A DNA stretch of 64,000 nt from an uncultured Gammaproteobacteria bacterium. GTDB taxonomy: Bacteria > Patescibacteriota > Microgenomatia > UBA8517. The stretch covers positions 13,833-77,832 of the forward strand of contig CAZGHY010000001.1 in the NCBI GenBank assembly GCA_964526015.1. Reading direction: 5' to 3'. The notes beneath the pieces were generated by a model. It saw only the letters and a program-made list of their open reading frames with translations. It ran no database searches and was not told where the DNA came from. Made by a program: the position numbers and the translations under genes. Below, piece after piece: positions 1 through 64,000 of this stretch (positions within the stretch are counted from its first letter, which is position 1; every line of letters begins with the position of its first letter).

Positions 1-1
1 A

Positions 2-292
2 AGAGTTGTTCATGATGAATTATTAAAATACACAGATGATGTTATTAGTTTGCAATCCAAAATAGATTTTGTAAAAAAAGAAGTTTTAATTAAAGCCTCT
101 ATAAATAACGTAGACAGTAAAGAGTTTGATAAACTTAAAGGTCTTAATAATTATAAAAATAAAGCCATACCTAAATTCAAGAAAGGATTTTGGGAAATTG
201 TAAATAAATTATCTACAGCTTTTAATATTAAGAAGAATTTTAAAGAAAATGAAGATGGAACTTATTTTGTATTAGCAATTTCGCCTAAATAA
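2..292 (+). CDS. 3' end of a gene that begins upstream of the window; Lys-rich C-terminus, function unknown
   Basis: Frame 2 is open from base 2 to TAA at 290-292. The ORF-track entry 50..292 only starts at an internal TTG. Same orientation and tight spacing to the next gene. Confidence 0.5.
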   Translation, partial: RVVHDELLKYTDDVISLQSKIDFVKKEVLIKASINNVDSKEFDKLKGLNNYKNKAIPKFKKGFWEIVNKLSTAFNIKKNFKENEDGTYFVLAISPK

Positions 293-306
293 TTACATAT
301 AAATAC

Positions 307-1923
307 ATGGCTCCCTATTATGTAAATGGAAATATAGTTGGAATCCAATCAGCTAATTATTTATCTGATGGATTTTCAATTAATTTAAAATGGACAAGAG
401 CTTATCCTCAAGTTAAAACAAATTTAATAGCTTATCATATTTATTATGGTAGAAATGATGAAGAGTATACAGAGCCAAATAAAATATTTGACAATTATCC
501 AAATTATATAGTTACAGATAATTCTATCACAATAGATCTTTATGATTTTGAGCCAGAAGGAACTTATTTTTTTGGAATTAGGGCTTTGGAATATGATGCG
601 ACTATTACAGACCCAAATAATTTACCATTTGATACAATTCAATCTACTTACAATACTCTAGTTAGATATTATCCGCAATCTCTTTTATCACAAGATGTAT
701 TAGTTAATGATACAAGTTTTAATTTAGTATCAGTAGATAATTTCCCATCCACTGGTATTTTAAAAATTGGCGCTGAGTTAATTAAGTATACTGCTGTTGA
801 TTATACTAACAATATAATTTCTACCACTCTATCTAATAGAGGGTATAATGGAACTTTAATTACTTATCACAACATTGATGGCTATGATGGATATGCTGAA
901 AGAAATCCATTACTTATAAATTGGATAGGCTCAGAAGAGCGTAATACCAGAACATTTTCTGTTACTTCTGGATTTGATTTTCACACATACCCATATACAA
1001 ATGCTGATGGATATAGACAAAGAATTAAAGATAACTTAACTTCTGATTTATCTGGCAGCGATGAGTTTAATATTGGATTTCCATCATATGATTTTGCTGG
1101 TTGGCATAGAACAGATCCTAATTTAATTATTTCTGGAGATTGTGTTAATTCTTATATTGGCGGTGAACAATACTGTGCAGATGGCAAAAATGGCGTTGGC
1201 ACCAAGCTAAGAGGCTTTAATATTCAAGAAAGAATTAATCAACAATTAGAAGTAGAGTTAGAAACTACAGGAGAGCCAGTTGCATTAATTAGAAGAATGC
1301 GCACAGGCTCTTATTGCAATTGTTATACTCCAACAAGAGAGCAACCTGAAGAAAGATGTCCAATTTGTCTTGGATCAGGGTTTGTATTTGGTTGGTTTCA
1401 ATATTTCTTTACTAGAAGATCAGATGGTAGAATCTTAACTAGATTTTCTCCAGCTCCAGAAGATATTAAACTGGTTGATGCTGGTTATGAATCAGAATTA
1501 ACAACTGAAGCTTGGACATTAACGGTTCCAACAATTAAAGATAGAGATGTATTGGTTAGATTTGATCAAGATGATAATCAAGATTTTAGATATGAAGTTA
1601 TAAATGTTACTAGAAACAAAACGATTGGGAGATTGCAAGGTGCCCAGAAAATGCAAGTTCAAAGAATAAGAAAAACTGATCCTATATACCAAATACCTGT
1701 AACAAATAATACTTCACTATATCCATCTATTATTTACACAACGTCAGTTTCATCTACTGGAGTACCCCTTCATAATCATGAAATAACTATAAATGAAAAC
1801 ATAACTAGCATTTATCAAATAAATCAAACAACACAAGTATCGCAAGGACACAATCACGCAGTGGTAAATGGCAGATTTCAAGAGGTTCTTGGTCATTATC
1901 ACGACATACTATTACCGCTTTAA
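307..1923 (+). CDS. Virion fibre-like structural protein with an FN3-like N-terminus, a Cys knuckle and C-terminal HxH motifs
   Basis: 538-aa ORF. The N-terminal block LKWTRAYP..IAYHIYYG looks FN3-like. CNC-x11-CPIC lies at 1315-1368. Three HxH motifs (HNH, HNH, HYH) lie at 1771-1779, 1849-1857 and 1894-1902, as in metal-binding trimeric phage fibres. Confidence 0.55.
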   Translation: MAPYYVNGNIVGIQSANYLSDGFSINLKWTRAYPQVKTNLIAYHIYYGRNDEEYTEPNKIFDNYPNYIVTDNSITIDLYDFEPEGTYFFGIRALEYDATITDPNNLPFDTIQSTYNTLVRYYPQSLLSQDVLVNDTSFNLVSVDNFPSTGILKIGAELIKYTAVDYTNNIISTTLSNRGYNGTLITYHNIDGYDGYAERNPLLINWIGSEERNTRTFSVTSGFDFHTYPYTNADGYRQRIKDNLTSDLSGSDEFNIGFPSYDFAGWHRTDPNLIISGDCVNSYIGGEQYCADGKNGVGTKLRGFNIQERINQQLEVELETTGEPVALIRRMRTGSYCNCYTPTREQPEERCPICLGSGFVFGWFQYFFTRRSDGRILTRFSPAPEDIKLVDAGYESELTTEAWTLTVPTIKDRDVLVRFDQDDNQDFRYEVINVTRNKTIGRLQGAQKMQVQRIRKTDPIYQIPVTNNTSLYPSIIYTTSVSSTGVPLHNHEITINENITSIYQINQTTQVSQGHNHAVVNGRFQEVLGHYHDILLPL

Positions 1924-1938
1924 TTAATAAAACTACCA

Positions 1939-4900
1939 ATGAGTGATTTTACTTTAAAAGTACCTGTAACTGATGTAACATTTGACGTTACAATTCCATC
2001 TGGATCAATAGAGGCTGGTCCAACAGGTAGCATTGGTCCTCAGGGTCCAATAGGACCTCCAGGACCTCAAGGAGCGCCAGGACCACAAGGTGCTCAAGGT
2101 GCTACTGGACCACAAGGAATACAAGGTCCAACAGGAACTATAGGTCCTCAAGGTGTTCAAGGTCCAATGGGACCTCAGGGTACTCAAGGTATTCAAGGCG
2201 CTATGGGTCCACAAGGACCAGCAGGACCCATTGGAACTTTAGCAGGACCAACAGGATCGATAGGCTCAACAGGTCCACAAGGCCCAACAGGTTCAATAGG
2301 ACCAATTGGTCCCACAGGTATTCAAGGTGTAACTGGTCCTCAAGGCGAAACTGGCCCTCAAGGTATTCAAGGCATTCCAGGACCTACAGGCCCAACTGGT
2401 ATTCAAGGCGCCACAGGACCTCAAGGAAATACAGGTCCACAAGGTATTCAGGGTATACAAGGTGAAACTGGTATACAAGGTGTAACTGGACCTACAGGAC
2501 CCCAAGGTCCAACTGGAACAATTGGTCAAACAGGTATACAAGGTGTTACGGGCCCTACGGGCCCCCAAGGTGAAACTGGACCTCAAGGTATTCAAGGAAT
2601 ACAAGGTGTAACAGGTCCAACTGGTCCTATAGGTCCACAAGGAATCCAAGGACCAACAGGTACAATTGGTTCAACGGGCCCTACTGGTCCTCAAGGCGAA
2701 ACTGGCCCTCAAGGTATTCAAGGAATACAAGGTGAAACTGGTGTTCAAGGTCCTACAGGAACTATTGGGGCAACAGGACCACAAGGCATACAGGGTATAC
2801 AAGGAAATACAGGTCCAACAGGCGCTCAAGGACCTCAAGGTATTCAAGGTGTAACTGGACCTACAGGACCAATAGGGCCAACAGGAACTATAGGTCAAAC
2901 TGGTATTCAAGGCGTAACAGGTCCTCAAGGACCCACTGGTACTATTGGATCTACAGGTCCCCAAGGTATACAAGGTATTCAAGGAAATACAGGTCCTACA
3001 GGTCCTCAAGGACCAACAGGAACTATAGGTCCTCAAGGTCCAACTGGAACAATAGGTGCTACAGGACCTACAGGTCCCCAAGGTCCAACGGGCACAATAG
3101 GTGCTACTGGTCCTCAAGGAATACAAGGTCCAACTGGTACTATTGGACAAACTGGTATTCAAGGTGTTACTGGTCCACAAGGTCCTACAGGCACTATTGG
3201 TCCAACAGGCAGTATAGGTCCTCAAGGAATACAAGGTTCTACAGGTCCAACAGGACCAATGGGTCCCACTGGTACAATAGGTCCACAAGGTATACAAGGA
3301 AATACTGGCCCAACAGGTTCTCAAGGACAACAAGGTGTTACAGGTCCACAAGGTCCAACAGGACAAATTGGCCCTCAAGGTGTTACTGGTCCTCAAGGAA
3401 ATACAGGTGCTCAAGGAATACAAGGACCTCAAGGACCAACAGGTACTATTGGACCGCAAGGAATTCAAGGTTCTACAGGACCAACTGGTCCTCAAGGAAA
3501 TCAAGGAAATCAAGGATCCCCGGGAGTAACTGGTTCTCAAGGTGTTACAGGACCACAAGGTCCAACTGGATCAATAGGACCTCAAGGTCCAACGGGAACT
3601 TTGGGACCAACAGGCTCTATAGGTCCACAAGGACCAACTGGTACTATTGGTGCCACAGGACCCCAAGGTATTCAAGGACCCACTGGAACAATTGGGCCTC
3701 AAGGTATTCAAGGTTCCACTGGTCCAACTGGCCCTCAAGGCCCAACAGGTAGCATTGGTCCTCAAGGAATACAGGGAAATACAGGACCAACAGGACCACA
3801 GGGTAATATTGGACCTCAAGGTCCAACAGGCCCAGCTGGAATAAATGGTACAACAGGTGTTACTGGTCCACAAGGTCCTCAAGGGCCAACAGGAACTATA
3901 GGCCCTACAGGATCAATTGGTCCTCAAGGACCAACTGGAACGATTGGATCTACTGGTCCTCAAGGAATACAAGGTATTCAAGGTGTAACTGGTCCAACAG
4001 GACCTCAAGGAACTATAGGCCCTCAAGGCCCAACTGGTACTATTGGTTCTACTGGTAGTATTGGTCCACAAGGACCAACTGGATCTATAGGTCCTCAAGG
4101 AATACAAGGAAATACAGGACCTACAGGTCCTCAAGGCCTGCAAGGAATTCAAGGACCTACAGGAACTATTGGTCCAACTGGTCCTCAAGGTAATATTGGA
4201 CCTCAAGGACCAACAGGTCCTCAAGGATCTCCTGGCCCAACTGGTATTCAAGGTAGTACAGGTCCAGCTGGACCAACAGGCTCTATAGGCCCTCAAGGTA
4301 TACAAGGACCTACTGGCACTATTGGAGCTACTGGTCCGCAAGGAATACAAGGTATTCAAGGCGCTACTGGCCCAACAGGACCAATAGGTCCAACAGGACC
4401 ATTAGGTGGAGGCCCAACAGGACCAATAGGTCCAACGGGGCCAATGGGTCCAACTGGACCAGCGGGCACTTCAGCAAATGGTAATTTAATTACTGTAAAT
4501 CAGGTTGGACATGGATTTTCAAATGGTCAAGCTGTATATTTTAATGGGACAATTTGGGTATTAGCACAATCAAATGCTGCTGGTACACTTGGAATTGGTA
4601 TTATAAAAGTAACAGATGTTGATAATTTTGACGTTTACTTAGCTTCACAAATAATTGGATTATCTGGATTAACGGCTGGTCAATATTATTTCGTTTCTGA
4701 CTCTTCTGCGGGCGCTATCACTGCAACAGAACCAACAGCAACATCTAGCTTCTCTAATCCAATATTACTTGCATTATCAACTACAATTGGTATAGTTTTA
4801 CCATTTAGACCAAGTCAAATTGCTACATATCCAGTTGCAATTTATACAAAAACAGCTAATTATACAGCAATAGCTGGAGATACAGTATTGTGTAACTCTG

Positions 4901-5109
4901 CATCTGGTGGATTTACAGTTACATTACCAGCAGCATCGCTTAATACTATACTTTCTATTATAGTTAAAAAAATAAGCAATGACGCAAATATAATCACAAT
5001 TGACACCACTGGTGGTGATTTAATTGATGGATCATTAACATTAACATTTAATACACAATGGACAACAGTTCAAGTGCAATCAAATGGTAGCGCTTGGTAT
5101 ATAATATAA
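1939..5109 (+). CDS. Collagen-like triple-helix-repeat fibre protein with a globular C-terminal domain
   Basis: 1056-aa ORF. Gly falls at every third residue over about 819 residues ([15 protein letters not shown]). A non-collagen C-terminal domain of about 210 aa follows ([22 protein letters not shown]...). Confidence 0.95.
2017..4473 (+). repeat. Gly-X-Y coding repeat array of about 270 triplets, with higher-order units such as [10 protein letters not shown][VEN][14 protein letters not shown]
   Basis: Direct reading of the translation. Phase interruptions occur at 2242-2244 (extra Ala, GTL-A-GPT) and 4405-4413 (GGG). The 9-nt periodicity creates many spurious antisense and alternative-frame ORFs. 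Confidence 0.95.
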
Positions 5110-5121
5110 AGATTAAATGAC

Positions 5122-6378
5122 ATGACTTATTTTCCAAAAACACAAATAGTTCCGCAAGATGGCCCAAGCGTTGATGCATTTCATAGATTACGTGTATCAG
5201 ATAACGTAAGACAATTCTCAGCAATGTCTGAGTATTTAGATAATCCATTAATTTGGGAAAATGCTACATCTGGAGCAGGAACTGTTGTATATCAAGCAAA
5301 TCAATGTGCAGTTAGATTATCTACTGGTGGTACAACTAATGGTGCTTCAGCTATTAGGCAAACTCGTAGATACATGAGATATATGCCTGGGAAAAGTTTA
5401 GTAATATCTCAAACATTTGTAATGTCAGCTGCTCAATCAAGCGCTGTTGCTGAAATTGGTTATTATGATGGTGATAATAACGGAATTTTTCTTCAAAGAT
5501 CTGGAACAACAGTTAATTTTATATTAAGAAGTTTTACATCAGGTGCTGCAGTTGATACTACAATTGCTCAAGCATCTTGGAATTTAGATGAGATGGACGG
5601 AACTGGACCAAGTGGAGTTACATTAGATTTAACTAAGACTCAAATTTTAGTTATTGATTTACAATTTTTAGGGGTTGGTAGAGTTAGAGTTGGTTTTGAC
5701 TTAGGTGATAAAGGTATAGTTTATGTTCATCAGTTTCTAAACGCAAATATAAATACTGCTGCTTATATGTCTACAGCATGCTTGCCTATAAGAGGAAGAG
5801 TTTATAATATTGGAACGGCTGGCGGAACAGTTACTTTAGATATGATTTGTTCATCAGTTTCAAATGAAGGTGGTGTAGGCCCAGGACAAGATTCTGAAGG
5901 AATTATACAACTTAGCGCATCAAATGGTGCAACATTAAGGGCAACAAGTACTACTTTTATTCCAATTTTTTCAATTAGAGCGGCAACTAAAATTGGCGGA
6001 ACGGCAGCAGGCACTACAACAAATAGAGGTCAAATAATTCCGTGTAGTTCAAGCATGTATACTACAGCAGATTCATATTATGAAATTTGGTTAAATGCTA
6101 CTTTGACAGGGCCTTCATGGGTGGCGATGGGGTCTAATTCATTATGTGAATATGATGTTTCTGCCACAGTTCTTACAACTGGATCAGCATATAAAATAGA
6201 TTCTGGTTATTTATCAGCATTAAATAAATCAGAGCCAATTACATTAGAAAATTTTATTAATTTCCCATTAGTTTATACTGGATTAAATTCAAATCAAGAT
6301 ATATTAACAGTTTCAATAAGAACAATTTCTGGTGGTGGAACTGCTGGTGCTACAGTTGATTGGATTGAGAGGTATTAA
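5122..6378 (+). CDS. Beta-rich virion-associated protein of unknown function (paralogue 1)
   Basis: 418-aa ORF, Gly/Thr/Ser-rich. It shares blocks with the 6834-8288 product, e.g. EIGYYDGDNNGIFLQRSGTTVNFILRS versus EFGYF..EGTYFRYTSTGLTVAFNY. Confidence 0.6.
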   Translation: MTYFPKTQIVPQDGPSVDAFHRLRVSDNVRQFSAMSEYLDNPLIWENATSGAGTVVYQANQCAVRLSTGGTTNGASAIRQTRRYMRYMPGKSLVISQTFVMSAAQSSAVAEIGYYDGDNNGIFLQRSGTTVNFILRSFTSGAAVDTTIAQASWNLDEMDGTGPSGVTLDLTKTQILVIDLQFLGVGRVRVGFDLGDKGIVYVHQFLNANINTAAYMSTACLPIRGRVYNIGTAGGTVTLDMICSSVSNEGGVGPGQDSEGIIQLSASNGATLRATSTTFIPIFSIRAATKIGGTAAGTTTNRGQIIPCSSSMYTTADSYYEIWLNATLTGPSWVAMGSNSLCEYDVSATVLTTGSAYKIDSGYLSALNKSEPITLENFINFPLVYTGLNSNQDILTVSIRTISGGGTAGATVDWIERY

Positions 6379-6381
6379 TAA

Positions 6382-6771
6382 ATGTCTACATCAGCATATG
6401 TTAAAACTATTCAAGGACCTCAAGGTCCGCAAGGTCCAACTGGTATACAAGGTGCAACTGGTTTACAAGGGCCAACTGGACCACCAGGAACACAAGTAAT
6501 TACTGGAACAGGCGTGTTAGACTTTGGAAGTGCGCCAGGTAGTTCATGGGCTCAAACCAATATAACTGGACAATCATTTATTACAAGTGCATCTGCTGTA
6601 AATGCCTGGATGTATGGAACTACTGCTTCACATAATGAAATTGAACATCAAATAGCTGATATTAAAGTAGCTCCAGGAGCAATTTTACCAGGTACAGGAT
6701 TTAGCGTTGTTGCCTCATCTAATATGAGATGGACTGGACAATTTGCAATTAGGTGGATGTATACACCATAA
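6382..6771 (+). CDS. Small collagen-like protein: 9 Gly-X-Y triplets plus a globular C-terminal domain
   Basis: 129-aa [30 protein letters not shown] is encoded at 6415-6495. The gene starts 4 nt after the previous stop. Confidence 0.8.
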   Translation: MSTSAYVKTIQGPQGPQGPTGIQGATGLQGPTGPPGTQVITGTGVLDFGSAPGSSWAQTNITGQSFITSASAVNAWMYGTTASHNEIEHQIADIKVAPGAILPGTGFSVVASSNMRWTGQFAIRWMYTP

Positions 6772-6833
6772 TAGCTTTTATTAAAGCTTTACAGAGCATA
6801 ACAAAACATTATTTTAGTTAAAGGATATTTAAA

Positions 6834-8288
6834 ATGGCAGGTATTAGACTTGAAGGCAATATAACAGGAAATGTAGCAGAGGTAGATAATTTTAATAATT
6901 TACGTGTTTCATTACCATCTGGCATGAATCAAGCTGGATATGCTGTCATTCTTGGAGAAAACGATTCTGGATCTATACTTGGAAATCCAACACGTAGCTC
7001 TCCTAGAATTTCTGCAGATGATAGATTAGTTACTGGTTTTGACACTCCTATTTTTGATTATGATTTTACATCATTAACACAAGATACTGGTGTGTGGAGG
7101 CATTTGTTTACCACAATGACAGCAACTGCGTCAACAAATGGCGTTTTATTTAATGCAAACAGCACTTTAACAACTCTAACTGGTTGTTCATTACATTCTT
7201 TTAAACAGTTCGTTTTAATGGGAAATGCTGGCACATTATTAGAATTCTATTTAGCATTTACAGCATCACCATTAGCAAATCAAGTTTTTGAATTCGGATA
7301 TTTTTTACCTACAGTTGCACAAAACACCCCAATTGAAGGCACATATTTTAGATATACAAGTACAGGATTAACTGTAGCATTTAATTATGCTGGAACAGAA
7401 GTAGAGAGCGGAATATTACTAACACCATCTGATTTCAATAATGCAGAATCTTATTCATTTCAAATACGTTTAAATAATAGAGAAATTGCATTTTATAGAA
7501 ATGATATTAAAATTGGTTCATTAGTTATTAACAATGCGAATGGCATACCATATGCATCCAAAGCTTTACCAATTGCAATGCAATTTAGAAACTCAAATAC
7601 TGTAACTGGTGCTCCAGTTATGCAAGCTAAAGTACAGTCTGTTCACGTTGATCAACGTGATATTGCTTTAGATATGCCATTTGGACATAAACAAAATGCA
7701 ATGTATGGTGGTCAACAAGGTTGGCAAGGTGGATCAATGGGGTCCCTTGCTCTTTATACAAACAGCTTGGCCGTTGGTTCTGGAGCGGCATTATCAAATA
7801 CAGTTGCAACTGGCGTATTTACTGGTTTAGGTGGACAATTCTCAGTTACGCCTACATTAGCTGTAGGAACAGACGGTATATTGGCTAATTTTCAAGTACC
7901 AACTGGCTCAATAAATTTTAGGTCAAAAACATTAATAATAACTGGCGTTAGAATTCAAGGTGTTGTAACAACAGCATTAACTGGTGGACCAGTTATCTAT
8001 GCATATTCACTTGCATATGGACATACTGCAGTTTCTTTAGCAACTACAGAATCAACATCATTTGTAACAAATACTGCAAAAGCACCAAGACGTATTGCAT
8101 TAGGAACAGAGTCTTATGCCTCAGCTGCTGCTTTAGGAACACTTGGAGCTAGCGTTTCTATGTCATTCCAATCTCCAATTCCAGTTAATCCTGGAGAGTT
8201 TGTGTGTATAACTGCTAAAAATCTTGGAATAGTAACAACTGCTGGCGTAATTTCGTTGTTTGTTACTTATGATTATTACACCATTTAA
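6834..8288 (+). CDS. Beta-rich virion-associated protein of unknown function (paralogue 2)
   Basis: 484-aa ORF with AAGGA upstream of the ATG. Block similarity to the 5122-6378 product. Confidence 0.6.
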   Translation: MAGIRLEGNITGNVAEVDNFNNLRVSLPSGMNQAGYAVILGENDSGSILGNPTRSSPRISADDRLVTGFDTPIFDYDFTSLTQDTGVWRHLFTTMTATASTNGVLFNANSTLTTLTGCSLHSFKQFVLMGNAGTLLEFYLAFTASPLANQVFEFGYFLPTVAQNTPIEGTYFRYTSTGLTVAFNYAGTEVESGILLTPSDFNNAESYSFQIRLNNREIAFYRNDIKIGSLVINNANGIPYASKALPIAMQFRNSNTVTGAPVMQAKVQSVHVDQRDIALDMPFGHKQNAMYGGQQGWQGGSMGSLALYTNSLAVGSGAALSNTVATGVFTGLGGQFSVTPTLAVGTDGILANFQVPTGSINFRSKTLIITGVRIQGVVTTALTGGPVIYAYSLAYGHTAVSLATTESTSFVTNTAKAPRRIALGTESYASAAALGTLGASVSMSFQSPIPVNPGEFVCITAKNLGIVTTAGVISLFVTYDYYTI

Positions 8289-8325
8289 TAATTTAAATAA
8301 AACTTAGGGTTATATATTGGGGTAG

Positions 8326-11300
8326 ATGACCTCAAGTAAAAATCCTATTAGTTTATGTTTAATTGTTAAAAATGAACCATTATTAGAGCGTGCTCTTTTA
8401 TCAATAAAAGACTTTGTGTCTGAAATTGTAATTATTGATACAGGAAGTACTGATCAACACACTATTGATGTTAGTAAAAAATATGCTACATATTGGGAAC
8501 AATATCTAGAATGTAACAATCCAGAAACTGGAGTTATTGAAGATTTTTCTAAAGCCAGAAATTATTCTTTTTCTAAAGCAACCCAACCATGGGTTTTATG
8601 GATGGATGCTGATGACGAAATATTTAATGCTCACAATTTATCTAAGCTATTAGAAATTCATAAACAAAAATACATGCACTATAATGGATTTAGTTATGTA
8701 TTTCCATATGAATATGCATATAATGAACAAGGACAATGTACTTGTAAACATTATAGAGAAAGGCTAGTTTATAATCCTAAACTTTTTAGCTGGAAAAATC
8801 CAGTTCATGAAGTTTTAGTTCCAAAAGAAGGATTTGTAATCTTTTTTGAAGAGTCAGATGATGTTTTATATAAACATAATCGTCAATTAAATGAAAAAAT
8901 ACAAGAGCCTGGTCGTAATTTAAGAATACTTAAGAAATATTTTGAAAAAAATCCAGATGATTCTGATCCAAGAAACTATTACTATTATGGATTAGAGTGC
9001 GTTAACTCTGGCTTAGTTGAAGATGGAGTTAAGAGCTTATCCAAATATGTAGATATTTCTGGCTGGGAAGATGAAAGGGCCATGGCTTGTTTAAAGCTTG
9101 GAGATATTTTTATTGCTCAAGGAAATTATGAGCAAGCTTTAAAGTGGGGATTTAAAACTATAGAGATAAAAGAAACCTGGGGCGAAGGTTATTTCTTAAT
9201 TGCTAAATGTTTTTATTTCTTAGCACAAAAGCAAAATCCAAATACATATAGAAACTGGGAAAAATGTGTATTTTATGCTGAAGCGGGGTTGAATTTAAGG
9301 CCAACCAAAACTTTACTTTTTATAAATCCATTAGAACGTGATCATGAAATACATCTTTATTTCAACGTAGCTTTAAATGCTATTGGTCGCACTCAAGAAG
9401 CTTTAAAAAGTATTGAAGTTGGATTAAAAGCTAAACCAAAAGATACAAATTTACTTCATAATAAAAAACTATATGAAACTTATTTAATTAAACAAAAGGC
9501 ATTAGAGTTTATTAATCAACTTAATTCATTAGAATATTTTGAAGAAAAGAATTATAAACTTATTTGCATGCTATTAAACAAAGAACAATCTTTTACATCT
9601 TTTAATGAAATTAAGCCAGATGAAAGTAAAATAAAAGATGAAAAGCAATTTGAAAAAGAAGCTTTAATTAAATTAAAAGAAGAGCAAGATAAAAAATCAA
9701 AAGAATTTTTATTAAAGAAATTTGAAGAAGATAAGAAAGAAGAAATTAAAATGATTAAATATGGAAAACAAGAAGTAGTATCTGATAAATCCAAATTAGA
9801 TATTATATTTTTTGCTGGCGATGGTTTAGAAACATGGACTCCCGAAACAGTTAAACAAACTGGAATAGGTGGATCAGAATTAATGCTTATGCAACAAGCA
9901 AAAGAGCTGGCCGCATTAGGTCATACAGTTAGAGTGTATAATAGTTGTGGTAATCTATCTGGTAGATATGATAGTGTTTCATATTTAAAAACCGAAGAAT
10001 ATCATGACACATCATGTGACGTATTAGTTATTTCTCGTAGAACTGACATGATTCATGATAAGTATAATGTAAAAGCTAAATTAAAGTTTTTATGGGTGCA
10101 TGATGTTTGGGCAATGAATGCTACAAATGAACTATTATTAAAGTTTGACAGAATCTTTGCCTTAACACAATGGCACAAAGAAAACCTAATTAAGGTTCAT
10201 AATTTACATCCAGATCATATCATAGTTACACGCAATGGTATTTACACAGAAAGATTTAAAGAGGCTCTTTTTAGAGATCAATATAAGTGCGTTAATTTCT
10301 CTAGTCCAGATCGTAGTTGGCCAGTATTATTGGATATTTGGCCAGAGATTAAAAAACATGTACCACAAGCTTCATTAACACTAGGTTATGGTTTTAAAAA
10401 TTGGGAAATAGTTTCTAAACTATATAATGACCAAAATCAATTAAACTTAATTGATAATTTAAAAAACAGATTAAAAGAATTAGAGTCTTTAGATGTTAGA
10501 TTTCTTGATCGTATAAATCAAGAAGAGTTGACAAAAGAGTTATTAACTGCTGGTGTATGCACATATCCAACTTGGTTCAGCGAGACATCAGGAATTTCGT
10601 TAATGGAAGCTCAAGCTGCTGGATTAAGAATTGTTACATCACCAATAGCAGCATTAAATGAAACTGTTGCAGATAGAGGCGTTTTAATTCCTGGAGAGTG
10701 GACATCTATAGAATATAAAAATGCTTTTATTGACGCCACTATTAAAGCTTTAAATACCACTGGTAATCAAGATAGAATTAAATTGCAAAATTATGCAAAA
10801 AATAATTTTGATATTATAGCTCTAGCTAAAGAGTGGAACAATTTATTTTATGACCTTATAGATCTAGTAAAAAAAAACCCTATAGTTCCCTATGAACCAA
10901 CAGGAAATTATAAATCATTTAAAGTTAATAAAGAATCAATTGTAAAACTAAATATTGGCGCTGGACCTAATGTATTTCCGTTTGATGGTTGGATAAATTA
11001 TGATAAAGAAAACATTGATGCATATATAGATTTTCTAAATATAGATCATAATACAACTTATCAAACAGCTTATTATTTTTATCCCCAATATCAAAAAGAT
11101 TTAATTCAATATGTAAAAAATGGTGGGAAAATAGATTTTAGAATTCAAGATTTAACTTCTGGATTTCCACAACATAAAGATAATACAGTTGATGTAATTT
11201 ATTTTGGACAAGCAATAGAGCATTGCAATTATTTTACACAAGTTCCTAACTTTCTAAAAGAATGTCATAGAATGTTAAAACCAAATGGTGTATTAAGAAT

Positions 11301-18358: not shown

Positions 18359-20175
18359 AATTCATAATCTTCTAAAGGAGTTGGTTCAATTTGCGAGGAT
18401 GGCCAACCATCTAATTTCATTGGATCATAGTTATCTATTTTTTCTTGACGTTTTTTATCAGGATCTGGCTTATAGAAAAAGTCAGGATTATTCTCTTTAA
18501 AGATATCTAACATTCTAGAAATTGTTCTTAGTCCTTTTTTTGTAATATTTTTTTTCAAAAGATCAACTTGTTTTTCCGGAATGTTATCCAACTCACCTAT
18601 ATATTGAGGATCAAAATGTTCCATTGCTCTAAAGAATTTTTCATATAAATCTCTTTTTAATGTTTCAAATCCTTTTGGTCCCCTATATATTTGAATTAAT
18701 CTAGATCCTTGTGTATTTTTTTCATCTCTTAATGAGGAAAGCATTTGTTTTATACTTTTATAAGTACTTATAAAAAAATTATGAAATAAAGGCTTTTCTA
18801 AATTAATAGATCTAAGCTTTGTTAACTCGCCTTCATATTCTTCATTATTAATTTTCTCATATCTAACAATAATTTTTTTAATTTTTTCTTCTTGAGACAA
18901 AAGTGTTTCTAACATTTCTACTTTTTCTTTAAAAGAAAGCATATCATTAGATTGTATTTTTTCTATTTTTTTAGGGATTTCATATAAATCATCAAATGTT
19001 AATTTTATACGTCTATGACGTAGTTCTTGGTTAACAAAATCTCTTAAATGATCACTATCTGAAACTTTATTAATGTCATCATAAACTACTAAAATTTGGT
19101 TTTCCATTTTTTCTAAGATAGCATCTTTTTTTGCTTTTAACTTAGGTTGAGTGTCAATAAATTTAGATGTTAAATTTAATTCCCTGAAGACTGAGCCACT
19201 TTCAATAAACTTATTTACTACATTAAAAAAAGAACTGCTATAATTCCATTGACTTCTAATTAAGAAAAATGGTATAGCAATTATAAAAGTCATTTTATCA
19301 TTTTTAATAAGACCATTTACATCATGAGCGTCAATATCAACTTTGAAAACCACTTCAATTTTTAAATCATTATACGAAAACACAAATTTATATTCGTTTT
19401 CGTTATTTGTTCTTAGTTTAGACTTTAGGTCAAAAAAGTTTTGAACCTCCCCATCTTTAATAGCTTTTTTAAAAACAATATCATTATAAATAAACTCTAC
19501 CGTTTTTTTAAACCATTCAGTAAAAGCATATTCTATAGTATTAAAACTAAATTTATTTATATTTTCACTATATTTGTTTATTAAACCTAATAAACTAGCT
19601 TCTTTTATCTCACATTTGTTTTTGGTGGCAAAATCTACTTCTTTTTTGTTGTAAGATTTCACAGGAAACAGTGAGCTTGGATTAATTAAGCTGCCACCAC
19701 GCCAAACTTGTAAATGTAAGTGGGGACAAGTACCTTTTGCATTACCAGAATTAGATACATGCCCTATAACTGTATCATAATCAACAAGATCGCCTTTTTT
19801 AACTGACACCCCATCCATGTGAGCATAATACGCTTTTACTTTACCATCTTCATGGCTAGTATTTACAGTATTGCCACCCATTGCATTAGATCCAGCAGCT
19901 ATAACAACTCCTGGAGCTATTGGATATACAGGAGTTCCTTTTGGAGCCATTAAATCTATGCCATCATGACCAGATTTGTGTTTAGCATCTGTTGCTACGC
20001 CTGGAGAAAACGCACCAGTGTTTATATAATTGTCATGAATTGGACATTTATATCCTTGAAACTCTTTTTTAAGAATTTCTTCAGGTTTTTCTTTTTCATT
20101 TGGATTGCTTTCGTCTTCTTCAGAATTATTCTCCGAATTATGAAAAAAAGAAAGGTCATAATCTTCAGTTGGCAT
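18355..20175 (-). CDS. M23 (LytM-type) peptidoglycan metallopeptidase with an uncharacterised C-terminal extension of about 430 aa
   Basis: HxxxD motif (SGHDGIDL) and HxH motif (CPHLHLQV). An acidic N-terminal tail is present. The ATG is at 20173-20175, with an alternative GTG at 20176-20178. The stop overlaps the stop of the convergent gene at 18355-18358. Confidence 0.8.
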   Translation of the reverse strand: MPTEDYDLSFFHNSENNSEEDESNPNEKEKPEEILKKEFQGYKCPIHDNYINTGAFSPGVATDAKHKSGHDGIDLMAPKGTPVYPIAPGVVIAAGSNAMGGNTVNTSHEDGKVKAYYAHMDGVSVKKGDLVDYDTVIGHVSNSGNAKGTCPHLHLQVWRGGSLINPSSLFPVKSYNKKEVDFATKNKCEIKEASLLGLINKYSENINKFSFNTIEYAFTEWFKKTVEFIYNDIVFKKAIKDGEVQNFFDLKSKLRTNNENEYKFVFSYNDLKIEVVFKVDIDAHDVNGLIKNDKMTFIIAIPFFLIRSQWNYSSSFFNVVNKFIESGSVFRELNLTSKFIDTQPKLKAKKDAILEKMENQILVVYDDINKVSDSDHLRDFVNQELRHRRIKLTFDDLYEIPKKIEKIQSNDMLSFKEKVEMLETLLSQEEKIKKIIVRYEKINNEEYEGELTKLRSINLEKPLFHNFFISTYKSIKQMLSSLRDEKNTQGSRLIQIYRGPKGFETLKRDLYEKFFRAMEHFDPQYIGELDNIPEKQVDLLKKNITKKGLRTISRMLDIFKENNPDFFYKPDPDKKRQEKIDNYDPMKLDGWPSSQIEPTPLEDYEF

Positions 20176-20240
20176 CACAAATATAAAAAAATATGCAACA
20201 ATAAACTTATAACGCTATTAAATTCGCATTATTTTTGACA

Positions 20241-23200
20241 ATGGTAACCTTTGATAAAACTAAGCCAAATCAAAAATTAGCTACTAATCGTTATGATTTT
20301 GAAAATCATATAACTGGGGCTGATTTTAGACATGATGCAACTCAAACAGATTTAAACCCAAATCTTGTAATTGATTCTGCAACATCAACAACCGTTCAGC
20401 AAGCTTTGACTGCTTTGAAGACTTCTTTAACTTCATATAGAGTTACTGTTGTTGGTGACGGATATGATACTTGGGTTAATAGTTTAACTAGTCCATCATC
20501 TCCATATGACGGATATGTTCCTTATTTTTCAGATTATCTAAACGATATTTTAAATAACTCAACTAATCCATTATATTTCCAAATTAGACTTGGTGGAATT
20601 ATCATAATCAAAGCTGGAACCTATAAATTTAACTCTACAGTTAACGTTCCTGCTGGAATAATCATTCAAGGTGAAGGATATGGTACAAAAATTGTTAACC
20701 AAATGTCCACACCAACTCCTTTATTTAGAATAAAGGCAGATTCTACAAGAACAGCAGATAAATCTATTGAAAACGCTAATCCGTTTGTATTTTCAAAATG
20801 GACAGGCCTAGAAAACATAACTATTTGCGATAATTTCCCTGAACCTAAGTATTTAGGTGATACAGATTATAAATTGCCAATTAATATTACTGAAGTTAAT
20901 CCTTTAGTTATTCAAGAGCCAGGAAGCTATTTATTTTGCGAAAAAGTTACATTTATTGGTAGAGTTCAATATGCCTCGCCTTCAACATTAACTGCTGTAA
21001 CTTCTATGCCAATAGGTGTAGATGGAACGCTTCCAGTTTCAACAGGAACAATTTTATCTGTTGATAATTGTTTTATTGATGGATTCTCTCAAGCCATTAA
21101 GTTTGTAACTACAACATCTGGAACTGTAACTACAGCAAGTCAAGATTATCTATTTGTTACTAATAACAAAGTTAGAGTTTATGGTTATTTAAACAGCAGT
21201 GCAATAGTAAATGATTATCCAAACAATATCTTTTTTAGGTTTAATGCTTGCAATGCTGATATTTCACATAATTATATTTATGGCAATGATGTTGGATATG
21301 CCCAAGGATTAGTCTATATACCATTATTCCAAACTTCAGGTTTAACTGCATCAGGATTCCCCAGAGTTAAAATAACTAATAACTTTGGTGGCATCAATAA
21401 ATCTGGACCATTCGTATCTAATGAGTTAGTTCATTATTTAGGCACTATTGCTAATTTATATTTTGATATTTCTCAAAATTCGATTAATACAACTACAATT
21501 GAGTTTGCTGACTCAAACACTTTAAATCATAGTATTAATAAAATACGTTTAACCTCTGATACTTCTACAGATGGAGATTATGGTGTAAGAGTTGCAGAAA
21601 CTGCTTCTGATACAAATACACTTTTAAAATCTATAAATGGACGTCCTACAGTTTCTGTAGGAAATGGATCTAATTCATATGGCGATTTTAATGGTAATAC
21701 TGCTTTAGCTAGTGCGATTACAGCATTAACACCACTAGATGGAGGCGTAATTTATGTTAAACAAGGAACTTATACATTATCTTCAGCATTATCTGTTCCA
21801 ACAGATTGTAATTTTGAGTTTATTGGAGAAGGAATAGATAAAAGCATTATTCAAGTGTCAACAGCTATCAATATAATGAATATTGATGGTTACTCTGCTG
21901 TTTCATTAAAAAACTTACAAGTTAAAAACACCTCTGGTAGCTTATCTCAAATATATGTTGATAATTCACAATTAAATTGTGAAGATTTAACTTTTGATCT
22001 AGTTAATATTCAAACAAATAATGGATATACGACAGATTATGCAAGAAGTAAAAATACTTTATATATTAAGAATTCAAAAATTGTATCTGATGGATATAAT
22101 GCTTTAATTATTGGTGTTTCAGGTAATACTGACACTCAAACTGGTTACATCATAGATGATACTCAGTTTATTTGTTTAGGTGGAAAATCAGCAGTTAAAA
22201 TAACAGCTTTATCTGCGGGTTCTTATCAAACTAATTTACAACATATTTATTTTAATAGATGCGGTTTCTTATTAACTGCCGGAGCTGCATCTGGTAGTGC
22301 ATTCGTTAATAACTGTGGAGTATTAGAGTTAAGTAATGGATTAGTTATATCAACTAGCTCGTTTAATCCAAGTATTAAATTAAATGATATCCATTTTATA
22401 GACTGTGATACATTTACATCTGGGGTTACTTGTTCATTATTCCATGTTATACCAACAAATAATGGTGTAGATTATGGTGGAACATCAACAGATCCATATG
22501 TTAGACTTGATTTCTTTGAAATCAATGGTGGGCAATTTTTAGTAGATGCTGGACAATCTCACACATTAACACCATTTAATATAGTTCTTTCAAATTTTAC
22601 AAATAACTATCCTTCTAAAATTTCAATTAAAAATACTAAAATTGGTTTTAGTGGTCCAACAGCATCAACGCATGGTGACATTATACCAATTGACACTGAC
22701 TATTTTTACTCTTATTCTAGTCCAGATACACCTGGGTTTATGAATTTAATAGCAAATGAAGTTAATATTGAAAATATCAATATGCAGTATTTAACTCAAT
22801 TATCAACAACTGGAGATTTATTTGTTGATGCTAAATATATTGATATTAACAATGTTAAATTAAAAGATTATGTTACTGCTGGTCCAGACACAGCTCCATT
22901 AAAACGTGTTTATATTAATGGTGGTGGAACAATAAAAGATCTAACAATAGAGGGCACAACTTCAGCCGATGCAAGTGATTGGGGTGGTAATACTATTCTA
23001 GAAATAAATCAAAAAGTACAAGATCCATCAGGAATTGTTAGCACACATCCGCTAACTTTTGACGGGCTAATAGTTAGAAGATTTAAATATAATACAACAT
23101 CATCTACAGCAAGATGTGTTCAATTTAAAACAAATGTTGCTTTTACAGATAAAGTAACAATAAGCAATTCTATTTTAGAAGATTTTGCTACAGCTGGAAT

Positions 23201-23708
23201 AGCATATGTTGCTACATCTGCTAAAAACATAACTACTTTGAATATTTCAAATAACTATATTAATAGTAGCAGTGTTGCAAGTTATGGTGTATTCATAAGT
23301 ATGAATGGTAGTGATTCTGCAAGTAAACAATTTGGCAGTGTTCAAATACTTGGAAATAAAATTTATGCCGCAACTAACGGAGTTTATTTTAGAGGTGCTG
23401 ATTGGAATAATTCTGGCGGATTAGTTATTACAGGAAATCAAATAAGTGCAGGATTAAATCCAGCTATTTATATATGGAATAGTGAATCAACAGCAACTCA
23501 AGCCGGAATTAAAGCGACAATTATTAGTAATGATTGTTATAATACTGAAATTGAACTTGTTGGAGATGTAAATATTGGAGATGGTGATTATACCACAGTT
23601 CAATTGCCAGTTAGAGGGTGTGAAACTGGATATAATGCTGTTACCACTAGAAGATTCACTACTGGAAATGGAATGTTGCATAATTTTGCCACATTAACAT
23701 TATCATAA
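20241..23708 (+). CDS. Tailspike-like protein with two tandem right-handed beta-helix (pectate-lyase-like) modules
   Basis: About 1155 aa. Two cap motifs are present: IIKAGTYKFNSTVNVPAGIIIQGEGYGTKIVN (about 20592) and VIYVKQGTYTLSSALSVPTDCNFEFIGEGIDKSIIQV (about 21738). The ATG at 20241 is preferred over the track's TTG at 20235. Confidence 0.65.
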   Translation: MVTFDKTKPNQKLATNRYDFENHITGADFRHDATQTDLNPNLVIDSATSTTVQQALTALKTSLTSYRVTVVGDGYDTWVNSLTSPSSPYDGYVPYFSDYLNDILNNSTNPLYFQIRLGGIIIIKAGTYKFNSTVNVPAGIIIQGEGYGTKIVNQMSTPTPLFRIKADSTRTADKSIENANPFVFSKWTGLENITICDNFPEPKYLGDTDYKLPINITEVNPLVIQEPGSYLFCEKVTFIGRVQYASPSTLTAVTSMPIGVDGTLPVSTGTILSVDNCFIDGFSQAIKFVTTTSGTVTTASQDYLFVTNNKVRVYGYLNSSAIVNDYPNNIFFRFNACNADISHNYIYGNDVGYAQGLVYIPLFQTSGLTASGFPRVKITNNFGGINKSGPFVSNELVHYLGTIANLYFDISQNSINTTTIEFADSNTLNHSINKIRLTSDTSTDGDYGVRVAETASDTNTLLKSINGRPTVSVGNGSNSYGDFNGNTALASAITALTPLDGGVIYVKQGTYTLSSALSVPTDCNFEFIGEGIDKSIIQVSTAINIMNIDGYSAVSLKNLQVKNTSGSLSQIYVDNSQLNCEDLTFDLVNIQTNNGYTTDYARSKNTLYIKNSKIVSDGYNALIIGVSGNTDTQTGYIIDDTQFICLGGKSAVKITALSAGSYQTNLQHIYFNRCGFLLTAGAASGSAFVNNCGVLELSNGLVISTSSFNPSIKLNDIHFIDCDTFTSGVTCSLFHVIPTNNGVDYGGTSTDPYVRLDFFEINGGQFLVDAGQSHTLTPFNIVLSNFTNNYPSKISIKNTKIGFSGPTASTHGDIIPIDTDYFYSYSSPDTPGFMNLIANEVNIENINMQYLTQLSTTGDLFVDAKYIDINNVKLKDYVTAGPDTAPLKRVYINGGGTIKDLTIEGTTSADASDWGGNTILEINQKVQDPSGIVSTHPLTFDGLIVRRFKYNTTSSTARCVQFKTNVAFTDKVTISNSILEDFATAGIAYVATSAKNITTLNISNNYINSSSVASYGVFISMNGSDSASKQFGSVQILGNKIYAATNGVYFRGADWNNSGGLVITGNQISAGLNPAIYIWNSESTATQAGIKATIISNDCYNTEIELVGDVNIGDGDYTTVQLPVRGCETGYNAVTTRRFTTGNGMLHNFATLTLS

Positions 23709-23751
23709 TAAATTACAGGCATTTTTCCTTATTTTAAAAGGAGAATTAGAT

Positions 23752-24105
23752 ATGGAAAATGCATTAACTCAATTAATGAGTATGAGCTTTATTTTATTTG
23801 CTCTAGGCATTGCTGGATTAACTTTTTTAGTTAAAAGATTAATAGATTTGGCTAATTTGAAATATCCAACATTATTTGGAGAAAAAAAATCAGCTTTTCA
23901 AGATATTATCTTATCAATAGTCCCCGTTTTATTGGGTTTATTTATAGGATTATTAGTTAAAGGATATCCATATCCATCAGAATTTACATCTCCAACAAGT
24001 AGAGCGTTTTTTGGCATTTTAGCAGGCATGGCGTCTACTGGTGTTGTAAGAATTGCGAAAGCAATGCTTAACGCTAAATTAAGTGATAAAGATAAAATTG
24101 AATAA
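23752..24105 (+). CDS. Small 3-TM membrane protein, holin-like
   Basis: 117 aa with AAAGGAG upstream. Hydrophobic segments SFILFALGIAGLTFLV, IILSIVPVLLGLFIGLLV and FFGILAGMASTGVV. Charged C-terminus KLSDKDKIE. Confidence 0.35.
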   Translation: MENALTQLMSMSFILFALGIAGLTFLVKRLIDLANLKYPTLFGEKKSAFQDIILSIVPVLLGLFIGLLVKGYPYPSEFTSPTSRAFFGILAGMASTGVVRIAKAMLNAKLSDKDKIE

Positions 24106-24121
24106 AGTTATATAAAAAATA

Positions 24122-27100
24122 ATGAGTAATTTTCCTACAGAACTAGATACAGATGTAGAGCTTCCATTAGTAACAAACAACATAGTTGAAATTGGCGCTG
24201 AAGCTATAAATGCATTACGTGATGCTACGTTCAATATTGAAGAAAATATTGGAATAGATGCTCAAGGAAGTAAAAACTCCATTGCAGAAAGACTTGAAAC
24301 TTTCTTAGAGCCAGATGGCACTCCTAAAACGTCTGTATTAGTATCTTTAGGTTTAATTGCTTTACCTATTAGAGATAATCAAATTGCAGCCGATGCAGCA
24401 ATTCAAGAATCCAAAATAACATTAACTTATTCTACACAAGCTCTTTATGACCTAATAACTGCATTGGATTCAGCTATTACTGTTGTTAATGGTTTTATTT
24501 CTACTGTTGGTATTAAAGTTAATCCACACATTGCTGGAACAGATTATCGTCATAAATTATCTCATATTGACATTGATACTGGAACCGCTTATCTAAACAA
24601 AAATGGATTAAGCAGAACAACTACAAATTTAAATACTTTATTAAGTGATATTAATACTGATTTAGTTACACATGAAAAAAATGATGGTACAACTACTGGA
24701 ACAGTTCCATCAGCTAACTTTGCTCACGTTGCCTCAGGCATAGAAGTTAATACAAGTAATTTTACAACTATTCCACAAATTTATGATAATGCTCAAGATA
24801 TTTTAGAGTATTTAGATAATTCTAATTTGTTTACTGTTGGAAATAGATTTCAAAACTTATTTTCTAATGGTATACCAAGAACATCTAGATTATCTACACT
24901 TACTTCTGATGGCTATGGTCAAAACTTAGTTCCAGTTACACCTGTAACAAGCTATTTGTTAGCTGGTGGTGTAACATCTCCTAAAGATGACATTTTTAAT
25001 GGCGATGATGTTATTGAATTTTTCCCTGCTGATAATTCAACTAACATATTTGATTCTCAATTTTGTACAGTTAAACCTGGCGACATTTTAACTATCAATT
25101 ATGGAACTGTAACTGTACAATTTATAATTGACAATATTAAACAAATAACATCACCAACTATATCTAAAAGATATCTTGTTAGAATAAATGGTAAAAATTT
25201 ACTGGCTACTACTGCTGGTATCGCTAGAATTGATAGGGCTTTATATAATGAAAACAAATATGGTGTATTAAATACATCTGTTGTTAATAATTCTTTTAAT
25301 TCATATCCAAGTGTAATAGCTGCCAATCCAAGAGGTGCTGTTGCTTTGGGCATTGGCTTTGATCCAACAAAAATAGATTCAACACATTATAATTTATATT
25401 TACAACTTTTCCCGGATGGAAATCCAAGCAACAAGACTATTAATTTGCCAGCAATTGATATTTCTGGTAATGCTGGAGCTACACCAGGCAAATATTCTTT
25501 AGAATCAATTGTTGAAGAGACAAATAAAAAAATTCACACAGCTGGATTTAATTTAAGATTCGTTGCTTTCTCTTATAATGGTGAATTTGGAATGATGTTA
25601 GCTGACCATTATCAAAATGCGTCATTTGCTATAATGTCAGGTATTATAAATAGTTCTGGCACCTACGATTCTGGATTAACTGCTTCAACATATCCAAACA
25701 ATGTCGTTGATCCAATTACATCTCAAGATGCTCTTGGTTTTGGTGATAATGGCGCTAACTTAGCTTCTCCGCCATATGCTATATCTTTTTCTACAACCGA
25801 AAAAGCTTTAGTTCCAACAAAAATATTTGTGCCATTAAGCAGAAATTACTTTTATGTTAATGGTGTAGAAAGAGATAAATTAAATTTCCATACTTCTCAA
25901 GTATTAGATACTTATGGTGATGGTTATTGGGCTGCTAGCATAATTTCAAGAACTTTAACATCTTCAACTGTAGAAGCAACTTATCAAGTAAGCGCATTAC
26001 TTGATAATACCAAATTAGCTTCAGGAAAAACTTTAGTTGTATTACCAAATGTTGCCGTAACAGATTCTTCTTATAATCCAATTGATTATGGTCGATTCAT
26101 AATTAAAAGCGTAGTATTTGATCCTTGCTGCTCTCCAGGAACACCAACCACAACAATAACTGTATATGACGCTATTCATGGTGCTGGAGCTAGTCCATAT
26201 GCCTCATCAGCGAGTGGAACAGTTAGACTTTATTTCAATGATGACTCAATTGGTGTTGATAATCAAAATATTACAGACGGATATGTAGCTACTAATTTTA
26301 AACGTTATCATGAGTTTTATGTTGACCAAGATGGATCAACCTTTAGTCATGAAAAACTACGTTTCTATACAATATCTGGTGGTACATCAACTCCAGTACA
26401 ATTGTATTGCGATAATGGCGAAATATCAAAAATAAATATTGTTTCTGGATCTTCAAAACTAAAAGGATATAAATTTGCTAATAATTTTAGCAAGTTAACA
26501 CTTCATATATCTAATTACTCAGATACCACTGGATTATATGATGGATATCTTTGTAGATATGATGGCTCTGTATACTCTAATTCTGGCCCAATAACTTCTG
26601 GAAGAAAAGGCGATGTTGTTCGCTTCTATGACGAAACAACTGTTGATTTTATTGACTTTAAGTTTAATATTGATGACTCAATAGCATCATTCACAAATAA
26701 AAACTTAGATATACAAGTATTTAAGCCAATTGATACTGAGGGCCAGCAAATGCGCATTGGCTCAGGTCAATTAAATGATTTCACAAAAGAATTTAAGTTT
26801 TCTCAAGATAAAAGAACTTTTGGAAACACTTCAGAGAAGAATTTAACAACTTCAGCGTTAGATTTTATTAATGCTGGTGAAAAATACTTACATCAAAACT
26901 CTGTAATGAGAGGATTTGATTATGTATCAACTTCTTCAAATAAAATTTCATTAACTGGTGGTCTAGCTGTTGTTGATGGTAAATTTATATCATCAAATAA
27001 TAACTATGTTGATATTCCAATTGTAAGAGAACTATATTCAAGCGTTGAATATGTAAATATAATCTGGGCTATCTGTATAAATAACAAAAGTGAATTACAA

Positions 27101-29608
27101 GTAATTCCATTAAAAAATACAGACTCTAGTTTAACTGTTCCAACGGTAGAATCTAGAATATTTACAGTTATAAATCCAAAAAACAGCCAAACATATTATT
27201 TAGAGTCTACAACTTTTAGCGAATTAGTAAATTTAAGAAAAGATTTAACACTATTATACTTGGTAATATCAAATGTTACTGGAACTGGCTTATCAACAGC
27301 CATTACAGTTACTACAAGAGATGTTCGTAAGTTTGGCAATGACCTAGACACTCAAGTTTCACAATCTTTAACTGATTCCCTTGCTGGTGGTGGATTTAAA
27401 AACTTTACCACTGTAAATAACTGGTTAAAATATAATCAAAACTATAATAACATCATTTTAGTTAGAGGAACTCACTCTATTTCTTCAGCATTAAGTCTTT
27501 CATATGCAAATAGAGAGGTTTTATTTGAAGGTGATGGCTATACTCAAATAAATGTTGACACCAATTTAACAATTGGAAGCAATGTTAGATTTAAAAACAT
27601 TAAGTTTAATCTAAATGGTAGTTTGTTTTTTGTTATTCAAGACAGCGATACAGTAAGTTTTGAAAACTGTGTATTTGAAGCCGCTTCAGTAACGCAAACT
27701 GGCATAGCTCTTGATAATGCAAACAATATTTCATTTAAAAACTGTAAATTTATTTACAAATATATTACAAACCCAAGTAGCAACTTGATTTCAAGTGGAG
27801 CTGGTTTAATTTACTCAAATGTTACAGCTTCTAGACTATTAAGCAACTTTAATATTAGAGATTGCAGCTTTACATACACGCCATCAACAGATGGCTATCA
27901 ACGTAATCCATTTGTAAATATAGAATTAAGTGAAGTAAGTGCATTTGTTAAAAATGTTGATATTTCAAATAATCAATTTATGAATAATGCCACTTCTGGT
28001 GGATTAATTATTGATTTGAAATCAGCGGTTGCTGTTGTTAATACAACAACTCCAAGCGTTACTACTTATAATAACAGACCGGCTTTAATTAACTTTAAAG
28101 TTAAAGATAACTGGTGTGATGCTAGACAAATAATTGCATTAACTTCTGTTACAAGTTCTTCTCAAGAAAAAAGCCCAGGTTTAAACTGTATCGATACAGA
28201 AATTTCTGGGAACAAATGTGGTGCCATCGCTTACTTTGTATCTAGAGGCGTTGGAAGTCTTGGATTAGTTTATGGACATGATGAAATGAACTCATCATTA
28301 ACCATAAAGCATAATTCTTGTCATTATATTTATAATTGTGATTCAACAGGACAACTATTCTTAGCTGATACCAATTCAGAATATGCTCAAGGCAATATTT
28401 TAATTGAAGGAAATCATTGTAATTGGATTCATATTTCTGCTTCAGGTGGAATACTTGAATCAATTAAGGTCAGCAAGAATTTCTTGAATGCTTATGATAC
28501 TACAGTTCTAGCTAATTATGGTGGAACAGCAGATTATGGCATTTACATCTATGCTAATTTGAATAGCAGCAAAGGCAGCAATTCAAATGTTATTGTAAGC
28601 GAAAACTCGCTTGAATATAATACTGTTAAAACAAGTGCTGGTGCAGTAACCACTTATACTTATGGTGTTGGCGGAATATTATTCTTAAGCTCAGGACAAA
28701 TATTAAATAACAAAATTACTGGCTTAATTAATAATTCAAGCACTACACATGGTATTAGATTTGGTGGAGTTTATACATTAATAAATGGGAACTCTATTTA
28801 TCGTCAATCAAGCAATATCTTTGCTTACATAAGATTCTCTCATCCTGACGGAACTACCACAAATCCTCAAGGGACTATAGTAAACAATTTATTTGATCAA
28901 TATACAACAGATGGTTCAAATGAACAAGTTTGTTTAGAAATTCCAGAAAACTTTACATATGAAAAGAATATAAATCAAACAAAGATTCAATTCTTAGATA
29001 TTGGTGAATCTGATGGATATTTAGATCCAAGTGCAGGATCTATTACTGGAGATACAACTTTATATAAAGGCGTGGGATATGATGTTTCTAGATCAAATTC
29101 AGCTACTGGAACATATGTAACTTTTGTAGACACTACAGATGTTAAAAAAGCTTTTAGAAAATATTATAATTTAAGTAATATTTTACCAAAAAATGTACAA
29201 GTTCTTGATGGTTATTTAGGGTTTAATGCATTAAGCAGCACAGATGGTGATTATACTAATGCATTTAATATTTTTTATATGGAAATAAGAAAAGGAAGAC
29301 TTGGTTTAGGTACATATTCAATTGGATCTAATCCATATGGTGTTCCACCTAGTTCAACTAGCATTTTAGATGTTAAAACTAATTCAATTAGTGATGGATC
29401 TGTAAATGATACTTCTCAAATAACTGTAGCTATTCCAGGAATAGCTACATATTATAATAATACTAATTATTTGTTTGTTAAACCTTCATCAAACAAATAT
29501 TATACAGACACAGAACAACCAATAATGCTTAATTTAAGCATCGGTTTTAGGGGAACTAATGCTCAATGGCAAGTTTCTCCAATAAGAATTAAATATCGTT
29601 GGGTTTAA
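24122..29608 (+). CDS. Giant tail fibre/tailspike protein with an internal beta-helix module, candidate receptor-binding protein
   Basis: 1828-aa ORF. Cap-like motif ILVRGTHSISSALSLSYANREVLFEGDGYTQINVD at about 27460, followed by repetitive NxxFxNC/ISxN beta-helix-like rungs. Confidence 0.6.
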   Translation: MSNFPTELDTDVELPLVTNNIVEIGAEAINALRDATFNIEENIGIDAQGSKNSIAERLETFLEPDGTPKTSVLVSLGLIALPIRDNQIAADAAIQESKITLTYSTQALYDLITALDSAITVVNGFISTVGIKVNPHIAGTDYRHKLSHIDIDTGTAYLNKNGLSRTTTNLNTLLSDINTDLVTHEKNDGTTTGTVPSANFAHVASGIEVNTSNFTTIPQIYDNAQDILEYLDNSNLFTVGNRFQNLFSNGIPRTSRLSTLTSDGYGQNLVPVTPVTSYLLAGGVTSPKDDIFNGDDVIEFFPADNSTNIFDSQFCTVKPGDILTINYGTVTVQFIIDNIKQITSPTISKRYLVRINGKNLLATTAGIARIDRALYNENKYGVLNTSVVNNSFNSYPSVIAANPRGAVALGIGFDPTKIDSTHYNLYLQLFPDGNPSNKTINLPAIDISGNAGATPGKYSLESIVEETNKKIHTAGFNLRFVAFSYNGEFGMMLADHYQNASFAIMSGIINSSGTYDSGLTASTYPNNVVDPITSQDALGFGDNGANLASPPYAISFSTTEKALVPTKIFVPLSRNYFYVNGVERDKLNFHTSQVLDTYGDGYWAASIISRTLTSSTVEATYQVSALLDNTKLASGKTLVVLPNVAVTDSSYNPIDYGRFIIKSVVFDPCCSPGTPTTTITVYDAIHGAGASPYASSASGTVRLYFNDDSIGVDNQNITDGYVATNFKRYHEFYVDQDGSTFSHEKLRFYTISGGTSTPVQLYCDNGEISKINIVSGSSKLKGYKFANNFSKLTLHISNYSDTTGLYDGYLCRYDGSVYSNSGPITSGRKGDVVRFYDETTVDFIDFKFNIDDSIASFTNKNLDIQVFKPIDTEGQQMRIGSGQLNDFTKEFKFSQDKRTFGNTSEKNLTTSALDFINAGEKYLHQNSVMRGFDYVSTSSNKISLTGGLAVVDGKFISSNNNYVDIPIVRELYSSVEYVNIIWAICINNKSELQVIPLKNTDSSLTVPTVESRIFTVINPKNSQTYYLESTTFSELVNLRKDLTLLYLVISNVTGTGLSTAITVTTRDVRKFGNDLDTQVSQSLTDSLAGGGFKNFTTVNNWLKYNQNYNNIILVRGTHSISSALSLSYANREVLFEGDGYTQINVDTNLTIGSNVRFKNIKFNLNGSLFFVIQDSDTVSFENCVFEAASVTQTGIALDNANNISFKNCKFIYKYITNPSSNLISSGAGLIYSNVTASRLLSNFNIRDCSFTYTPSTDGYQRNPFVNIELSEVSAFVKNVDISNNQFMNNATSGGLIIDLKSAVAVVNTTTPSVTTYNNRPALINFKVKDNWCDARQIIALTSVTSSSQEKSPGLNCIDTEISGNKCGAIAYFVSRGVGSLGLVYGHDEMNSSLTIKHNSCHYIYNCDSTGQLFLADTNSEYAQGNILIEGNHCNWIHISASGGILESIKVSKNFLNAYDTTVLANYGGTADYGIYIYANLNSSKGSNSNVIVSENSLEYNTVKTSAGAVTTYTYGVGGILFLSSGQILNNKITGLINNSSTTHGIRFGGVYTLINGNSIYRQSSNIFAYIRFSHPDGTTTNPQGTIVNNLFDQYTTDGSNEQVCLEIPENFTYEKNINQTKIQFLDIGESDGYLDPSAGSITGDTTLYKGVGYDVSRSNSATGTYVTFVDTTDVKKAFRKYYNLSNILPKNVQVLDGYLGFNALSSTDGDYTNAFNIFYMEIRKGRLGLGTYSIGSNPYGVPPSSTSILDVKTNSISDGSVNDTSQITVAIPGIATYYNNTNYLFVKPSSNKYYTDTEQPIMLNLSIGFRGTNAQWQVSPIRIKYRWV

Positions 29609-30171
29609 TAGAATTTACATTTATCTTTGCCCCATGTTGAGGCAAAAGCGTCGCATTTTAATTTACCTAATGTTGTTGTTGGCATACCAGGCTCAGGTGG
29701 AGCGTCTTTATCTACAACAAAAAATACATCCATATGATTACAACCATCATCACAAATACATTTATGGGCTGGTGTAACTGGAATTTTACTACAATGATCT
29801 TCTGAAACTGCAACAGTTTTTTTAATTGTATAGTAGTTATCAAGAAATCCACAATTTCCATCATAAATTGCTGATGCTGGATTACCTTTCATATTTAAAC
29901 AAGCATAATCATCTTGTTTAGAGCAAGAATATTTACTTCCACATACATCAATTTCTTTAGTGTCCACAGGCGTATCACTGACATCATTAGAATCAGCTAC
30001 ATTTGAGTCTTTAACGCCAAAATCTTTTACCTCTGAATCATTTGAAATTTCGCTTCCTGATTCTACTGCTTCATTTCCAGTATCCTCAGGTGGCGGAGGC
30101 GCAACTTGAAAATCAGTTCCTGAGCAAGCAGTTAGAGTTAAAAATACACAAATTGTAATTAAGTTTTTCAT
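29605..30171 (-). CDS. Secreted lipoprotein with an acidic linker and a 10-Cys C-terminal domain, a moron and candidate superinfection-exclusion factor
   Basis: Signal peptide MKNLITICVFLTLTAC with lipobox L-T-A-C. Asp/Ser/Glu-rich linker. Ten Cys in the last approximately 115 aa. Convergent with the fibre gene, overlapping its stop. Confidence 0.75.
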   Translation of the reverse strand: MKNLITICVFLTLTACSGTDFQVAPPPPEDTGNEAVESGSEISNDSEVKDFGVKDSNVADSNDVSDTPVDTKEIDVCGSKYSCSKQDDYACLNMKGNPASAIYDGNCGFLDNYYTIKKTVAVSEDHCSKIPVTPAHKCICDDGCNHMDVFFVVDKDAPPEPGMPTTTLGKLKCDAFASTWGKDKCKFY

Positions 30172-30181
30172 TGTTTTTCCT

Positions 30182-30592
30182 TTATTTCATTGTTAACAGA
30201 AGTTTTTGTAATTTATTTTTGTCAAAAGACACACTATCTTGCGGGAATTCTTTTTTATTTTGTATAAAAATTCTTATTTGGTTTTCATTTTTTATTTTAT
30301 AATTATTAATTATATAATTATTATATACTCCAAATGAATGATTGTATGGAACGTCATATGAGTCTATAATTAATATTAATTCAATTATTACTGGATTAGA
30401 AATATTATCATTAATATGAGTTACTTTTTTTATTTTGTAATCAATTAAATCTGTAATTTTAATTTTATGATTATAATTATTTGGGTTATTAATAAGTTCA
30501 AAAATAGCAGGCAAATCTCCATAAAAATCATTATTAAAATAATGAATAATCTCATCTTCTACTGTTTTAAGATTTCGTTCCATGTTTTCCAT
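30182..30592 (-). CDS. Asn/Ile/Lys-rich orphan protein in an extremely AT-rich gene
   Basis: ORF track 30182-30661. I prefer the ATG at 30590-30592 (MENMERNLKTV..). The GTG-initiated extension would run through the promoter and the GC hairpin. It ends 10 nt upstream of the lipoprotein gene start. Confidence 0.55.
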   Translation of the reverse strand: MENMERNLKTVEDEIIHYFNNDFYGDLPAIFELINNPNNYNHKIKITDLIDYKIKKVTHINDNISNPVIIELILIIDSYDVPYNHSFGVYNNYIINNYKIKNENQIRIFIQNKKEFPQDSVSFDKNKLQKLLLTMK

Positions 30593-30628
30593 CTTGTCTT
30601 TTTTATTTTCGGAGACCGCATTCCTACC

Positions 30629-30650
30629 GCGCACGCTCGCGCGCGTGTGT
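30629..30650. other. GC-rich hairpin inside a 40-nt 70% G+C patch: leader stem-loop, operator, or IS-end hairpin
   Basis: CACGC (30632-30636) pairs with GCGTG (30643-30647) across loop TCGCGC. The stem can be extended by G-T, C-G and G-T pairs. In 30611-30650, 28 of 40 bases are G or C, within an AT-rich genome. Confidence 0.5.
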
Positions 30651-30679
30651 ATAATAGGCACTCAATTTTTCCGTGTCAA
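30651..30679 (-). promoter_or_regulatory. Near-consensus sigma70-type promoter driving the minus-strand two-gene moron
   Basis: The minus strand reads TTGACA (plus 30674-30679), a 17-nt spacer, then TATTAT (plus 30651-30656). An A-tract lies just upstream (plus 30688-30695). Confidence 0.55.
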
Positions 30680-30802
30680 CTCCCCATCAATTTTTGCATT
30701 TTCGAGCATCTTACTGTTTTTTTTGGATGATCTGCTGATCAGCCTTACAATTTTTGTGGTGGTAATCAATAAACAAGTATTTTACTATACAAGATTAAAA
30801 AA

Positions 30803-31825
30803 ATGTCTGATAGCATTCTAGTAGTTAAAATTAAACATCATGCCGATCTAACCGAAGAGTTAAAAAAAGCTGTTTTGGTAGCTAACTATGCTGTTAAAAA
30901 TAGATCTAAACTCTCTTCAACTAATGTTTCTCATATTGGACTACCATCTGCAATTAGCAATCAAGTGCTTCGTAAATATGGCAAGAATAAGAAATGTAAG
31001 TCAATTAATGAGGAAAAGATTAAGTTAGTAGCACCAAATCAATCAGTTAAAATTGATGGCAATCAAATTAGAATAGTTCCATTAAAACTAATGCTAACTA
31101 ATGAAAGCAAGCATCAGATAACTAAAGTATATCAGATAGAATTAGATGCAACTTATGCTTATATAGCATTTAGCAAATCTAATACAAAACAATTAGATAC
31201 TAATAAATTCATTGGTGTTGATCTAAATGCCACTTCTCATTGTGCAGTAGCTGCTGAACCTATTAGTGGTAAAGTTATTAAACTTGGTAAGCAAGCTCCA
31301 CATATACATAAGAAGTATAAGGCATTAAGAAATAGTTTGCAGAAGCAGAGATTATATAAGAAGTTGAAAGAAACTAAAGGAAAAGAAACCAGAAAAGTAA
31401 AGGATATCAATCATAAAATTAGCAAACAAATTGTTCAGTTTGCTAAAGATAACAACTGCGGTATTAAGTTAGAAAAACTAACTGGTATTCGTAATAATAA
31501 GAAAAACAACAAAACATTTCGTTATACCTTGAACTCTTGGAGTTATTATCAATTAGGCACTATGATCGCCTATAAAGCTCTACTTGCAGGTATTCCAATA
31601 CAATATATTGATCCAGCCTACACCAGTCAGAACTGTAGTAGATGTGGTCATCTTGGAAAACGTAATGGTAAAAAATTTAAGTGTGCAAATTGTAATCACA
31701 CTGGTCATGCCGATGTCAATGCGAGTTTTAATATCGCAAAGTCATTGAACCTGATCTCTGCTACCGAGAAAAAGATCGGTGGTAATGGTGATACTGAAGC
31801 GCCTATGAGGCAATCAAATGCTTGA
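30803..31825 (+). CDS. tnpB: TnpB (IS200/IS605-IS607 OrfB-type RNA-guided endonuclease), compact 340-aa form with an intact catalytic triad
   Basis: RuvC-I is D140 in FIGVDLNAT (31220-31222). RuvC-II is E224 in GIKLEKLTG (31472-31474). RuvC-III is D304 in GHADVNASFNIA (31712-31714). The zinc ribbon CSRC-x12-CANC lies at 31634-31693. The motif PAYTSQNCSRCG is also present. Confidence 0.9.
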   Translation: MSDSILVVKIKHHADLTEELKKAVLVANYAVKNRSKLSSTNVSHIGLPSAISNQVLRKYGKNKKCKSINEEKIKLVAPNQSVKIDGNQIRIVPLKLMLTNESKHQITKVYQIELDATYAYIAFSKSNTKQLDTNKFIGVDLNATSHCAVAAEPISGKVIKLGKQAPHIHKKYKALRNSLQKQRLYKKLKETKGKETRKVKDINHKISKQIVQFAKDNNCGIKLEKLTGIRNNKKNNKTFRYTLNSWSYYQLGTMIAYKALLAGIPIQYIDPAYTSQNCSRCGHLGKRNGKKFKCANCNHTGHADVNASFNIAKSLNLISATEKKIGGNGDTEAPMRQSNA

Positions 31826-31883
31826 AGAAAAACTTTTGAACCTCGGAACCTCTAATGCTTTAACTTGGAGTTATTCAGTATAG
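31640..31883 (+). ncRNA. Predicted omega/reRNA region overlapping the tnpB 3' end and downstream spacer
   Basis: The location follows the known TnpB system layout. Local stems: TGCGA/TCGCA (31720-31738), CTACCGA/TCGGTGG (31761-31782), and nested AAGC-GCCT-atg-AGGC-..-GCTT (31797-31823). TTGAACCT is repeated at 31745-31752 and 31836-31843. Confidence 0.25.
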
Positions 31884-32729
31884 ATGGTCACTAACAATTT
31901 TTTCAGATCCGAATTATATAATAGTCATCATATTGTTCAAAATGGCATGATTTCTTATCCAAAAGAAGTTATTATTAGAACATTACGAGATTTTTTCAAA
32001 GATGATAATTATTATCGTTATGTTCCAGATGATTGGGGATTTCCAAAACGAGTTGATGTTACCGGATTAAATATAGACGCCGGAATACCAAATGACAGCT
32101 CAACCACTAGATTATTTATTGGTGAAGCCTTTAGTACGGACGTTTCTTTTTATCCAGCTATAATTGTAAGATTTACAGGATCTAAATATAAACCAATTTC
32201 TTTTAATAGAGAAAGATCAAACGTTCAATGGGATTATTATGCTGTAGATCTTGATGGCTATCAAGTAAAACATTTTAGATATCCTAAATATTTTTTATTT
32301 GCTGGAAGTTGGTCTGGAACTATTCAAATTGATATTATGTCAAGAGGTCAAAGGGCAAGAGATGAGCTTACAGAACTTATTGGTATGTTATTTTCAGATA
32401 TCGCACATGATTCTTTAATAAAAAGCGGTATAAGTATTATGGATGTATCTGTATCTAATATTAGTCAAGATTCAGATAGAAATGATCTAATACATAAAGC
32501 TTCTGTTAATTTAGAAATAAGATCTGAGTGGCGAAGACAAATACCTGTAGGTAATATAGTAGAAGTTATTAATTTTGCAATAGAAATTGGTAGAACAGAT
32601 GATCCAAATTATCCAATTTCACCAAATATGACAATTTACACTCAAAATTCTGTAATTACATCATTTATAAATGCCGTTTATCCTTATGATCCCGAAAATA
32701 TTCAATTTAATTTTAATTCGGGACTGTAA
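31884..32729 (+). CDS. Putative tail completion / tail terminator (neck-proximal) protein
   Basis: 281-aa ORF immediately upstream of the sheath gene. The assignment rests mainly on position. Confidence 0.35.
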   Translation: MVTNNFFRSELYNSHHIVQNGMISYPKEVIIRTLRDFFKDDNYYRYVPDDWGFPKRVDVTGLNIDAGIPNDSSTTRLFIGEAFSTDVSFYPAIIVRFTGSKYKPISFNRERSNVQWDYYAVDLDGYQVKHFRYPKYFLFAGSWSGTIQIDIMSRGQRARDELTELIGMLFSDIAHDSLIKSGISIMDVSVSNISQDSDRNDLIHKASVNLEIRSEWRRQIPVGNIVEVINFAIEIGRTDDPNYPISPNMTIYTQNSVITSFINAVYPYDPENIQFNFNSGL

Positions 32730-32742
32730 AGTATGGAAATAT

Positions 32743-32770
32743 TTGCTATCTGTATAGAGCGTAATATAAT
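32743..32770 (+). promoter_or_regulatory. Candidate sigma70-like promoter upstream of the sheath gene
   Basis: TTGCTA (32743-32748), a 16-nt spacer, then TATAAT (32765-32770), 70 nt upstream of the ATG at 32840. The AT-rich background makes chance matches likely. Confidence 0.3.
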
Positions 32771-32839
32771 ATTTTCTGCTTTTTGTTTAACAAAAGCTAA
32801 TAAAAACTTATCTTATAAGAAAATAGGAAACTAAAATAA

Positions 32840-35620
32840 ATGAGTCCAAATATCCCAGGAGCTGGAAATGTTTTACCAGGAATTTTTACAAGCGTAGAGA
32901 CCCTATCTAGGGGTGCCAGTATACCTCAAGGAATTAGAGTTCCTGCAATAATTGGTTTAGGTGAACGCCCTGAAACAATCGTTGCCTCTGCTCTTGGAAA
33001 TGGTGCTGATGGCCTAAATTCATCATACTCTTCAACTATTGGTGCGGATGGAAGACATTTCTTACTTTCTCTTGCTCCAATTATCCAAGGAAGAACAACT
33101 CTTTATAAAAACAATATCCCATTAACTGGTTTAGAAGCTGCTATCACCTCAGGTTCATTTTCAAATCTATATGATTATAGAGTTGATCCAGATACTGGCA
33201 AAATTGAATTACAAACCTCAAGATTAGTTGATTTAGGTGGATCATTCTATACTGCTGGCGTAACAAATGTTGGCCAAGGAACCATTTCAAATCTTGTATT
33301 ATCAAGCACAAATGCTCCAACCGAAACTTGGACAATTAAATGTATTGATGTAGCTAAAGATTCTGGCGGAAGCCCAATTGCTGGAACTGCTAAATTCTTA
33401 GCCTTTGGATCTGTATCTGGAAACGTTCTAGATGGTTATGGCAATCCAGTTCTTTGGATGGCTAATAGCACACTTAATACCAATGGTATTTTAACTTTCT
33501 CTATTGGTGAAACTGGTTATCCTTCATCAACCTCACCATTTAGACCAGGCGACTCATTCACCGTCAAAGTTTATGGTGGCGTATTAAAACAAGGTGATAC
33601 ATTAACCGCTACTTATATAGCTGAATCAGATATTAATTCACCAATAACAATAAACAACATGAATGACGCCCAATTAAATCACGGCGTTGTTTCCGCTGAC
33701 AATACACTATCTCTTGGCTGTCAATTAGCTTTCTCAAATCAAGCTCCAGCTGTAATTACACTTCAAGTCCCACCTCCATTACCACGTAGACAATCATTTG
33801 ATTTGTTTGACATTAATGCCACATCTACAGATGGTTATGAGTTCATTCTACCATTACCTCCTGGAATTACACCAGATATTAATAGTGATATTCATTTCTT
33901 TGTAACTGATCCAACAACTGGTGTAGAAACTCAATTAGTACCAAATAAATATGATTTCTATACAATAGATACGGTTGGCAATCCAACTTCTTCACAATTT
34001 ATATTTAGCGATACAAACCCACCTTCTGGATATGCATATAGTTACTCAGTAGTTTCAAAAGCTTCAGTAATTAACTATCAAATTGATGGCTATATCAATG
34101 CTAGCCAAACTGTATCAGATACTTGTACATTCTCAAGTACATCAATTACTTTTACAAGTGATTATGTTGGTAAACAAATTCGTATAGAAGACCCAGCTAA
34201 TGCAATTAATGCAGGAACCTTTGATATTACTGGAGTATCTGGTGGCGCGCTAACAGTTGAAACTAATGCAAGCCCTCCATTTGCTGATTTTACCAATGGA
34301 TCTTCAGTGGCTTTTAGAGTTATTAATACTCTAGATGGAACTGTAGTTGCCAGTACAACTGGAGCTGATGGTGTATTAACTGCAATTGGTGGTTCTGCTA
34401 CAGCAACATTTACCTCAGCTGGTATAAACTTTAACTTAGTTTCAGGTCCAACAATTATCAATAATGCTTATAGACTTGAAATTACTGCTGGAGCAAATAA
34501 AGGTAAATATCGTATTACCAATTATAGCTCAGGCCCAAATGAACTTACAATTGCTAAAACATTCTTAAGTGAAGCAGATGTCAAGTTTGAAGTAATTGAT
34601 TCATCTGAAAATAGCAACTTTATCGTTATAAATCATAATATAGTTCCAAATAACAATACTTTAAGAGTTACATTGGTAACAGATAAAGATGCACTATTCT
34701 ATGATGCTGGTTGGGTTACTGCTCTAGAAACTTTAGAAACTGTTGAGTGTGATATCGTAGTTCCACTACCAAATAACATGTTCTCGGCTGTTTTTCAAAA
34801 TACTTTAGCTCATTGTAGAGTTATGAGTAATATTCGTAATAAAAAAGAACGTGTATTATTCACTGGCGCTATCAGTGGATTAACTCCAGACAACTTAATT
34901 GGTAATTCAACTGCCGCTGTTGAAGATGTTGGTATCTTAGAAGGAATTCAAGGAGATTCAATTGCTGAAATTCTTGCAGGTAATACAGAAGATATTACTA
35001 ATTACAAAATTTCTGATAACTTTGGAGATACATTCCGTTGTGTATACTTCTGGCCAGATGAGATAATTACTCAGGTTGGCACAAGTAATGCAACTATCGA
35101 TGGTTTCTATATTGCTGCCGCGGCTGCTGGCTGGTGTGCCTCACAACCAAACATTGCGGTTCCACTAACCAATAAAGTATTGGCTGGATTCACAATATCA
35201 AATACAAAGAAACTTGCGCCAAATACACTATCAGATCTAGCGTTTGCTGGAGCTACAGTATTACAACCAGTTGCTGGTGGTGGCAAAGTTATCTGGGGAC
35301 GTACAACTACAAATTCAGGATTCGCTGAAGAAGAAGAAATCTCTATCGTGTTTATTCGTGATAGAATTGCCAAATCTTTACGTACCGGATTTGAAGGATT
35401 TATTGGTATACCAGAAGACGATAATACACAAAATGCATTATCAGGAAGAGCCAACTCACTATTTACCTCATTCATTTCACAAAAACTTATCACAGACTTC
35501 CGTGATATTATCGTGAAACGTGATGATGTAGATCCTCGTCAATGGAATATAGTCGCAAGAGTACAGCCAGTATATCCTGTAAATTATATTTACATTAAAG
35601 TTTCAATTGGCCTACTATAA
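32840..35620 (+). CDS. Contractile tail sheath protein, large form with insertion domains
   Basis: 926 aa. N-terminus NIPGAGNVLPGIFTSVE... The C-terminal block ISIVFIRDRIAKSLR..FIGIP....IVARVQPVYPVNYIYIKV is typical of sheath C-terminal domains. It is followed by a tube gene. Confidence 0.75.
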   Translation: MSPNIPGAGNVLPGIFTSVETLSRGASIPQGIRVPAIIGLGERPETIVASALGNGADGLNSSYSSTIGADGRHFLLSLAPIIQGRTTLYKNNIPLTGLEAAITSGSFSNLYDYRVDPDTGKIELQTSRLVDLGGSFYTAGVTNVGQGTISNLVLSSTNAPTETWTIKCIDVAKDSGGSPIAGTAKFLAFGSVSGNVLDGYGNPVLWMANSTLNTNGILTFSIGETGYPSSTSPFRPGDSFTVKVYGGVLKQGDTLTATYIAESDINSPITINNMNDAQLNHGVVSADNTLSLGCQLAFSNQAPAVITLQVPPPLPRRQSFDLFDINATSTDGYEFILPLPPGITPDINSDIHFFVTDPTTGVETQLVPNKYDFYTIDTVGNPTSSQFIFSDTNPPSGYAYSYSVVSKASVINYQIDGYINASQTVSDTCTFSSTSITFTSDYVGKQIRIEDPANAINAGTFDITGVSGGALTVETNASPPFADFTNGSSVAFRVINTLDGTVVASTTGADGVLTAIGGSATATFTSAGINFNLVSGPTIINNAYRLEITAGANKGKYRITNYSSGPNELTIAKTFLSEADVKFEVIDSSENSNFIVINHNIVPNNNTLRVTLVTDKDALFYDAGWVTALETLETVECDIVVPLPNNMFSAVFQNTLAHCRVMSNIRNKKERVLFTGAISGLTPDNLIGNSTAAVEDVGILEGIQGDSIAEILAGNTEDITNYKISDNFGDTFRCVYFWPDEIITQVGTSNATIDGFYIAAAAAGWCASQPNIAVPLTNKVLAGFTISNTKKLAPNTLSDLAFAGATVLQPVAGGGKVIWGRTTTNSGFAEEEEISIVFIRDRIAKSLRTGFEGFIGIPEDDNTQNALSGRANSLFTSFISQKLITDFRDIIVKRDDVDPRQWNIVARVQPVYPVNYIYIKVSIGLL

Positions 35621-35650
35621 TTAAAGAATATTAAATAAGGTTTACTATAA

Positions 35651-36265
35651 ATGGCAACTTACCCACAAACAGGTTCAATACTTACTCGTCCAGATGGATC
35701 AAATCGTACTGGAATTGCTCTTTCAACACAAATTGTGTTAATGGTTGGACCCAATCCAATTGGCGCGGTTCAAGATTTATCAATAAATGAAAGTCGCGAT
35801 GTTACATTTATTTCAGAAGTAGGAACTGATGGACAGATTGACTCTGCTCCAAGAAGCTCCGCTAAAGTATCTGGCAGATGTGAAAGAATTCGTTTTGATA
35901 GATTACGTGTTGCTGAAGCTTTTTCAAGAGGTTTCGTTCATGTTAAATCACAAAGATTTCCATTTGATATAGTAATCATAGATAAATATAATGGTGATGG
36001 TGAAAATGCAATTATCACCATTCTTAAAAATGTTTGGATTAAAGGTATTAGTTATGGCTTTAAAGCTTCAGACTTTATAATCTCTGATACCATGGAGTGG
36101 GAAGCTGAAGATATCTTTAGCACACTAAATAATTCAAACGTTGCTCAAGGTGGTGAACGTGGTTTACCATTCGGAATTGACGCATATGAAAGAGAAGCTG
36201 ATCGTGGTTTGCGTCGTGGTGCATTAGATGGTCCAGGACTATTGAAAACATTCTTACCTTTCTAA
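35651..36265 (+). CDS. Tail tube protein
   Basis: 204 aa, directly downstream of the sheath gene and upstream of the chaperone and tape-measure genes. Beta-rich sequence. Confidence 0.6.
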   Translation: MATYPQTGSILTRPDGSNRTGIALSTQIVLMVGPNPIGAVQDLSINESRDVTFISEVGTDGQIDSAPRSSAKVSGRCERIRFDRLRVAEAFSRGFVHVKSQRFPFDIVIIDKYNGDGENAIITILKNVWIKGISYGFKASDFIISDTMEWEAEDIFSTLNNSNVAQGGERGLPFGIDAYEREADRGLRRGALDGPGLLKTFLPF

Positions 36266-36286
36266 TAGCTTAAATTTAATTAACTT

Positions 36287-36325
36287 ATAACTCCTAATGT
36301 TTTGATATATAACATTAGGAGTTAT
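36287..36325 (+). terminator. Perfect 15-bp stem-loop after the tube gene; partial terminator/attenuator that also sequesters the next gene's RBS
   Basis: ATAACTCCTAATGTT (36287-36301) pairs with AACATTAGGAGTTAT (36311-36325) across a 9-nt loop, followed by TTATT. The AGGAG at 36317-36321 is the SD for the ATG at 36331. Confidence 0.5.
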
Positions 36326-36330
36326 TTATT

Positions 36331-37023
36331 ATGGTAGATATAGATTCACCAATTTTACGTAAAAAGAAACCAAGCCTTCCCCAAGCTATTAAAACATTTA
36401 CTGTGGATGATCGTCCTGCACCATCACCTAATTCTAAAATGAATCCATTAGAACAAGCAAGAATTGCTTTATCTTACATAAATGGAGATTCAGGCAAACC
36501 TAAACAATCTCAGTATCAAGAATTTGAGGATGAAGAGGAAGATGCCTACAAGTTAGAAGAGCAAATTAGATTATCAAAATTAGCTAGACAAGGTAAGGAT
36601 AGATTATCGCCAGAAAGAGTTAAAAGAATAGAATTTTTGGCTGGATTTGGTTCTCTAACTAAAGATGTTGATATTGATGGAATCAAGTTTACATTAAGAA
36701 CTCTTAAATCTAAAGAATTTAAACATTTATTTAAATTTGGAAGAGAACTCGCATCCGGTGTTGTTAATGAATTTGAGATGCAACTTGCAATTAGAAACGA
36801 GTCACTTTTATTTGCAATTCAATCTGTGAATGATGAACCTTTTGAAGATGTATTAGGTGCCAGTTCATTGGAAGATTTAAGAGATAAAATTGAAAATATT
36901 CAAGAAGATATTCTAATACTTCTATATGCTGAATATCAAAAATTAACTGATGAAAGCAAAAAGAAGTATGCTTTAAAATCTGACGAAGACGTTAAAGAGG
37001 TTCTCGAAGACTTAAAAAAATAA
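36331..37023 (+). CDS. Tail assembly chaperone (gpG-like, short form)
   Basis: 230 aa, acidic. It lies between the tube and tape-measure genes and ends at an A7 slippery run. Confidence 0.65.
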   Translation: MVDIDSPILRKKKPSLPQAIKTFTVDDRPAPSPNSKMNPLEQARIALSYINGDSGKPKQSQYQEFEDEEEDAYKLEEQIRLSKLARQGKDRLSPERVKRIEFLAGFGSLTKDVDIDGIKFTLRTLKSKEFKHLFKFGRELASGVVNEFEMQLAIRNESLLFAIQSVNDEPFEDVLGASSLEDLRDKIENIQEDILILLYAEYQKLTDESKKKYALKSDEDVKEVLEDLKK

Positions 37024-37364
37024 TAAACGAGCCAGAACACCGTTTCAAATGGTATCTGGCTAAATATTTAAAGTGTCTTCCTGACTCAGAGCAATTAAAT
37101 GAATTAAATCCAATATTAAAATATTGGATGTATTCAAATTGGATTGAAGATCAAAAGGAAGAATATGAGTTGTTAAAACAACATGGAATTCTTGTTGGCT
37201 CATTCACAAATCCAGAAGCGGCCAAACAAATGCTATCTGATGATAAATACTCTTCTACAGATGAAGAATTTGAATCAACTTGGAAGAAAATTAAGGCATA
37301 TAATGAGCAAGATATTGATAATAATACCTTAATGCCTACTAAAAAAAGAAGAGTTATTAAATAA
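36331..37364 (+). CDS. Tail assembly chaperone, -1 frameshifted long form (gpGT-like, about 344 aa)
   Basis: Frame 3 is open from 37020 to the TAA at 37362-37364. I checked it codon by codon (..KK-IINEPEHRFKWYLAKYLKCLPDSEQLNELNPILKYWMYSNW..). ORF 37128-37364 is the tail of this frame. Confidence 0.6.
37014..37020 (+). other. Programmed -1 ribosomal frameshift slippery heptamer A_AAA_AAA
   Basis: The zero-frame codons read TTA AAA AAA TAA. Seven A residues lie immediately before the stop, and the -1 frame continues to the tape-measure gene start. Confidence 0.6.
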
Positions 37365-39454
37365 TGGCTGACCCACCTATTACACCAGTTGATCCAAGCG
37401 TAAGTCAAAGCTATGATAAATTAGGCACATCTGTCAAAGCTACAAAAGAAGAGTTAGATGATTTAAATTTGTCTAATCAATCATTTATTGCAAAAGCAAA
37501 AGAGTCTACCGCATCATTAAGCAACTTGATTACATCTTTAAATAAAGGCAAAGATGCTTTAGCTTCATTATCTCTTTCTGCAGGTGAAAGTCAAGAATCT
37601 TTAAATAAATTAGGAATATCTGCTGATAGTTTAAAAAATACATTTTTAGGTCTTGGAACAGTTATAGGATCAAGTGATGTTTTCAAAGGATTATCTAAAA
37701 ATTTAGACCAAGGTCAAGTTTCTTTTACTGGTTATAGTGAAAAGCTGTCTGAGTTAAAGAGTAGATTTGGAAATACAAAAAGTACCATTCAAGATTTAAT
37801 TGGTGTAGTTCCAGGATTAGGCGCTGCTTTAGAAAAGGCTTCAGGTGGTAAGCTTGGTAGTATATTAGGACAATCAGCAGCAAGTGGAATTGCTTTATTA
37901 CAAAGATTTTCTGAAAAAGCCGATTCTGCAAGACGAGCTGAAACAGCTTTTATGCAAATAGCTGCAGCTAGCGGTCAGTTAGGTAAAGCTTTTACTGGTG
38001 CAGCTGTAGATTCGACCAAATTACAAACTGGTCTTTTGCAAATGGCTTCGTTAACACAAAATCTTGCCATTACAACTGGATTACTACCAGAAAAACTTGC
38101 AGAAATGGCTGCAATGTTTGGCAAAACAATACCTGGCGCATTAGATCAAACAATAGTGGCTGCTGGTGGCATTAATAATTTTGATGCTGTATTAAGATTG
38201 GCTGCTGGTTCTGGTCGATCATTCAATGATATTCTTGATGATTTAAAAACTGCATATGACGAACTTGGTTTATCAGGAGAAAAGGCTCTTAAATTCACAG
38301 CGTTAATTTCTGAAACAAGTAATGTTTTAGGAATTAGATTAACTGATGTCGAATCAACATTAAAAACAGTCGCAACTAATTTTAGATATATTGGCGATAA
38401 TACTGAAGCAGCCACTAGAGCCATGGCTCGTTTTGTTCCAGCATTAAGAGAAACAGGATTAAGTGCCAAAGCATCTAGCGATTTAGTAGCTGGAATGATC
38501 AATAATGTTAAAAATTTAGAAATAGGCACCAAGGCCTTTATTTCTGCCCGTTCAGGTGGTCCAGGAGGTCTTCAAGGAGCTTTTCAAATAGAAAAGTTAA
38601 TGCGTGAAGGTAAAATGGACGAGGTCATGAAAATGGTTGAGGGAACTCTTAAGAAACAAATTGGTGGTAAGATTGTTTCTTTACAAGAGGCTTCACAAAG
38701 TCCAGAATTAGCAGCTCAAAGATTCAAACAACAAGCAATGCTTAAAAGCGGGGCGTTTGGTGGATTAGCTAAAAACGATGAAGAAGCATCTAGAATTTTA
38801 GATGCAATGGCTACAGGTGCATCATTCAGTAAAGAAACTGGAAACATAATTAAATCAGGCCAAGATGCAATGGCAGAGCAAATTAGTAGAGGTAATTCTA
38901 TACAAGAAAGAAATGCTTCAGCACTAGATGCGTCAATTGTTTTCTTAGATAGAATAGCAACAGCTTCAGATATTCAAGCAATGAATGTTGTTAAAAAAGA
39001 AATAGGCACAGATAATCCTTATTATAAACAAATTTATAATCAACAAAAATCAACAATGCAAGATTACGCCAAGTCATATGGTACAAAAAATCCTACAATA
39101 GAAGATTATAATGCAGTAACTGTTTCACAAACTGGAACACAAGCCGGAATGGGCGCTAATGCTGTTATGGCTCAAACAAAAGATTCAATTAAACCATCAC
39201 CACCTAAACCAACGCCTAAAAAATCTTTACCGCCTATTAATTCAATGCCAAAACAAAAGGCATTAGTATCTCCTGAAATTATTGACAACTCAAATAAACA
39301 ACCTACTGGTTTTCAACCAAACACAAATCCTGGACAAGCTCCACCACAAGATGTGCATGTTAATGTAAAAGGTATTTGTATTAATTGTGGTTTGACAATG
39401 AATGGTGAAGAAGATAATAAAAAAACTGGTTCAAGTGGTTATGTCTTAAAATAA
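37364..39454 (+). CDS. Tail tape measure protein
   Basis: 696 aa, Ala/Gly/Ser/Leu/Lys-rich helical sequence. It lies directly after the G/GT chaperone pair with a TAATG overlap. Confidence 0.75.
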   Translation: MADPPITPVDPSVSQSYDKLGTSVKATKEELDDLNLSNQSFIAKAKESTASLSNLITSLNKGKDALASLSLSAGESQESLNKLGISADSLKNTFLGLGTVIGSSDVFKGLSKNLDQGQVSFTGYSEKLSELKSRFGNTKSTIQDLIGVVPGLGAALEKASGGKLGSILGQSAASGIALLQRFSEKADSARRAETAFMQIAAASGQLGKAFTGAAVDSTKLQTGLLQMASLTQNLAITTGLLPEKLAEMAAMFGKTIPGALDQTIVAAGGINNFDAVLRLAAGSGRSFNDILDDLKTAYDELGLSGEKALKFTALISETSNVLGIRLTDVESTLKTVATNFRYIGDNTEAATRAMARFVPALRETGLSAKASSDLVAGMINNVKNLEIGTKAFISARSGGPGGLQGAFQIEKLMREGKMDEVMKMVEGTLKKQIGGKIVSLQEASQSPELAAQRFKQQAMLKSGAFGGLAKNDEEASRILDAMATGASFSKETGNIIKSGQDAMAEQISRGNSIQERNASALDASIVFLDRIATASDIQAMNVVKKEIGTDNPYYKQIYNQQKSTMQDYAKSYGTKNPTIEDYNAVTVSQTGTQAGMGANAVMAQTKDSIKPSPPKPTPKKSLPPINSMPKQKALVSPEIIDNSNKQPTGFQPNTNPGQAPPQDVHVNVKGICINCGLTMNGEEDNKKTGSSGYVLK

Positions 39455-39475
39455 TAAGACATTAAATATAGCAAA

Positions 39476-40390
39476 ATGACTTTAAGAAATATATTATCTG
39501 GTGTTGGACAAGGTGTTAATGATCTATATAATTCAGCTGCATCATTAACAGGTCAAGATTTTGCGCAAACTGGAGCCATTCCTAGTGCAGATAATACGGG
39601 CTTACCATCTTCAAAAGTTCAAAATGAAAGATATGGTACTAAATTAAGAAAAACAATATCATGGTTTGTGCCTGAGATTGGTATTGTGAATATGTATATT
39701 AATCCACAAAATATAAGATACTCAGATTCTAAAATTATACAAAAAGAAAGAACAAAGGGCGGTTATGTTTTACAATATTGGGGAGAAGAACTAACTACAC
39801 TTGATATTGATGGAACTACAGGTTCATCTGGTATTGAAGGAGTTAATGTTCTATATGAAATATATAGATCTGAACAATTTGTCTTTGATAATTTAGGCTT
39901 AACTATGGGCTCTATAAATTCTGCACAAAATATTGGTAATTATATCACTCAAAAGTTTTCTGGTAATGGTTTTGGAGAGCTAGCTAGTGGTACCTTAGGT
40001 TTAAACAATAATACTCAATTTATATTACCAAGAAACATACCATCATTAGCCAATTTAGCTTTTACAACAGAAATGTATTATAATGGCTGGATATTTAGAG
40101 GTTATTTTAATACTTTTAGAATAACAGAAAGTGTTTCAAATTTAGGAATGTTTGATTATAATATTCAGTTTACCGCAACACAAAGACGTGGATATAGAGT
40201 AAATGAATTTCCATGGCAAAAAAGTGCGAAAGACGGTTCAAGTAATTGGGGTACAGAAAATACATTTGGTAATCCAATGTCTTATGGCACTTATCCTGAT
40301 ATGGTTAAACCAACTCAAGTTAGTGCATCTGGACAAATTGGTGGAGTTATATCCCCATTAAGTAATAACCCTCAAACAAGATTAAAGTAA
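39476..40390 (+). CDS. Baseplate-proximal tail protein, possibly a tube-fold initiator or hub-associated
   Basis: 304 aa. The block INPQNIRYSDSKIIQKERTKGGYVLQYWGEELTTLDIDGTTG resembles tail-tube-fold baseplate proteins. Positioned after the tape-measure gene. Confidence 0.35.
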   Translation: MTLRNILSGVGQGVNDLYNSAASLTGQDFAQTGAIPSADNTGLPSSKVQNERYGTKLRKTISWFVPEIGIVNMYINPQNIRYSDSKIIQKERTKGGYVLQYWGEELTTLDIDGTTGSSGIEGVNVLYEIYRSEQFVFDNLGLTMGSINSAQNIGNYITQKFSGNGFGELASGTLGLNNNTQFILPRNIPSLANLAFTTEMYYNGWIFRGYFNTFRITESVSNLGMFDYNIQFTATQRRGYRVNEFPWQKSAKDGSSNWGTENTFGNPMSYGTYPDMVKPTQVSASGQIGGVISPLSNNPQTRLK

Positions 40391-40391
40391 T

Positions 40392-43300
40392 ATGAGTTTT
40401 TTAGATGGCAAACCTAATGTATTTAATAATTTAGGAGGAATGATTGAAAAACAATTCCTTGGTAATAATCGTTTAGAAACATTAGATTTAATTCAAAAAG
40501 ATGGATCTCCTCAAAGATTTGGAAAACTGGGAGATTTTTCAAAGAAAATTGATCAATCTGAAAAAAGATCATATACAGAAGCTGGTTTTTATAGCTTAAA
40601 TCAATTTAACTTTAAACAAAGAGATTTAGAAATATTAATGCAACAACCATCTGCGTCTGTTGTTATTAAAAAGAGAGCATTTAGCTCATTAGCAGAAAAT
40701 TATAGACCTGATGCTTCTTCACAAGAAGAACTGCTTACAATAAGAGCCACCAAAAATTTATTTCAAAATAAAATAAATCAAATAGCCAATTTTGAGAAGC
40801 TTGTTAAGATAAACAAAGTTTCTGTAACAATGGGCTATATCCATGAAGCTTTAATTCCAACAATTATAGATGCTGCAAATAATATGTTTGCAATTAATGG
40901 ATCTGCTAATAATGATCTATCATCTTTTATTGGAATATTAAATAAATTAAAACAAGTACAAGCTTATAATAAAGAAAATATTTTATCTAAATGGTATGTA
41001 TCTAATAATCAACTTTATGATACAAGACTTGGTCAAGGTACAGGTGTTTTTGAATTAACAAATTTTACAACACTATCCACTAACCTTGGTTTAGGTTTTA
41101 ATTCAGGATCATTTAGTGTAAACTTTTCTGATCCATATAATTTAATGTTTATAACGCCTTATGATATTGAAAAGGCGTTATCAGATACATTTACACCAAC
41201 TAGAACAAGTCCACTATTACAAATTGGTCAAGAACAATTAAATTTAATTAAAGATCAAAAAATATCTGAATTAAATTCAATGAGAGCTAATAGAGGCGCT
41301 TCTCCTATTAATTATTATATTAATCCAAATTCTTTTATTGGCAAACCAGTTAAAGCCGTAGTAAATGCTTTTGAAATTAACTTTGACTTTAAATTCAAAT
41401 TACAAATATCAGATATTGATCCTATATTTTTAGAATCAGATGATAAACATAATGATTTAACAAACTTTGGCATAAATCCCAAAGAAGCTTTTACAAAAAC
41501 CGAGGCTTTAAAATTTATTTCAATTATAGAAACTTGCGCCACTATAGTTTCAAGCATTAACTCTATTGATAAAAATGTTAAATCTTATAATAAGAATTTA
41601 AATGCTATTAGAAAAGAATTATTTTTGCAGTACAAAGGCAAATATATTATCAATCCTATGGACACTGTCCATATATATGCATCTTCTAAATCTGAAATAG
41701 ATTCTAAAATAAGCAAAGGACTTCAATCAAATTTTAATGCATTAAGCTTTTTGCAATTTGGTAATAACACAGTTGACTTAATTAAAAATAGTTTCTTACC
41801 AAATAACTATCTTGATGTTGAAAAATCAATTATAGTTGGCCCAGATTTCCCATCATGGCTATGGCCAATGTTACGTTCAACATTCGTTAATCAAACGTCA
41901 GGTCCTCAAATATTTTCTGGTGTTGTTGACTCAGTTAGTGGATCATATAGCTCAAGTTCTGGATCTTATTCTGTTAGTATTGGTGGTAAAGATAATGCTT
42001 ATTACTTTGGTCTTGGTCAAGTAAATATGAAGCCATCAATAGATGTATTTAATGGTAGTTTTTATGATCCATTAACTCCATTTGATATTAAATATGATAC
42101 TGTTCTTGGTATCACAAATGATAAGCCAAAATTACTCCCTGAAAATCAAGCCTTACTTGACAATTCAGACTTTATATCTTACAAGATGGGTCCAGAAGCT
42201 GGAGCCATTCCCTCTTCATTAAATTTTAATAGAGATTATACTAAAGAATCTAATCTTAATATGATTAGAACATTTTATGATCCAGATGGATTCGTTTATA
42301 AATTTAAAAAGGGCATTGGTACATTAGTTCAATTTAATAATTCAACAGAATTATTAGAGGCTTCACCTTCAGCAGTTTCAACAACTAAAGATCCATTTGC
42401 CGGACAAAGCGTTATTGATGTATTATCTTTATTAATAACTGGTGAGCCACATAATTTTATAAACTATTATAAAACAGTTATTAATTTTGATACTTATAAA
42501 AGAGATGCAACGACAGGTGAAGATCCTTCAGTCTCTTATTATAGAGCATTAGAAAACAATTTAAAAAAGAGAAATTATCTTTATGGCAATTTCACACCTT
42601 TTAAGAAACTATCTATAAATGAAGCGGATGTATCTAGAATGATATCAAATCAAACATCAGCTTTAAATTTTAATAAAAGACTGCAAGAAAAAATAAATGA
42701 AAGAGCTGATTTTAGCGATAAAATTTTAGCACTTGAAGATATCCAAAACCCAGTAGTTGGTAATAGTACCATCAAGAGCAAATTAGCCCAAACAATATCT
42801 GAATTAAAATCAAAGATTACTGATTTAGATAAAGAAATATCAGATATTGAAAAAAATGATTATAACTCTATTATAAATGATCCAAAAAATTATTTATCTG
42901 TAATTGGAGATGATATCTCTGTTAATACTGATAATTATATTAACACAAATACATCCCTAGAAAAAAATAAGCAATTAAGAAAAGAGCTTAGAAAAAAGGT
43001 TAACTTCTTAACTCAAAGATTATCATGGAAAGTAAAGGCAAACGAAGATATCAATCTTGTTATCATAGACGACTCTTTTGATAAAGATTATGATTTAATG
43101 GCTTATGAAAAAAGCTTTCAAAATCAATTTTCACTTTTTCAAAGTCAGTTTAATACTGTATCACAGTTTATCACCGAAGCAGCTAAGCTATTAAACTTAG
43201 AAGTGTTTGCTGACTCTCAGGGACATATACAAATTAGGTCTCCTCAATATAATAAAGTACCTAGTTCAGTATTTTCTAATTTATTAAAACAAAAACAAGA

Positions 43301-45281
43301 TAAAGGTATACAAGTATTTCCAGAATTTTTAGAAAAACTTTATGCTGTACAACTAGATACACTATTTAAACAAATTGAGTTTACAGAAGACTTAATTAGA
43401 TTATATTGTGCATTGTTAGGAAAAGCTTTTGACTCTGATTGCGAAGCATTATTAAAATCATCAGTAAGTGGTGGCGCAGGATTCTCATTTTTATCAAATG
43501 AAAACAGTGGTAGAATATTAGGTGGAGATTCATCATTTAAAATATTCACGGAAAGCAATCCAGATATTAAACAAGATATTAAAAATAAAATAATTCCTGT
43601 TTCAAACAAAACATTATTTAAAACAACTAATGCAAGTATAACTGATGTTTCTAATGTAGTAAATACACAAGCTTCAGTTAATAATTTATTTGATGTTGTT
43701 AAAAGAAAAAATTATCTATTTGGTAACAACGGAAATCCTGGCGGTAAAGAGTCTCTTGGCGTTGAAGTATTACAAAATGGAGTTAATTCAGCTAGAGTAC
43801 AATTGTTACAAGATAGAATATCGGCTTATCAAGGTCAAAAAATTGATTTAACAAGTTTATATGCTACTACAAATGGACAAACTTTAATACTTGCTACAGG
43901 CAGAGTTGCATATAAAGATTTGCTTGGAATTTTAGATAAAATCAAGCAATCTGTTGAAGAAAGACAACGTAATATAAAAATAGCTTCCAAAGCTTTAGTT
44001 AATTTAAAGGAAGGACTTAATTTAGACAATTCAAGTATTGCAACTAATATATTGGCACCTAATTTAACTAATAATTCTCATATACCAGAAAACTTTGAGC
44101 ATATGATAGAAGATGAAACATATGATGATTTTGGTCCAGGCTCAGGACAAAGATTTATTATTAAGCCTGTACAAATTAAGTCTATTGACTTATCAGAAAA
44201 CCCACCACAATTTACAACAGTAGAAGTGTCTGGGTCTTATGGTGATGGATTTATAGCACAAGGTGATTTACCATCAGATTTAAATTCGTTTCAGGGTGGA
44301 GGTAATGCTATTACATCTGCTCAAGCAATAGATTATGATTTATTTAAAATGTATGGTTTTAGATCGCCAAATTCGATTCATGCTCCATTTTTGACAAATC
44401 CTGAGACTCAACTAGCCCCTTATGCTGTTATGTTATTAAACATTGCTAGAGGCAGCATACTACAAGGCAAAGTATCAATTGCTGGCAGTGAGTATATGCA
44501 AGTTGGAGATGTTGTATATATAGAAGACAGAGACTTATTGTTTTATGTTGAGCAAGTATCTCATTCATTTGGAAATGAGGGCAGCTTTTCTACAACATTA
44601 AGCCTTAGTTATGGCCATAATCCAGGGGAATATATTCCTACACCATTAGATATAGTTGGCAAAATTTTATACAAAAATAAAAACATGGCTAATTATTATC
44701 ATCATCGTCAAGATAACACCACTAATCAAACACATCTTGGCGTAATACTTGGTAATGCTGATAACCAAACAAGAAATGGTTATGGTACTGATTCTATAAT
44801 TGATTCTGCCTCAAATAAATATGCTGAATCAAACATTAGTCAATTACAAATTGTTTCATCACAAGGAAATAACGCCACATCATTAATCCAAGATAATTAT
44901 AATCCTGTAGTTGAAATAAGAGTATATTATAATTCAAAAGCAAAAGATGGTAGTTATAAATCATCTAATGCATCACTATTAAGTCAAGCTAATACAGTGA
45001 AAGATTTGCTAACTAGAAAAATTACATTAACAAGTAATGATGCATTTAAAGATTTAAAAACAATTGATGCATCAAGAATTTCTGTTGTAGAAGTAGATCT
45101 TGCAACAGATCCAATTAGATATTGTTCTGGTAGATCTTTTTATCTATCAAGATTAAATGTTGCAGATAGCGACACAATTAACTCATCTTTTATCAATAAT
45201 CCAGCTCAAAAAGTAAAGAATGTAGATAAATTTATATATAATAACGTTATAGATTGTTGGGTAGTGTTTAAAAAGAGTTAA
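40392..45281 (+). CDS. Giant baseplate hub protein: gpD/gp27-like C-terminal region with an N-terminal extension of about 1300 aa
   Basis: 1629 aa. The C-terminal block ILQGKVSIAGSEYMQVGDVVYIEDRDLLFYVEQVSHSFGNEGSFSTTLSLSYGHN resembles the late-control-D / hub signature. A coiled-coil stretch sits mid-protein. Confidence 0.45.
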   Translation: MSFLDGKPNVFNNLGGMIEKQFLGNNRLETLDLIQKDGSPQRFGKLGDFSKKIDQSEKRSYTEAGFYSLNQFNFKQRDLEILMQQPSASVVIKKRAFSSLAENYRPDASSQEELLTIRATKNLFQNKINQIANFEKLVKINKVSVTMGYIHEALIPTIIDAANNMFAINGSANNDLSSFIGILNKLKQVQAYNKENILSKWYVSNNQLYDTRLGQGTGVFELTNFTTLSTNLGLGFNSGSFSVNFSDPYNLMFITPYDIEKALSDTFTPTRTSPLLQIGQEQLNLIKDQKISELNSMRANRGASPINYYINPNSFIGKPVKAVVNAFEINFDFKFKLQISDIDPIFLESDDKHNDLTNFGINPKEAFTKTEALKFISIIETCATIVSSINSIDKNVKSYNKNLNAIRKELFLQYKGKYIINPMDTVHIYASSKSEIDSKISKGLQSNFNALSFLQFGNNTVDLIKNSFLPNNYLDVEKSIIVGPDFPSWLWPMLRSTFVNQTSGPQIFSGVVDSVSGSYSSSSGSYSVSIGGKDNAYYFGLGQVNMKPSIDVFNGSFYDPLTPFDIKYDTVLGITNDKPKLLPENQALLDNSDFISYKMGPEAGAIPSSLNFNRDYTKESNLNMIRTFYDPDGFVYKFKKGIGTLVQFNNSTELLEASPSAVSTTKDPFAGQSVIDVLSLLITGEPHNFINYYKTVINFDTYKRDATTGEDPSVSYYRALENNLKKRNYLYGNFTPFKKLSINEADVSRMISNQTSALNFNKRLQEKINERADFSDKILALEDIQNPVVGNSTIKSKLAQTISELKSKITDLDKEISDIEKNDYNSIINDPKNYLSVIGDDISVNTDNYINTNTSLEKNKQLRKELRKKVNFLTQRLSWKVKANEDINLVIIDDSFDKDYDLMAYEKSFQNQFSLFQSQFNTVSQFITEAAKLLNLEVFADSQGHIQIRSPQYNKVPSSVFSNLLKQKQDKGIQVFPEFLEKLYAVQLDTLFKQIEFTEDLIRLYCALLGKAFDSDCEALLKSSVSGGAGFSFLSNENSGRILGGDSSFKIFTESNPDIKQDIKNKIIPVSNKTLFKTTNASITDVSNVVNTQASVNNLFDVVKRKNYLFGNNGNPGGKESLGVEVLQNGVNSARVQLLQDRISAYQGQKIDLTSLYATTNGQTLILATGRVAYKDLLGILDKIKQSVEERQRNIKIASKALVNLKEGLNLDNSSIATNILAPNLTNNSHIPENFEHMIEDETYDDFGPGSGQRFIIKPVQIKSIDLSENPPQFTTVEVSGSYGDGFIAQGDLPSDLNSFQGGGNAITSAQAIDYDLFKMYGFRSPNSIHAPFLTNPETQLAPYAVMLLNIARGSILQGKVSIAGSEYMQVGDVVYIEDRDLLFYVEQVSHSFGNEGSFSTTLSLSYGHNPGEYIPTPLDIVGKILYKNKNMANYYHHRQDNTTNQTHLGVILGNADNQTRNGYGTDSIIDSASNKYAESNISQLQIVSSQGNNATSLIQDNYNPVVEIRVYYNSKAKDGSYKSSNASLLSQANTVKDLLTRKITLTSNDAFKDLKTIDASRISVVEVDLATDPIRYCSGRSFYLSRLNVADSDTINSSFINNPAQKVKNVDKFIYNNVIDCWVVFKKS

Positions 45282-45283
45282 TA

Positions 45284-47275
45284 ATGCCTCCTAAAATAAG
45301 CAGCACAAATGGAACTCCAGGTTTACTTTCAATAGGAACAATTAAAAAAGTTATTCCTAATGAATATGCTGTGGAAGTTTCATTAAATCCTTCTTTGGTG
45401 GCAGATCAACAAACTGTAAAAGCCCAATTACCTGTATCTTATTATTCTTCTGATGGAGTATTTGCTGGCGGGTCTCTTGAAGTTGGAACCACTGTAATTA
45501 TTCTCCAAGCAGAAGGAGGTGCTTATTATATTTTATCAACCATGATCAGAAATTATACTTCTGTTTATAGTGTTAAAAATGCTAAATTGCAAGATCTTGA
45601 TTCAGGTAATTATTATATTACTGCTGGCGAAAACAATGTTGTTAAAGTATCATTAACTGATGGTATTTTTGTTGGTAGCAAAGAAGATTATTATAACTTT
45701 GATGCTAATAGAGGTCTTGCTTCAAATACATTTGATACTAGTTTAAAGTTTACAGAGTCTTCTAGAGAAATATCTGGTGTTGTTAAAAGAGATATTAAAC
45801 CAAATTTGAATATGGCCTCATCACTTAGACTCACTAGTCATGAGTATGATGATACATTGAAAGTTATTTCAATGGACCCCAAAACATATTTAAGCCAATC
45901 TAATTTTGGTAACTCTGTTAAGAACCCACCATTTGTTGAAAATAGAAAACTTACATATGAATTTGCCTATTCTTATGATGTATCTAATGAACTAAATGAA
46001 ATAGAGCTTTATAAAAAGAATAAATCAAATAATGTAGATACTAATATTTTATCTAGACGTAAGAGTAGAGCTGATGCATTATCACTAAGCTTGGTTGAAC
46101 CTAATTACTTAATTGAAAGCATCTCTGGTACAGTTGTAGATATTTATGGCAATCTAATAGACATTAATAGAAACATTATACCAGTTGGGCAATCAGAAGA
46201 GCTATCAGCTAAAACTATAAAGACATCTATTAATTCTAGTAATAGTTCTTATAAAAAGATAAGAGAGCTGCAAAGAAAGTCTTTAGCTTTACATTGGGAG
46301 CTTAATGCTAGAAAGTCAACAGAAGGTCCGCCTAATGTAAACTCTACTGATAATTATTCTAGAAATAGATCTAGAATGTTTATTGATATTGATAAAGAGG
46401 GTATGTTTAAAATTAACATACCTGCTACCAGCGAAACAGGAAACGTTCCTTTATTAACTCGCTATGAAAATTTTACAACTGTATACCCTAATCCAAAATC
46501 AAATAATCCAGATGACTTAGTCTTTAACTCAGATAACGTTGATATTTTATTAGAGCCAATTAGTTCTGTGTCTAGTGTTGTTAAGTTAACTGACTCTAGC
46601 TCTTCAAGCAATGAAGCGCCACTAAATAGATTGTCATCATCTTATTTAGGTTGGGGCACAGCTTATCATAATGTTACATCAACACTTAGAGCTTCTCAAG
46701 CGTCTACATTAGACGTAGATGAGTATATTCCAACTACATCTTTTACACTAGGTAGAATATTATCTATCAAAGATGTTATCGCTTCTTCTATCAAAGCTGT
46801 TGGTGCATCGGCCAATGCTGGTGGTCGTTCAGGATCTATTAATTTAGATGGATCGTTAGATCTAAACATTGGCGCTAATACAGTTAATAGACAATCATTG
46901 GTGTTAGATACTCAAGGTGGTTTAATAGGCAATATTGGTAGAGATAAAAACAATATTTCAGCAGGACTTTCATTAGATGGTGATTTTTATATAGAAATTG
47001 GTGGCACAACACCTAATGAAGATACAAGATTTAAAGATTTAGATAACCTTACTCATAGAGCTGGTGCTTTTGATCTTAAGGTGTTTAATATAAATAAAAA
47101 TGTAGTATCGGTATTTAGAATAGATAATGAAGGAATTACAGTATCTACCCCTGGAAAAATTACCATGTATGCAAATGAAGGCATGACATTTAGATCTGTT
47201 GGTGATATTAATATAGAATCAGATCAATTATATTTAAATAGAAGACTTGTTAGGAAAAAAGGTGGAGCAATATGA
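45284..47275 (+). CDS. Central baseplate spike (gpV / gp5 / VgrG-like)
   Basis: 663 aa. N-terminal OB-fold-like block GTIKKVIPNEYAVEVSL..VKAQLPVSYY..GSLEVGTTVIILQAEGGAYYILS. C-terminal repetitive beta-strand region GSINLDGSLDLNIGAN... Confidence 0.5.
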   Translation: MPPKISSTNGTPGLLSIGTIKKVIPNEYAVEVSLNPSLVADQQTVKAQLPVSYYSSDGVFAGGSLEVGTTVIILQAEGGAYYILSTMIRNYTSVYSVKNAKLQDLDSGNYYITAGENNVVKVSLTDGIFVGSKEDYYNFDANRGLASNTFDTSLKFTESSREISGVVKRDIKPNLNMASSLRLTSHEYDDTLKVISMDPKTYLSQSNFGNSVKNPPFVENRKLTYEFAYSYDVSNELNEIELYKKNKSNNVDTNILSRRKSRADALSLSLVEPNYLIESISGTVVDIYGNLIDINRNIIPVGQSEELSAKTIKTSINSSNSSYKKIRELQRKSLALHWELNARKSTEGPPNVNSTDNYSRNRSRMFIDIDKEGMFKINIPATSETGNVPLLTRYENFTTVYPNPKSNNPDDLVFNSDNVDILLEPISSVSSVVKLTDSSSSSNEAPLNRLSSSYLGWGTAYHNVTSTLRASQASTLDVDEYIPTTSFTLGRILSIKDVIASSIKAVGASANAGGRSGSINLDGSLDLNIGANTVNRQSLVLDTQGGLIGNIGRDKNNISAGLSLDGDFYIEIGGTTPNEDTRFKDLDNLTHRAGAFDLKVFNINKNVVSVFRIDNEGITVSTPGKITMYANEGMTFRSVGDINIESDQLYLNRRLVRKKGGAI

Positions 47276-47625
47276 AAAAACTTAATAAAATAGCAGAAGA
47301 AAGATTAAAAGCCCAAGTTGAAGAGGCTAAAGAGCTAGGGCTAACTAAAATAGCTTCAATAGGTGAAGGTATTTTATATAATAATTCTTTTGTTTATGAC
47401 AATAATGAATTTTCTTCAGAAGAGTTGAAAGAAAATATTTATCATGGAGTATGTAGATTTGCCTCTAATATTATTTCATTCTACAATATAGAAAACCCAG
47501 ACCTTGCCAAGATCTCTCAAGTGGCTGAGTATTTATCTGATACAATAGAAAATGAAATAAAGAAAAATCTAGATATAGAAGAGACTGTAGGAACTTTTGA
47601 AACAAAACTACCAGGCGAAGAATAA
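47272..47625 (+). CDS. Small acidic helical protein of unknown function
   Basis: 117-aa ORF with an ATGA overlap with the spike gene. Confidence 0.5.
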   Translation: MKKLNKIAEERLKAQVEEAKELGLTKIASIGEGILYNNSFVYDNNEFSSEELKENIYHGVCRFASNIISFYNIENPDLAKISQVAEYLSDTIENEIKKNLDIEETVGTFETKLPGEE

Positions 47626-47629
47626 TTAA

Positions 47630-49735
47630 ATGGCAGCGTGCGTAACAGATCCAGTAGTTAATCCACCACCAATTGGAAGTCCAAGCGGGATAGTTGCGCC
47701 TAAAGTACCATTTCCACCTTTCGGTCCTAGTACCGATATGCCTGATTTAAAATCAATATTTGATCTATTATCTTTAGCCTTACCACCTGGCACATTAAAA
47801 CCATTACTAAGTCCTGAATACTCACGATCTCTTTTAGATGGTGTTATTTCGTTATTAGAAAAGTTTACACCATTCTTATATTTATATACTTTCTTCCTTC
47901 CAGTATTAAATATAATTCTCTGTATAATAGAAGTCTTATGTTCTTTAAAAAATCCATTTAAGCTTGTTAAAGCTATAAGAAGATTGTTTAGAGTTTGTAT
48001 ACCTGACTTTCTTGCTTTATTTCCACAGTTTGCTTTATTAGTAATGATAATTTCATTATTACTTTTGTTAATTGCCTTAATAGAGTATATTATTTCTCAA
48101 GTAGCTGATTTTATTACAACAATTTTAGAAAACGTTAAATTATTAACTAAAGCTGTTGATCAAGCTGATGCAGATTCTATTCTTTCTATTACTAAGAAAA
48201 TAGGCAATTTAATTTGTGATCTTCAAAATTTGTTTTTGATATTATCACCTTTCATTGTTATCTTTGAATTAATAAACTTTATATTAACAAAGTCATTTAG
48301 AATACCACCATGTGAATCTGGCACAGGCGATGACTTTGATTGTTGTGATGCTGAGGTTTGCCCAGCTTATCTTAAAAATACCATTTATAATGGTACAAGT
48401 GGAACATTAAAATACTTAAATAAACTAACGTCTTCAGTTAGCACACCAGGAACTTCATTTATTACAGTAGAATACTCTACATTAAGAAATGAAAGTTGGC
48501 AATATTGGGATGGTTATCAAACCATTCAAAAATACTTTTATAATATCACACATGCATATGATTTACCAGAAGGGTCTGATAAAATATTTTTCCCAGATGG
48601 TACCGTATTTGATAAAACATCAAAGGCTAATAGCGTGCCATATGCAATTGATATTAGTATCAATTATAATCCAAATGATTTTAGTCGTATAGATGCGCTT
48701 GGTACAAGAAAAGTTGTTATTAAAAATTGTATAGTAACTAATCCTCCAACAAATTATAATTTAGATTATCAAAATGGACAAGTAAGTCAACCAACTGGTG
48801 TATTTGATCTCACTGGTGGTTTAGTATATGAAAAAGATGGCGTTACACCAGTTATGTTGGATGGTGTACAAGCTACATTAAATACTTTAATACATTTGCC
48901 AGAAGAAGATCTAACACCACCAGTTATTTTTAATCCATTAGATGGATATGAATATGGGGATTCTTTATACTCATTAAAGATAAACCATGATGTATTATTT
49001 AATTATGATCTAATTACACTTGGCTGTATGCCTGATGTTGCAATAGACAAAAACACAATCAATGCAACTGTTTCAGCCAACTTAGCTAGCATTCAACCAA
49101 TATTAGAAACTCTATTAACTAAGCTTCCAGATATTAATGCAACCAATATTTGTTTAGATGCTGCAATAAATAAATTTATATCTAATGTATCAGTAGAAAG
49201 CGTTGCGATTTTTTCTGCAGAAATTAGCTCATGCCTAGGAACATTAAAAGATTCTTCAGTATCATCTCTAATAGACGCAATACTTGCTGCATATGATCCT
49301 TACAATAGTTCTTTTACTTTAGTCCCAACATTACAGTTTGTAAATAATGAAATACAAGCTAAAATTATATTAAAAGATAAAAATAATAATGAAATAGCAA
49401 AATCTTTACCAGCATCCGTATCTTCTGAGATAGCTAAGAAAATAACTATGGAAACAACTTTTGGCACATTCAAAGACTTTACTTATAATCTTGAAACTGG
49501 AGAATTCATTTCACCAATTAGCAGTGATGTTTCTGGAAAAGGTACAGCCAAAGCAATTGTTAATGGCAAAACCATTTCAACTTTGACCATACCTACTGAT
49601 CTAGGTTCAGCAATTACGGTTGAAGAAAAAATATTATCATATGAATTCATTGGCTCAGATATGCTTACAGATGATGGTAAACCAAGAAGAGATTATGCTG
49701 ATGTCAGCTCTGGATCTAATGGAGTAATTTCATAA
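47630..49735 (+). CDS. Multi-pass integral membrane protein with a Pro-rich N-terminus and a large C-terminal domain, encoded inside the baseplate block
   Basis: 701 aa. Hydrophobic helices FTPFLYLYTFFLPVLNIILCIIEVLC, FALLVMIISLLLLLIALIEYII and LFLILSPFIVIFELINFIL lie at about 47860-48290. A Cys cluster PPCESGTGDDFDCCDAEVCP follows. Confidence 0.6.
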   Translation: MAACVTDPVVNPPPIGSPSGIVAPKVPFPPFGPSTDMPDLKSIFDLLSLALPPGTLKPLLSPEYSRSLLDGVISLLEKFTPFLYLYTFFLPVLNIILCIIEVLCSLKNPFKLVKAIRRLFRVCIPDFLALFPQFALLVMIISLLLLLIALIEYIISQVADFITTILENVKLLTKAVDQADADSILSITKKIGNLICDLQNLFLILSPFIVIFELINFILTKSFRIPPCESGTGDDFDCCDAEVCPAYLKNTIYNGTSGTLKYLNKLTSSVSTPGTSFITVEYSTLRNESWQYWDGYQTIQKYFYNITHAYDLPEGSDKIFFPDGTVFDKTSKANSVPYAIDISINYNPNDFSRIDALGTRKVVIKNCIVTNPPTNYNLDYQNGQVSQPTGVFDLTGGLVYEKDGVTPVMLDGVQATLNTLIHLPEEDLTPPVIFNPLDGYEYGDSLYSLKINHDVLFNYDLITLGCMPDVAIDKNTINATVSANLASIQPILETLLTKLPDINATNICLDAAINKFISNVSVESVAIFSAEISSCLGTLKDSSVSSLIDAILAAYDPYNSSFTLVPTLQFVNNEIQAKIILKDKNNNEIAKSLPASVSSEIAKKITMETTFGTFKDFTYNLETGEFISPISSDVSGKGTAKAIVNGKTISTLTIPTDLGSAITVEEKILSYEFIGSDMLTDDGKPRRDYADVSSGSNGVIS

Positions 49736-51399
49736 TGGCTACAAAAACTCCTTTAGATAAATCAGTATTTGGTGATGACCAAGACATCACTAATATTGAT
49801 ATCACTAAACTTTACAATAATTATATAAAAGAAATAGATAAATATAGAAGTCATTTCTCCCCCATATCAAACCAGATATTAGTAAAGGGTAAAATAACTA
49901 AAGCAAACAGCTTAACTGCATTATCAAATGGACCTGTTCCACGTAATGAGCAAGAAAGCAGATGTCATGCTTTTTATAGAATGATTGGCTTTCCAATTAT
50001 ATATAATAACCTAATCCATAATCCTGGTTATGATAAGTCTTTAAATTTAGATGAAAACTTAATTAAAAACCTAGAAAATATTGCTAACTCAATTGATATT
50101 GCAACCTATAATGCAATGAATGAAAGAGAGCTATATGTTAAAAACATATTAAATGTATTTTCTAAACAAGATAATAATGCAATTGCTAGATCAGCTTGGA
50201 TTGGTATAAATCCAACTATATTTTCAAATTTATCTGAAGGTGTATTTAATACAGTATCAAATACATACTCAAACGATACCTCTACTGTATATAATTTTAA
50301 AAAATTATATCCTGATTCGGCTGGTGTAGACCCAACCATTAACTTTTCTCAAGTTAAACATTGTATTAAGCCACTTATAGTGGACCCAAGAATAGAGCTT
50401 ACAGTTACACCTTGTGAAAACTCAATATGTGCTCCATTTTTGGAAGATAATACAGATACAGCTATTAAACCTGGTAAATTTTTAAAACGTCCTTTGATTG
50501 AAAAGATCATTTCATTAAGATGTGGTGACTCAGCAAATAATGCTTCTACTACTGTAGATAATTCATCATTTGTTACTGAAATTATTGATTTTATTAGCTT
50601 TCAAACAGATGCAGATGATTCATTAAATGAAGTTGTATTAAATTTTAAAACTACACTTGGTAAAAGAAGCTTATTAGAACTTCAATCTTTTAATAAATTT
50701 ATTAAAATACTAGATGCATTAGCTAATAAGCTATTTTTAAATAAAAAAGAAATAGAAAATATATTTGAAAAAATAGACTGGGCTCCTATTCCATCTAAAA
50801 ATGGCATCGAATATGGTTGTACTTTAAGAAACATCTTATTAAATGGAACAAATAATAAACAAATAGAGCAAGACATCATTCAGTTAAAAATTACTCAAGA
50901 TTTAGACTCTATTTTAGTAAATATTAAAAGCTCTACAGAGTCAAATAATACAGCCCCAGACATTGGGTCATTTACATTTAATGGAAACGCCACTATTTAT
51001 AATGAATTTACAAATGTAAATAAAACTCAAGAGTCTCAATTGCCTGTTTTATTAAAAAGCAAAGAAAATTTAGGCAAAAATGCTAATTCTTTATTATTTG
51101 AGAATGATGTTATCACAGGAGAGTCTATAGGAATTGGTTTAATAGACATTATATCAATAATAGCAGCATTTTGGATAATGGACTTAGATTATTTAATTTA
51201 TATGTTAGATGATAGATGCTTTAACAGACTAAAAACTAATTCTTCACTTATATGCCCAGAAGTTTATGATAGAAATGCTCAAACTTCTCGCCCAGATAAA
51301 TACAGTCCAGATGAAGTTTTAAAGAAATATGAAGAGTATTTAAGACAAATCTTATTATTAGCTAATAAGTTTTATAAAGATAGAGAGAAACTATTTTAA
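49735..51399 (+). CDS. Baseplate-block protein of unknown function
   Basis: 554-aa ORF with a TAATG overlap with the upstream gene. Confidence 0.5.
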   Translation: MATKTPLDKSVFGDDQDITNIDITKLYNNYIKEIDKYRSHFSPISNQILVKGKITKANSLTALSNGPVPRNEQESRCHAFYRMIGFPIIYNNLIHNPGYDKSLNLDENLIKNLENIANSIDIATYNAMNERELYVKNILNVFSKQDNNAIARSAWIGINPTIFSNLSEGVFNTVSNTYSNDTSTVYNFKKLYPDSAGVDPTINFSQVKHCIKPLIVDPRIELTVTPCENSICAPFLEDNTDTAIKPGKFLKRPLIEKIISLRCGDSANNASTTVDNSSFVTEIIDFISFQTDADDSLNEVVLNFKTTLGKRSLLELQSFNKFIKILDALANKLFLNKKEIENIFEKIDWAPIPSKNGIEYGCTLRNILLNGTNNKQIEQDIIQLKITQDLDSILVNIKSSTESNNTAPDIGSFTFNGNATIYNEFTNVNKTQESQLPVLLKSKENLGKNANSLLFENDVITGESIGIGLIDIISIIAAFWIMDLDYLIYMLDDRCFNRLKTNSSLICPEVYDRNAQTSRPDKYSPDEVLKKYEEYLRQILLLANKFYKDREKLF

Positions 51400-51413
51400 A
51401 GGCATAACATAAA

Positions 51414-51845
51414 ATGTCTTTTGATTTTAAACTAGAAAATGGTTCAATTACTATTAAAAATGGGAAATTAGTTTTAGTAGAAAATACTAATAAACTAATC
51501 CAAGATATTTTAAAAATTTGCCTAACTGATGTTGGATCAAATTCATTACAGCCATGGTATGGATCTTATTTATCACGTTCTGTTGTTGGAAATGTGCTAG
51601 ATGTTAAAATGACAGAAACCATTGCCACAACACAGTTGAAAAATGCCATTGAAAACTTAATGTTATTACAACAAGAGCAGCTTAATTACTCTAGACAAAA
51701 TGTTACAGCAAGTGAGCATATTGCCGCTATTTTGGATGTATCCATTAGAAGAAATAGTCAAGATCCAAGATTGTATATCGTATTAGTTTCAGTATTAACA
51801 AAGGCTTTCGAAATAAAAACCACATCATTTAATTTGGTAACATAA
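51414..51845 (+). CDS. Baseplate wedge protein, GPW/gp25-like
   Basis: 143 aa. The block LIQDILKICLTDVGSNSLQPWYGSYL resembles the gp25/W signature. It lies immediately upstream of the Baseplate_J-like gene. Confidence 0.6.
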   Translation: MSFDFKLENGSITIKNGKLVLVENTNKLIQDILKICLTDVGSNSLQPWYGSYLSRSVVGNVLDVKMTETIATTQLKNAIENLMLLQQEQLNYSRQNVTASEHIAAILDVSIRRNSQDPRLYIVLVSVLTKAFEIKTTSFNLVT

Positions 51846-51883
51846 ATAATGAAGGTTTTTTCGATATATAGTATAGGAATTCA

Positions 51884-54800
51884 ATGGCTAATATTCGTTC
51901 GATAAACGAAATTATAAGTGCTCTTATAGATTATTTTAAAATAGCACAACCTGATTTAGATACTAAACCTGCAACGGTTGAAAGAGACGTATTTATTGAT
52001 GCACCAGCATCTCAATTAAGCTTGGTATATGAAGAACTATCAAGAATAAGCAATATTCAATCTATCAGATCAGCTAATGGCGCTGATTTAGATAAAATAG
52101 GGGCCAATTATGGCATTACTAGAAAAAGTGGCGCCCAATCTTCTGGTATTGCCATACTAACCTTTTCTTCTATTCCAGCTTCAGTAGCTATATCAGCTGG
52201 AAGCAACGTATTTTCAAATAACAATGTAAGCTTCTCAGTCGCTAGTTCTTTATCAGTTCTACCAACCCAAACAAACTACTATAAATCAATTGCCACTAAA
52301 TATAGATCTGATCTAGACTTTGTTGGAATTTCTGATCAATATGCCGTAGAAGTTACAGTTCAATCAACTGTTTCAGGCAGTTCTGGAAATATTGCCAAAT
52401 ACGCTTTAAATTCAACAACTATTGCTGGTGTTAGCAATGTAACTAATGTTAGTCAATTTTCAGGTGGTTCAGATCAAGAGTCTGATGCGTCTTATAGAAA
52501 CAGAATTCTTTCAATATTTAGTGGATCTAATATTGGTACAGCAGTAGGCTATAAAAACGTGGCTTTGTCAGATGCAAGCGTTTTAGATGCTATTGTAATT
52601 CAACCCGGCGATGTATTAATGACCAGAGATGGTACCATTGTTGAAACAAGTTCAACAGGTGCAAAAACAATAGTATCAGAAGGCACTGGTGGTAAGGTAG
52701 ATGTTGTAATTTTAGGAACAAGAACCGCTGATAATATTGATACTTTTATCTATCGTGATAAAAGCAATACTGGCGATGCCACAAATTCTAAAAATGATAT
52801 AGTTTTAGGTCAAATAGATGGAGATCAAAATAAAACTATTACTCGTAAAAAAATTGATGAAATCAATAATGCGCAATTACCAGCACAGCCTGTAGATTCA
52901 GTCTCACAAGTTTCTGGAACATCTAGCGGCTCTAATTTTATACCAAAATCAACAGATTCATTAGGAAGAGTTTCTGGAAATTATGAAATAATTCCTGATA
53001 CAAGTTCATATAGTGGAAGTCCTTTTGGATTTGATAAATTCCATTGGATCTCAAATCAAATAAGCGACTTTGATGAAGATAAAGTCAAAGGCCAATTTAA
53101 TGGTCAAGATCAATTAAACTTTTCTGATTTTATAGCCTCTAATAAATTAACTCAAAATATATTAATTACTAATGAAAATAGTACAATATACTCTAGCGAT
53201 AGATCAATTATTATTCTAGCTCACACTCCAATTACAAATGTAACAAGAGTATTTAATGTTACTACTGGTGAAACATATACAGTTGTTTCACAAAACCCTG
53301 ATGGCAGCGGTTCTATTAATGAGACTGGTAGAATTAAAGTATCAGGAAATAACTTACCAGCGTTAAGCGATACACTTCAAGTAGATTATGAGTGGATTTT
53401 CTCTTATGATCCTTATGTTGACTATGATGGTAAGCTTAATGATTATAATTTAAGAACTCCTGGTGATAATATTGACTGGGGAATGTCAAATTTAGTTAAA
53501 GGTGAGTTAGTAAAATTCACTAGAAACTCAAGCAACACTTATTTTAATGGTACATCAACGCATCCAGTTTCTGCAATAGTTTCATCAAATGTATTTTCAG
53601 AAATAGATGGCGTTGTTGAGTTAAATCTCACCGATTTTGCTGGCAGAAAAGTTGTAACAATAACAGATTTACCTGAAGAATTTACATCATTAGAATATGC
53701 TTATTTAAAAAATACATTCAAAGAGTGTTATCATACAAATGATAATGACGGAATTTTTTCAAGCTCAAGAGTAGTAATAAACTCCACTATCAGATATCAG
53801 GCAACAATAGTTCTTCCTTCTGACACAATTGCAAAAGAAGGCGATACTGTTACCTTTGTATATAATACAACCGACATCTTTACAGTAAACAGTTCAACTG
53901 GAAACTTTTTGTTAAATCAAATAACAATTCCAGTAGCAAACTATACAACTACATCAAATTCTTTTTATTGTTATGTAAATTACATAGCTAATGTTCAACA
54001 ATTATTTTCAACATTAATAACTGGACTAAGCGCTTCTAGATTAGGTAATGGCTTTATCAATAATACAGCCAAGACTCAAGACTTTAATATAGAGTCAGTA
54101 TTAAAATCAGAGAATGCCACTATACAAGCTTCAGGGTTAAATTTTACAGTTACACTAACTGCTAATTCTCAAACCACATATTTAGATGGCTATTCAGTTT
54201 TTAAGGTTATTAGATTATCTGACAATTTAGATTTGTGGAATAGTAATAATTTAGGCACAGTTTCTACAGATATCAGCGGTTATTATTATTTAACTCTATC
54301 TGGTCTAAATGCACCTGCAACAAATGAAAAAGTTTTAGTATTATACTATGCAAATGATGTTGCGCAATTCCAACCATTTACATTTGCTAACAAAATATTC
54401 TTTAACTACAAAACTCAAGTTCAATATAATTCCATTGATGGTTATTATTTAGATTTATTTTCTTTTACAGATGAAGCAGCAGTTTCTTTTAATTTATTTA
54501 ATACTAATGATGATTCATTGGCTGGCTCTGCAACAGATGGTGTGATAACTGGATTAACAAATCAATCATGTTATTTATACTCTACTTCTTTAAACTTTAG
54601 CTCTATCGCTAATTTACTTGGTAAAAAAGTAAATATAGTGTCTGGATCTAATGAAGGTATATATGATGTCATTGCCTATGATTTGGTTTCAAATAAAATT
54701 ACCTTAAATGTATCTTTTGATAATATCAATTTATCTCAAATAGCTGCTATCAGAATATCTGATGGACAAGAAATTTGGAGTAGTGATGGTATAATTGATT

Positions 54801-55960
54801 TAGAAAATAATAAATTGTTATTGCCAAATATCAATTTTACAACCAACATACCATTGTCTGAAACTTTAGCTATCTTTTATACATCAAAACAATTAAAAGC
54901 TGGTTTGACTAATTTAAATACTACATTAACAGACCAAACAAATCAAAATGGCATCTTAACATTTGCTGGTACCACAATAACTAAAGGTGTAGACATTGTA
55001 TTTAATGCTACACAAAGTAGCTTGAGACAAAGTTTAAGTGAAGCTATTAGAAATGTTCTAGGTCTATCTTCTATAACAGAAATACCATCTACAGTTAGCT
55101 TAGTTAGATTAGTAAAATTAGAAAAAGTAGAAGCTACATCAGCTAATGAAGTTCTTTCTGTATATACAACCTATGATGTTAAAAATTATTCTATAGCTAA
55201 TGATGCTTTTTATAAAACCGAAATAAATAAATTAGATGATGTTTCTCCAGCATTATCTAATTTTGATGTAATTTTACCAAGTTCAACAACCAACACAGAT
55301 AATACACCAAGTGTTGGAGATAAGCTAAGAGCTACTTTCTATATTTGTAAATCAGGTGATACAGAAAGCTTATCTTTCACAAAGAACTCTACTCTATATA
55401 CAAATAAAAAGTTTGCCTTGATAGACTCTATCTATGTCTCCAGCGGATTTAATAATACTTCATCTGCTAGATTCAATATAGTAAATGCAAATCAACCAAA
55501 CACTGGCTCAAGATATAAGGCATACTACGATTATACAGCGCCAAAAACAAATGAAAGAATTATTATACGTTACATTTATAATAAATTAATTTCAGATGTA
55601 ACATTTAATGTAGAAGAAAATAAGCCAATTAACGCAGACGTTCTAGTTAGAAGTGCAGTTCCTATAAAAGTTGATGCTACAGTTAATATTGTTGTGAATG
55701 CAGATCAATTAAGTTCTTCAAGTTTAGTTGCTCAAAATGTAAAAGACGCATTAATTTCTGCTATTAATACTAATATTCTGGGAGATATCTTAGACTCTTC
55801 TACATTAATAGTAGTGGCTCAAGAAACTACTGGTGTTGATAGAGCTAGATTGTTATATTTTAATCAAGATATGAAATCAGGACAAGTATTATCACTAGAA
55901 GCTAATAAAAACGAATATTTCGTTGCAAACGATATAGTTGTTAACTTAGAAACAAGATAA
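51884..55960 (+). CDS. Baseplate_J-like wedge protein (gp6/gpJ/gp47 family), enlarged
   Basis: 1358 aa. N-terminal block ..DVFIDAPASQLSLVYEEL..SANGADLDKIGANYGITRKSGAQSSGIAILTF is typical of Baseplate_J. Confidence 0.65.
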   Translation: MANIRSINEIISALIDYFKIAQPDLDTKPATVERDVFIDAPASQLSLVYEELSRISNIQSIRSANGADLDKIGANYGITRKSGAQSSGIAILTFSSIPASVAISAGSNVFSNNNVSFSVASSLSVLPTQTNYYKSIATKYRSDLDFVGISDQYAVEVTVQSTVSGSSGNIAKYALNSTTIAGVSNVTNVSQFSGGSDQESDASYRNRILSIFSGSNIGTAVGYKNVALSDASVLDAIVIQPGDVLMTRDGTIVETSSTGAKTIVSEGTGGKVDVVILGTRTADNIDTFIYRDKSNTGDATNSKNDIVLGQIDGDQNKTITRKKIDEINNAQLPAQPVDSVSQVSGTSSGSNFIPKSTDSLGRVSGNYEIIPDTSSYSGSPFGFDKFHWISNQISDFDEDKVKGQFNGQDQLNFSDFIASNKLTQNILITNENSTIYSSDRSIIILAHTPITNVTRVFNVTTGETYTVVSQNPDGSGSINETGRIKVSGNNLPALSDTLQVDYEWIFSYDPYVDYDGKLNDYNLRTPGDNIDWGMSNLVKGELVKFTRNSSNTYFNGTSTHPVSAIVSSNVFSEIDGVVELNLTDFAGRKVVTITDLPEEFTSLEYAYLKNTFKECYHTNDNDGIFSSSRVVINSTIRYQATIVLPSDTIAKEGDTVTFVYNTTDIFTVNSSTGNFLLNQITIPVANYTTTSNSFYCYVNYIANVQQLFSTLITGLSASRLGNGFINNTAKTQDFNIESVLKSENATIQASGLNFTVTLTANSQTTYLDGYSVFKVIRLSDNLDLWNSNNLGTVSTDISGYYYLTLSGLNAPATNEKVLVLYYANDVAQFQPFTFANKIFFNYKTQVQYNSIDGYYLDLFSFTDEAAVSFNLFNTNDDSLAGSATDGVITGLTNQSCYLYSTSLNFSSIANLLGKKVNIVSGSNEGIYDVIAYDLVSNKITLNVSFDNINLSQIAAIRISDGQEIWSSDGIIDLENNKLLLPNINFTTNIPLSETLAIFYTSKQLKAGLTNLNTTLTDQTNQNGILTFAGTTITKGVDIVFNATQSSLRQSLSEAIRNVLGLSSITEIPSTVSLVRLVKLEKVEATSANEVLSVYTTYDVKNYSIANDAFYKTEINKLDDVSPALSNFDVILPSSTTNTDNTPSVGDKLRATFYICKSGDTESLSFTKNSTLYTNKKFALIDSIYVSSGFNNTSSARFNIVNANQPNTGSRYKAYYDYTAPKTNERIIIRYIYNKLISDVTFNVEENKPINADVLVRSAVPIKVDATVNIVVNADQLSSSSLVAQNVKDALISAINTNILGDILDSSTLIVVAQETTGVDRARLLYFNQDMKSGQVLSLEANKNEYFVANDIVVNLETR

Positions 55961-55964
55961 ATAA

Positions 55965-58900
55965 ATGAAAGTATTAAAACCAACCGAAATAATAGTTGAC
56001 ACAAGTACAACTATGACTGCGGTATTTCCAATTAGTTTAAATACAAGTATAACTAAAGATAATATTTCTATCACTCCAGTCTTTTCCAATATACCTACCC
56101 CAATAATAAAAGATGCGAAAGTTGATAATAATGAAATATTAATAACTTGTCAACCATTAACTCCATTTGCCCAATATACATTAACTTTCTTTTCTACTTC
56201 TAGTGTATTATTTACATCTTTAGACAATACATACATTGTACCTAATGATAATGTAAACAATGTTCTTAAATTTTATGGACCAATAAATCCAGAAGATCCA
56301 TTTAAGTCATCGTTTGAAACTTTCTTTTCTTCAAACATTTATGACTATACAAGAAACACAACTATTGGTAAAAACATAGAAATACTTTCTACTTTTCTAT
56401 CAAAAAGTGTCTATGATATTAGACAAAGTAAGAATGAAAATTATTTATCATTTGATATTTCAAATGAACAAAAGACCCGTGGTGCTGGACCATTTGATAG
56501 ATTAAATGAAGAAGGTGCATATGAAGTTTCAAAAGTTAGCAGAGTATTAGATAATACAAACTTTAGTGGATCATTAGTATATGATGAATTCCCTTCAACA
56601 GTTATTTCATTACAAGAAACAGAAAACCAAGAAGAAATAACTTTATCATCTACTTATGATAAGAAAACTTTAAACATTAATGATTTAATAATTACACTAT
56701 CTAAAACTCCTGTAATTAAATTAAACTCTTTAGTTTTTACATATTACAGTAGCAGCACATATGCCTATCCAATTGAAACTGTTGGATACCAGGTTAAAGA
56801 TTATAAATATGATGGTTATGCTTTTGGATTATTAACTCTTGAAGATAACCAAATTAAACTAAGTGATAAGATTCTACAAGACAGCACTTTTTCTTTAGAG
56901 AATATTTTCAAAATAACTATAAACTATAGCTATAAAGATCTAGGTAAAACTATAGATACTAGCACAGTAAGTATTTATTCTATTTTTACAAAGAATAGAG
57001 AAGTATTAGCTTCTGTTTCAAATGTTGTCAATTTAAAAAATTCTACAATAGTAAAATCTGATAATAGCGTTCCAACTTTAGCTGGCATAACATTTATAGA
57101 TCCAAACACACTTGAATCTTTAAATACAAAACATCCAGCTTTTAAATATGAACTAGTATATAGACTAGAATATCTTCCAGCCAAAGCTGGAGAGTATTCA
57201 GTAGATTATTCTGTTGGCACAATATATGTGTTTGGAGAAGATTCTAAAAATACTGGTACAGGAATGTATCCTCCATTAGCCACTTATAAATATAGGGCTA
57301 CATATATAGAGGGTTTAGACTATGTTATTGATACTGATACATATGATGTAGTTGCACTTCCAAATGGCAGCTTAATTGATCAAGAAGCCACAATATCATT
57401 TACCTATGAATATGGTTTATACAACGGCATTGACTTCAAAGCTAATTTACACAAAGAGTCTTTACAAGAACGTGTTAAAAACAAATTAATAAATTTAGGC
57501 ACACTACAAACAGATTATTCACCTATCACAGATGTATTTGAAGTTTTCAATGAAACAAGTGGAGAAAAATATCCAGTTGTAAGATGGGATAATTCAAAAA
57601 TTTATTTTGACTATAATAATGCTCCTACTACTGAGTCAATTACAGATGAAACAGCTAAATTTCTAACAATATCAAATGAAAAGTTAATTGTATCAGAAGT
57701 TTTAACTTCACCATATGTTGGAAAAGTTATCTTTAAAACACAATTACTTAATACAAATGTTATAGCTGCATCACAAGACTCTATAGGGTATAATCAAAAT
57801 ACCTCTGTTAGTTTATCTAGCAGTGATGTTTTTATAAATGAAAAATACTTTGATTTTACAGATGATTTAACAAATAACTTATTATCATTAACTACATTAG
57901 GCGATTATTTAGTAGACTATGTTAATGGTACTTTGTATGTTTTAGTATACAATACACAAAGTTTAGATATTGGAACTATACAATATAAAACAAATAAAAT
58001 TGAAACTGTAAATGATCATATACTAAGCGTTGAAGATATTTTCAATATTATTAATCCTTTAGATGCGCCACAAAAAACATATGCTTATACATCATTTGAT
58101 GATACTACTATTTTATTTGATGAAGCAGTACAAGCAAATGAAAACTATTTATTAACTGATCCAACAAGATATTATTTCAATGACTCAAGTTCTGTTGGCA
58201 CATATAATGTTGCTACATTTGAACCTGGCGTTTCAAATAATATAAAGGCTCTTAGAGGAATTTGGGAGTTTAGCGATTTAAAAAATAATAAATACCCATT
58301 AAACTTTGCACTATTTGCTTCTTTTACAGATAATCTAATTACTCTTGGATCATATACAAAACAAGAATTTCATGTAATAAACCAAGACTTATTAAGTCAA
58401 TATTATGTTGATTTAAATATCAATTTAGATTATATTTCATCTAATATCAATTACAATATTCAAGTAATTAGATTATCAGATAGTCAAGACCTTTGGGATG
58501 GCACTGGAACTATTACTGTTGGAGCGCCTGTCAGATTAATTCTACCAAATACTTTTTCACCAGCTTCTGGAGAAACCGTAATAGTAATTTTGACTTGGTC
58601 AATTAATAGTGCTTCAAGACTAATTGTTGATTATGATAGAGGTGATCTTAAAGTAGATTATACTTATCTAAAAGACGAAATTGTTATTAGCTATGAGTAT
58701 GGAGATAATTATTTAGACTTTAGAGAAAGCGATACTTTGTCAGAGGGTGATACTTATTATGTGTCATATAAAGCTGGCGGATTAAGAAATGCTTTATTGA
58801 AAAACTTTGGCAGTTTAACAACCATATCTTTATTAAATAACATTGACACATCTTTCCCAAGAGAAATATATAGAGATGCATTATCTGCAGCATTCTCATC

Positions 58901-61900
58901 TGCTGCTTTAGGAACAAGCAAGTCTGCAATCTCAAATATAGTAGAAAAAATAGTACATACTCCACCAGAAATTTTAGAAGCTGCTTTATTTTCTTGGATA
59001 TTAAATCAAAACTATTTGTTTTTAAGCAAACCAGCTACATCAGGTACATTTGAATTACAGCCCGGAAAATTTGGCAATGGAGTTTTAATTAACTCAGATT
59101 CTCAATCAATTACTATTCCAATCTCTTCTAATTTCAGATTAGAAGAAGGCTCATTTGAAACATGGGTAGTTCCACAATGGGACGGTATTGATAATGATGC
59201 TGCATTAGAAATTAAAATTTTAGTTAATAATCAAAACATCTTAGAAAGAGATGTTTATTTTGGCAGTTTAGAAAAACATTATAATAGAACTGTAGATAAA
59301 AATAATAATAGTTATTTCACAGTGTCAAAAAGTGATGGTAAAGGAATTCCTAACAAAAACAAAAATGGTGTATTCGTTTATTATGATCTAGACGCTTCAC
59401 AAGAGTTCTACAGATGGTTCATTTCTGTAAATGATGATGGCTACTCAAGCTATGGCGTAATCAATACTTACAATATAGAAGTTAAAACGGATGGCGAGTT
59501 TTATGATACCAAGCTTACTAGCTCATTAGATGGATATTCATTAACCACTGGCTTGTCTAAAATCAAGTATAAGTTTACTAATACAAATATTGATGAGTCT
59601 ATCTTAACATTCGTTGCAGATAAAAATCATTATGTAATAGATTTTGGTGAAGATAAGACAAAAAACAGATTCTCTCTATTTAAAGACCCAAGCGGGTATT
59701 TAAACTTAAAAGTGTTTGATAAAAACAAAATGTTTGCTCAAGTTAGCTCTAATGTTTCTACTTGGAAGAAAGGCGAGAAACATTTTATAGCTGCATCATG
59801 GAATCTAAGCTCTCCAAATAAAAGAGATGAAATACATTTATTTGTTGATGGACAAGAAGTATTTAATAATTTGAATTATGGTCTAAAAATAAATCCATAT
59901 TTACATCAAAAATATAAGACTATTGGACAAGAAGAGTTTGTTGGAGTGATTCCAAAAAACATAGTTGGAGGAATAGATCTTACAACTTCATCAGGATCAA
60001 ATATAGTAAGCTCATTAACTAATTTTGGTTCTGCTGGTATAACTGCTGGTGATATCATTATTATTGATGAGCCAGGATTTAATGCTCTTGGTTATACAAT
60101 TATCACTGTATTTGGACAATCATTAACATTGTCAAGTTCAATGCCTGCCACATTAACTGATGGCAATTTTACAATTAATTCTACATCTATTACAACTGAA
60201 ACACCTGTTGATGTTTATCCAAATTTTGCCGTAGCATTATTACATTCTTCATTAACTGGAACACTTGACACAAGTGCAACATCAAATATAGTAACTTCTG
60301 GCGTAAACTTTATTTTAAATAATGTTGCTCCAGGTTATTTTATAAGAATAGATGATCCAACATTAGAAAAATATTATACAATATTAAGCGTTTCAATAAA
60401 TTCATTAGTATTAAATAATACAATACCAATTAACTTAACTGGCGCGACGTTCTATATTTACCCACCAACAGAAGAAGAGATCTCTGGACAAAGAGCTTTA
60501 TATCCATCTTATTCTGTATCAAATGATATTGATAACAATAGCGTTATTACAATAGTTAATAACGCTGATGCTAATGATATCGTTCTAGTTAAAACACTTG
60601 GTTTAAATAACCAACAAATTAAAAAGAAGTCTTATGTATGGGGCAATACCTCAAACATTATTGAGACTACATTAGCTCCGCCAATTAATATTAACACTGT
60701 AAATATTAAGAAGAACATATTAGAGTTAACAAATATTGGTCCTTTAAACTCAACATTATCATTAGGTGTATTTACATCAAATAATCTAACTACATATCAA
60801 CCAACTGAATCTGTATATGGAAGATATTTATCTTTCACAATTGCTGGTACAAACATTGATTTTTCTACCTCTGTGCAGGTCAACATTGTTGGTGATGTCA
60901 GTGAAACTCTAACATTCACTGAAATGGGTACTTTAACTACTGCTAGCAAGTTTAAAACAATCTCTTATGTTCAAGTTGTGTGCAAGCCAGTTAACTCTGC
61001 AAGAAATTGTTTAACTGTATCTGGAGCTGAGACTAATAACATCAATGTTCAAGACGATGCTTTAGCAGAAAAACCTGTAATAAGATATACATATCAAGTA
61101 TTATTTGGAACTAATTTATCTTCATCTGGAAATATTGTTACAGATAATGATAAGTTCTTCTCTGAAGCTTTAGTTGGTAGCTATTTAAGAATAACTAGTC
61201 CATTATCAAGTGTTGGCTATTATCAAATACTAGCTGTTTCAAATGATCATTTATCAATGACAATTGACTCTACACTACCATCATTCACTGGTGGAACTTA
61301 TGAAGTATTAATGTTCACTCCTGAAACATCAGGATTTCAGAATGGCTTTATTGCTTTAGAAAAGACAAGTCAACCAGGACAAAAATTCTTATTAACAGAA
61401 GGAACTTATCAAGTTGATTATCTAACTTACTTAAGCTTACAATTTAATCCATTAGGCCAAAATAGAGTTTATATAGGCACAGATTTTAATCAAGAGAATA
61501 ACTTTAATGGTATTTTAAATCAGTTTAAGACCTTTGCTCAAAAATTAAGAGATGTAAGAACTGGTGAAACTCTAAATGCTCCTAAGTTAACAATAACTAA
61601 AGATTATAATTCTTTAAAACCATTAAAGAATACAAATATTACACTAACATCTCTAACATTTAATGAATACCCATTCATTAATGAGGCGGACTTTTGGGTT
61701 ATTAGAGATAACAAACGCTATATTCAATCATCTTATAGCGTTAATGCTAATTTTGATAAAGCTATTTGTATTAAGAATAGTCCATTAGTTATTGATAATG
61801 AAGGCATCTTCAATACTAATGAAGGCACAATAGAATTTTGGGTATCGCCAATTTATGGTACACTAAATGACCCAAATAAAAGATACTTATTTGATGCAAC

Positions 61901-62816
61901 CAATCTATTATCAGAAACTTATACTTCTGATAGTGTAACTAAAATAATAATTAAAACTGCTGCATCAAGCTTAGAGTCTATCTATTTAACTTATGATGAT
62001 AGCTTTGATTATTCTATTGGCGCAACATTAAGTTCAGATGGCAAAACAATAACCTTAAAAAGAAGATTGCCAAATCAAAACTCGCCTGTTATTGTAAATT
62101 ATATTCCAACTGGATCAAATGGAGATCGTTTATCTATATTTAAAGACGAGTTTGGGTATTTAAATTTCTATGTTAGAGCCACTGATGTTGAAAATAAAAT
62201 AAGAACCTTAATTCCATGGGAACAAAACTCATGGCACAGAATTAAAGCTCAATACAAATTCAATACTAGTAATTCAAGAGACTATATGCGTTTATTTGTA
62301 GATGGCTATGAACGTGTAAATGTTTATGGATCTTATCCATTTGGTTCTGGAATAACTTATGGATCTTCATTTATTGGATTAAAGAACTTATCATATAAAT
62401 CTTTAAAGTTTAAAGATAAGATAAATGAGCTTTATTTTGGCAGCGATTTTAGCGAAGCTAATAAAGCATACGCTATTTTTGACAACATTAAGATAAGTAA
62501 TGTATCAAGACCCATATATTCACCATTTGGAGAAGCAATAGACCCTAATTACTCCTCAACTATTGCTAGTAATTTTCCTGTAACAGAAGATTTATATACT
62601 ACTTATTTAATGGATTTTGATAAAACATTAGAAAAGAAGCATATTTATGATTTTGCTACTATAAAAAATAAGAAAAATGGCTTATTTGATTTTTACTTAA
62701 ATATATTTGATTCTTTTGGTATATTAGCTAGCAATGATAAAGCTAAAATGCTTCTTGAAACTATAATTAGTTCTTTTAAACCCGCTGATTCAAGAGCTTT
62801 TATAACCTATTATTAA
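55965..62816 (+). CDS. Giant baseplate-distal/tail fibre protein with two LamG (concanavalin-like) modules
   Basis: 2283 aa. Duplicated blocks are EEGSFETWVVPQWDG..RFSLFKDPSGYLNLKVFD..HLFVDGQEV (about 59050-59900) and NEGTIEFWVSPIYG..RLSIFKDEFGYLNFYVRA..RLFVDGYER (about 61780-62510). Confidence 0.6.
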   Translation: MKVLKPTEIIVDTSTTMTAVFPISLNTSITKDNISITPVFSNIPTPIIKDAKVDNNEILITCQPLTPFAQYTLTFFSTSSVLFTSLDNTYIVPNDNVNNVLKFYGPINPEDPFKSSFETFFSSNIYDYTRNTTIGKNIEILSTFLSKSVYDIRQSKNENYLSFDISNEQKTRGAGPFDRLNEEGAYEVSKVSRVLDNTNFSGSLVYDEFPSTVISLQETENQEEITLSSTYDKKTLNINDLIITLSKTPVIKLNSLVFTYYSSSTYAYPIETVGYQVKDYKYDGYAFGLLTLEDNQIKLSDKILQDSTFSLENIFKITINYSYKDLGKTIDTSTVSIYSIFTKNREVLASVSNVVNLKNSTIVKSDNSVPTLAGITFIDPNTLESLNTKHPAFKYELVYRLEYLPAKAGEYSVDYSVGTIYVFGEDSKNTGTGMYPPLATYKYRATYIEGLDYVIDTDTYDVVALPNGSLIDQEATISFTYEYGLYNGIDFKANLHKESLQERVKNKLINLGTLQTDYSPITDVFEVFNETSGEKYPVVRWDNSKIYFDYNNAPTTESITDETAKFLTISNEKLIVSEVLTSPYVGKVIFKTQLLNTNVIAASQDSIGYNQNTSVSLSSSDVFINEKYFDFTDDLTNNLLSLTTLGDYLVDYVNGTLYVLVYNTQSLDIGTIQYKTNKIETVNDHILSVEDIFNIINPLDAPQKTYAYTSFDDTTILFDEAVQANENYLLTDPTRYYFNDSSSVGTYNVATFEPGVSNNIKALRGIWEFSDLKNNKYPLNFALFASFTDNLITLGSYTKQEFHVINQDLLSQYYVDLNINLDYISSNINYNIQVIRLSDSQDLWDGTGTITVGAPVRLILPNTFSPASGETVIVILTWSINSASRLIVDYDRGDLKVDYTYLKDEIVISYEYGDNYLDFRESDTLSEGDTYYVSYKAGGLRNALLKNFGSLTTISLLNNIDTSFPREIYRDALSAAFSSAALGTSKSAISNIVEKIVHTPPEILEAALFSWILNQNYLFLSKPATSGTFELQPGKFGNGVLINSDSQSITIPISSNFRLEEGSFETWVVPQWDGIDNDAALEIKILVNNQNILERDVYFGSLEKHYNRTVDKNNNSYFTVSKSDGKGIPNKNKNGVFVYYDLDASQEFYRWFISVNDDGYSSYGVINTYNIEVKTDGEFYDTKLTSSLDGYSLTTGLSKIKYKFTNTNIDESILTFVADKNHYVIDFGEDKTKNRFSLFKDPSGYLNLKVFDKNKMFAQVSSNVSTWKKGEKHFIAASWNLSSPNKRDEIHLFVDGQEVFNNLNYGLKINPYLHQKYKTIGQEEFVGVIPKNIVGGIDLTTSSGSNIVSSLTNFGSAGITAGDIIIIDEPGFNALGYTIITVFGQSLTLSSSMPATLTDGNFTINSTSITTETPVDVYPNFAVALLHSSLTGTLDTSATSNIVTSGVNFILNNVAPGYFIRIDDPTLEKYYTILSVSINSLVLNNTIPINLTGATFYIYPPTEEEISGQRALYPSYSVSNDIDNNSVITIVNNADANDIVLVKTLGLNNQQIKKKSYVWGNTSNIIETTLAPPININTVNIKKNILELTNIGPLNSTLSLGVFTSNNLTTYQPTESVYGRYLSFTIAGTNIDFSTSVQVNIVGDVSETLTFTEMGTLTTASKFKTISYVQVVCKPVNSARNCLTVSGAETNNINVQDDALAEKPVIRYTYQVLFGTNLSSSGNIVTDNDKFFSEALVGSYLRITSPLSSVGYYQILAVSNDHLSMTIDSTLPSFTGGTYEVLMFTPETSGFQNGFIALEKTSQPGQKFLLTEGTYQVDYLTYLSLQFNPLGQNRVYIGTDFNQENNFNGILNQFKTFAQKLRDVRTGETLNAPKLTITKDYNSLKPLKNTNITLTSLTFNEYPFINEADFWVIRDNKRYIQSSYSVNANFDKAICIKNSPLVIDNEGIFNTNEGTIEFWVSPIYGTLNDPNKRYLFDATNLLSETYTSDSVTKIIIKTAASSLESIYLTYDDSFDYSIGATLSSDGKTITLKRRLPNQNSPVIVNYIPTGSNGDRLSIFKDEFGYLNFYVRATDVENKIRTLIPWEQNSWHRIKAQYKFNTSNSRDYMRLFVDGYERVNVYGSYPFGSGITYGSSFIGLKNLSYKSLKFKDKINELYFGSDFSEANKAYAIFDNIKISNVSRPIYSPFGEAIDPNYSSTIASNFPVTEDLYTTYLMDFDKTLEKKHIYDFATIKNKKNGLFDFYLNIFDSFGILASNDKAKMLLETIISSFKPADSRAFITYY

Positions 62817-62836
62817 CACATAAACTTAGACTAAAT

Positions 62837-64000: not shown

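Follow-up and report, generated by a model that had tools for sequence, protein, structure and literature searches.

The moron concept is due to Hendrix, and T-even phages carry seg and mob, free-standing homing-endonuclease genes placed between conserved late genes. In T1-like phages, the gene for Cor, a receptor-blocking lipoprotein, lies next to the receptor-binding protein gene. Phage T5 has llp adjoining the gene for pb5, and Llp blocks FhuA (PMC9586334). TnpB, according to two studies, cleaves vacant sites, with the result that the transposon is retained (PMC10690162, PMC10705468); in this model it is a homing nuclease that serves transposon retention.

The DNA analysed here, referred to as the window, is a stretch of 64,000 nt from contig CAZGHY010000001.1 (GenBank GCA_964526015.1, positions 13,833–77,832, forward strand). 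Its source is labelled an uncultured Gammaproteobacteria bacterium, with the GTDB lineage Bacteria; Patescibacteriota; Microgenomatia; UBA8517. The bin holding this phage contig represents a small bacterial genome, in which the contig may have been misplaced. In segment 29605–31883 (2.3 kb) of the window, between a fibre-like gene and the tail genes, an uncultured large phage has an accessory region restricted to its lineage (Table 1). We consider that two unrelated parts of different ages, a lipoprotein moron and a stranded TnpB, probably entered the junction between the fibre-like gene and the 281-aa gene (p281).

Table 1. Positions of the features in and around the island, numbered from the first letter of the window.
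Feature	Position	Strand	Description
Fibre-like virion gene, 1828 aa	24122–29608	+	homologues in ~60 related phage contigs
Hypervariable block	28950–29900		last ~220 fibre codons and C-terminal ~92 lipoprotein codons; single swapped tract
Lipoprotein gene, 188 aa	29605–30171	-	signal peptide, lipobox LTAC, acidic proline-started linker, C-domain with 10 conserved Cys
Small ORF, 136 aa	30182–30592	-	Asn/Ile/Lys-rich; AT-rich; 10 nt upstream of lipoprotein gene
Second swapped patch	30229–30407	-	middle of the 136-aa ORF; two allele types (alignments)
Control region, near-invariant	30606–30716		promoter-like site and GC-rich hairpin placed in the would-be 5' UTR
IS200/IS605 remnant	30786–31878	+	tnpB and right end; left limit approximate (blastn, alignments against L006–L010)
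tnpB, 340 aa	30803–31825	+	RuvC D140/E224/D304 and zinc finger C278/C281/C294/C297 intact
Omega-RNA scaffold (predicted)	31699–31878	+	overlaps tnpB 3' end, ends at the right end; 5' limit approximate
Predicted guide match	31879–31895	+	starts immediately past the right end; 5 nt plus the opening 12 nt of p281
281-aa gene (p281)	31884–32729	+	conserved virion-module gene; right border of the island; 71 homologues found

The initial annotation had placed all coding from 20241 to 64000 on the plus strand save in the island, and this was borne out: the only minus-strand ORFs that were not shadows were 29605–30171 and 30182–30661, and the remaining ones of at least 90 aa lay inside the sheath ORF or a 696-aa ORF. 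The strong composition swings it described were equally evident. GC content fell to 16% in the 300-nt interval at 30251, the minimum of the 64 kb (300-nt intervals; mean 31.6%, sd 5.2), and stood at 38% in the adjacent spacer; the small ORF is the lowest-GC part of the window. That ORF was first listed as 159 aa from GTG 30661, but its conserved start is ATG 30592. The claim that the island holds the window's largest non-coding stretch proved wrong, as the spacer measures 141 nt (210 nt if the small gene begins at ATG 30592, the start indicated by relatives) versus 340 nt at 37024–37363, where the sole ORFs are minus-strand (47 and 85 aa). The same region also encodes a holin-like protein and an M23 peptidase.

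We then ran the synteny comparison with related phages that the initial annotation had proposed. In distant relatives (40–54% amino-acid identity), the gene order p117 - fibre - p281 - sheath - p204 - p230 was kept in ~78–80 loci. By tblastn synteny the lipoprotein and small ORF were found in none of these, and TnpB appeared only in L082, as a distant version at a different junction. All three island genes were absent from every one of the ~54–56 distinct loci with a visible fibre end; the fibre/p281 gap was at most 20 nt in 28 of them, and the other loci held diverse other ORFs. Because distant relatives lack all three genes, and half of them have abutting flanks, the island is accessory and not family core. 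Among close relatives, none of the three genes was missing or displaced, either in the two IMG/VR contigs or in the contigs of four public runs. L002 and L003 were collinear with the window across the whole island, and the lipoprotein gene, small ORF, tnpB and p281 were linked by contigs of 4 runs (4 studies). No empty-site variant was found among these IMG/VR and public-run contigs. Thus the case taken to speak against an insertion, three genes fixed in all relatives with no empty site, is in part true within the lineage and fails across the family. The island marks a genuine insertion hotspot, though of a rather ordinary kind. The proposal of a hotspot between host-range and tail genes therefore stands as regards a variable insertion site, whereas 'host-range' is a reading of the size, position and variable C-terminus of the 1828-aa gene. 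That gene lay upstream of the 281-aa gene in every one of the ~60 contigs with a homologue (tblastn). Its identity as a host-recognition or fibre protein is putative because the product had no match in Pfam, PHROG or PDB.

The description of tnpB as solo was upheld by matches to PF07282 (E 1e-22) and phrog_506 (E 2e-35) and by the lack of any tnpA, or remnant of one, in the 64-kb window. The protein also matched solved Cas12f/TnpB chains (E 1e-20 to 1e-23), and its RuvC-like D-E-D triad with a zinc-ribbon insertion is that of the OrfB_IS605 / Cas12f-like TNB family. The bin's sole TnpA lies on contig C55, beside an unrelated 462-aa TnpB. Homology with other elements was restricted to ~30786–31878, starting ~17 nt before the tnpB ATG. 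The right end, ...GTTATTCAG, is sharp and common to elements in unrelated contexts; its hairpin contains a T-G pair and a C-A mismatch, and comparison with L006–L010 revealed no left-end hairpin at the window element. L008 and L010 contained full elements that encode a Y1 TnpA and whose left and right hairpins match. From these a series of tnpA decay runs through L009 (internally deleted) and L006 (last 23 codons) to the window (none). We read the window's TnpB as a 5'-truncated IS200/IS605 remnant that has lost its left end and tnpA, and because both are gone, neither excision nor a natural empty site is expected. The left end was preceded on its 5' side by TTTAC in two elements (L008, L010) and by TTAC in L006, the two insertion contexts being too few to define a TAM; TTTAC also occurs at 30781–30785 in the window, where L002 and L003 have TTTAA. 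Relatives of this TnpB (76–83% amino-acid identity) were found in five other phage contigs, all lacking the lipoprotein and small ORF. In these searches, the compact 340-aa clade was confined to viral contigs, and its nearest cellular relatives (~50% identity) were mostly archaeal.

Covariation provided well-supported grounds for predicting a structured omega-RNA over the 3' end of tnpB. The RNAalifold consensus contained 42 pairs, 14 of them with compensatory changes, and 94.8% of cells were paired compared with 85.5% in shuffles (0/500 as high); slid controls gave 1–4 pairs with compensatory changes. There was no match to an Rfam family. In TnpB elements, the guide is by established rule the sequence directly following the right end. 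The corresponding 17 letters here occur once in the window and reach into p281, in which conservation starts at the first Met.

Divergence between relatives differed sharply along the locus. Synonymous divergence (dS) was 0.070 in tnpB versus 0.25–0.33 in the fibre body, p281 and sheath, that is, 3–4 times below the flanks, and it rose to 0.7–0.9 in the fibre tip and lipoprotein C-domain. In codons 1–240 of tnpB, pS was 0.081 compared with 0.242 in p281 (Fisher p 9e-5). GC3 was 0.235 in tnpB against 0.13–0.18 in neighbouring genes, and omega was 0.25 against 0.05 in structural genes, which suggests relaxed constraint on tnpB. The initial annotation had offered two histories, one in which TnpB carried the cargo and one in which cargo and tnpB arrived independently. 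The restricted homology, the cargo-free TnpB relatives and the contrasting divergence favour independent arrival; because the two parts differ in history, TnpB did not carry the cargo.

The hypervariable block was 54–84% identical to L002 and 33–59% to L003 on a background of 92–99%. L002 and L003 are near-identical to each other elsewhere but ~50% different in the block, and a Logan contig had 983 other letters in place of 28980–29945. Fibre-tip and lipoprotein C-domain alleles were never separated (three classes, ~7 genomes), and the right edge of the swapped tract coincides with the linker/domain boundary within the lipoprotein gene. On these alignments, phages that are almost the same elsewhere have swapped tip and C-domain in one piece. 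Since the two 3' ends abut, this co-variation may be simple physical linkage.

The lipoprotein itself is rare, with only four variants in large protein collections. Its lipobox (MKNLITICVFLTLTAC) was read from sequence, and the Cys is kept in 4/4 family members. The N-terminal half is conserved and the C-terminal half variable in alignments. A 32%-identical family member nevertheless retains both the scaffold of 10 Cys and the DTKEID-C-SKYS motif at the junction, so the C-domain is under structural constraint. Permissive searches of Pfam, PHROG, PADLOC and PDB sequences gave no match, and AF2 models were unusable (pLDDT 37 and 40), the lipoprotein model being too poor for a fold search. A spanin pair was rejected, as the 136-aa partner has no membrane segment and the lipoprotein no C-terminal anchor (no hydrophobic stretch was long enough).

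Homologues of the small ORF numbered only seven, all at least 70% identical. A contig from run X5, 99% identical elsewhere, had 159 other letters in place of 30229–30407. Upstream, the 111-nt block 30606–30716 showed one difference from relatives whose backbone differs by 6–7%. It contains the top sigma-70-like match of 29300–32900, TTGACA-17-TATTAT on the minus strand (30679–30651, 11/12; -35 at 30679–30674, -10 at 30656–30651). Sites scoring 11/12 were not enriched in the window (8 seen vs 6.5 in shuffles), so the case for a promoter rests on position and conservation rather than score. The suggestion that the minus-strand pair has its own promoter is thus supported by a conserved, well-placed site, although the score alone is not distinctive. 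The sole terminator-like hairpin (29449–29425), the island's only candidate for a moron terminator, falls inside the variable fibre tip, where relatives have indels.

These features allow comparison with the systems described above. Like phage morons, the island is a candidate extra transcription unit of deviant composition between genes that adjoin in relatives, and it is missing where they do. Like llp beside the pb5 gene, the lipoprotein gene stands directly beside a gene presumed to act in host recognition, with a putative expression signal of its own, and the likeness in geometry extends, at the level of genes, to a variable part that changes with the neighbour's variable tip. The lipoprotein shows no sequence similarity to Llp or Cor, nor to any family or solved chain. 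Its mature form of ~172 aa is roughly three times the size of Llp (~60 aa) and includes both a long acidic linker and a domain with 10 Cys. Its gene also differs from llp in being preceded by a 136-aa cytoplasmic ORF and in being convergent with its neighbour, its stop overlapping by 2 nt that of an 1828-aa fibre-like gene rather than adjoining a compact tip protein gene. The TnpB part resembles IS200/IS605 elements with TnpB and omega-RNA (IS608 / ISDra2 type) in its RuvC triad and zinc finger, in its predicted structured RNA from the tnpB 3' end to the right end, in the guide position in flanking DNA, and in having full relatives that encode Y1 TnpA and carry similar hairpins at the left and right ends. 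It departs from them in lacking tnpA and the entire left end, in encoding a short TnpB (340 aa) of a viral clade, and in its viral location, where only 5 nt separate it from the start codon of a virion gene that is conserved. A neighbouring junction in other family members holds HNH, LAGLIDADG and TnpB genes, a setting like that of T-even seg and mob, but the island's nuclease is of the RNA-guided and not the protein-guided kind.

The account that we favour would proceed as follows. A fibre/p281 junction that is tight in the wider family (stop 0–20 nt from the p281 start) would have received both parts. The minus-strand part (29605 to ~30716) would be a self-contained moron comprising promoter-like site, 136-aa cytoplasmic ORF and lipoprotein, and the hypervariable tract would encode a disulfide-rich outer lipoprotein domain together with the convergent fibre tip. 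Exported in the infected cell, the lipoprotein would mask or alter the structure recognised by the tip, so that superinfecting kin are excluded and progeny are spared binding to debris, as with T5 Llp for pb5/FhuA. An exclusion or defence role for the lipoprotein, the type of cargo that the initial annotation expected in such islands, is plausible from geometry and co-variation; masking or alteration of the tip's receptor in particular, argued from geometry, is a tentative reading that we place somewhat below even. The plus-strand part (~30786–31878) would be a decayed IS200/IS605 end, unable to transpose and maintained as a selfish nuclease guided by an RNA that matches the element's own right flank. 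After the sub-lineages split, TnpB would have passed between them, through plain recombination or because the nuclease drove its own copying into an empty site. A more speculative extension, which we think improbable, is that TnpB and its omega-RNA still act as an RNA-guided 'marker-exclusion' nuclease when phages co-infect a cell, cutting TnpB-free kin at the fibre/p281 junction so that repair copies the element in and the neighbouring tip-lipoprotein cassette spreads.

Other readings of the island as a whole fared poorly. An ancestral core of the phage family would account for the same arrangement in all close relatives, but it is scarcely credible when 0/78 more distant loci have any of the three genes here and half have abutting flanks. 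It is also very improbable that the three genes form one composite IS200/IS605-type transposon with the lipoprotein pair as passengers of TnpB. They are always together in close relatives, and all occupy one gap whose flanking genes adjoin each other in other phages. Nonetheless, homology to the five TnpB elements stops just upstream of tnpB and none carries cargo; there is neither left-end hairpin nor tnpA near 29605; and cargo and tnpB are ~4- to 12-fold apart in dS. Because the lipoprotein stop overlaps the fibre stop, there is moreover no room for a transposon end.

More weight attaches to rival readings of the separate parts. The lipoprotein pair could be a generic moron acting on the host surface, in lysis or otherwise, independently of the fibre receptor, with a C-domain that hitch-hikes or drifts beside a selected tip. 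The contiguity of the variable segments, which lets one crossover pair swap both, is in keeping with this, as are a C-domain omega of ~1 against L003 (compatible with weak constraint), the lack of similarity to any exclusion protein, and the holin-like and M23 peptidase genes nearby. Structural constraint on the C-domain and the coincidence of the swap edge with a domain boundary tell against it, and lysis as a spanin pair fails; on balance we regard a receptor-independent role as unlikely, if far from negligible. For tnpB, the alternative is an inert relic whose low divergence reflects recent ordinary recombination or the constraint of the overlapping RNA. It has lost its left end and tnpA, close relatives show no empty site, its omega is five times the value found for its neighbours, and its 3' 350 nt are the most conserved part (1.4% difference). 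On the other hand, the ORF is intact in all variants seen, from runs of several studies; D140, E224, D304 and the four zinc Cys are invariant in the alignment; low pS extends outside the RNA-coding part; and compensatory changes preserve pairing in the helices of the omega-RNA. An inert relic thus seems to us a doubtful though serious possibility, and the chance that the nuclease is still active falls only a little short of even.

The island findings do not overturn current understanding. They offer a case of remodelling of the presumed host-recognition end in a large uncultured phage, in which one junction gathers a lipoprotein cassette and a selfish nuclease, and the decay series from full element through truncated tnpA to none documents the stranding of TnpB nucleases in phage genomes. 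A marker-exclusion TnpB, if real, would give an uncultured large-phage clade an RNA-guided equivalent of the T-even free-standing homing endonucleases. If the lipoprotein does mask a receptor, it would provide a handle on the receptor and the host of a clade with no cultured member.

The segment between the fibre-like ORF and p281, a conserved 281-aa virion-module gene, proved to be a true accessory island, set in an insertion hotspot found across the phage family. ORF calls (Table) bore out the strand switch inside the co-directional block that the initial annotation had described, together with its solo tnpB, its promoter-like minus-strand site and its composition swings, the small ORF having 16% GC against a mean of 31.6%, the minimum of the 64 kb. 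A start for the small ORF at GTG 30661 was rejected, as relatives indicate the ATG. The lipoprotein opens with a lipoprotein signal (…LTLTAC), which an acidic linker joins to a C-half rich in Cys. Two earlier statements were not confirmed: the island spacer is not the largest non-coding stretch of the window, being exceeded by the 340 nt without a convincing ORF at 37024-37363, and a host-range role of the fibre found no homology support in Pfam, PHROG and PDB searches. The window copy of p281 carries a 17-aa C-terminal extension (32679-32729) relative to some 70 homologues, which are about 263 aa long. The 48 nt just left of the tnpB homology (30739-30786) recurred with 2 mismatches in other contigs from three public runs, where the flanks continue a minus-strand open reading frame; this stretch is perhaps a relic of a further gene at the site.

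Table. Features of the island and its flanks, and insertions at the p281/sheath junction of relatives
Feature	Sequence	Position	Strand	Remarks
Fibre-like ORF, 1828 aa	window	end 29608	+	ORF call
Lipoprotein ORF, 188 aa	window	29605-30171	-	stop 2 nt inside fibre stop
Small ORF, 136 aa	window	ATG at 30592	-	10 nt upstream of lipoprotein gene; start per relatives
Promoter-like site	window	spacer upstream of small ORF	-	TTGACA-17-TATTAT; 11/12, best of the region
tnpB	window	30803-31825	+	ORF call; followed by 58 nt, then p281
p281, 281 aa	window	from 31884	+	conserved
Tail sheath	window	32840-35620		PF17482, phrog_2839
HNH endonuclease	L020	8808-9698		p281/sheath junction
HNH endonuclease	L090	1932-2927		p281/sheath junction
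LAGLIDADG endonuclease	L070	6287-6967		p281/sheath junction
Distant TnpB, then GmrSD_C-like ORF	L082	9246-11394		p281/sheath junction
448-aa ORF	L002	10958-12304		p281/sheath junction; no Pfam, PHROG or PADLOC match

The contig is phage-like: besides a tail sheath it carries an M23-peptidase/endolysin-like gene, and its virion genes are long and co-directional. The window covers bases 13833-77832 of this 145-kb contig, the largest of bin G000 (1.23 Mb, 221 contigs). Both rpoB and rpoC of the bin are of bacterial type, which settles its domain, and genome size among its family relatives is 0.8-1.1 Mb; neither rRNA nor the ribosomal-protein markers L28 and L31e were found in it. Mis-binning, or a host with a small genome, may account for the presence of the phage contig in the bin. 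Scanning the whole window for Rfam families and tRNAs gave no match, nor did blastn of 29000-33000 against phage GenBank records. The bin holds a single copy of the tnpB region. The search for the island elsewhere in host-side genomes came up empty when the lipoprotein profile was run against a sample of 400 genomes from the phylum of the bin. Another contig of the bin (C55, about 1471-5580) holds a separate IS605-like pair of a Y1 TnpA and a 462-aa TnpB, the latter distant from the phage TnpB and similar to it in the zinc-finger region alone.

Homologues of p281 numbered 71, many of them on contigs of 100-470 kb, and a profile built from these retrieved 80 IMG/VR loci. Comparison by tblastn with eleven window proteins revealed a single conserved gene order (p117, fibre, p281, sheath, p204, p230). 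Dereplication at 98% left 56 distinct loci with a visible fibre end; the fibre-p281 gap was at most 20 nt in 28/56, 21-400 nt in 6/56 and larger in 22/56. The proposed insertion hotspot was thus supported, the gap being tight in 28 loci and variously occupied elsewhere. The lipoprotein, small ORF and TnpB were absent from all occupied gaps except those of the two close relatives, and the ORFs in the other occupied gaps were mainly plus-strand and without a family match.

Only two close IMG/VR contigs were found, at 92% nucleotide identity (L002/L015 and L003/L069), both with all three island genes in place. In all, 20 public runs from 11 studies, sampling wastewater, sludge and fresh water, contained the stretch or the best-conserved portion of it, with no RNA datasets among the runs listed. 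In the four runs examined, contigs bridged the lipoprotein gene, small ORF, tnpB and p281, and none of these contigs, which lose rare variants, joined across tnpB. Likewise, no empty-site variant was seen among the close relatives (two IMG/VR contigs plus four runs), which represent just a few independent lineages. The same arrangement therefore extends to the close relatives, but not to the distant ones, which lack the three genes at this junction.

A sliding comparison and per-gene Nei-Gojobori estimates against the close relatives separated three regimes of divergence. The backbone (fibre body, p281, sheath) had dS of 0.25-0.33 and omega of about 0.05. A hypervariable tract at about 28950-29900, comprising the last ~220 fibre codons and the last ~92 lipoprotein codons, had dS of 0.7-0.9 and dN up to 0.5-0.8; omega for the lipoprotein C-domain was about 1 in the comparison with L003. 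For tnpB, dS was 0.070 and omega 0.25. L002 and L003 were nearly identical in the backbone; about half of their positions differed in the hypervariable tract, and so did about half of those in another patch, which lies within the small ORF. In a contig of one public run (X9), 28980-29945 was replaced by 983 other letters, and a contig of another (X5) was 99% identical to the window, yet carried another allele of 30229-30407. These patterns indicated that the small-ORF patch assorts independently of the tip/lipoprotein tract. A diversity-generating retroelement seemed an unlikely source of the variable tip, the tract being ~950 nt long with indels and spanning two genes.

Codons 1-240 of tnpB had a pS of 0.081, compared with 0.242 in p281 (Fisher p 9e-5), indicating that the synonymous deficit is not due to overlapping RNA alone. 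Third-position GC was 0.235 in tnpB versus 0.13-0.18 in its neighbours. The 86 nt leading from the control region to tnpB showed 12.8% divergence, at or above the backbone; thus, the low-divergence block coincides with tnpB and the element's right end. By these comparisons, the island falls into two parts that differ in history. The earlier idea that TnpB carried the cargo was not sustained, because tnpB relatives lie in unrelated contexts and the two parts follow different divergence regimes.

Those tnpB relatives (76-83% aa identity) came from five further viral contigs, where their neighbours include a Baseplate_J gene, a GIY-YIG gene and sugar-nucleotide genes. All elements share a sharp right end, …GTTATTCAG (window position 31878), beyond which they diverge. 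The full element, in L008 and L010, is 1.6 kb long, has a Y1 TnpA and is preceded by TTTAC; its left hairpin reads CCAACCAC-TTCA-GTGGTTGG, and the right one resembles it. L009 retains tnpA with an internal deletion, and L006 has only its last 23 codons; in the window, where no tnpA is recognisable, element homology begins ~17 nt before the tnpB ATG. Aligned in this order, the loci form a decay series that ends in a stranded tnpB. The six phage TnpB copies (76-96% identity) formed one well-supported clade on a long branch in a quick unrooted tree. The nearest cellular relatives (loci L095-L174, ~50% aa identity) are mostly archaeal, from methanogens, Asgard, Nitrososphaerota and DPANN, with a few bacterial bins interspersed. 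L008 also holds, at 7537-7631 on the minus strand and 1.5 kb from its full element, a solo right end/omega-RNA copy with no tnpB beside it, the upstream part of which is nearer to the window's right end (91%) than to that of the neighbouring element.

The resident TnpB retains residues D140, E224 and D304 and the four zinc-finger Cys, and matches solved Cas12f/TnpB chains. Over the final ~180 nt up to the right end, a fold of 42 pairs is conserved, 14 of them with compensatory changes, versus 1-4 compensatory pairs in slid controls; 94.8% of cells in this predicted omega-RNA (TnpB guide RNA) region were paired, compared with 85.5% in shuffles. In TnpB elements, the guide is the DNA immediately past the right end. 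The predicted guide here is presumably 31879-31895, which takes in 5 nt of spacer and the opening 12 nt of p281. Its target is unique in the window, and because the resident copy is preceded by …TTCAG rather than by TTTAC, the putative target-adjacent motif found to the left of full elements, self-cutting is not expected. The only additional exact guide match in IMG/VR was dismissed as chance, being a GC-rich unrelated site without the motif. The first 9 nt of the guide, TATAGATGG, are identical to the three codons (Tyr-Arg-Trp) that precede the fibre stop in about ten empty-site relatives, and 20/22 nt across the right end (31870-31898 region) match the fibre end of locus L021. We give this likeness little weight, as it may be a relic of an old junction or chance.

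Searches of two very large protein collections placed the lipoprotein in a family of four variants. Lipobox, linker, ten Cys and the motif DTKEID-C-SKYS are common to all four, which differ greatly in the C-half. One homologue, P0082, had 32% identity, and its locus was sought in IMG/VR and not found. The lipoprotein profile matched a single metagenome contig (2.4 kb, of L002 type). For the small ORF, seven homologues were found; all are close, and mid-ORF they fall into two allele types. Neither protein matched Pfam, PHROGs, PADLOC or solved chains, the ESM Atlas gave no usable match, and AF2 models were unusable (pLDDT 37 for the lipoprotein and 40 for the small ORF). We rejected derivation of the lipoprotein body from the fibre tip (BLASTP E > 2, no long inverted repeat) and also a spanin pair, since the partner ORF has no membrane segment.

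In phage T5, llp lies beside pb5, and its lipoprotein blocks the receptor FhuA (PMC9586334). The gene studied here adjoins a fibre-like gene in the same manner, and the disulfide-rich domain of its product, predicted to be exported, is swapped along with the adjacent fibre-like tip. The gene pair has a putative promoter of its own and is absent from distant relatives. This geometry and co-exchange led us to favour, tentatively, receptor masking or superinfection exclusion as the possible role of the lipoprotein. The chief alternative, which we regard as somewhat less likely, is a moron whose function is unrelated and whose variable end merely rides with the fibre tip.

The insertion would also bear on transcription of the tail genes. 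In relatives, the fibre and p281 are probably almost translationally coupled. In the window, convergent transcription from the lipoprotein pair would enter the fibre 3' end, and the tail genes downstream would need a new transcription start, for which tnpB read-through, a site in 30717-30802 or one in 32743-32770 are candidates. The element's right end also provides a GGAG, placed 13 nt upstream of the ATG of p281.

The p281/sheath junction was likewise variable among relatives (Table). Compared with L002 and with a contig of run X6, both of which have a 448-aa ORF between p281 and sheath, the 110-nt p281/sheath spacer of the window (32730-32839) is an empty site. Variability at both junctions marks the virion block as a family-wide landing zone in which many of the inserts are selfish nucleases. 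The parts of the present island are of known kinds: a moron with Llp-like geometry, and a decayed IS200/IS605 element with a live-looking TnpB.

Follow-up and report, generated by a model that had tools for sequence, protein, structure and literature searches.

Cas12 descends from TnpB, whose accepted role is to save IS200/IS605 elements from loss after excision by TnpA. Why many tnpB genes last without TnpA, and what role they have in viruses, is unsettled. The locus described here is a concrete natural case of this question. It lies in a 64-kb stretch of phage DNA, referred to as the window, and carries a compact tnpB near the tail genes. The coordinates of its features are collected in Table 1.

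Table 1. Features of the tnpB element and its surroundings in the window.
Feature	Position	Strand	Description
Lipoprotein-like 188-aa ORF	29605-30171	-	Between the 1828-aa protein and tnpB
Low-GC ORF of ~136 aa	30182-30592	-	Between the 1828-aa protein and tnpB
118-bp GC-rich block	30597..30714	+	GC 0.46; contains TGTGTATAAT; ends in the TAM; outside the element
TTAC target site / TAM	30711..30714	+	Directly 5' of the insertion; empty sites ...GAGCATCTTAC / TATAGATGG
Whole inserted element	30715..31878	+	1,164 bp; IS200/IS605-family tnpB-only derivative; ends set by empty-site alleles
Left arm	30715..30802	+	Decayed remnant without LE hairpin
tnpB	30803..31825	+	WED and very small REC (~residues 1-126); RuvC D140/E224/D304; zinc-ribbon TNB C278, C281, C294, C297
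Minimal omega-RNA (reRNA) scaffold, predicted	31759..31878	+	Last 67 nt of tnpB and 53-nt RE; four helices and a terminal hairpin
RE subterminal hairpin	31850..31870	+	CTCTAA-T-GC TTTA AC-TTGGAG; in all clade copies, with compensatory stems
RE terminus	31871..31878	+	TTATTCAG; last base of the element is G here
Guide-supplying flank / target	31879..31898	+	TATAGATGGTCACTAACAAT; predicted 16-20-nt omega-RNA guide; target in unoccupied genomes

Sister phages, drawn from IMG/VR and metagenomes, were compared at the locus, as the original prediction had proposed, and their empty alleles gave precise element ends and the TTAC target. The element is absent from six contigs (L027, L199 and L209-L212), which represent two distinct alleles, and there window position 30714/30715 is joined straight to 31879. 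The empty site reads TTAC/TATAG... and the occupied site TTAC/element/TATAG..., with no target-site duplication. In the empty alleles TTAC or, in one allele with a mutated TAM, TTAT is followed by TATAGATGGTTACTAATAAT. An exact-pattern search for further empty junctions in IMG/VR found none. The left boundary agrees with six independent copies elsewhere, in which TTAC is positioned 35-36 nt 5' of the LE core. The right boundary, ...GTTATTCAG, is the terminus of every clade copy and the element end in nine independent insertions, beyond which the sequences are wholly different; the empty sites concur. In ISDra2 TnpB the guide starts directly after the RE (PMC8612924), and on this rule the guide was placed at 31879 onward. 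This flank spans the ATG (31884) of a downstream gene of 281 aa, and no second match to the guide sequence was found in the window. Target positions 11 and 17 are C in all occupied alleles, on diverged backbones, and T in all six empty contigs, while elsewhere in the first ~180 nt the empties are the same as their clade-mates. In effect the sampling comprises two occupied lineages and two different empty alleles, so few independent events underlie this C/T association. The contig L207, occupied and isogenic, is short, and its assembly could be a chimera of strains.

The surroundings are those of a phage structural module. The gene had been described as wedged between the receptor-binding fibre gene and the tail genes; tnpB is not directly wedged, as two minus-strand ORFs and the 118-bp block intervene. 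The fibre label of the 1828-aa protein is plausible, its C-terminus being hypervariable between sister phages, but no profile match supports it. Profile searches gave no annotation for the 281-aa gene, and the gene after it encodes a tail sheath. The 118-bp block shows 96-100% identity in all alleles, occupied and empty. It was considered as LE or guide RNA and rejected, because it is present unchanged in the empty alleles, and it probably serves the phage itself as a promoter or other regulatory region of the tail-module genes. A promoter and terminator scan gave no excess over shuffled expectation. The locus had no blastn match in GenBank phages. The sister loci L001 and L002 are both occupied. 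The phage genomes are mosaic, with fibre-tip and sheath segments switching between ~0% and 40% divergence. The genomes of the set are rich in HNH genes and inteins. As expected from the original prediction, the composition of the element is near the phage background (GC 0.323 against 0.316 in the window).

The intact 340-aa ORF at 30803-31825 was found exactly as predicted, with an ATG start. Its product matched the NCBIfam profile NF040570 guided_TnpB (E=5e-48, 164 bits, cutoff 100) and the Pfam profile PF07282 Cas12f1-like_TNB (E=1e-22, 80 bits, cutoff 26), and the zinc-ribbon domain covered positions 1-60 of the 60 in the TNB profile. The RuvC residues D140 (GVDLN), E224 (KLEKL) and D304 (HADVNAS) and the zinc-ribbon cysteines C278/C281/C294/C297 (CSRC-x12-CANC, of the form CxxC-x12-CxxC) are unchanged across a family alignment of 55 sequences. 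The triad superposes in alignment on D235/E334/D411 of chain 8j3r_A, which we take to be D225/E324/D401 of the AsCas12f RuvC active site if the 10 extra residues of the chain are an N-terminal tag. The catalytic residues had thus been assigned correctly, and triad and zinc ribbon are intact as claimed. Structure prediction, the other proposed check on the protein, gave an AlphaFold2 model (pLDDT 84.8, pTM 0.75) with a WED-REC-RuvC fold. In Foldseek it matched AsCas12f, OsCas12f, ISDra2 TnpB and ISFba1 TnpB over the full length of the model (E 1e-17 to 1e-9). The closest solved relatives are ~20% identical overall. The ORF therefore encodes a TnpB nuclease of the RNA-guided type with intact catalytic residues, for which cleavage is predicted; as its REC is unusually small, activity is not to be assumed.

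The best sequence and structure matches are Cas12f (AsCas12f, OsCas12f, Al3Cas12f) and the related TnpB 9nzp, with E values of 1e-21 to 1e-23 in sequence, a Foldseek E of 1e-17, a query-normalised TM of 0.65-0.68 and aligned catalytic residues. Unlike Cas12f, the protein has no CRISPR array nearby, would use a guide fixed by the transposon end and is 80-170 aa shorter. A CRISPR/Cas12f reading was rejected because there is no array: no CRISPR array or repeats were found in 29000-34000, and no CRISPR family reached the gathering score. The ISDra2 system of the IS200/IS605 family (Karvelis 2021, PMC8612924; Meers 2023, PMC10055086) shares the RuvC D-E-D residues and the zinc ribbon. ISDra2 TnpB has 408 aa against 340 aa here, where the REC is much smaller, and the two are weakly similar in sequence, with a phmmer E of ~1e-3 and 12-14% identity in structural alignment. 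The distant relatives of the protein are mostly archaeal. Only one TnpB copy was found in the window by tblastn, and no close copies occur among 185,579 reference genomes. TnpB genes are common in phages (254 GenBank phage records). Solo or IS1341-type viral tnpB genes, such as ISH12 in the Halobacterium phages phiH and ChaoS9 and many phage genes labelled transposase, likewise occur without tnpA, and their proteins are 25-39% identical to the one described here.

A conserved structured omega-RNA, presumably expressed, overlaps the 3' end of tnpB and terminates at the RE. Its pairing is kept by compensation: RNAalifold on 10 distinct copies gave 15 compensatory pairs out of 48. In the named structure the share of pair cells that are paired is 98%, whereas slid controls give 32-47%; double (compensatory) changes occur in 11 of the 30 pairs, a result reached in 0 of 500 shuffles. 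The single-sequence fold has a z of -2.3. The stem of the RE hairpin varies among copies as CTGACGAC/GTCGTCAG, CCAACGAC/GTCGTTGG and CTCCGA..TCGGAG. The scaffold may begin further 5', at about 31680. No known omega-RNA family of Rfam was matched. In ISDra2, too, the guide RNA comes from the tnpB 3' end and the RE, and the guide from the flank. The copy in the window has small defects in its omega-RNA: there is a C-A mismatch (alignment A4 pair 153:164), one nucleotide is deleted where the RNA is unpaired, and the terminal hairpin is weakened.

TnpA was claimed to be missing, and a tblastn search of the 64 kb with the two TnpA types of close relatives indeed found none. In the left arm only the last ~18 nt are recognisable, as the 3' end of an L003-type tnpA, and BLAST homology to the TnpA-bearing L003 copy begins at 30786. 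A remnant of ~60 nt of tnpA and a remnant of the LE core had been considered in the left arm and were withdrawn, since the shuffle test was significant for the last 18 nt alone, and in the sister copy L001 alone (p=0.002). Intact copies have the LE core 35-36 nt away from TTAC, and this arm holds no counterpart to it. The TnpB family itself is mobile. Close relatives, with 74-89% identity, occupy unrelated loci in further large phages, and a Y1 TnpA often accompanies them; TnpA is present in L003, L006, L010, L013, L018 and L020 and is independently truncated or absent in L004, L009, L012 and L023. Compared with an autonomous IS200/IS605 element, the window copy has no Y1 HUH TnpA and carries a hairpin at the RE and none at the LE. 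With tnpA and the left-end hairpin lost, it is an immobilised, non-autonomous IS200/IS605 derivative. One of the closest known elements is IS608 of Helicobacter pylori (IS200/IS605), which also inserts 3' of TTAC, has subterminal hairpins at both ends as intact clade members do, and has the order tnpA-tnpB; in the relatives of the window element the two genes overlap. The window copy differs from IS608 in lacking tnpA and the LE hairpin, in its RE terminus TTCAG and in belonging to another protein clade.

Classical transposition, in which the element reached the TTAC site independently in each phage lineage, mobilised in trans by the TnpA of another IS copy in the phage or host, would account for TTAC being the insertion site of the family, for the retained RE hairpin and for the close relatives with a functional-looking Y1 TnpA. 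It is highly improbable and close to refuted. There is no TnpA in the 64 kb, the left end has no hairpin of the kind that Y1 transposases require, and the reference genomes hold no close copies. The window and L001 lineages have the same truncated left arm, so they are not independent insertions. Transposition would also leave target positions 11 and 17 unchanged, yet both co-vary with occupancy.

The age of the element was estimated at synonymous sites. Between the window and the sister lineage L001, dS is 0.069 in tnpB against 0.17-0.59 in seven backbone genes (Fisher p=4e-12), making tnpB 4-5 times younger than these neighbouring phage genes. Within the L001-like clade, 17-24 synonymous differences separate copies of the neighbouring 281-aa gene and 0 separate those of tnpB (p=1e-4 to 1e-10). 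The synonymous sites of tnpB are free to vary, as dS against L003 is 0.53. The pair L001 and L002 (tnpB dS = 0 against 0.10 in the neighbour gene) was dropped as evidence of youth, because a sliding profile showed these genomes to be near-identical over much of the region, and the test was re-based on window versus L001 and L002 versus L196. The tract of low divergence has the extent of the element, divergence climbs within ~30 nt of the RE, and the empty alleles nest within the occupied clade. The pattern expected of a homing gene is present: one site is occupied or vacant among close relatives, the flanks are older than the element, and co-conversion is short. Since TnpA was lost, purifying selection has also maintained the gene: the window and L001 differ by 15 nonsynonymous and 14 synonymous changes (omega 0.27, p=0.0009), and omega is 0.10 against L003/L018.

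These observations bear on a rival account, in which the element is a passive relic of one IS insertion that lost tnpA and LE, its tnpB-RE part being inert and passed on by vertical descent and ordinary homologous recombination with the nuclease irrelevant. The left arm is decaying, with 11% divergence between the window and L001 and no LE hairpin, a copy of the window lineage (L203) has frameshifts, and the omega-RNA of the window is slightly defective; the backbones are visibly mosaic, and nuclease-free recombination could move a young segment between lineages. Nevertheless, we regard this account as unlikely. An inert relic does not fit the purifying selection on tnpB, the invariant catalytic and zinc residues and the compensatory pairing kept in the omega-RNA. 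Random recombination does not predict a low-divergence tract equal to the element. The near-junction differences between empty and occupied clade-mates, which are confined to the predicted target or TAM, also speak against the relic.

The best reading is TnpA-independent, RNA-guided homing of the element between co-infecting phages, which we consider reasonably probable. A probably active nuclease had been proposed, with homing or drive between co-infecting phages as a possibility, and this is supported in silico by the intact catalytic and zinc-ribbon residues, the omega-RNA, the exact ends, the selection, the youth of the element and the C11/C17 pattern. In the proposed mechanism, tnpB would be transcribed from the upstream region of the phage, with transcription reading through into the tail genes. 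TnpB would bind the structured omega-RNA made from its own 3' end and the RE, with the first ~16-20 nt of the flank, TATAGATGGTCACTAA..., as guide at the 3' side. A vacant site in a co-infecting relative, consisting of TTAC and the target, would be recognised and cut 15-21 bp from the TAM, in the manner of ISDra2 TnpB. Recombinational repair off the occupied genome would then copy in the element together with the few bases up to the cut. ISDra2 TnpB cuts at 15 bp on the non-target strand and at 20-21 bp on the target strand (PMC8612924). Positions 11 and 17 are between the insertion point and the farther cut of this type, so their co-conversion is expected, and position 17 falls between both cuts; the C11/C17 pattern is consistent with this step. 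The genome that carries the element would be protected because its resident target is preceded by the RE end (TTCAG), not by a TAM. The element would thus act like a free-standing RNA-guided homing endonuclease gene, a 'non-restorative homing' without TnpA.

Known systems show parts of this behaviour. In ISDra2 the TAM is the transposase target site beside the LE, and homing via a double-strand break and recombination has been proposed; the TAM is TTGAT there and TTAC here, where tnpA and the LE hairpin are missing, and the target is the sister chromatid there, while here it would be the vacant site of a different phage. TnpA-independent, TnpB-dependent spread from plasmid to plasmid has already been reported, and the same source treats TnpB spread into co-infecting phages as theoretical (PMC13565253). 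Population evidence of phage-to-phage homing was not found in the literature searched for solo or IS1341-type viral tnpB. The free-standing homing genes of T-even phages (SegF, SegB and Mob, with intronless homing) are likewise nuclease genes between conserved phage genes that spread into co-infecting relatives with short flanking co-conversion (PMC13565253). Their recognition is protein-based, and substitutions in a conserved gene let them distinguish self from non-self; for the window element recognition is predicted to be RNA-guided, and the distinction would depend on whether the element and the TAM are present.

A stronger form of homing is a natural RNA-guided gene drive among wild phages, in which the module persists purely by cutting vacant TTAC-target sites and being copied into them, and the vacant alleles are drive-resistant variants. 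This form is put forward tentatively, as somewhat short of even odds. A point against homing is that today's guide does not match the empty targets that survive, differing at positions 11 and 17. On the drive reading the resistance features would be the mismatch at position 11, which is likely in the seed, the mismatch at position 17, and the change from TTAC to TTAT in one lineage.

The same empty alleles resemble escape variants (TAM TTAT, target mismatches), as they might if the element served as a weapon or had been domesticated. The TnpB-omegaRNA complex would then exclude related competitors at the start of the tail genes (marker exclusion), or regulate the 281-aa gene, and propagation would be secondary. 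The target includes the ATG of a conserved gene of the structural module, T-even homing endonuclease genes give such a competitive advantage (PMC13565253), and tnpB is under purifying selection. This role is nonetheless quite unlikely as the main explanation: cutting a competitor and repairing it with the occupied genome as template does not differ in mechanism from homing, copying does take place, as the element has spread across backbones, and no defence-gene context was seen. The regulatory variant can be compared with TldR (PMC10705468), which is likewise derived from tnpB, immobilised, and equipped with a fixed guide beside a host gene. A TldR-like repressor is unlikely here, as TldRs have lost the RuvC catalytic residues that are invariant in the family alignment, and the resident target has no TAM, TTCAG preceding it.

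The locus offers a natural setting for the question of homing between phages, in which occupied and vacant alleles of one site exist in near-isogenic phages and the element is younger than its host genomes. TnpA-independent phage homing is directly testable at this locus, since the sequences of its target, TAM and guide and of the candidate resistance alleles are known. The 340-aa TnpB, with its defined TTAC TAM and omega-RNA scaffold of ~120 nt, is also a candidate miniature editor whose activity is predicted. Among the homing nucleases by which mosaic phage genomes are shaped, this one would be an RNA-guided member. If the gene-drive reading is true, it would be the first documented case of phage-to-phage 'non-restorative' TnpB homing, with natural resistance alleles and an unusually small 340-aa nuclease from a mostly archaeal clade.

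The tnpB product belongs to the TnpB family and carries those defining features of it that can be tested in silico. The claimed ORF was found to be real, and its product matched NCBIfam guided_TnpB with 164 bits (cutoff 100) and Pfam Cas12f1-like_TNB with 80 bits. The proposed catalytic residues D140, E224 and D304 and the zinc-ribbon cysteines C278, C281, C294 and C297 were fixed throughout an alignment of 55 sequences, comprising relatives at 48-89% identity. Residue-level alignment and structure prediction also agreed with the original prediction. The triad falls on D235, E334 and D411 of chain 8j3r_A, an AsCas12f variant, which we take to be native RuvC D225, E324 and D401 provided that the chain's 10 additional residues form a tag at its N-terminus. 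The AlphaFold2 model (pLDDT 84.8, pTM 0.75) matched AsCas12f and OsCas12f in Foldseek (E ~1e-17, query-normalised TM 0.65-0.68), and ISDra2 TnpB and ISFba1 TnpB were matched over the whole chain as well. The REC lobe is predicted to be very small, with about three helices in residues 17-60. For the same tnpB on contig L194, the source gene call is 353 aa and reads past TGA to the next TAA; this probably reflects an artefact of gene calling rather than recoding, because long window ORFs are intact under table 11. No second TnpB was found within the 64-kb window and, as had been claimed, no Y1 transposase. Near the locus no CRISPR array, tRNA or Rfam family was found, and a Cas12f CRISPR system is thus ruled out.

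A search of GenBank phages found no relative at the DNA level. Some TnpB is encoded in 254 GenBank phage records at <60% identity (<=39% among the 40 matches listed), so that a phage-borne TnpB is no rarity as such. A large protein database contained a tight clade of related proteins of 330-355 aa. Its member P0001, 89% identical, is situated at an unrelated locus of a different, 163-kb phage contig, with an overlapping gene for a 137-aa Y1 TnpA upstream. TnpA also accompanies P0002, P0007 and P0022, is missing from P0008 and P0016, and is truncated in loci L009 and L012. All these contexts are large-phage loci, each different (ribonucleotide reductase/DnaB, PrkA/amidase, IF3/sugar nucleotidyltransferase, peptide deformylase). 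Therefore, the family is a mobile IS200/IS605 type resident in large phages, which has lost tnpA repeatedly. The Y1 TnpAs of relatives L003 and L018 are only 45% identical and differ in LE while their partner TnpBs are ~89-90% identical, which implies that the transposase half and the nuclease half of the IS are exchanged as modules. Among cellular relatives, at 45-53% identity, archaea predominate, with groups at loci L115-L193 from Methanosarcinales, Thermoplasmata, Micrarchaeota, Asgard and Nitrososphaeria. No close copy was found among 185,579 reference genomes. The only close genome match (L114, JBEKIG010000024.1; 84%) is terminal on a 24.9-kb contig that was assigned to a Nitrososphaeria MAG and may be a mis-binned virus.

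Alignment of 3' flanks showed that nine independent insertions all end in ...GTTATTCAG with no relatedness beyond. A hairpin is placed just ahead of this RE terminus, and the differences among copies in its stem are compensatory. Where the left end is intact, a conserved LE core lies 35-36 nt downstream of TTAC with a covarying hairpin in between. TTAC is the target of IS608 (PMC8612924). The ends and TAM predicted from these copies were then matched by natural empty sites, the sister phages lacking the insertion that the original prediction had called for. In contig L027, window 30597-30715 (99% identical) is joined directly to 31879 onward, with the junction ...GAGCATCTTAC|TATAGATGG...; five more vacant contigs came from other samples (L199, L209-L212). 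These junctions therefore fix the element, and occupied and empty alleles showed no target duplication at insertion. Y1 transposition needs hairpins at both ends. As the LE hairpin is missing, the window copy presumably cannot serve as a Y1 transposase substrate, and an autonomous IS200/IS605 element is ruled out, both TnpA and the LE hairpin being absent. Trans-mobilisation by a TnpA, as encoded beside several relatives, is highly improbable for a copy with such a left arm.

Features of the TnpB locus (window positions unless a contig is named)
Feature	Position	Strand	Size	Remarks
tnpB	30803-31825	+	340 aa	
Element	30715-31878		1,164 bp	3' of TTAC, 5 nt upstream of the 281-aa gene ATG; from empty sites
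Left arm	within element		88 nt	no LE hairpin; only last ~18 nt demonstrably tnpA-derived
Named omega-RNA structure	31759-31878		30 pairs	
GC-rich block	30597-30714		118 bp	GC 0.46 in 0.32 genome; contains CGCGCACGCTCGCGCGCGTGTGTATAAT
Low-GC ORF	30182-30592	-	~136-159 aa	GC 0.20
Cassette-like segment	~28950-29920			fibre C-terminus and 188-aa lipoprotein-like gene
HNH-like ORF	L001:8958-10304 (window intergenic 32730-32839)		448 aa	in L001/L197
L203 tnpB	L203:1371-2393 (window 30803-31825)			-1 indel (30862), +1 indel (31245)
L194 gene call	L194:1919-2980		353 aa	
Y1 TnpAs	L003:7595-8008; L018:3606-4004			

The element has a GC content of 0.323 against 0.316 for the window, in line with the claimed background-like composition. 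Its described position between fibre and tail genes needs one correction: two minus-strand ORFs and the 118-bp block separate the 1828-aa protein from tnpB, and no profile support was found for the fibre label of this protein. This block is conserved 96-100% across all alleles while both its flanks are variable, and probably serves as a divergent regulatory region. The insertion point lies between it and the first tail-module gene, ahead of which no terminator was predicted. The low-GC ORF showed no family matches. It is missing in 6/6 empty-site alleles and carried by all occupied ones, is ~20% diverged between occupied alleles, and is separated from the element by the 118-bp block. It appears to be a second indel of greater age. 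The cassette-like segment is ~40% diverged between sister phages L001 and L002 and only 0-4% between L001 and L027, with 0-3% divergence in the DNA on either side; it resembles a receptor-binding/host-range cassette that has been swapped. The 448-aa ORF, with an HNH-like C-terminus, is placed between the 281-aa gene and the tail sheath gene and is missing in the window and L002. It represents a second polymorphism of homing-endonuclease type, ~1 kb from the TnpB element. In more distant relatives (L213-L217), whose 281-aa homolog is 52% identical, large fibre-like genes directly adjoin this homolog, after which come a 39-aa ORF, the sheath gene and a 207-aa gene. The lipoprotein/orf159/TnpB block is therefore a lineage-specific accessory island at a conserved module junction.

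The sister phage L001 has this truncated element too, inserted at the position that it occupies in the window. Between the window and L001, tnpB showed 14 synonymous and 15 nonsynonymous differences (omega 0.27; nonsynonymous deficit, p = 0.0009), and was thus kept under selection since the loss of tnpA. The dS was 0.069 for tnpB and 0.17-0.59 for seven surrounding phage genes (pooled, 606/2352 sites; Fisher p = 4e-12 vs tnpB). Synonymous sites of tnpB are not generally constrained, because dS reached 0.53 against L003 and L018. Within the L001-like clade, tnpB differed by 0-2 nt per 1,023, none synonymous, compared with up to 24/846 in the adjacent 281-aa gene and up to 50/1,200 in the 5' part of the sheath gene (p = 1e-4 to 1e-10), and vacant alleles nest within this clade. 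All compared sequences are metagenomic and represent few independent lineages. The element is younger than the genomes carrying it at the identical position and moved horizontally into the same site. Independent transposition is excluded, since the already truncated left arm was carried along. Such movement would also suit an inert passenger shifted by ordinary recombination; beside the selection on tnpB, this is considered unlikely. In L203, a contig of the window lineage whose 281-aa gene is identical, tnpB carries two indels and omega-RNA helix 3 is altered (31844-31846); the frameshifts could reflect true decay of the copy or a fault of assembly.

The omega-RNA was analyzed in ten distinct clade copies, over the 210 nt that end at the RE terminus. 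RNAalifold gave 48 pairs, 15 of which were maintained through two-sided changes, some inside the coding region. In the named structure 98% of cells were paired against 32-47% with partners slid, and 11 of its 30 pairs showed double changes; 0/500 shuffles reached the observed values. The fold of the window's own sequence gave z = -2.3; this copy has a single C-A mismatch, is missing 1 nt from an unpaired stretch and forms a weaker terminal hairpin. The guide of ISDra2 consists of ~16 nt of flank immediately past RE (PMC8612924). By this rule, the predicted guide of the window copy is TATAGATGGTCACTAA(CAAT), and no other match to it was found within the window.

In the first ~180 nt past the junction, vacant alleles equal their occupied clade-mates at all backbone-variable sites except target positions 11 and 17. 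These are C/C in all occupied alleles of both diverged lineages and T/T in 6/6 vacant contigs. The vacant allele L199 has TTAT in place of TTAC and a private substitution at flank position 35. Between occupied L207 and five identical L027-type vacant contigs, positions 11 and 17 are the sole differences across the 846-nt gene. The short contig L207 could be chimeric between strains; the linkage to occupancy is nevertheless secure because both positions lie within 31 nt of the junction. ISDra2 TnpB cuts 15-21 bp from the TAM (PMC8612924), therefore homing must recopy bases 1 to ~17-21 from the donor. The C/T pattern is consistent with co-conversion, survival of cleavage-resistant vacant alleles, or both. 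TnpA transposition would leave the target unchanged, and vertical descent with precise loss would leave C/C in vacant alleles; both were rejected as its source.

RNA-guided, TnpA-independent homing among co-infecting related phages is the best explanation and a reasonably probable one. It builds on the observed identity, ends, TAM, RNA structure, selection, relative youth and target-linked polymorphism. The omega-RNA would be expressed and processed, TnpB would cleave, and spread would depend on the nuclease. A weapon in competition or a regulator, roles overlapping with homing mechanistically, is quite unlikely. A TldR-like role is disfavoured by a resident target without TAM and by the intact RuvC triad, and the locus is not a TldR. 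The molecular system of the locus is standard TnpB-omegaRNA. By analogy, it resembles ISDra2-type TnpB-omegaRNA in molecular terms and, at the population level, the free-standing homing endonuclease genes (Seg/Mob) known from T-even phages. A 2026 review regards 'non-restorative homing' as theoretical for phages, with experimental support only for plasmids (PMC13565253), and no report of phage-to-phage TnpB homing was found in the literature searched. The interest of the locus lies in its natural series of occupied and vacant alleles, which makes homing between phages testable.
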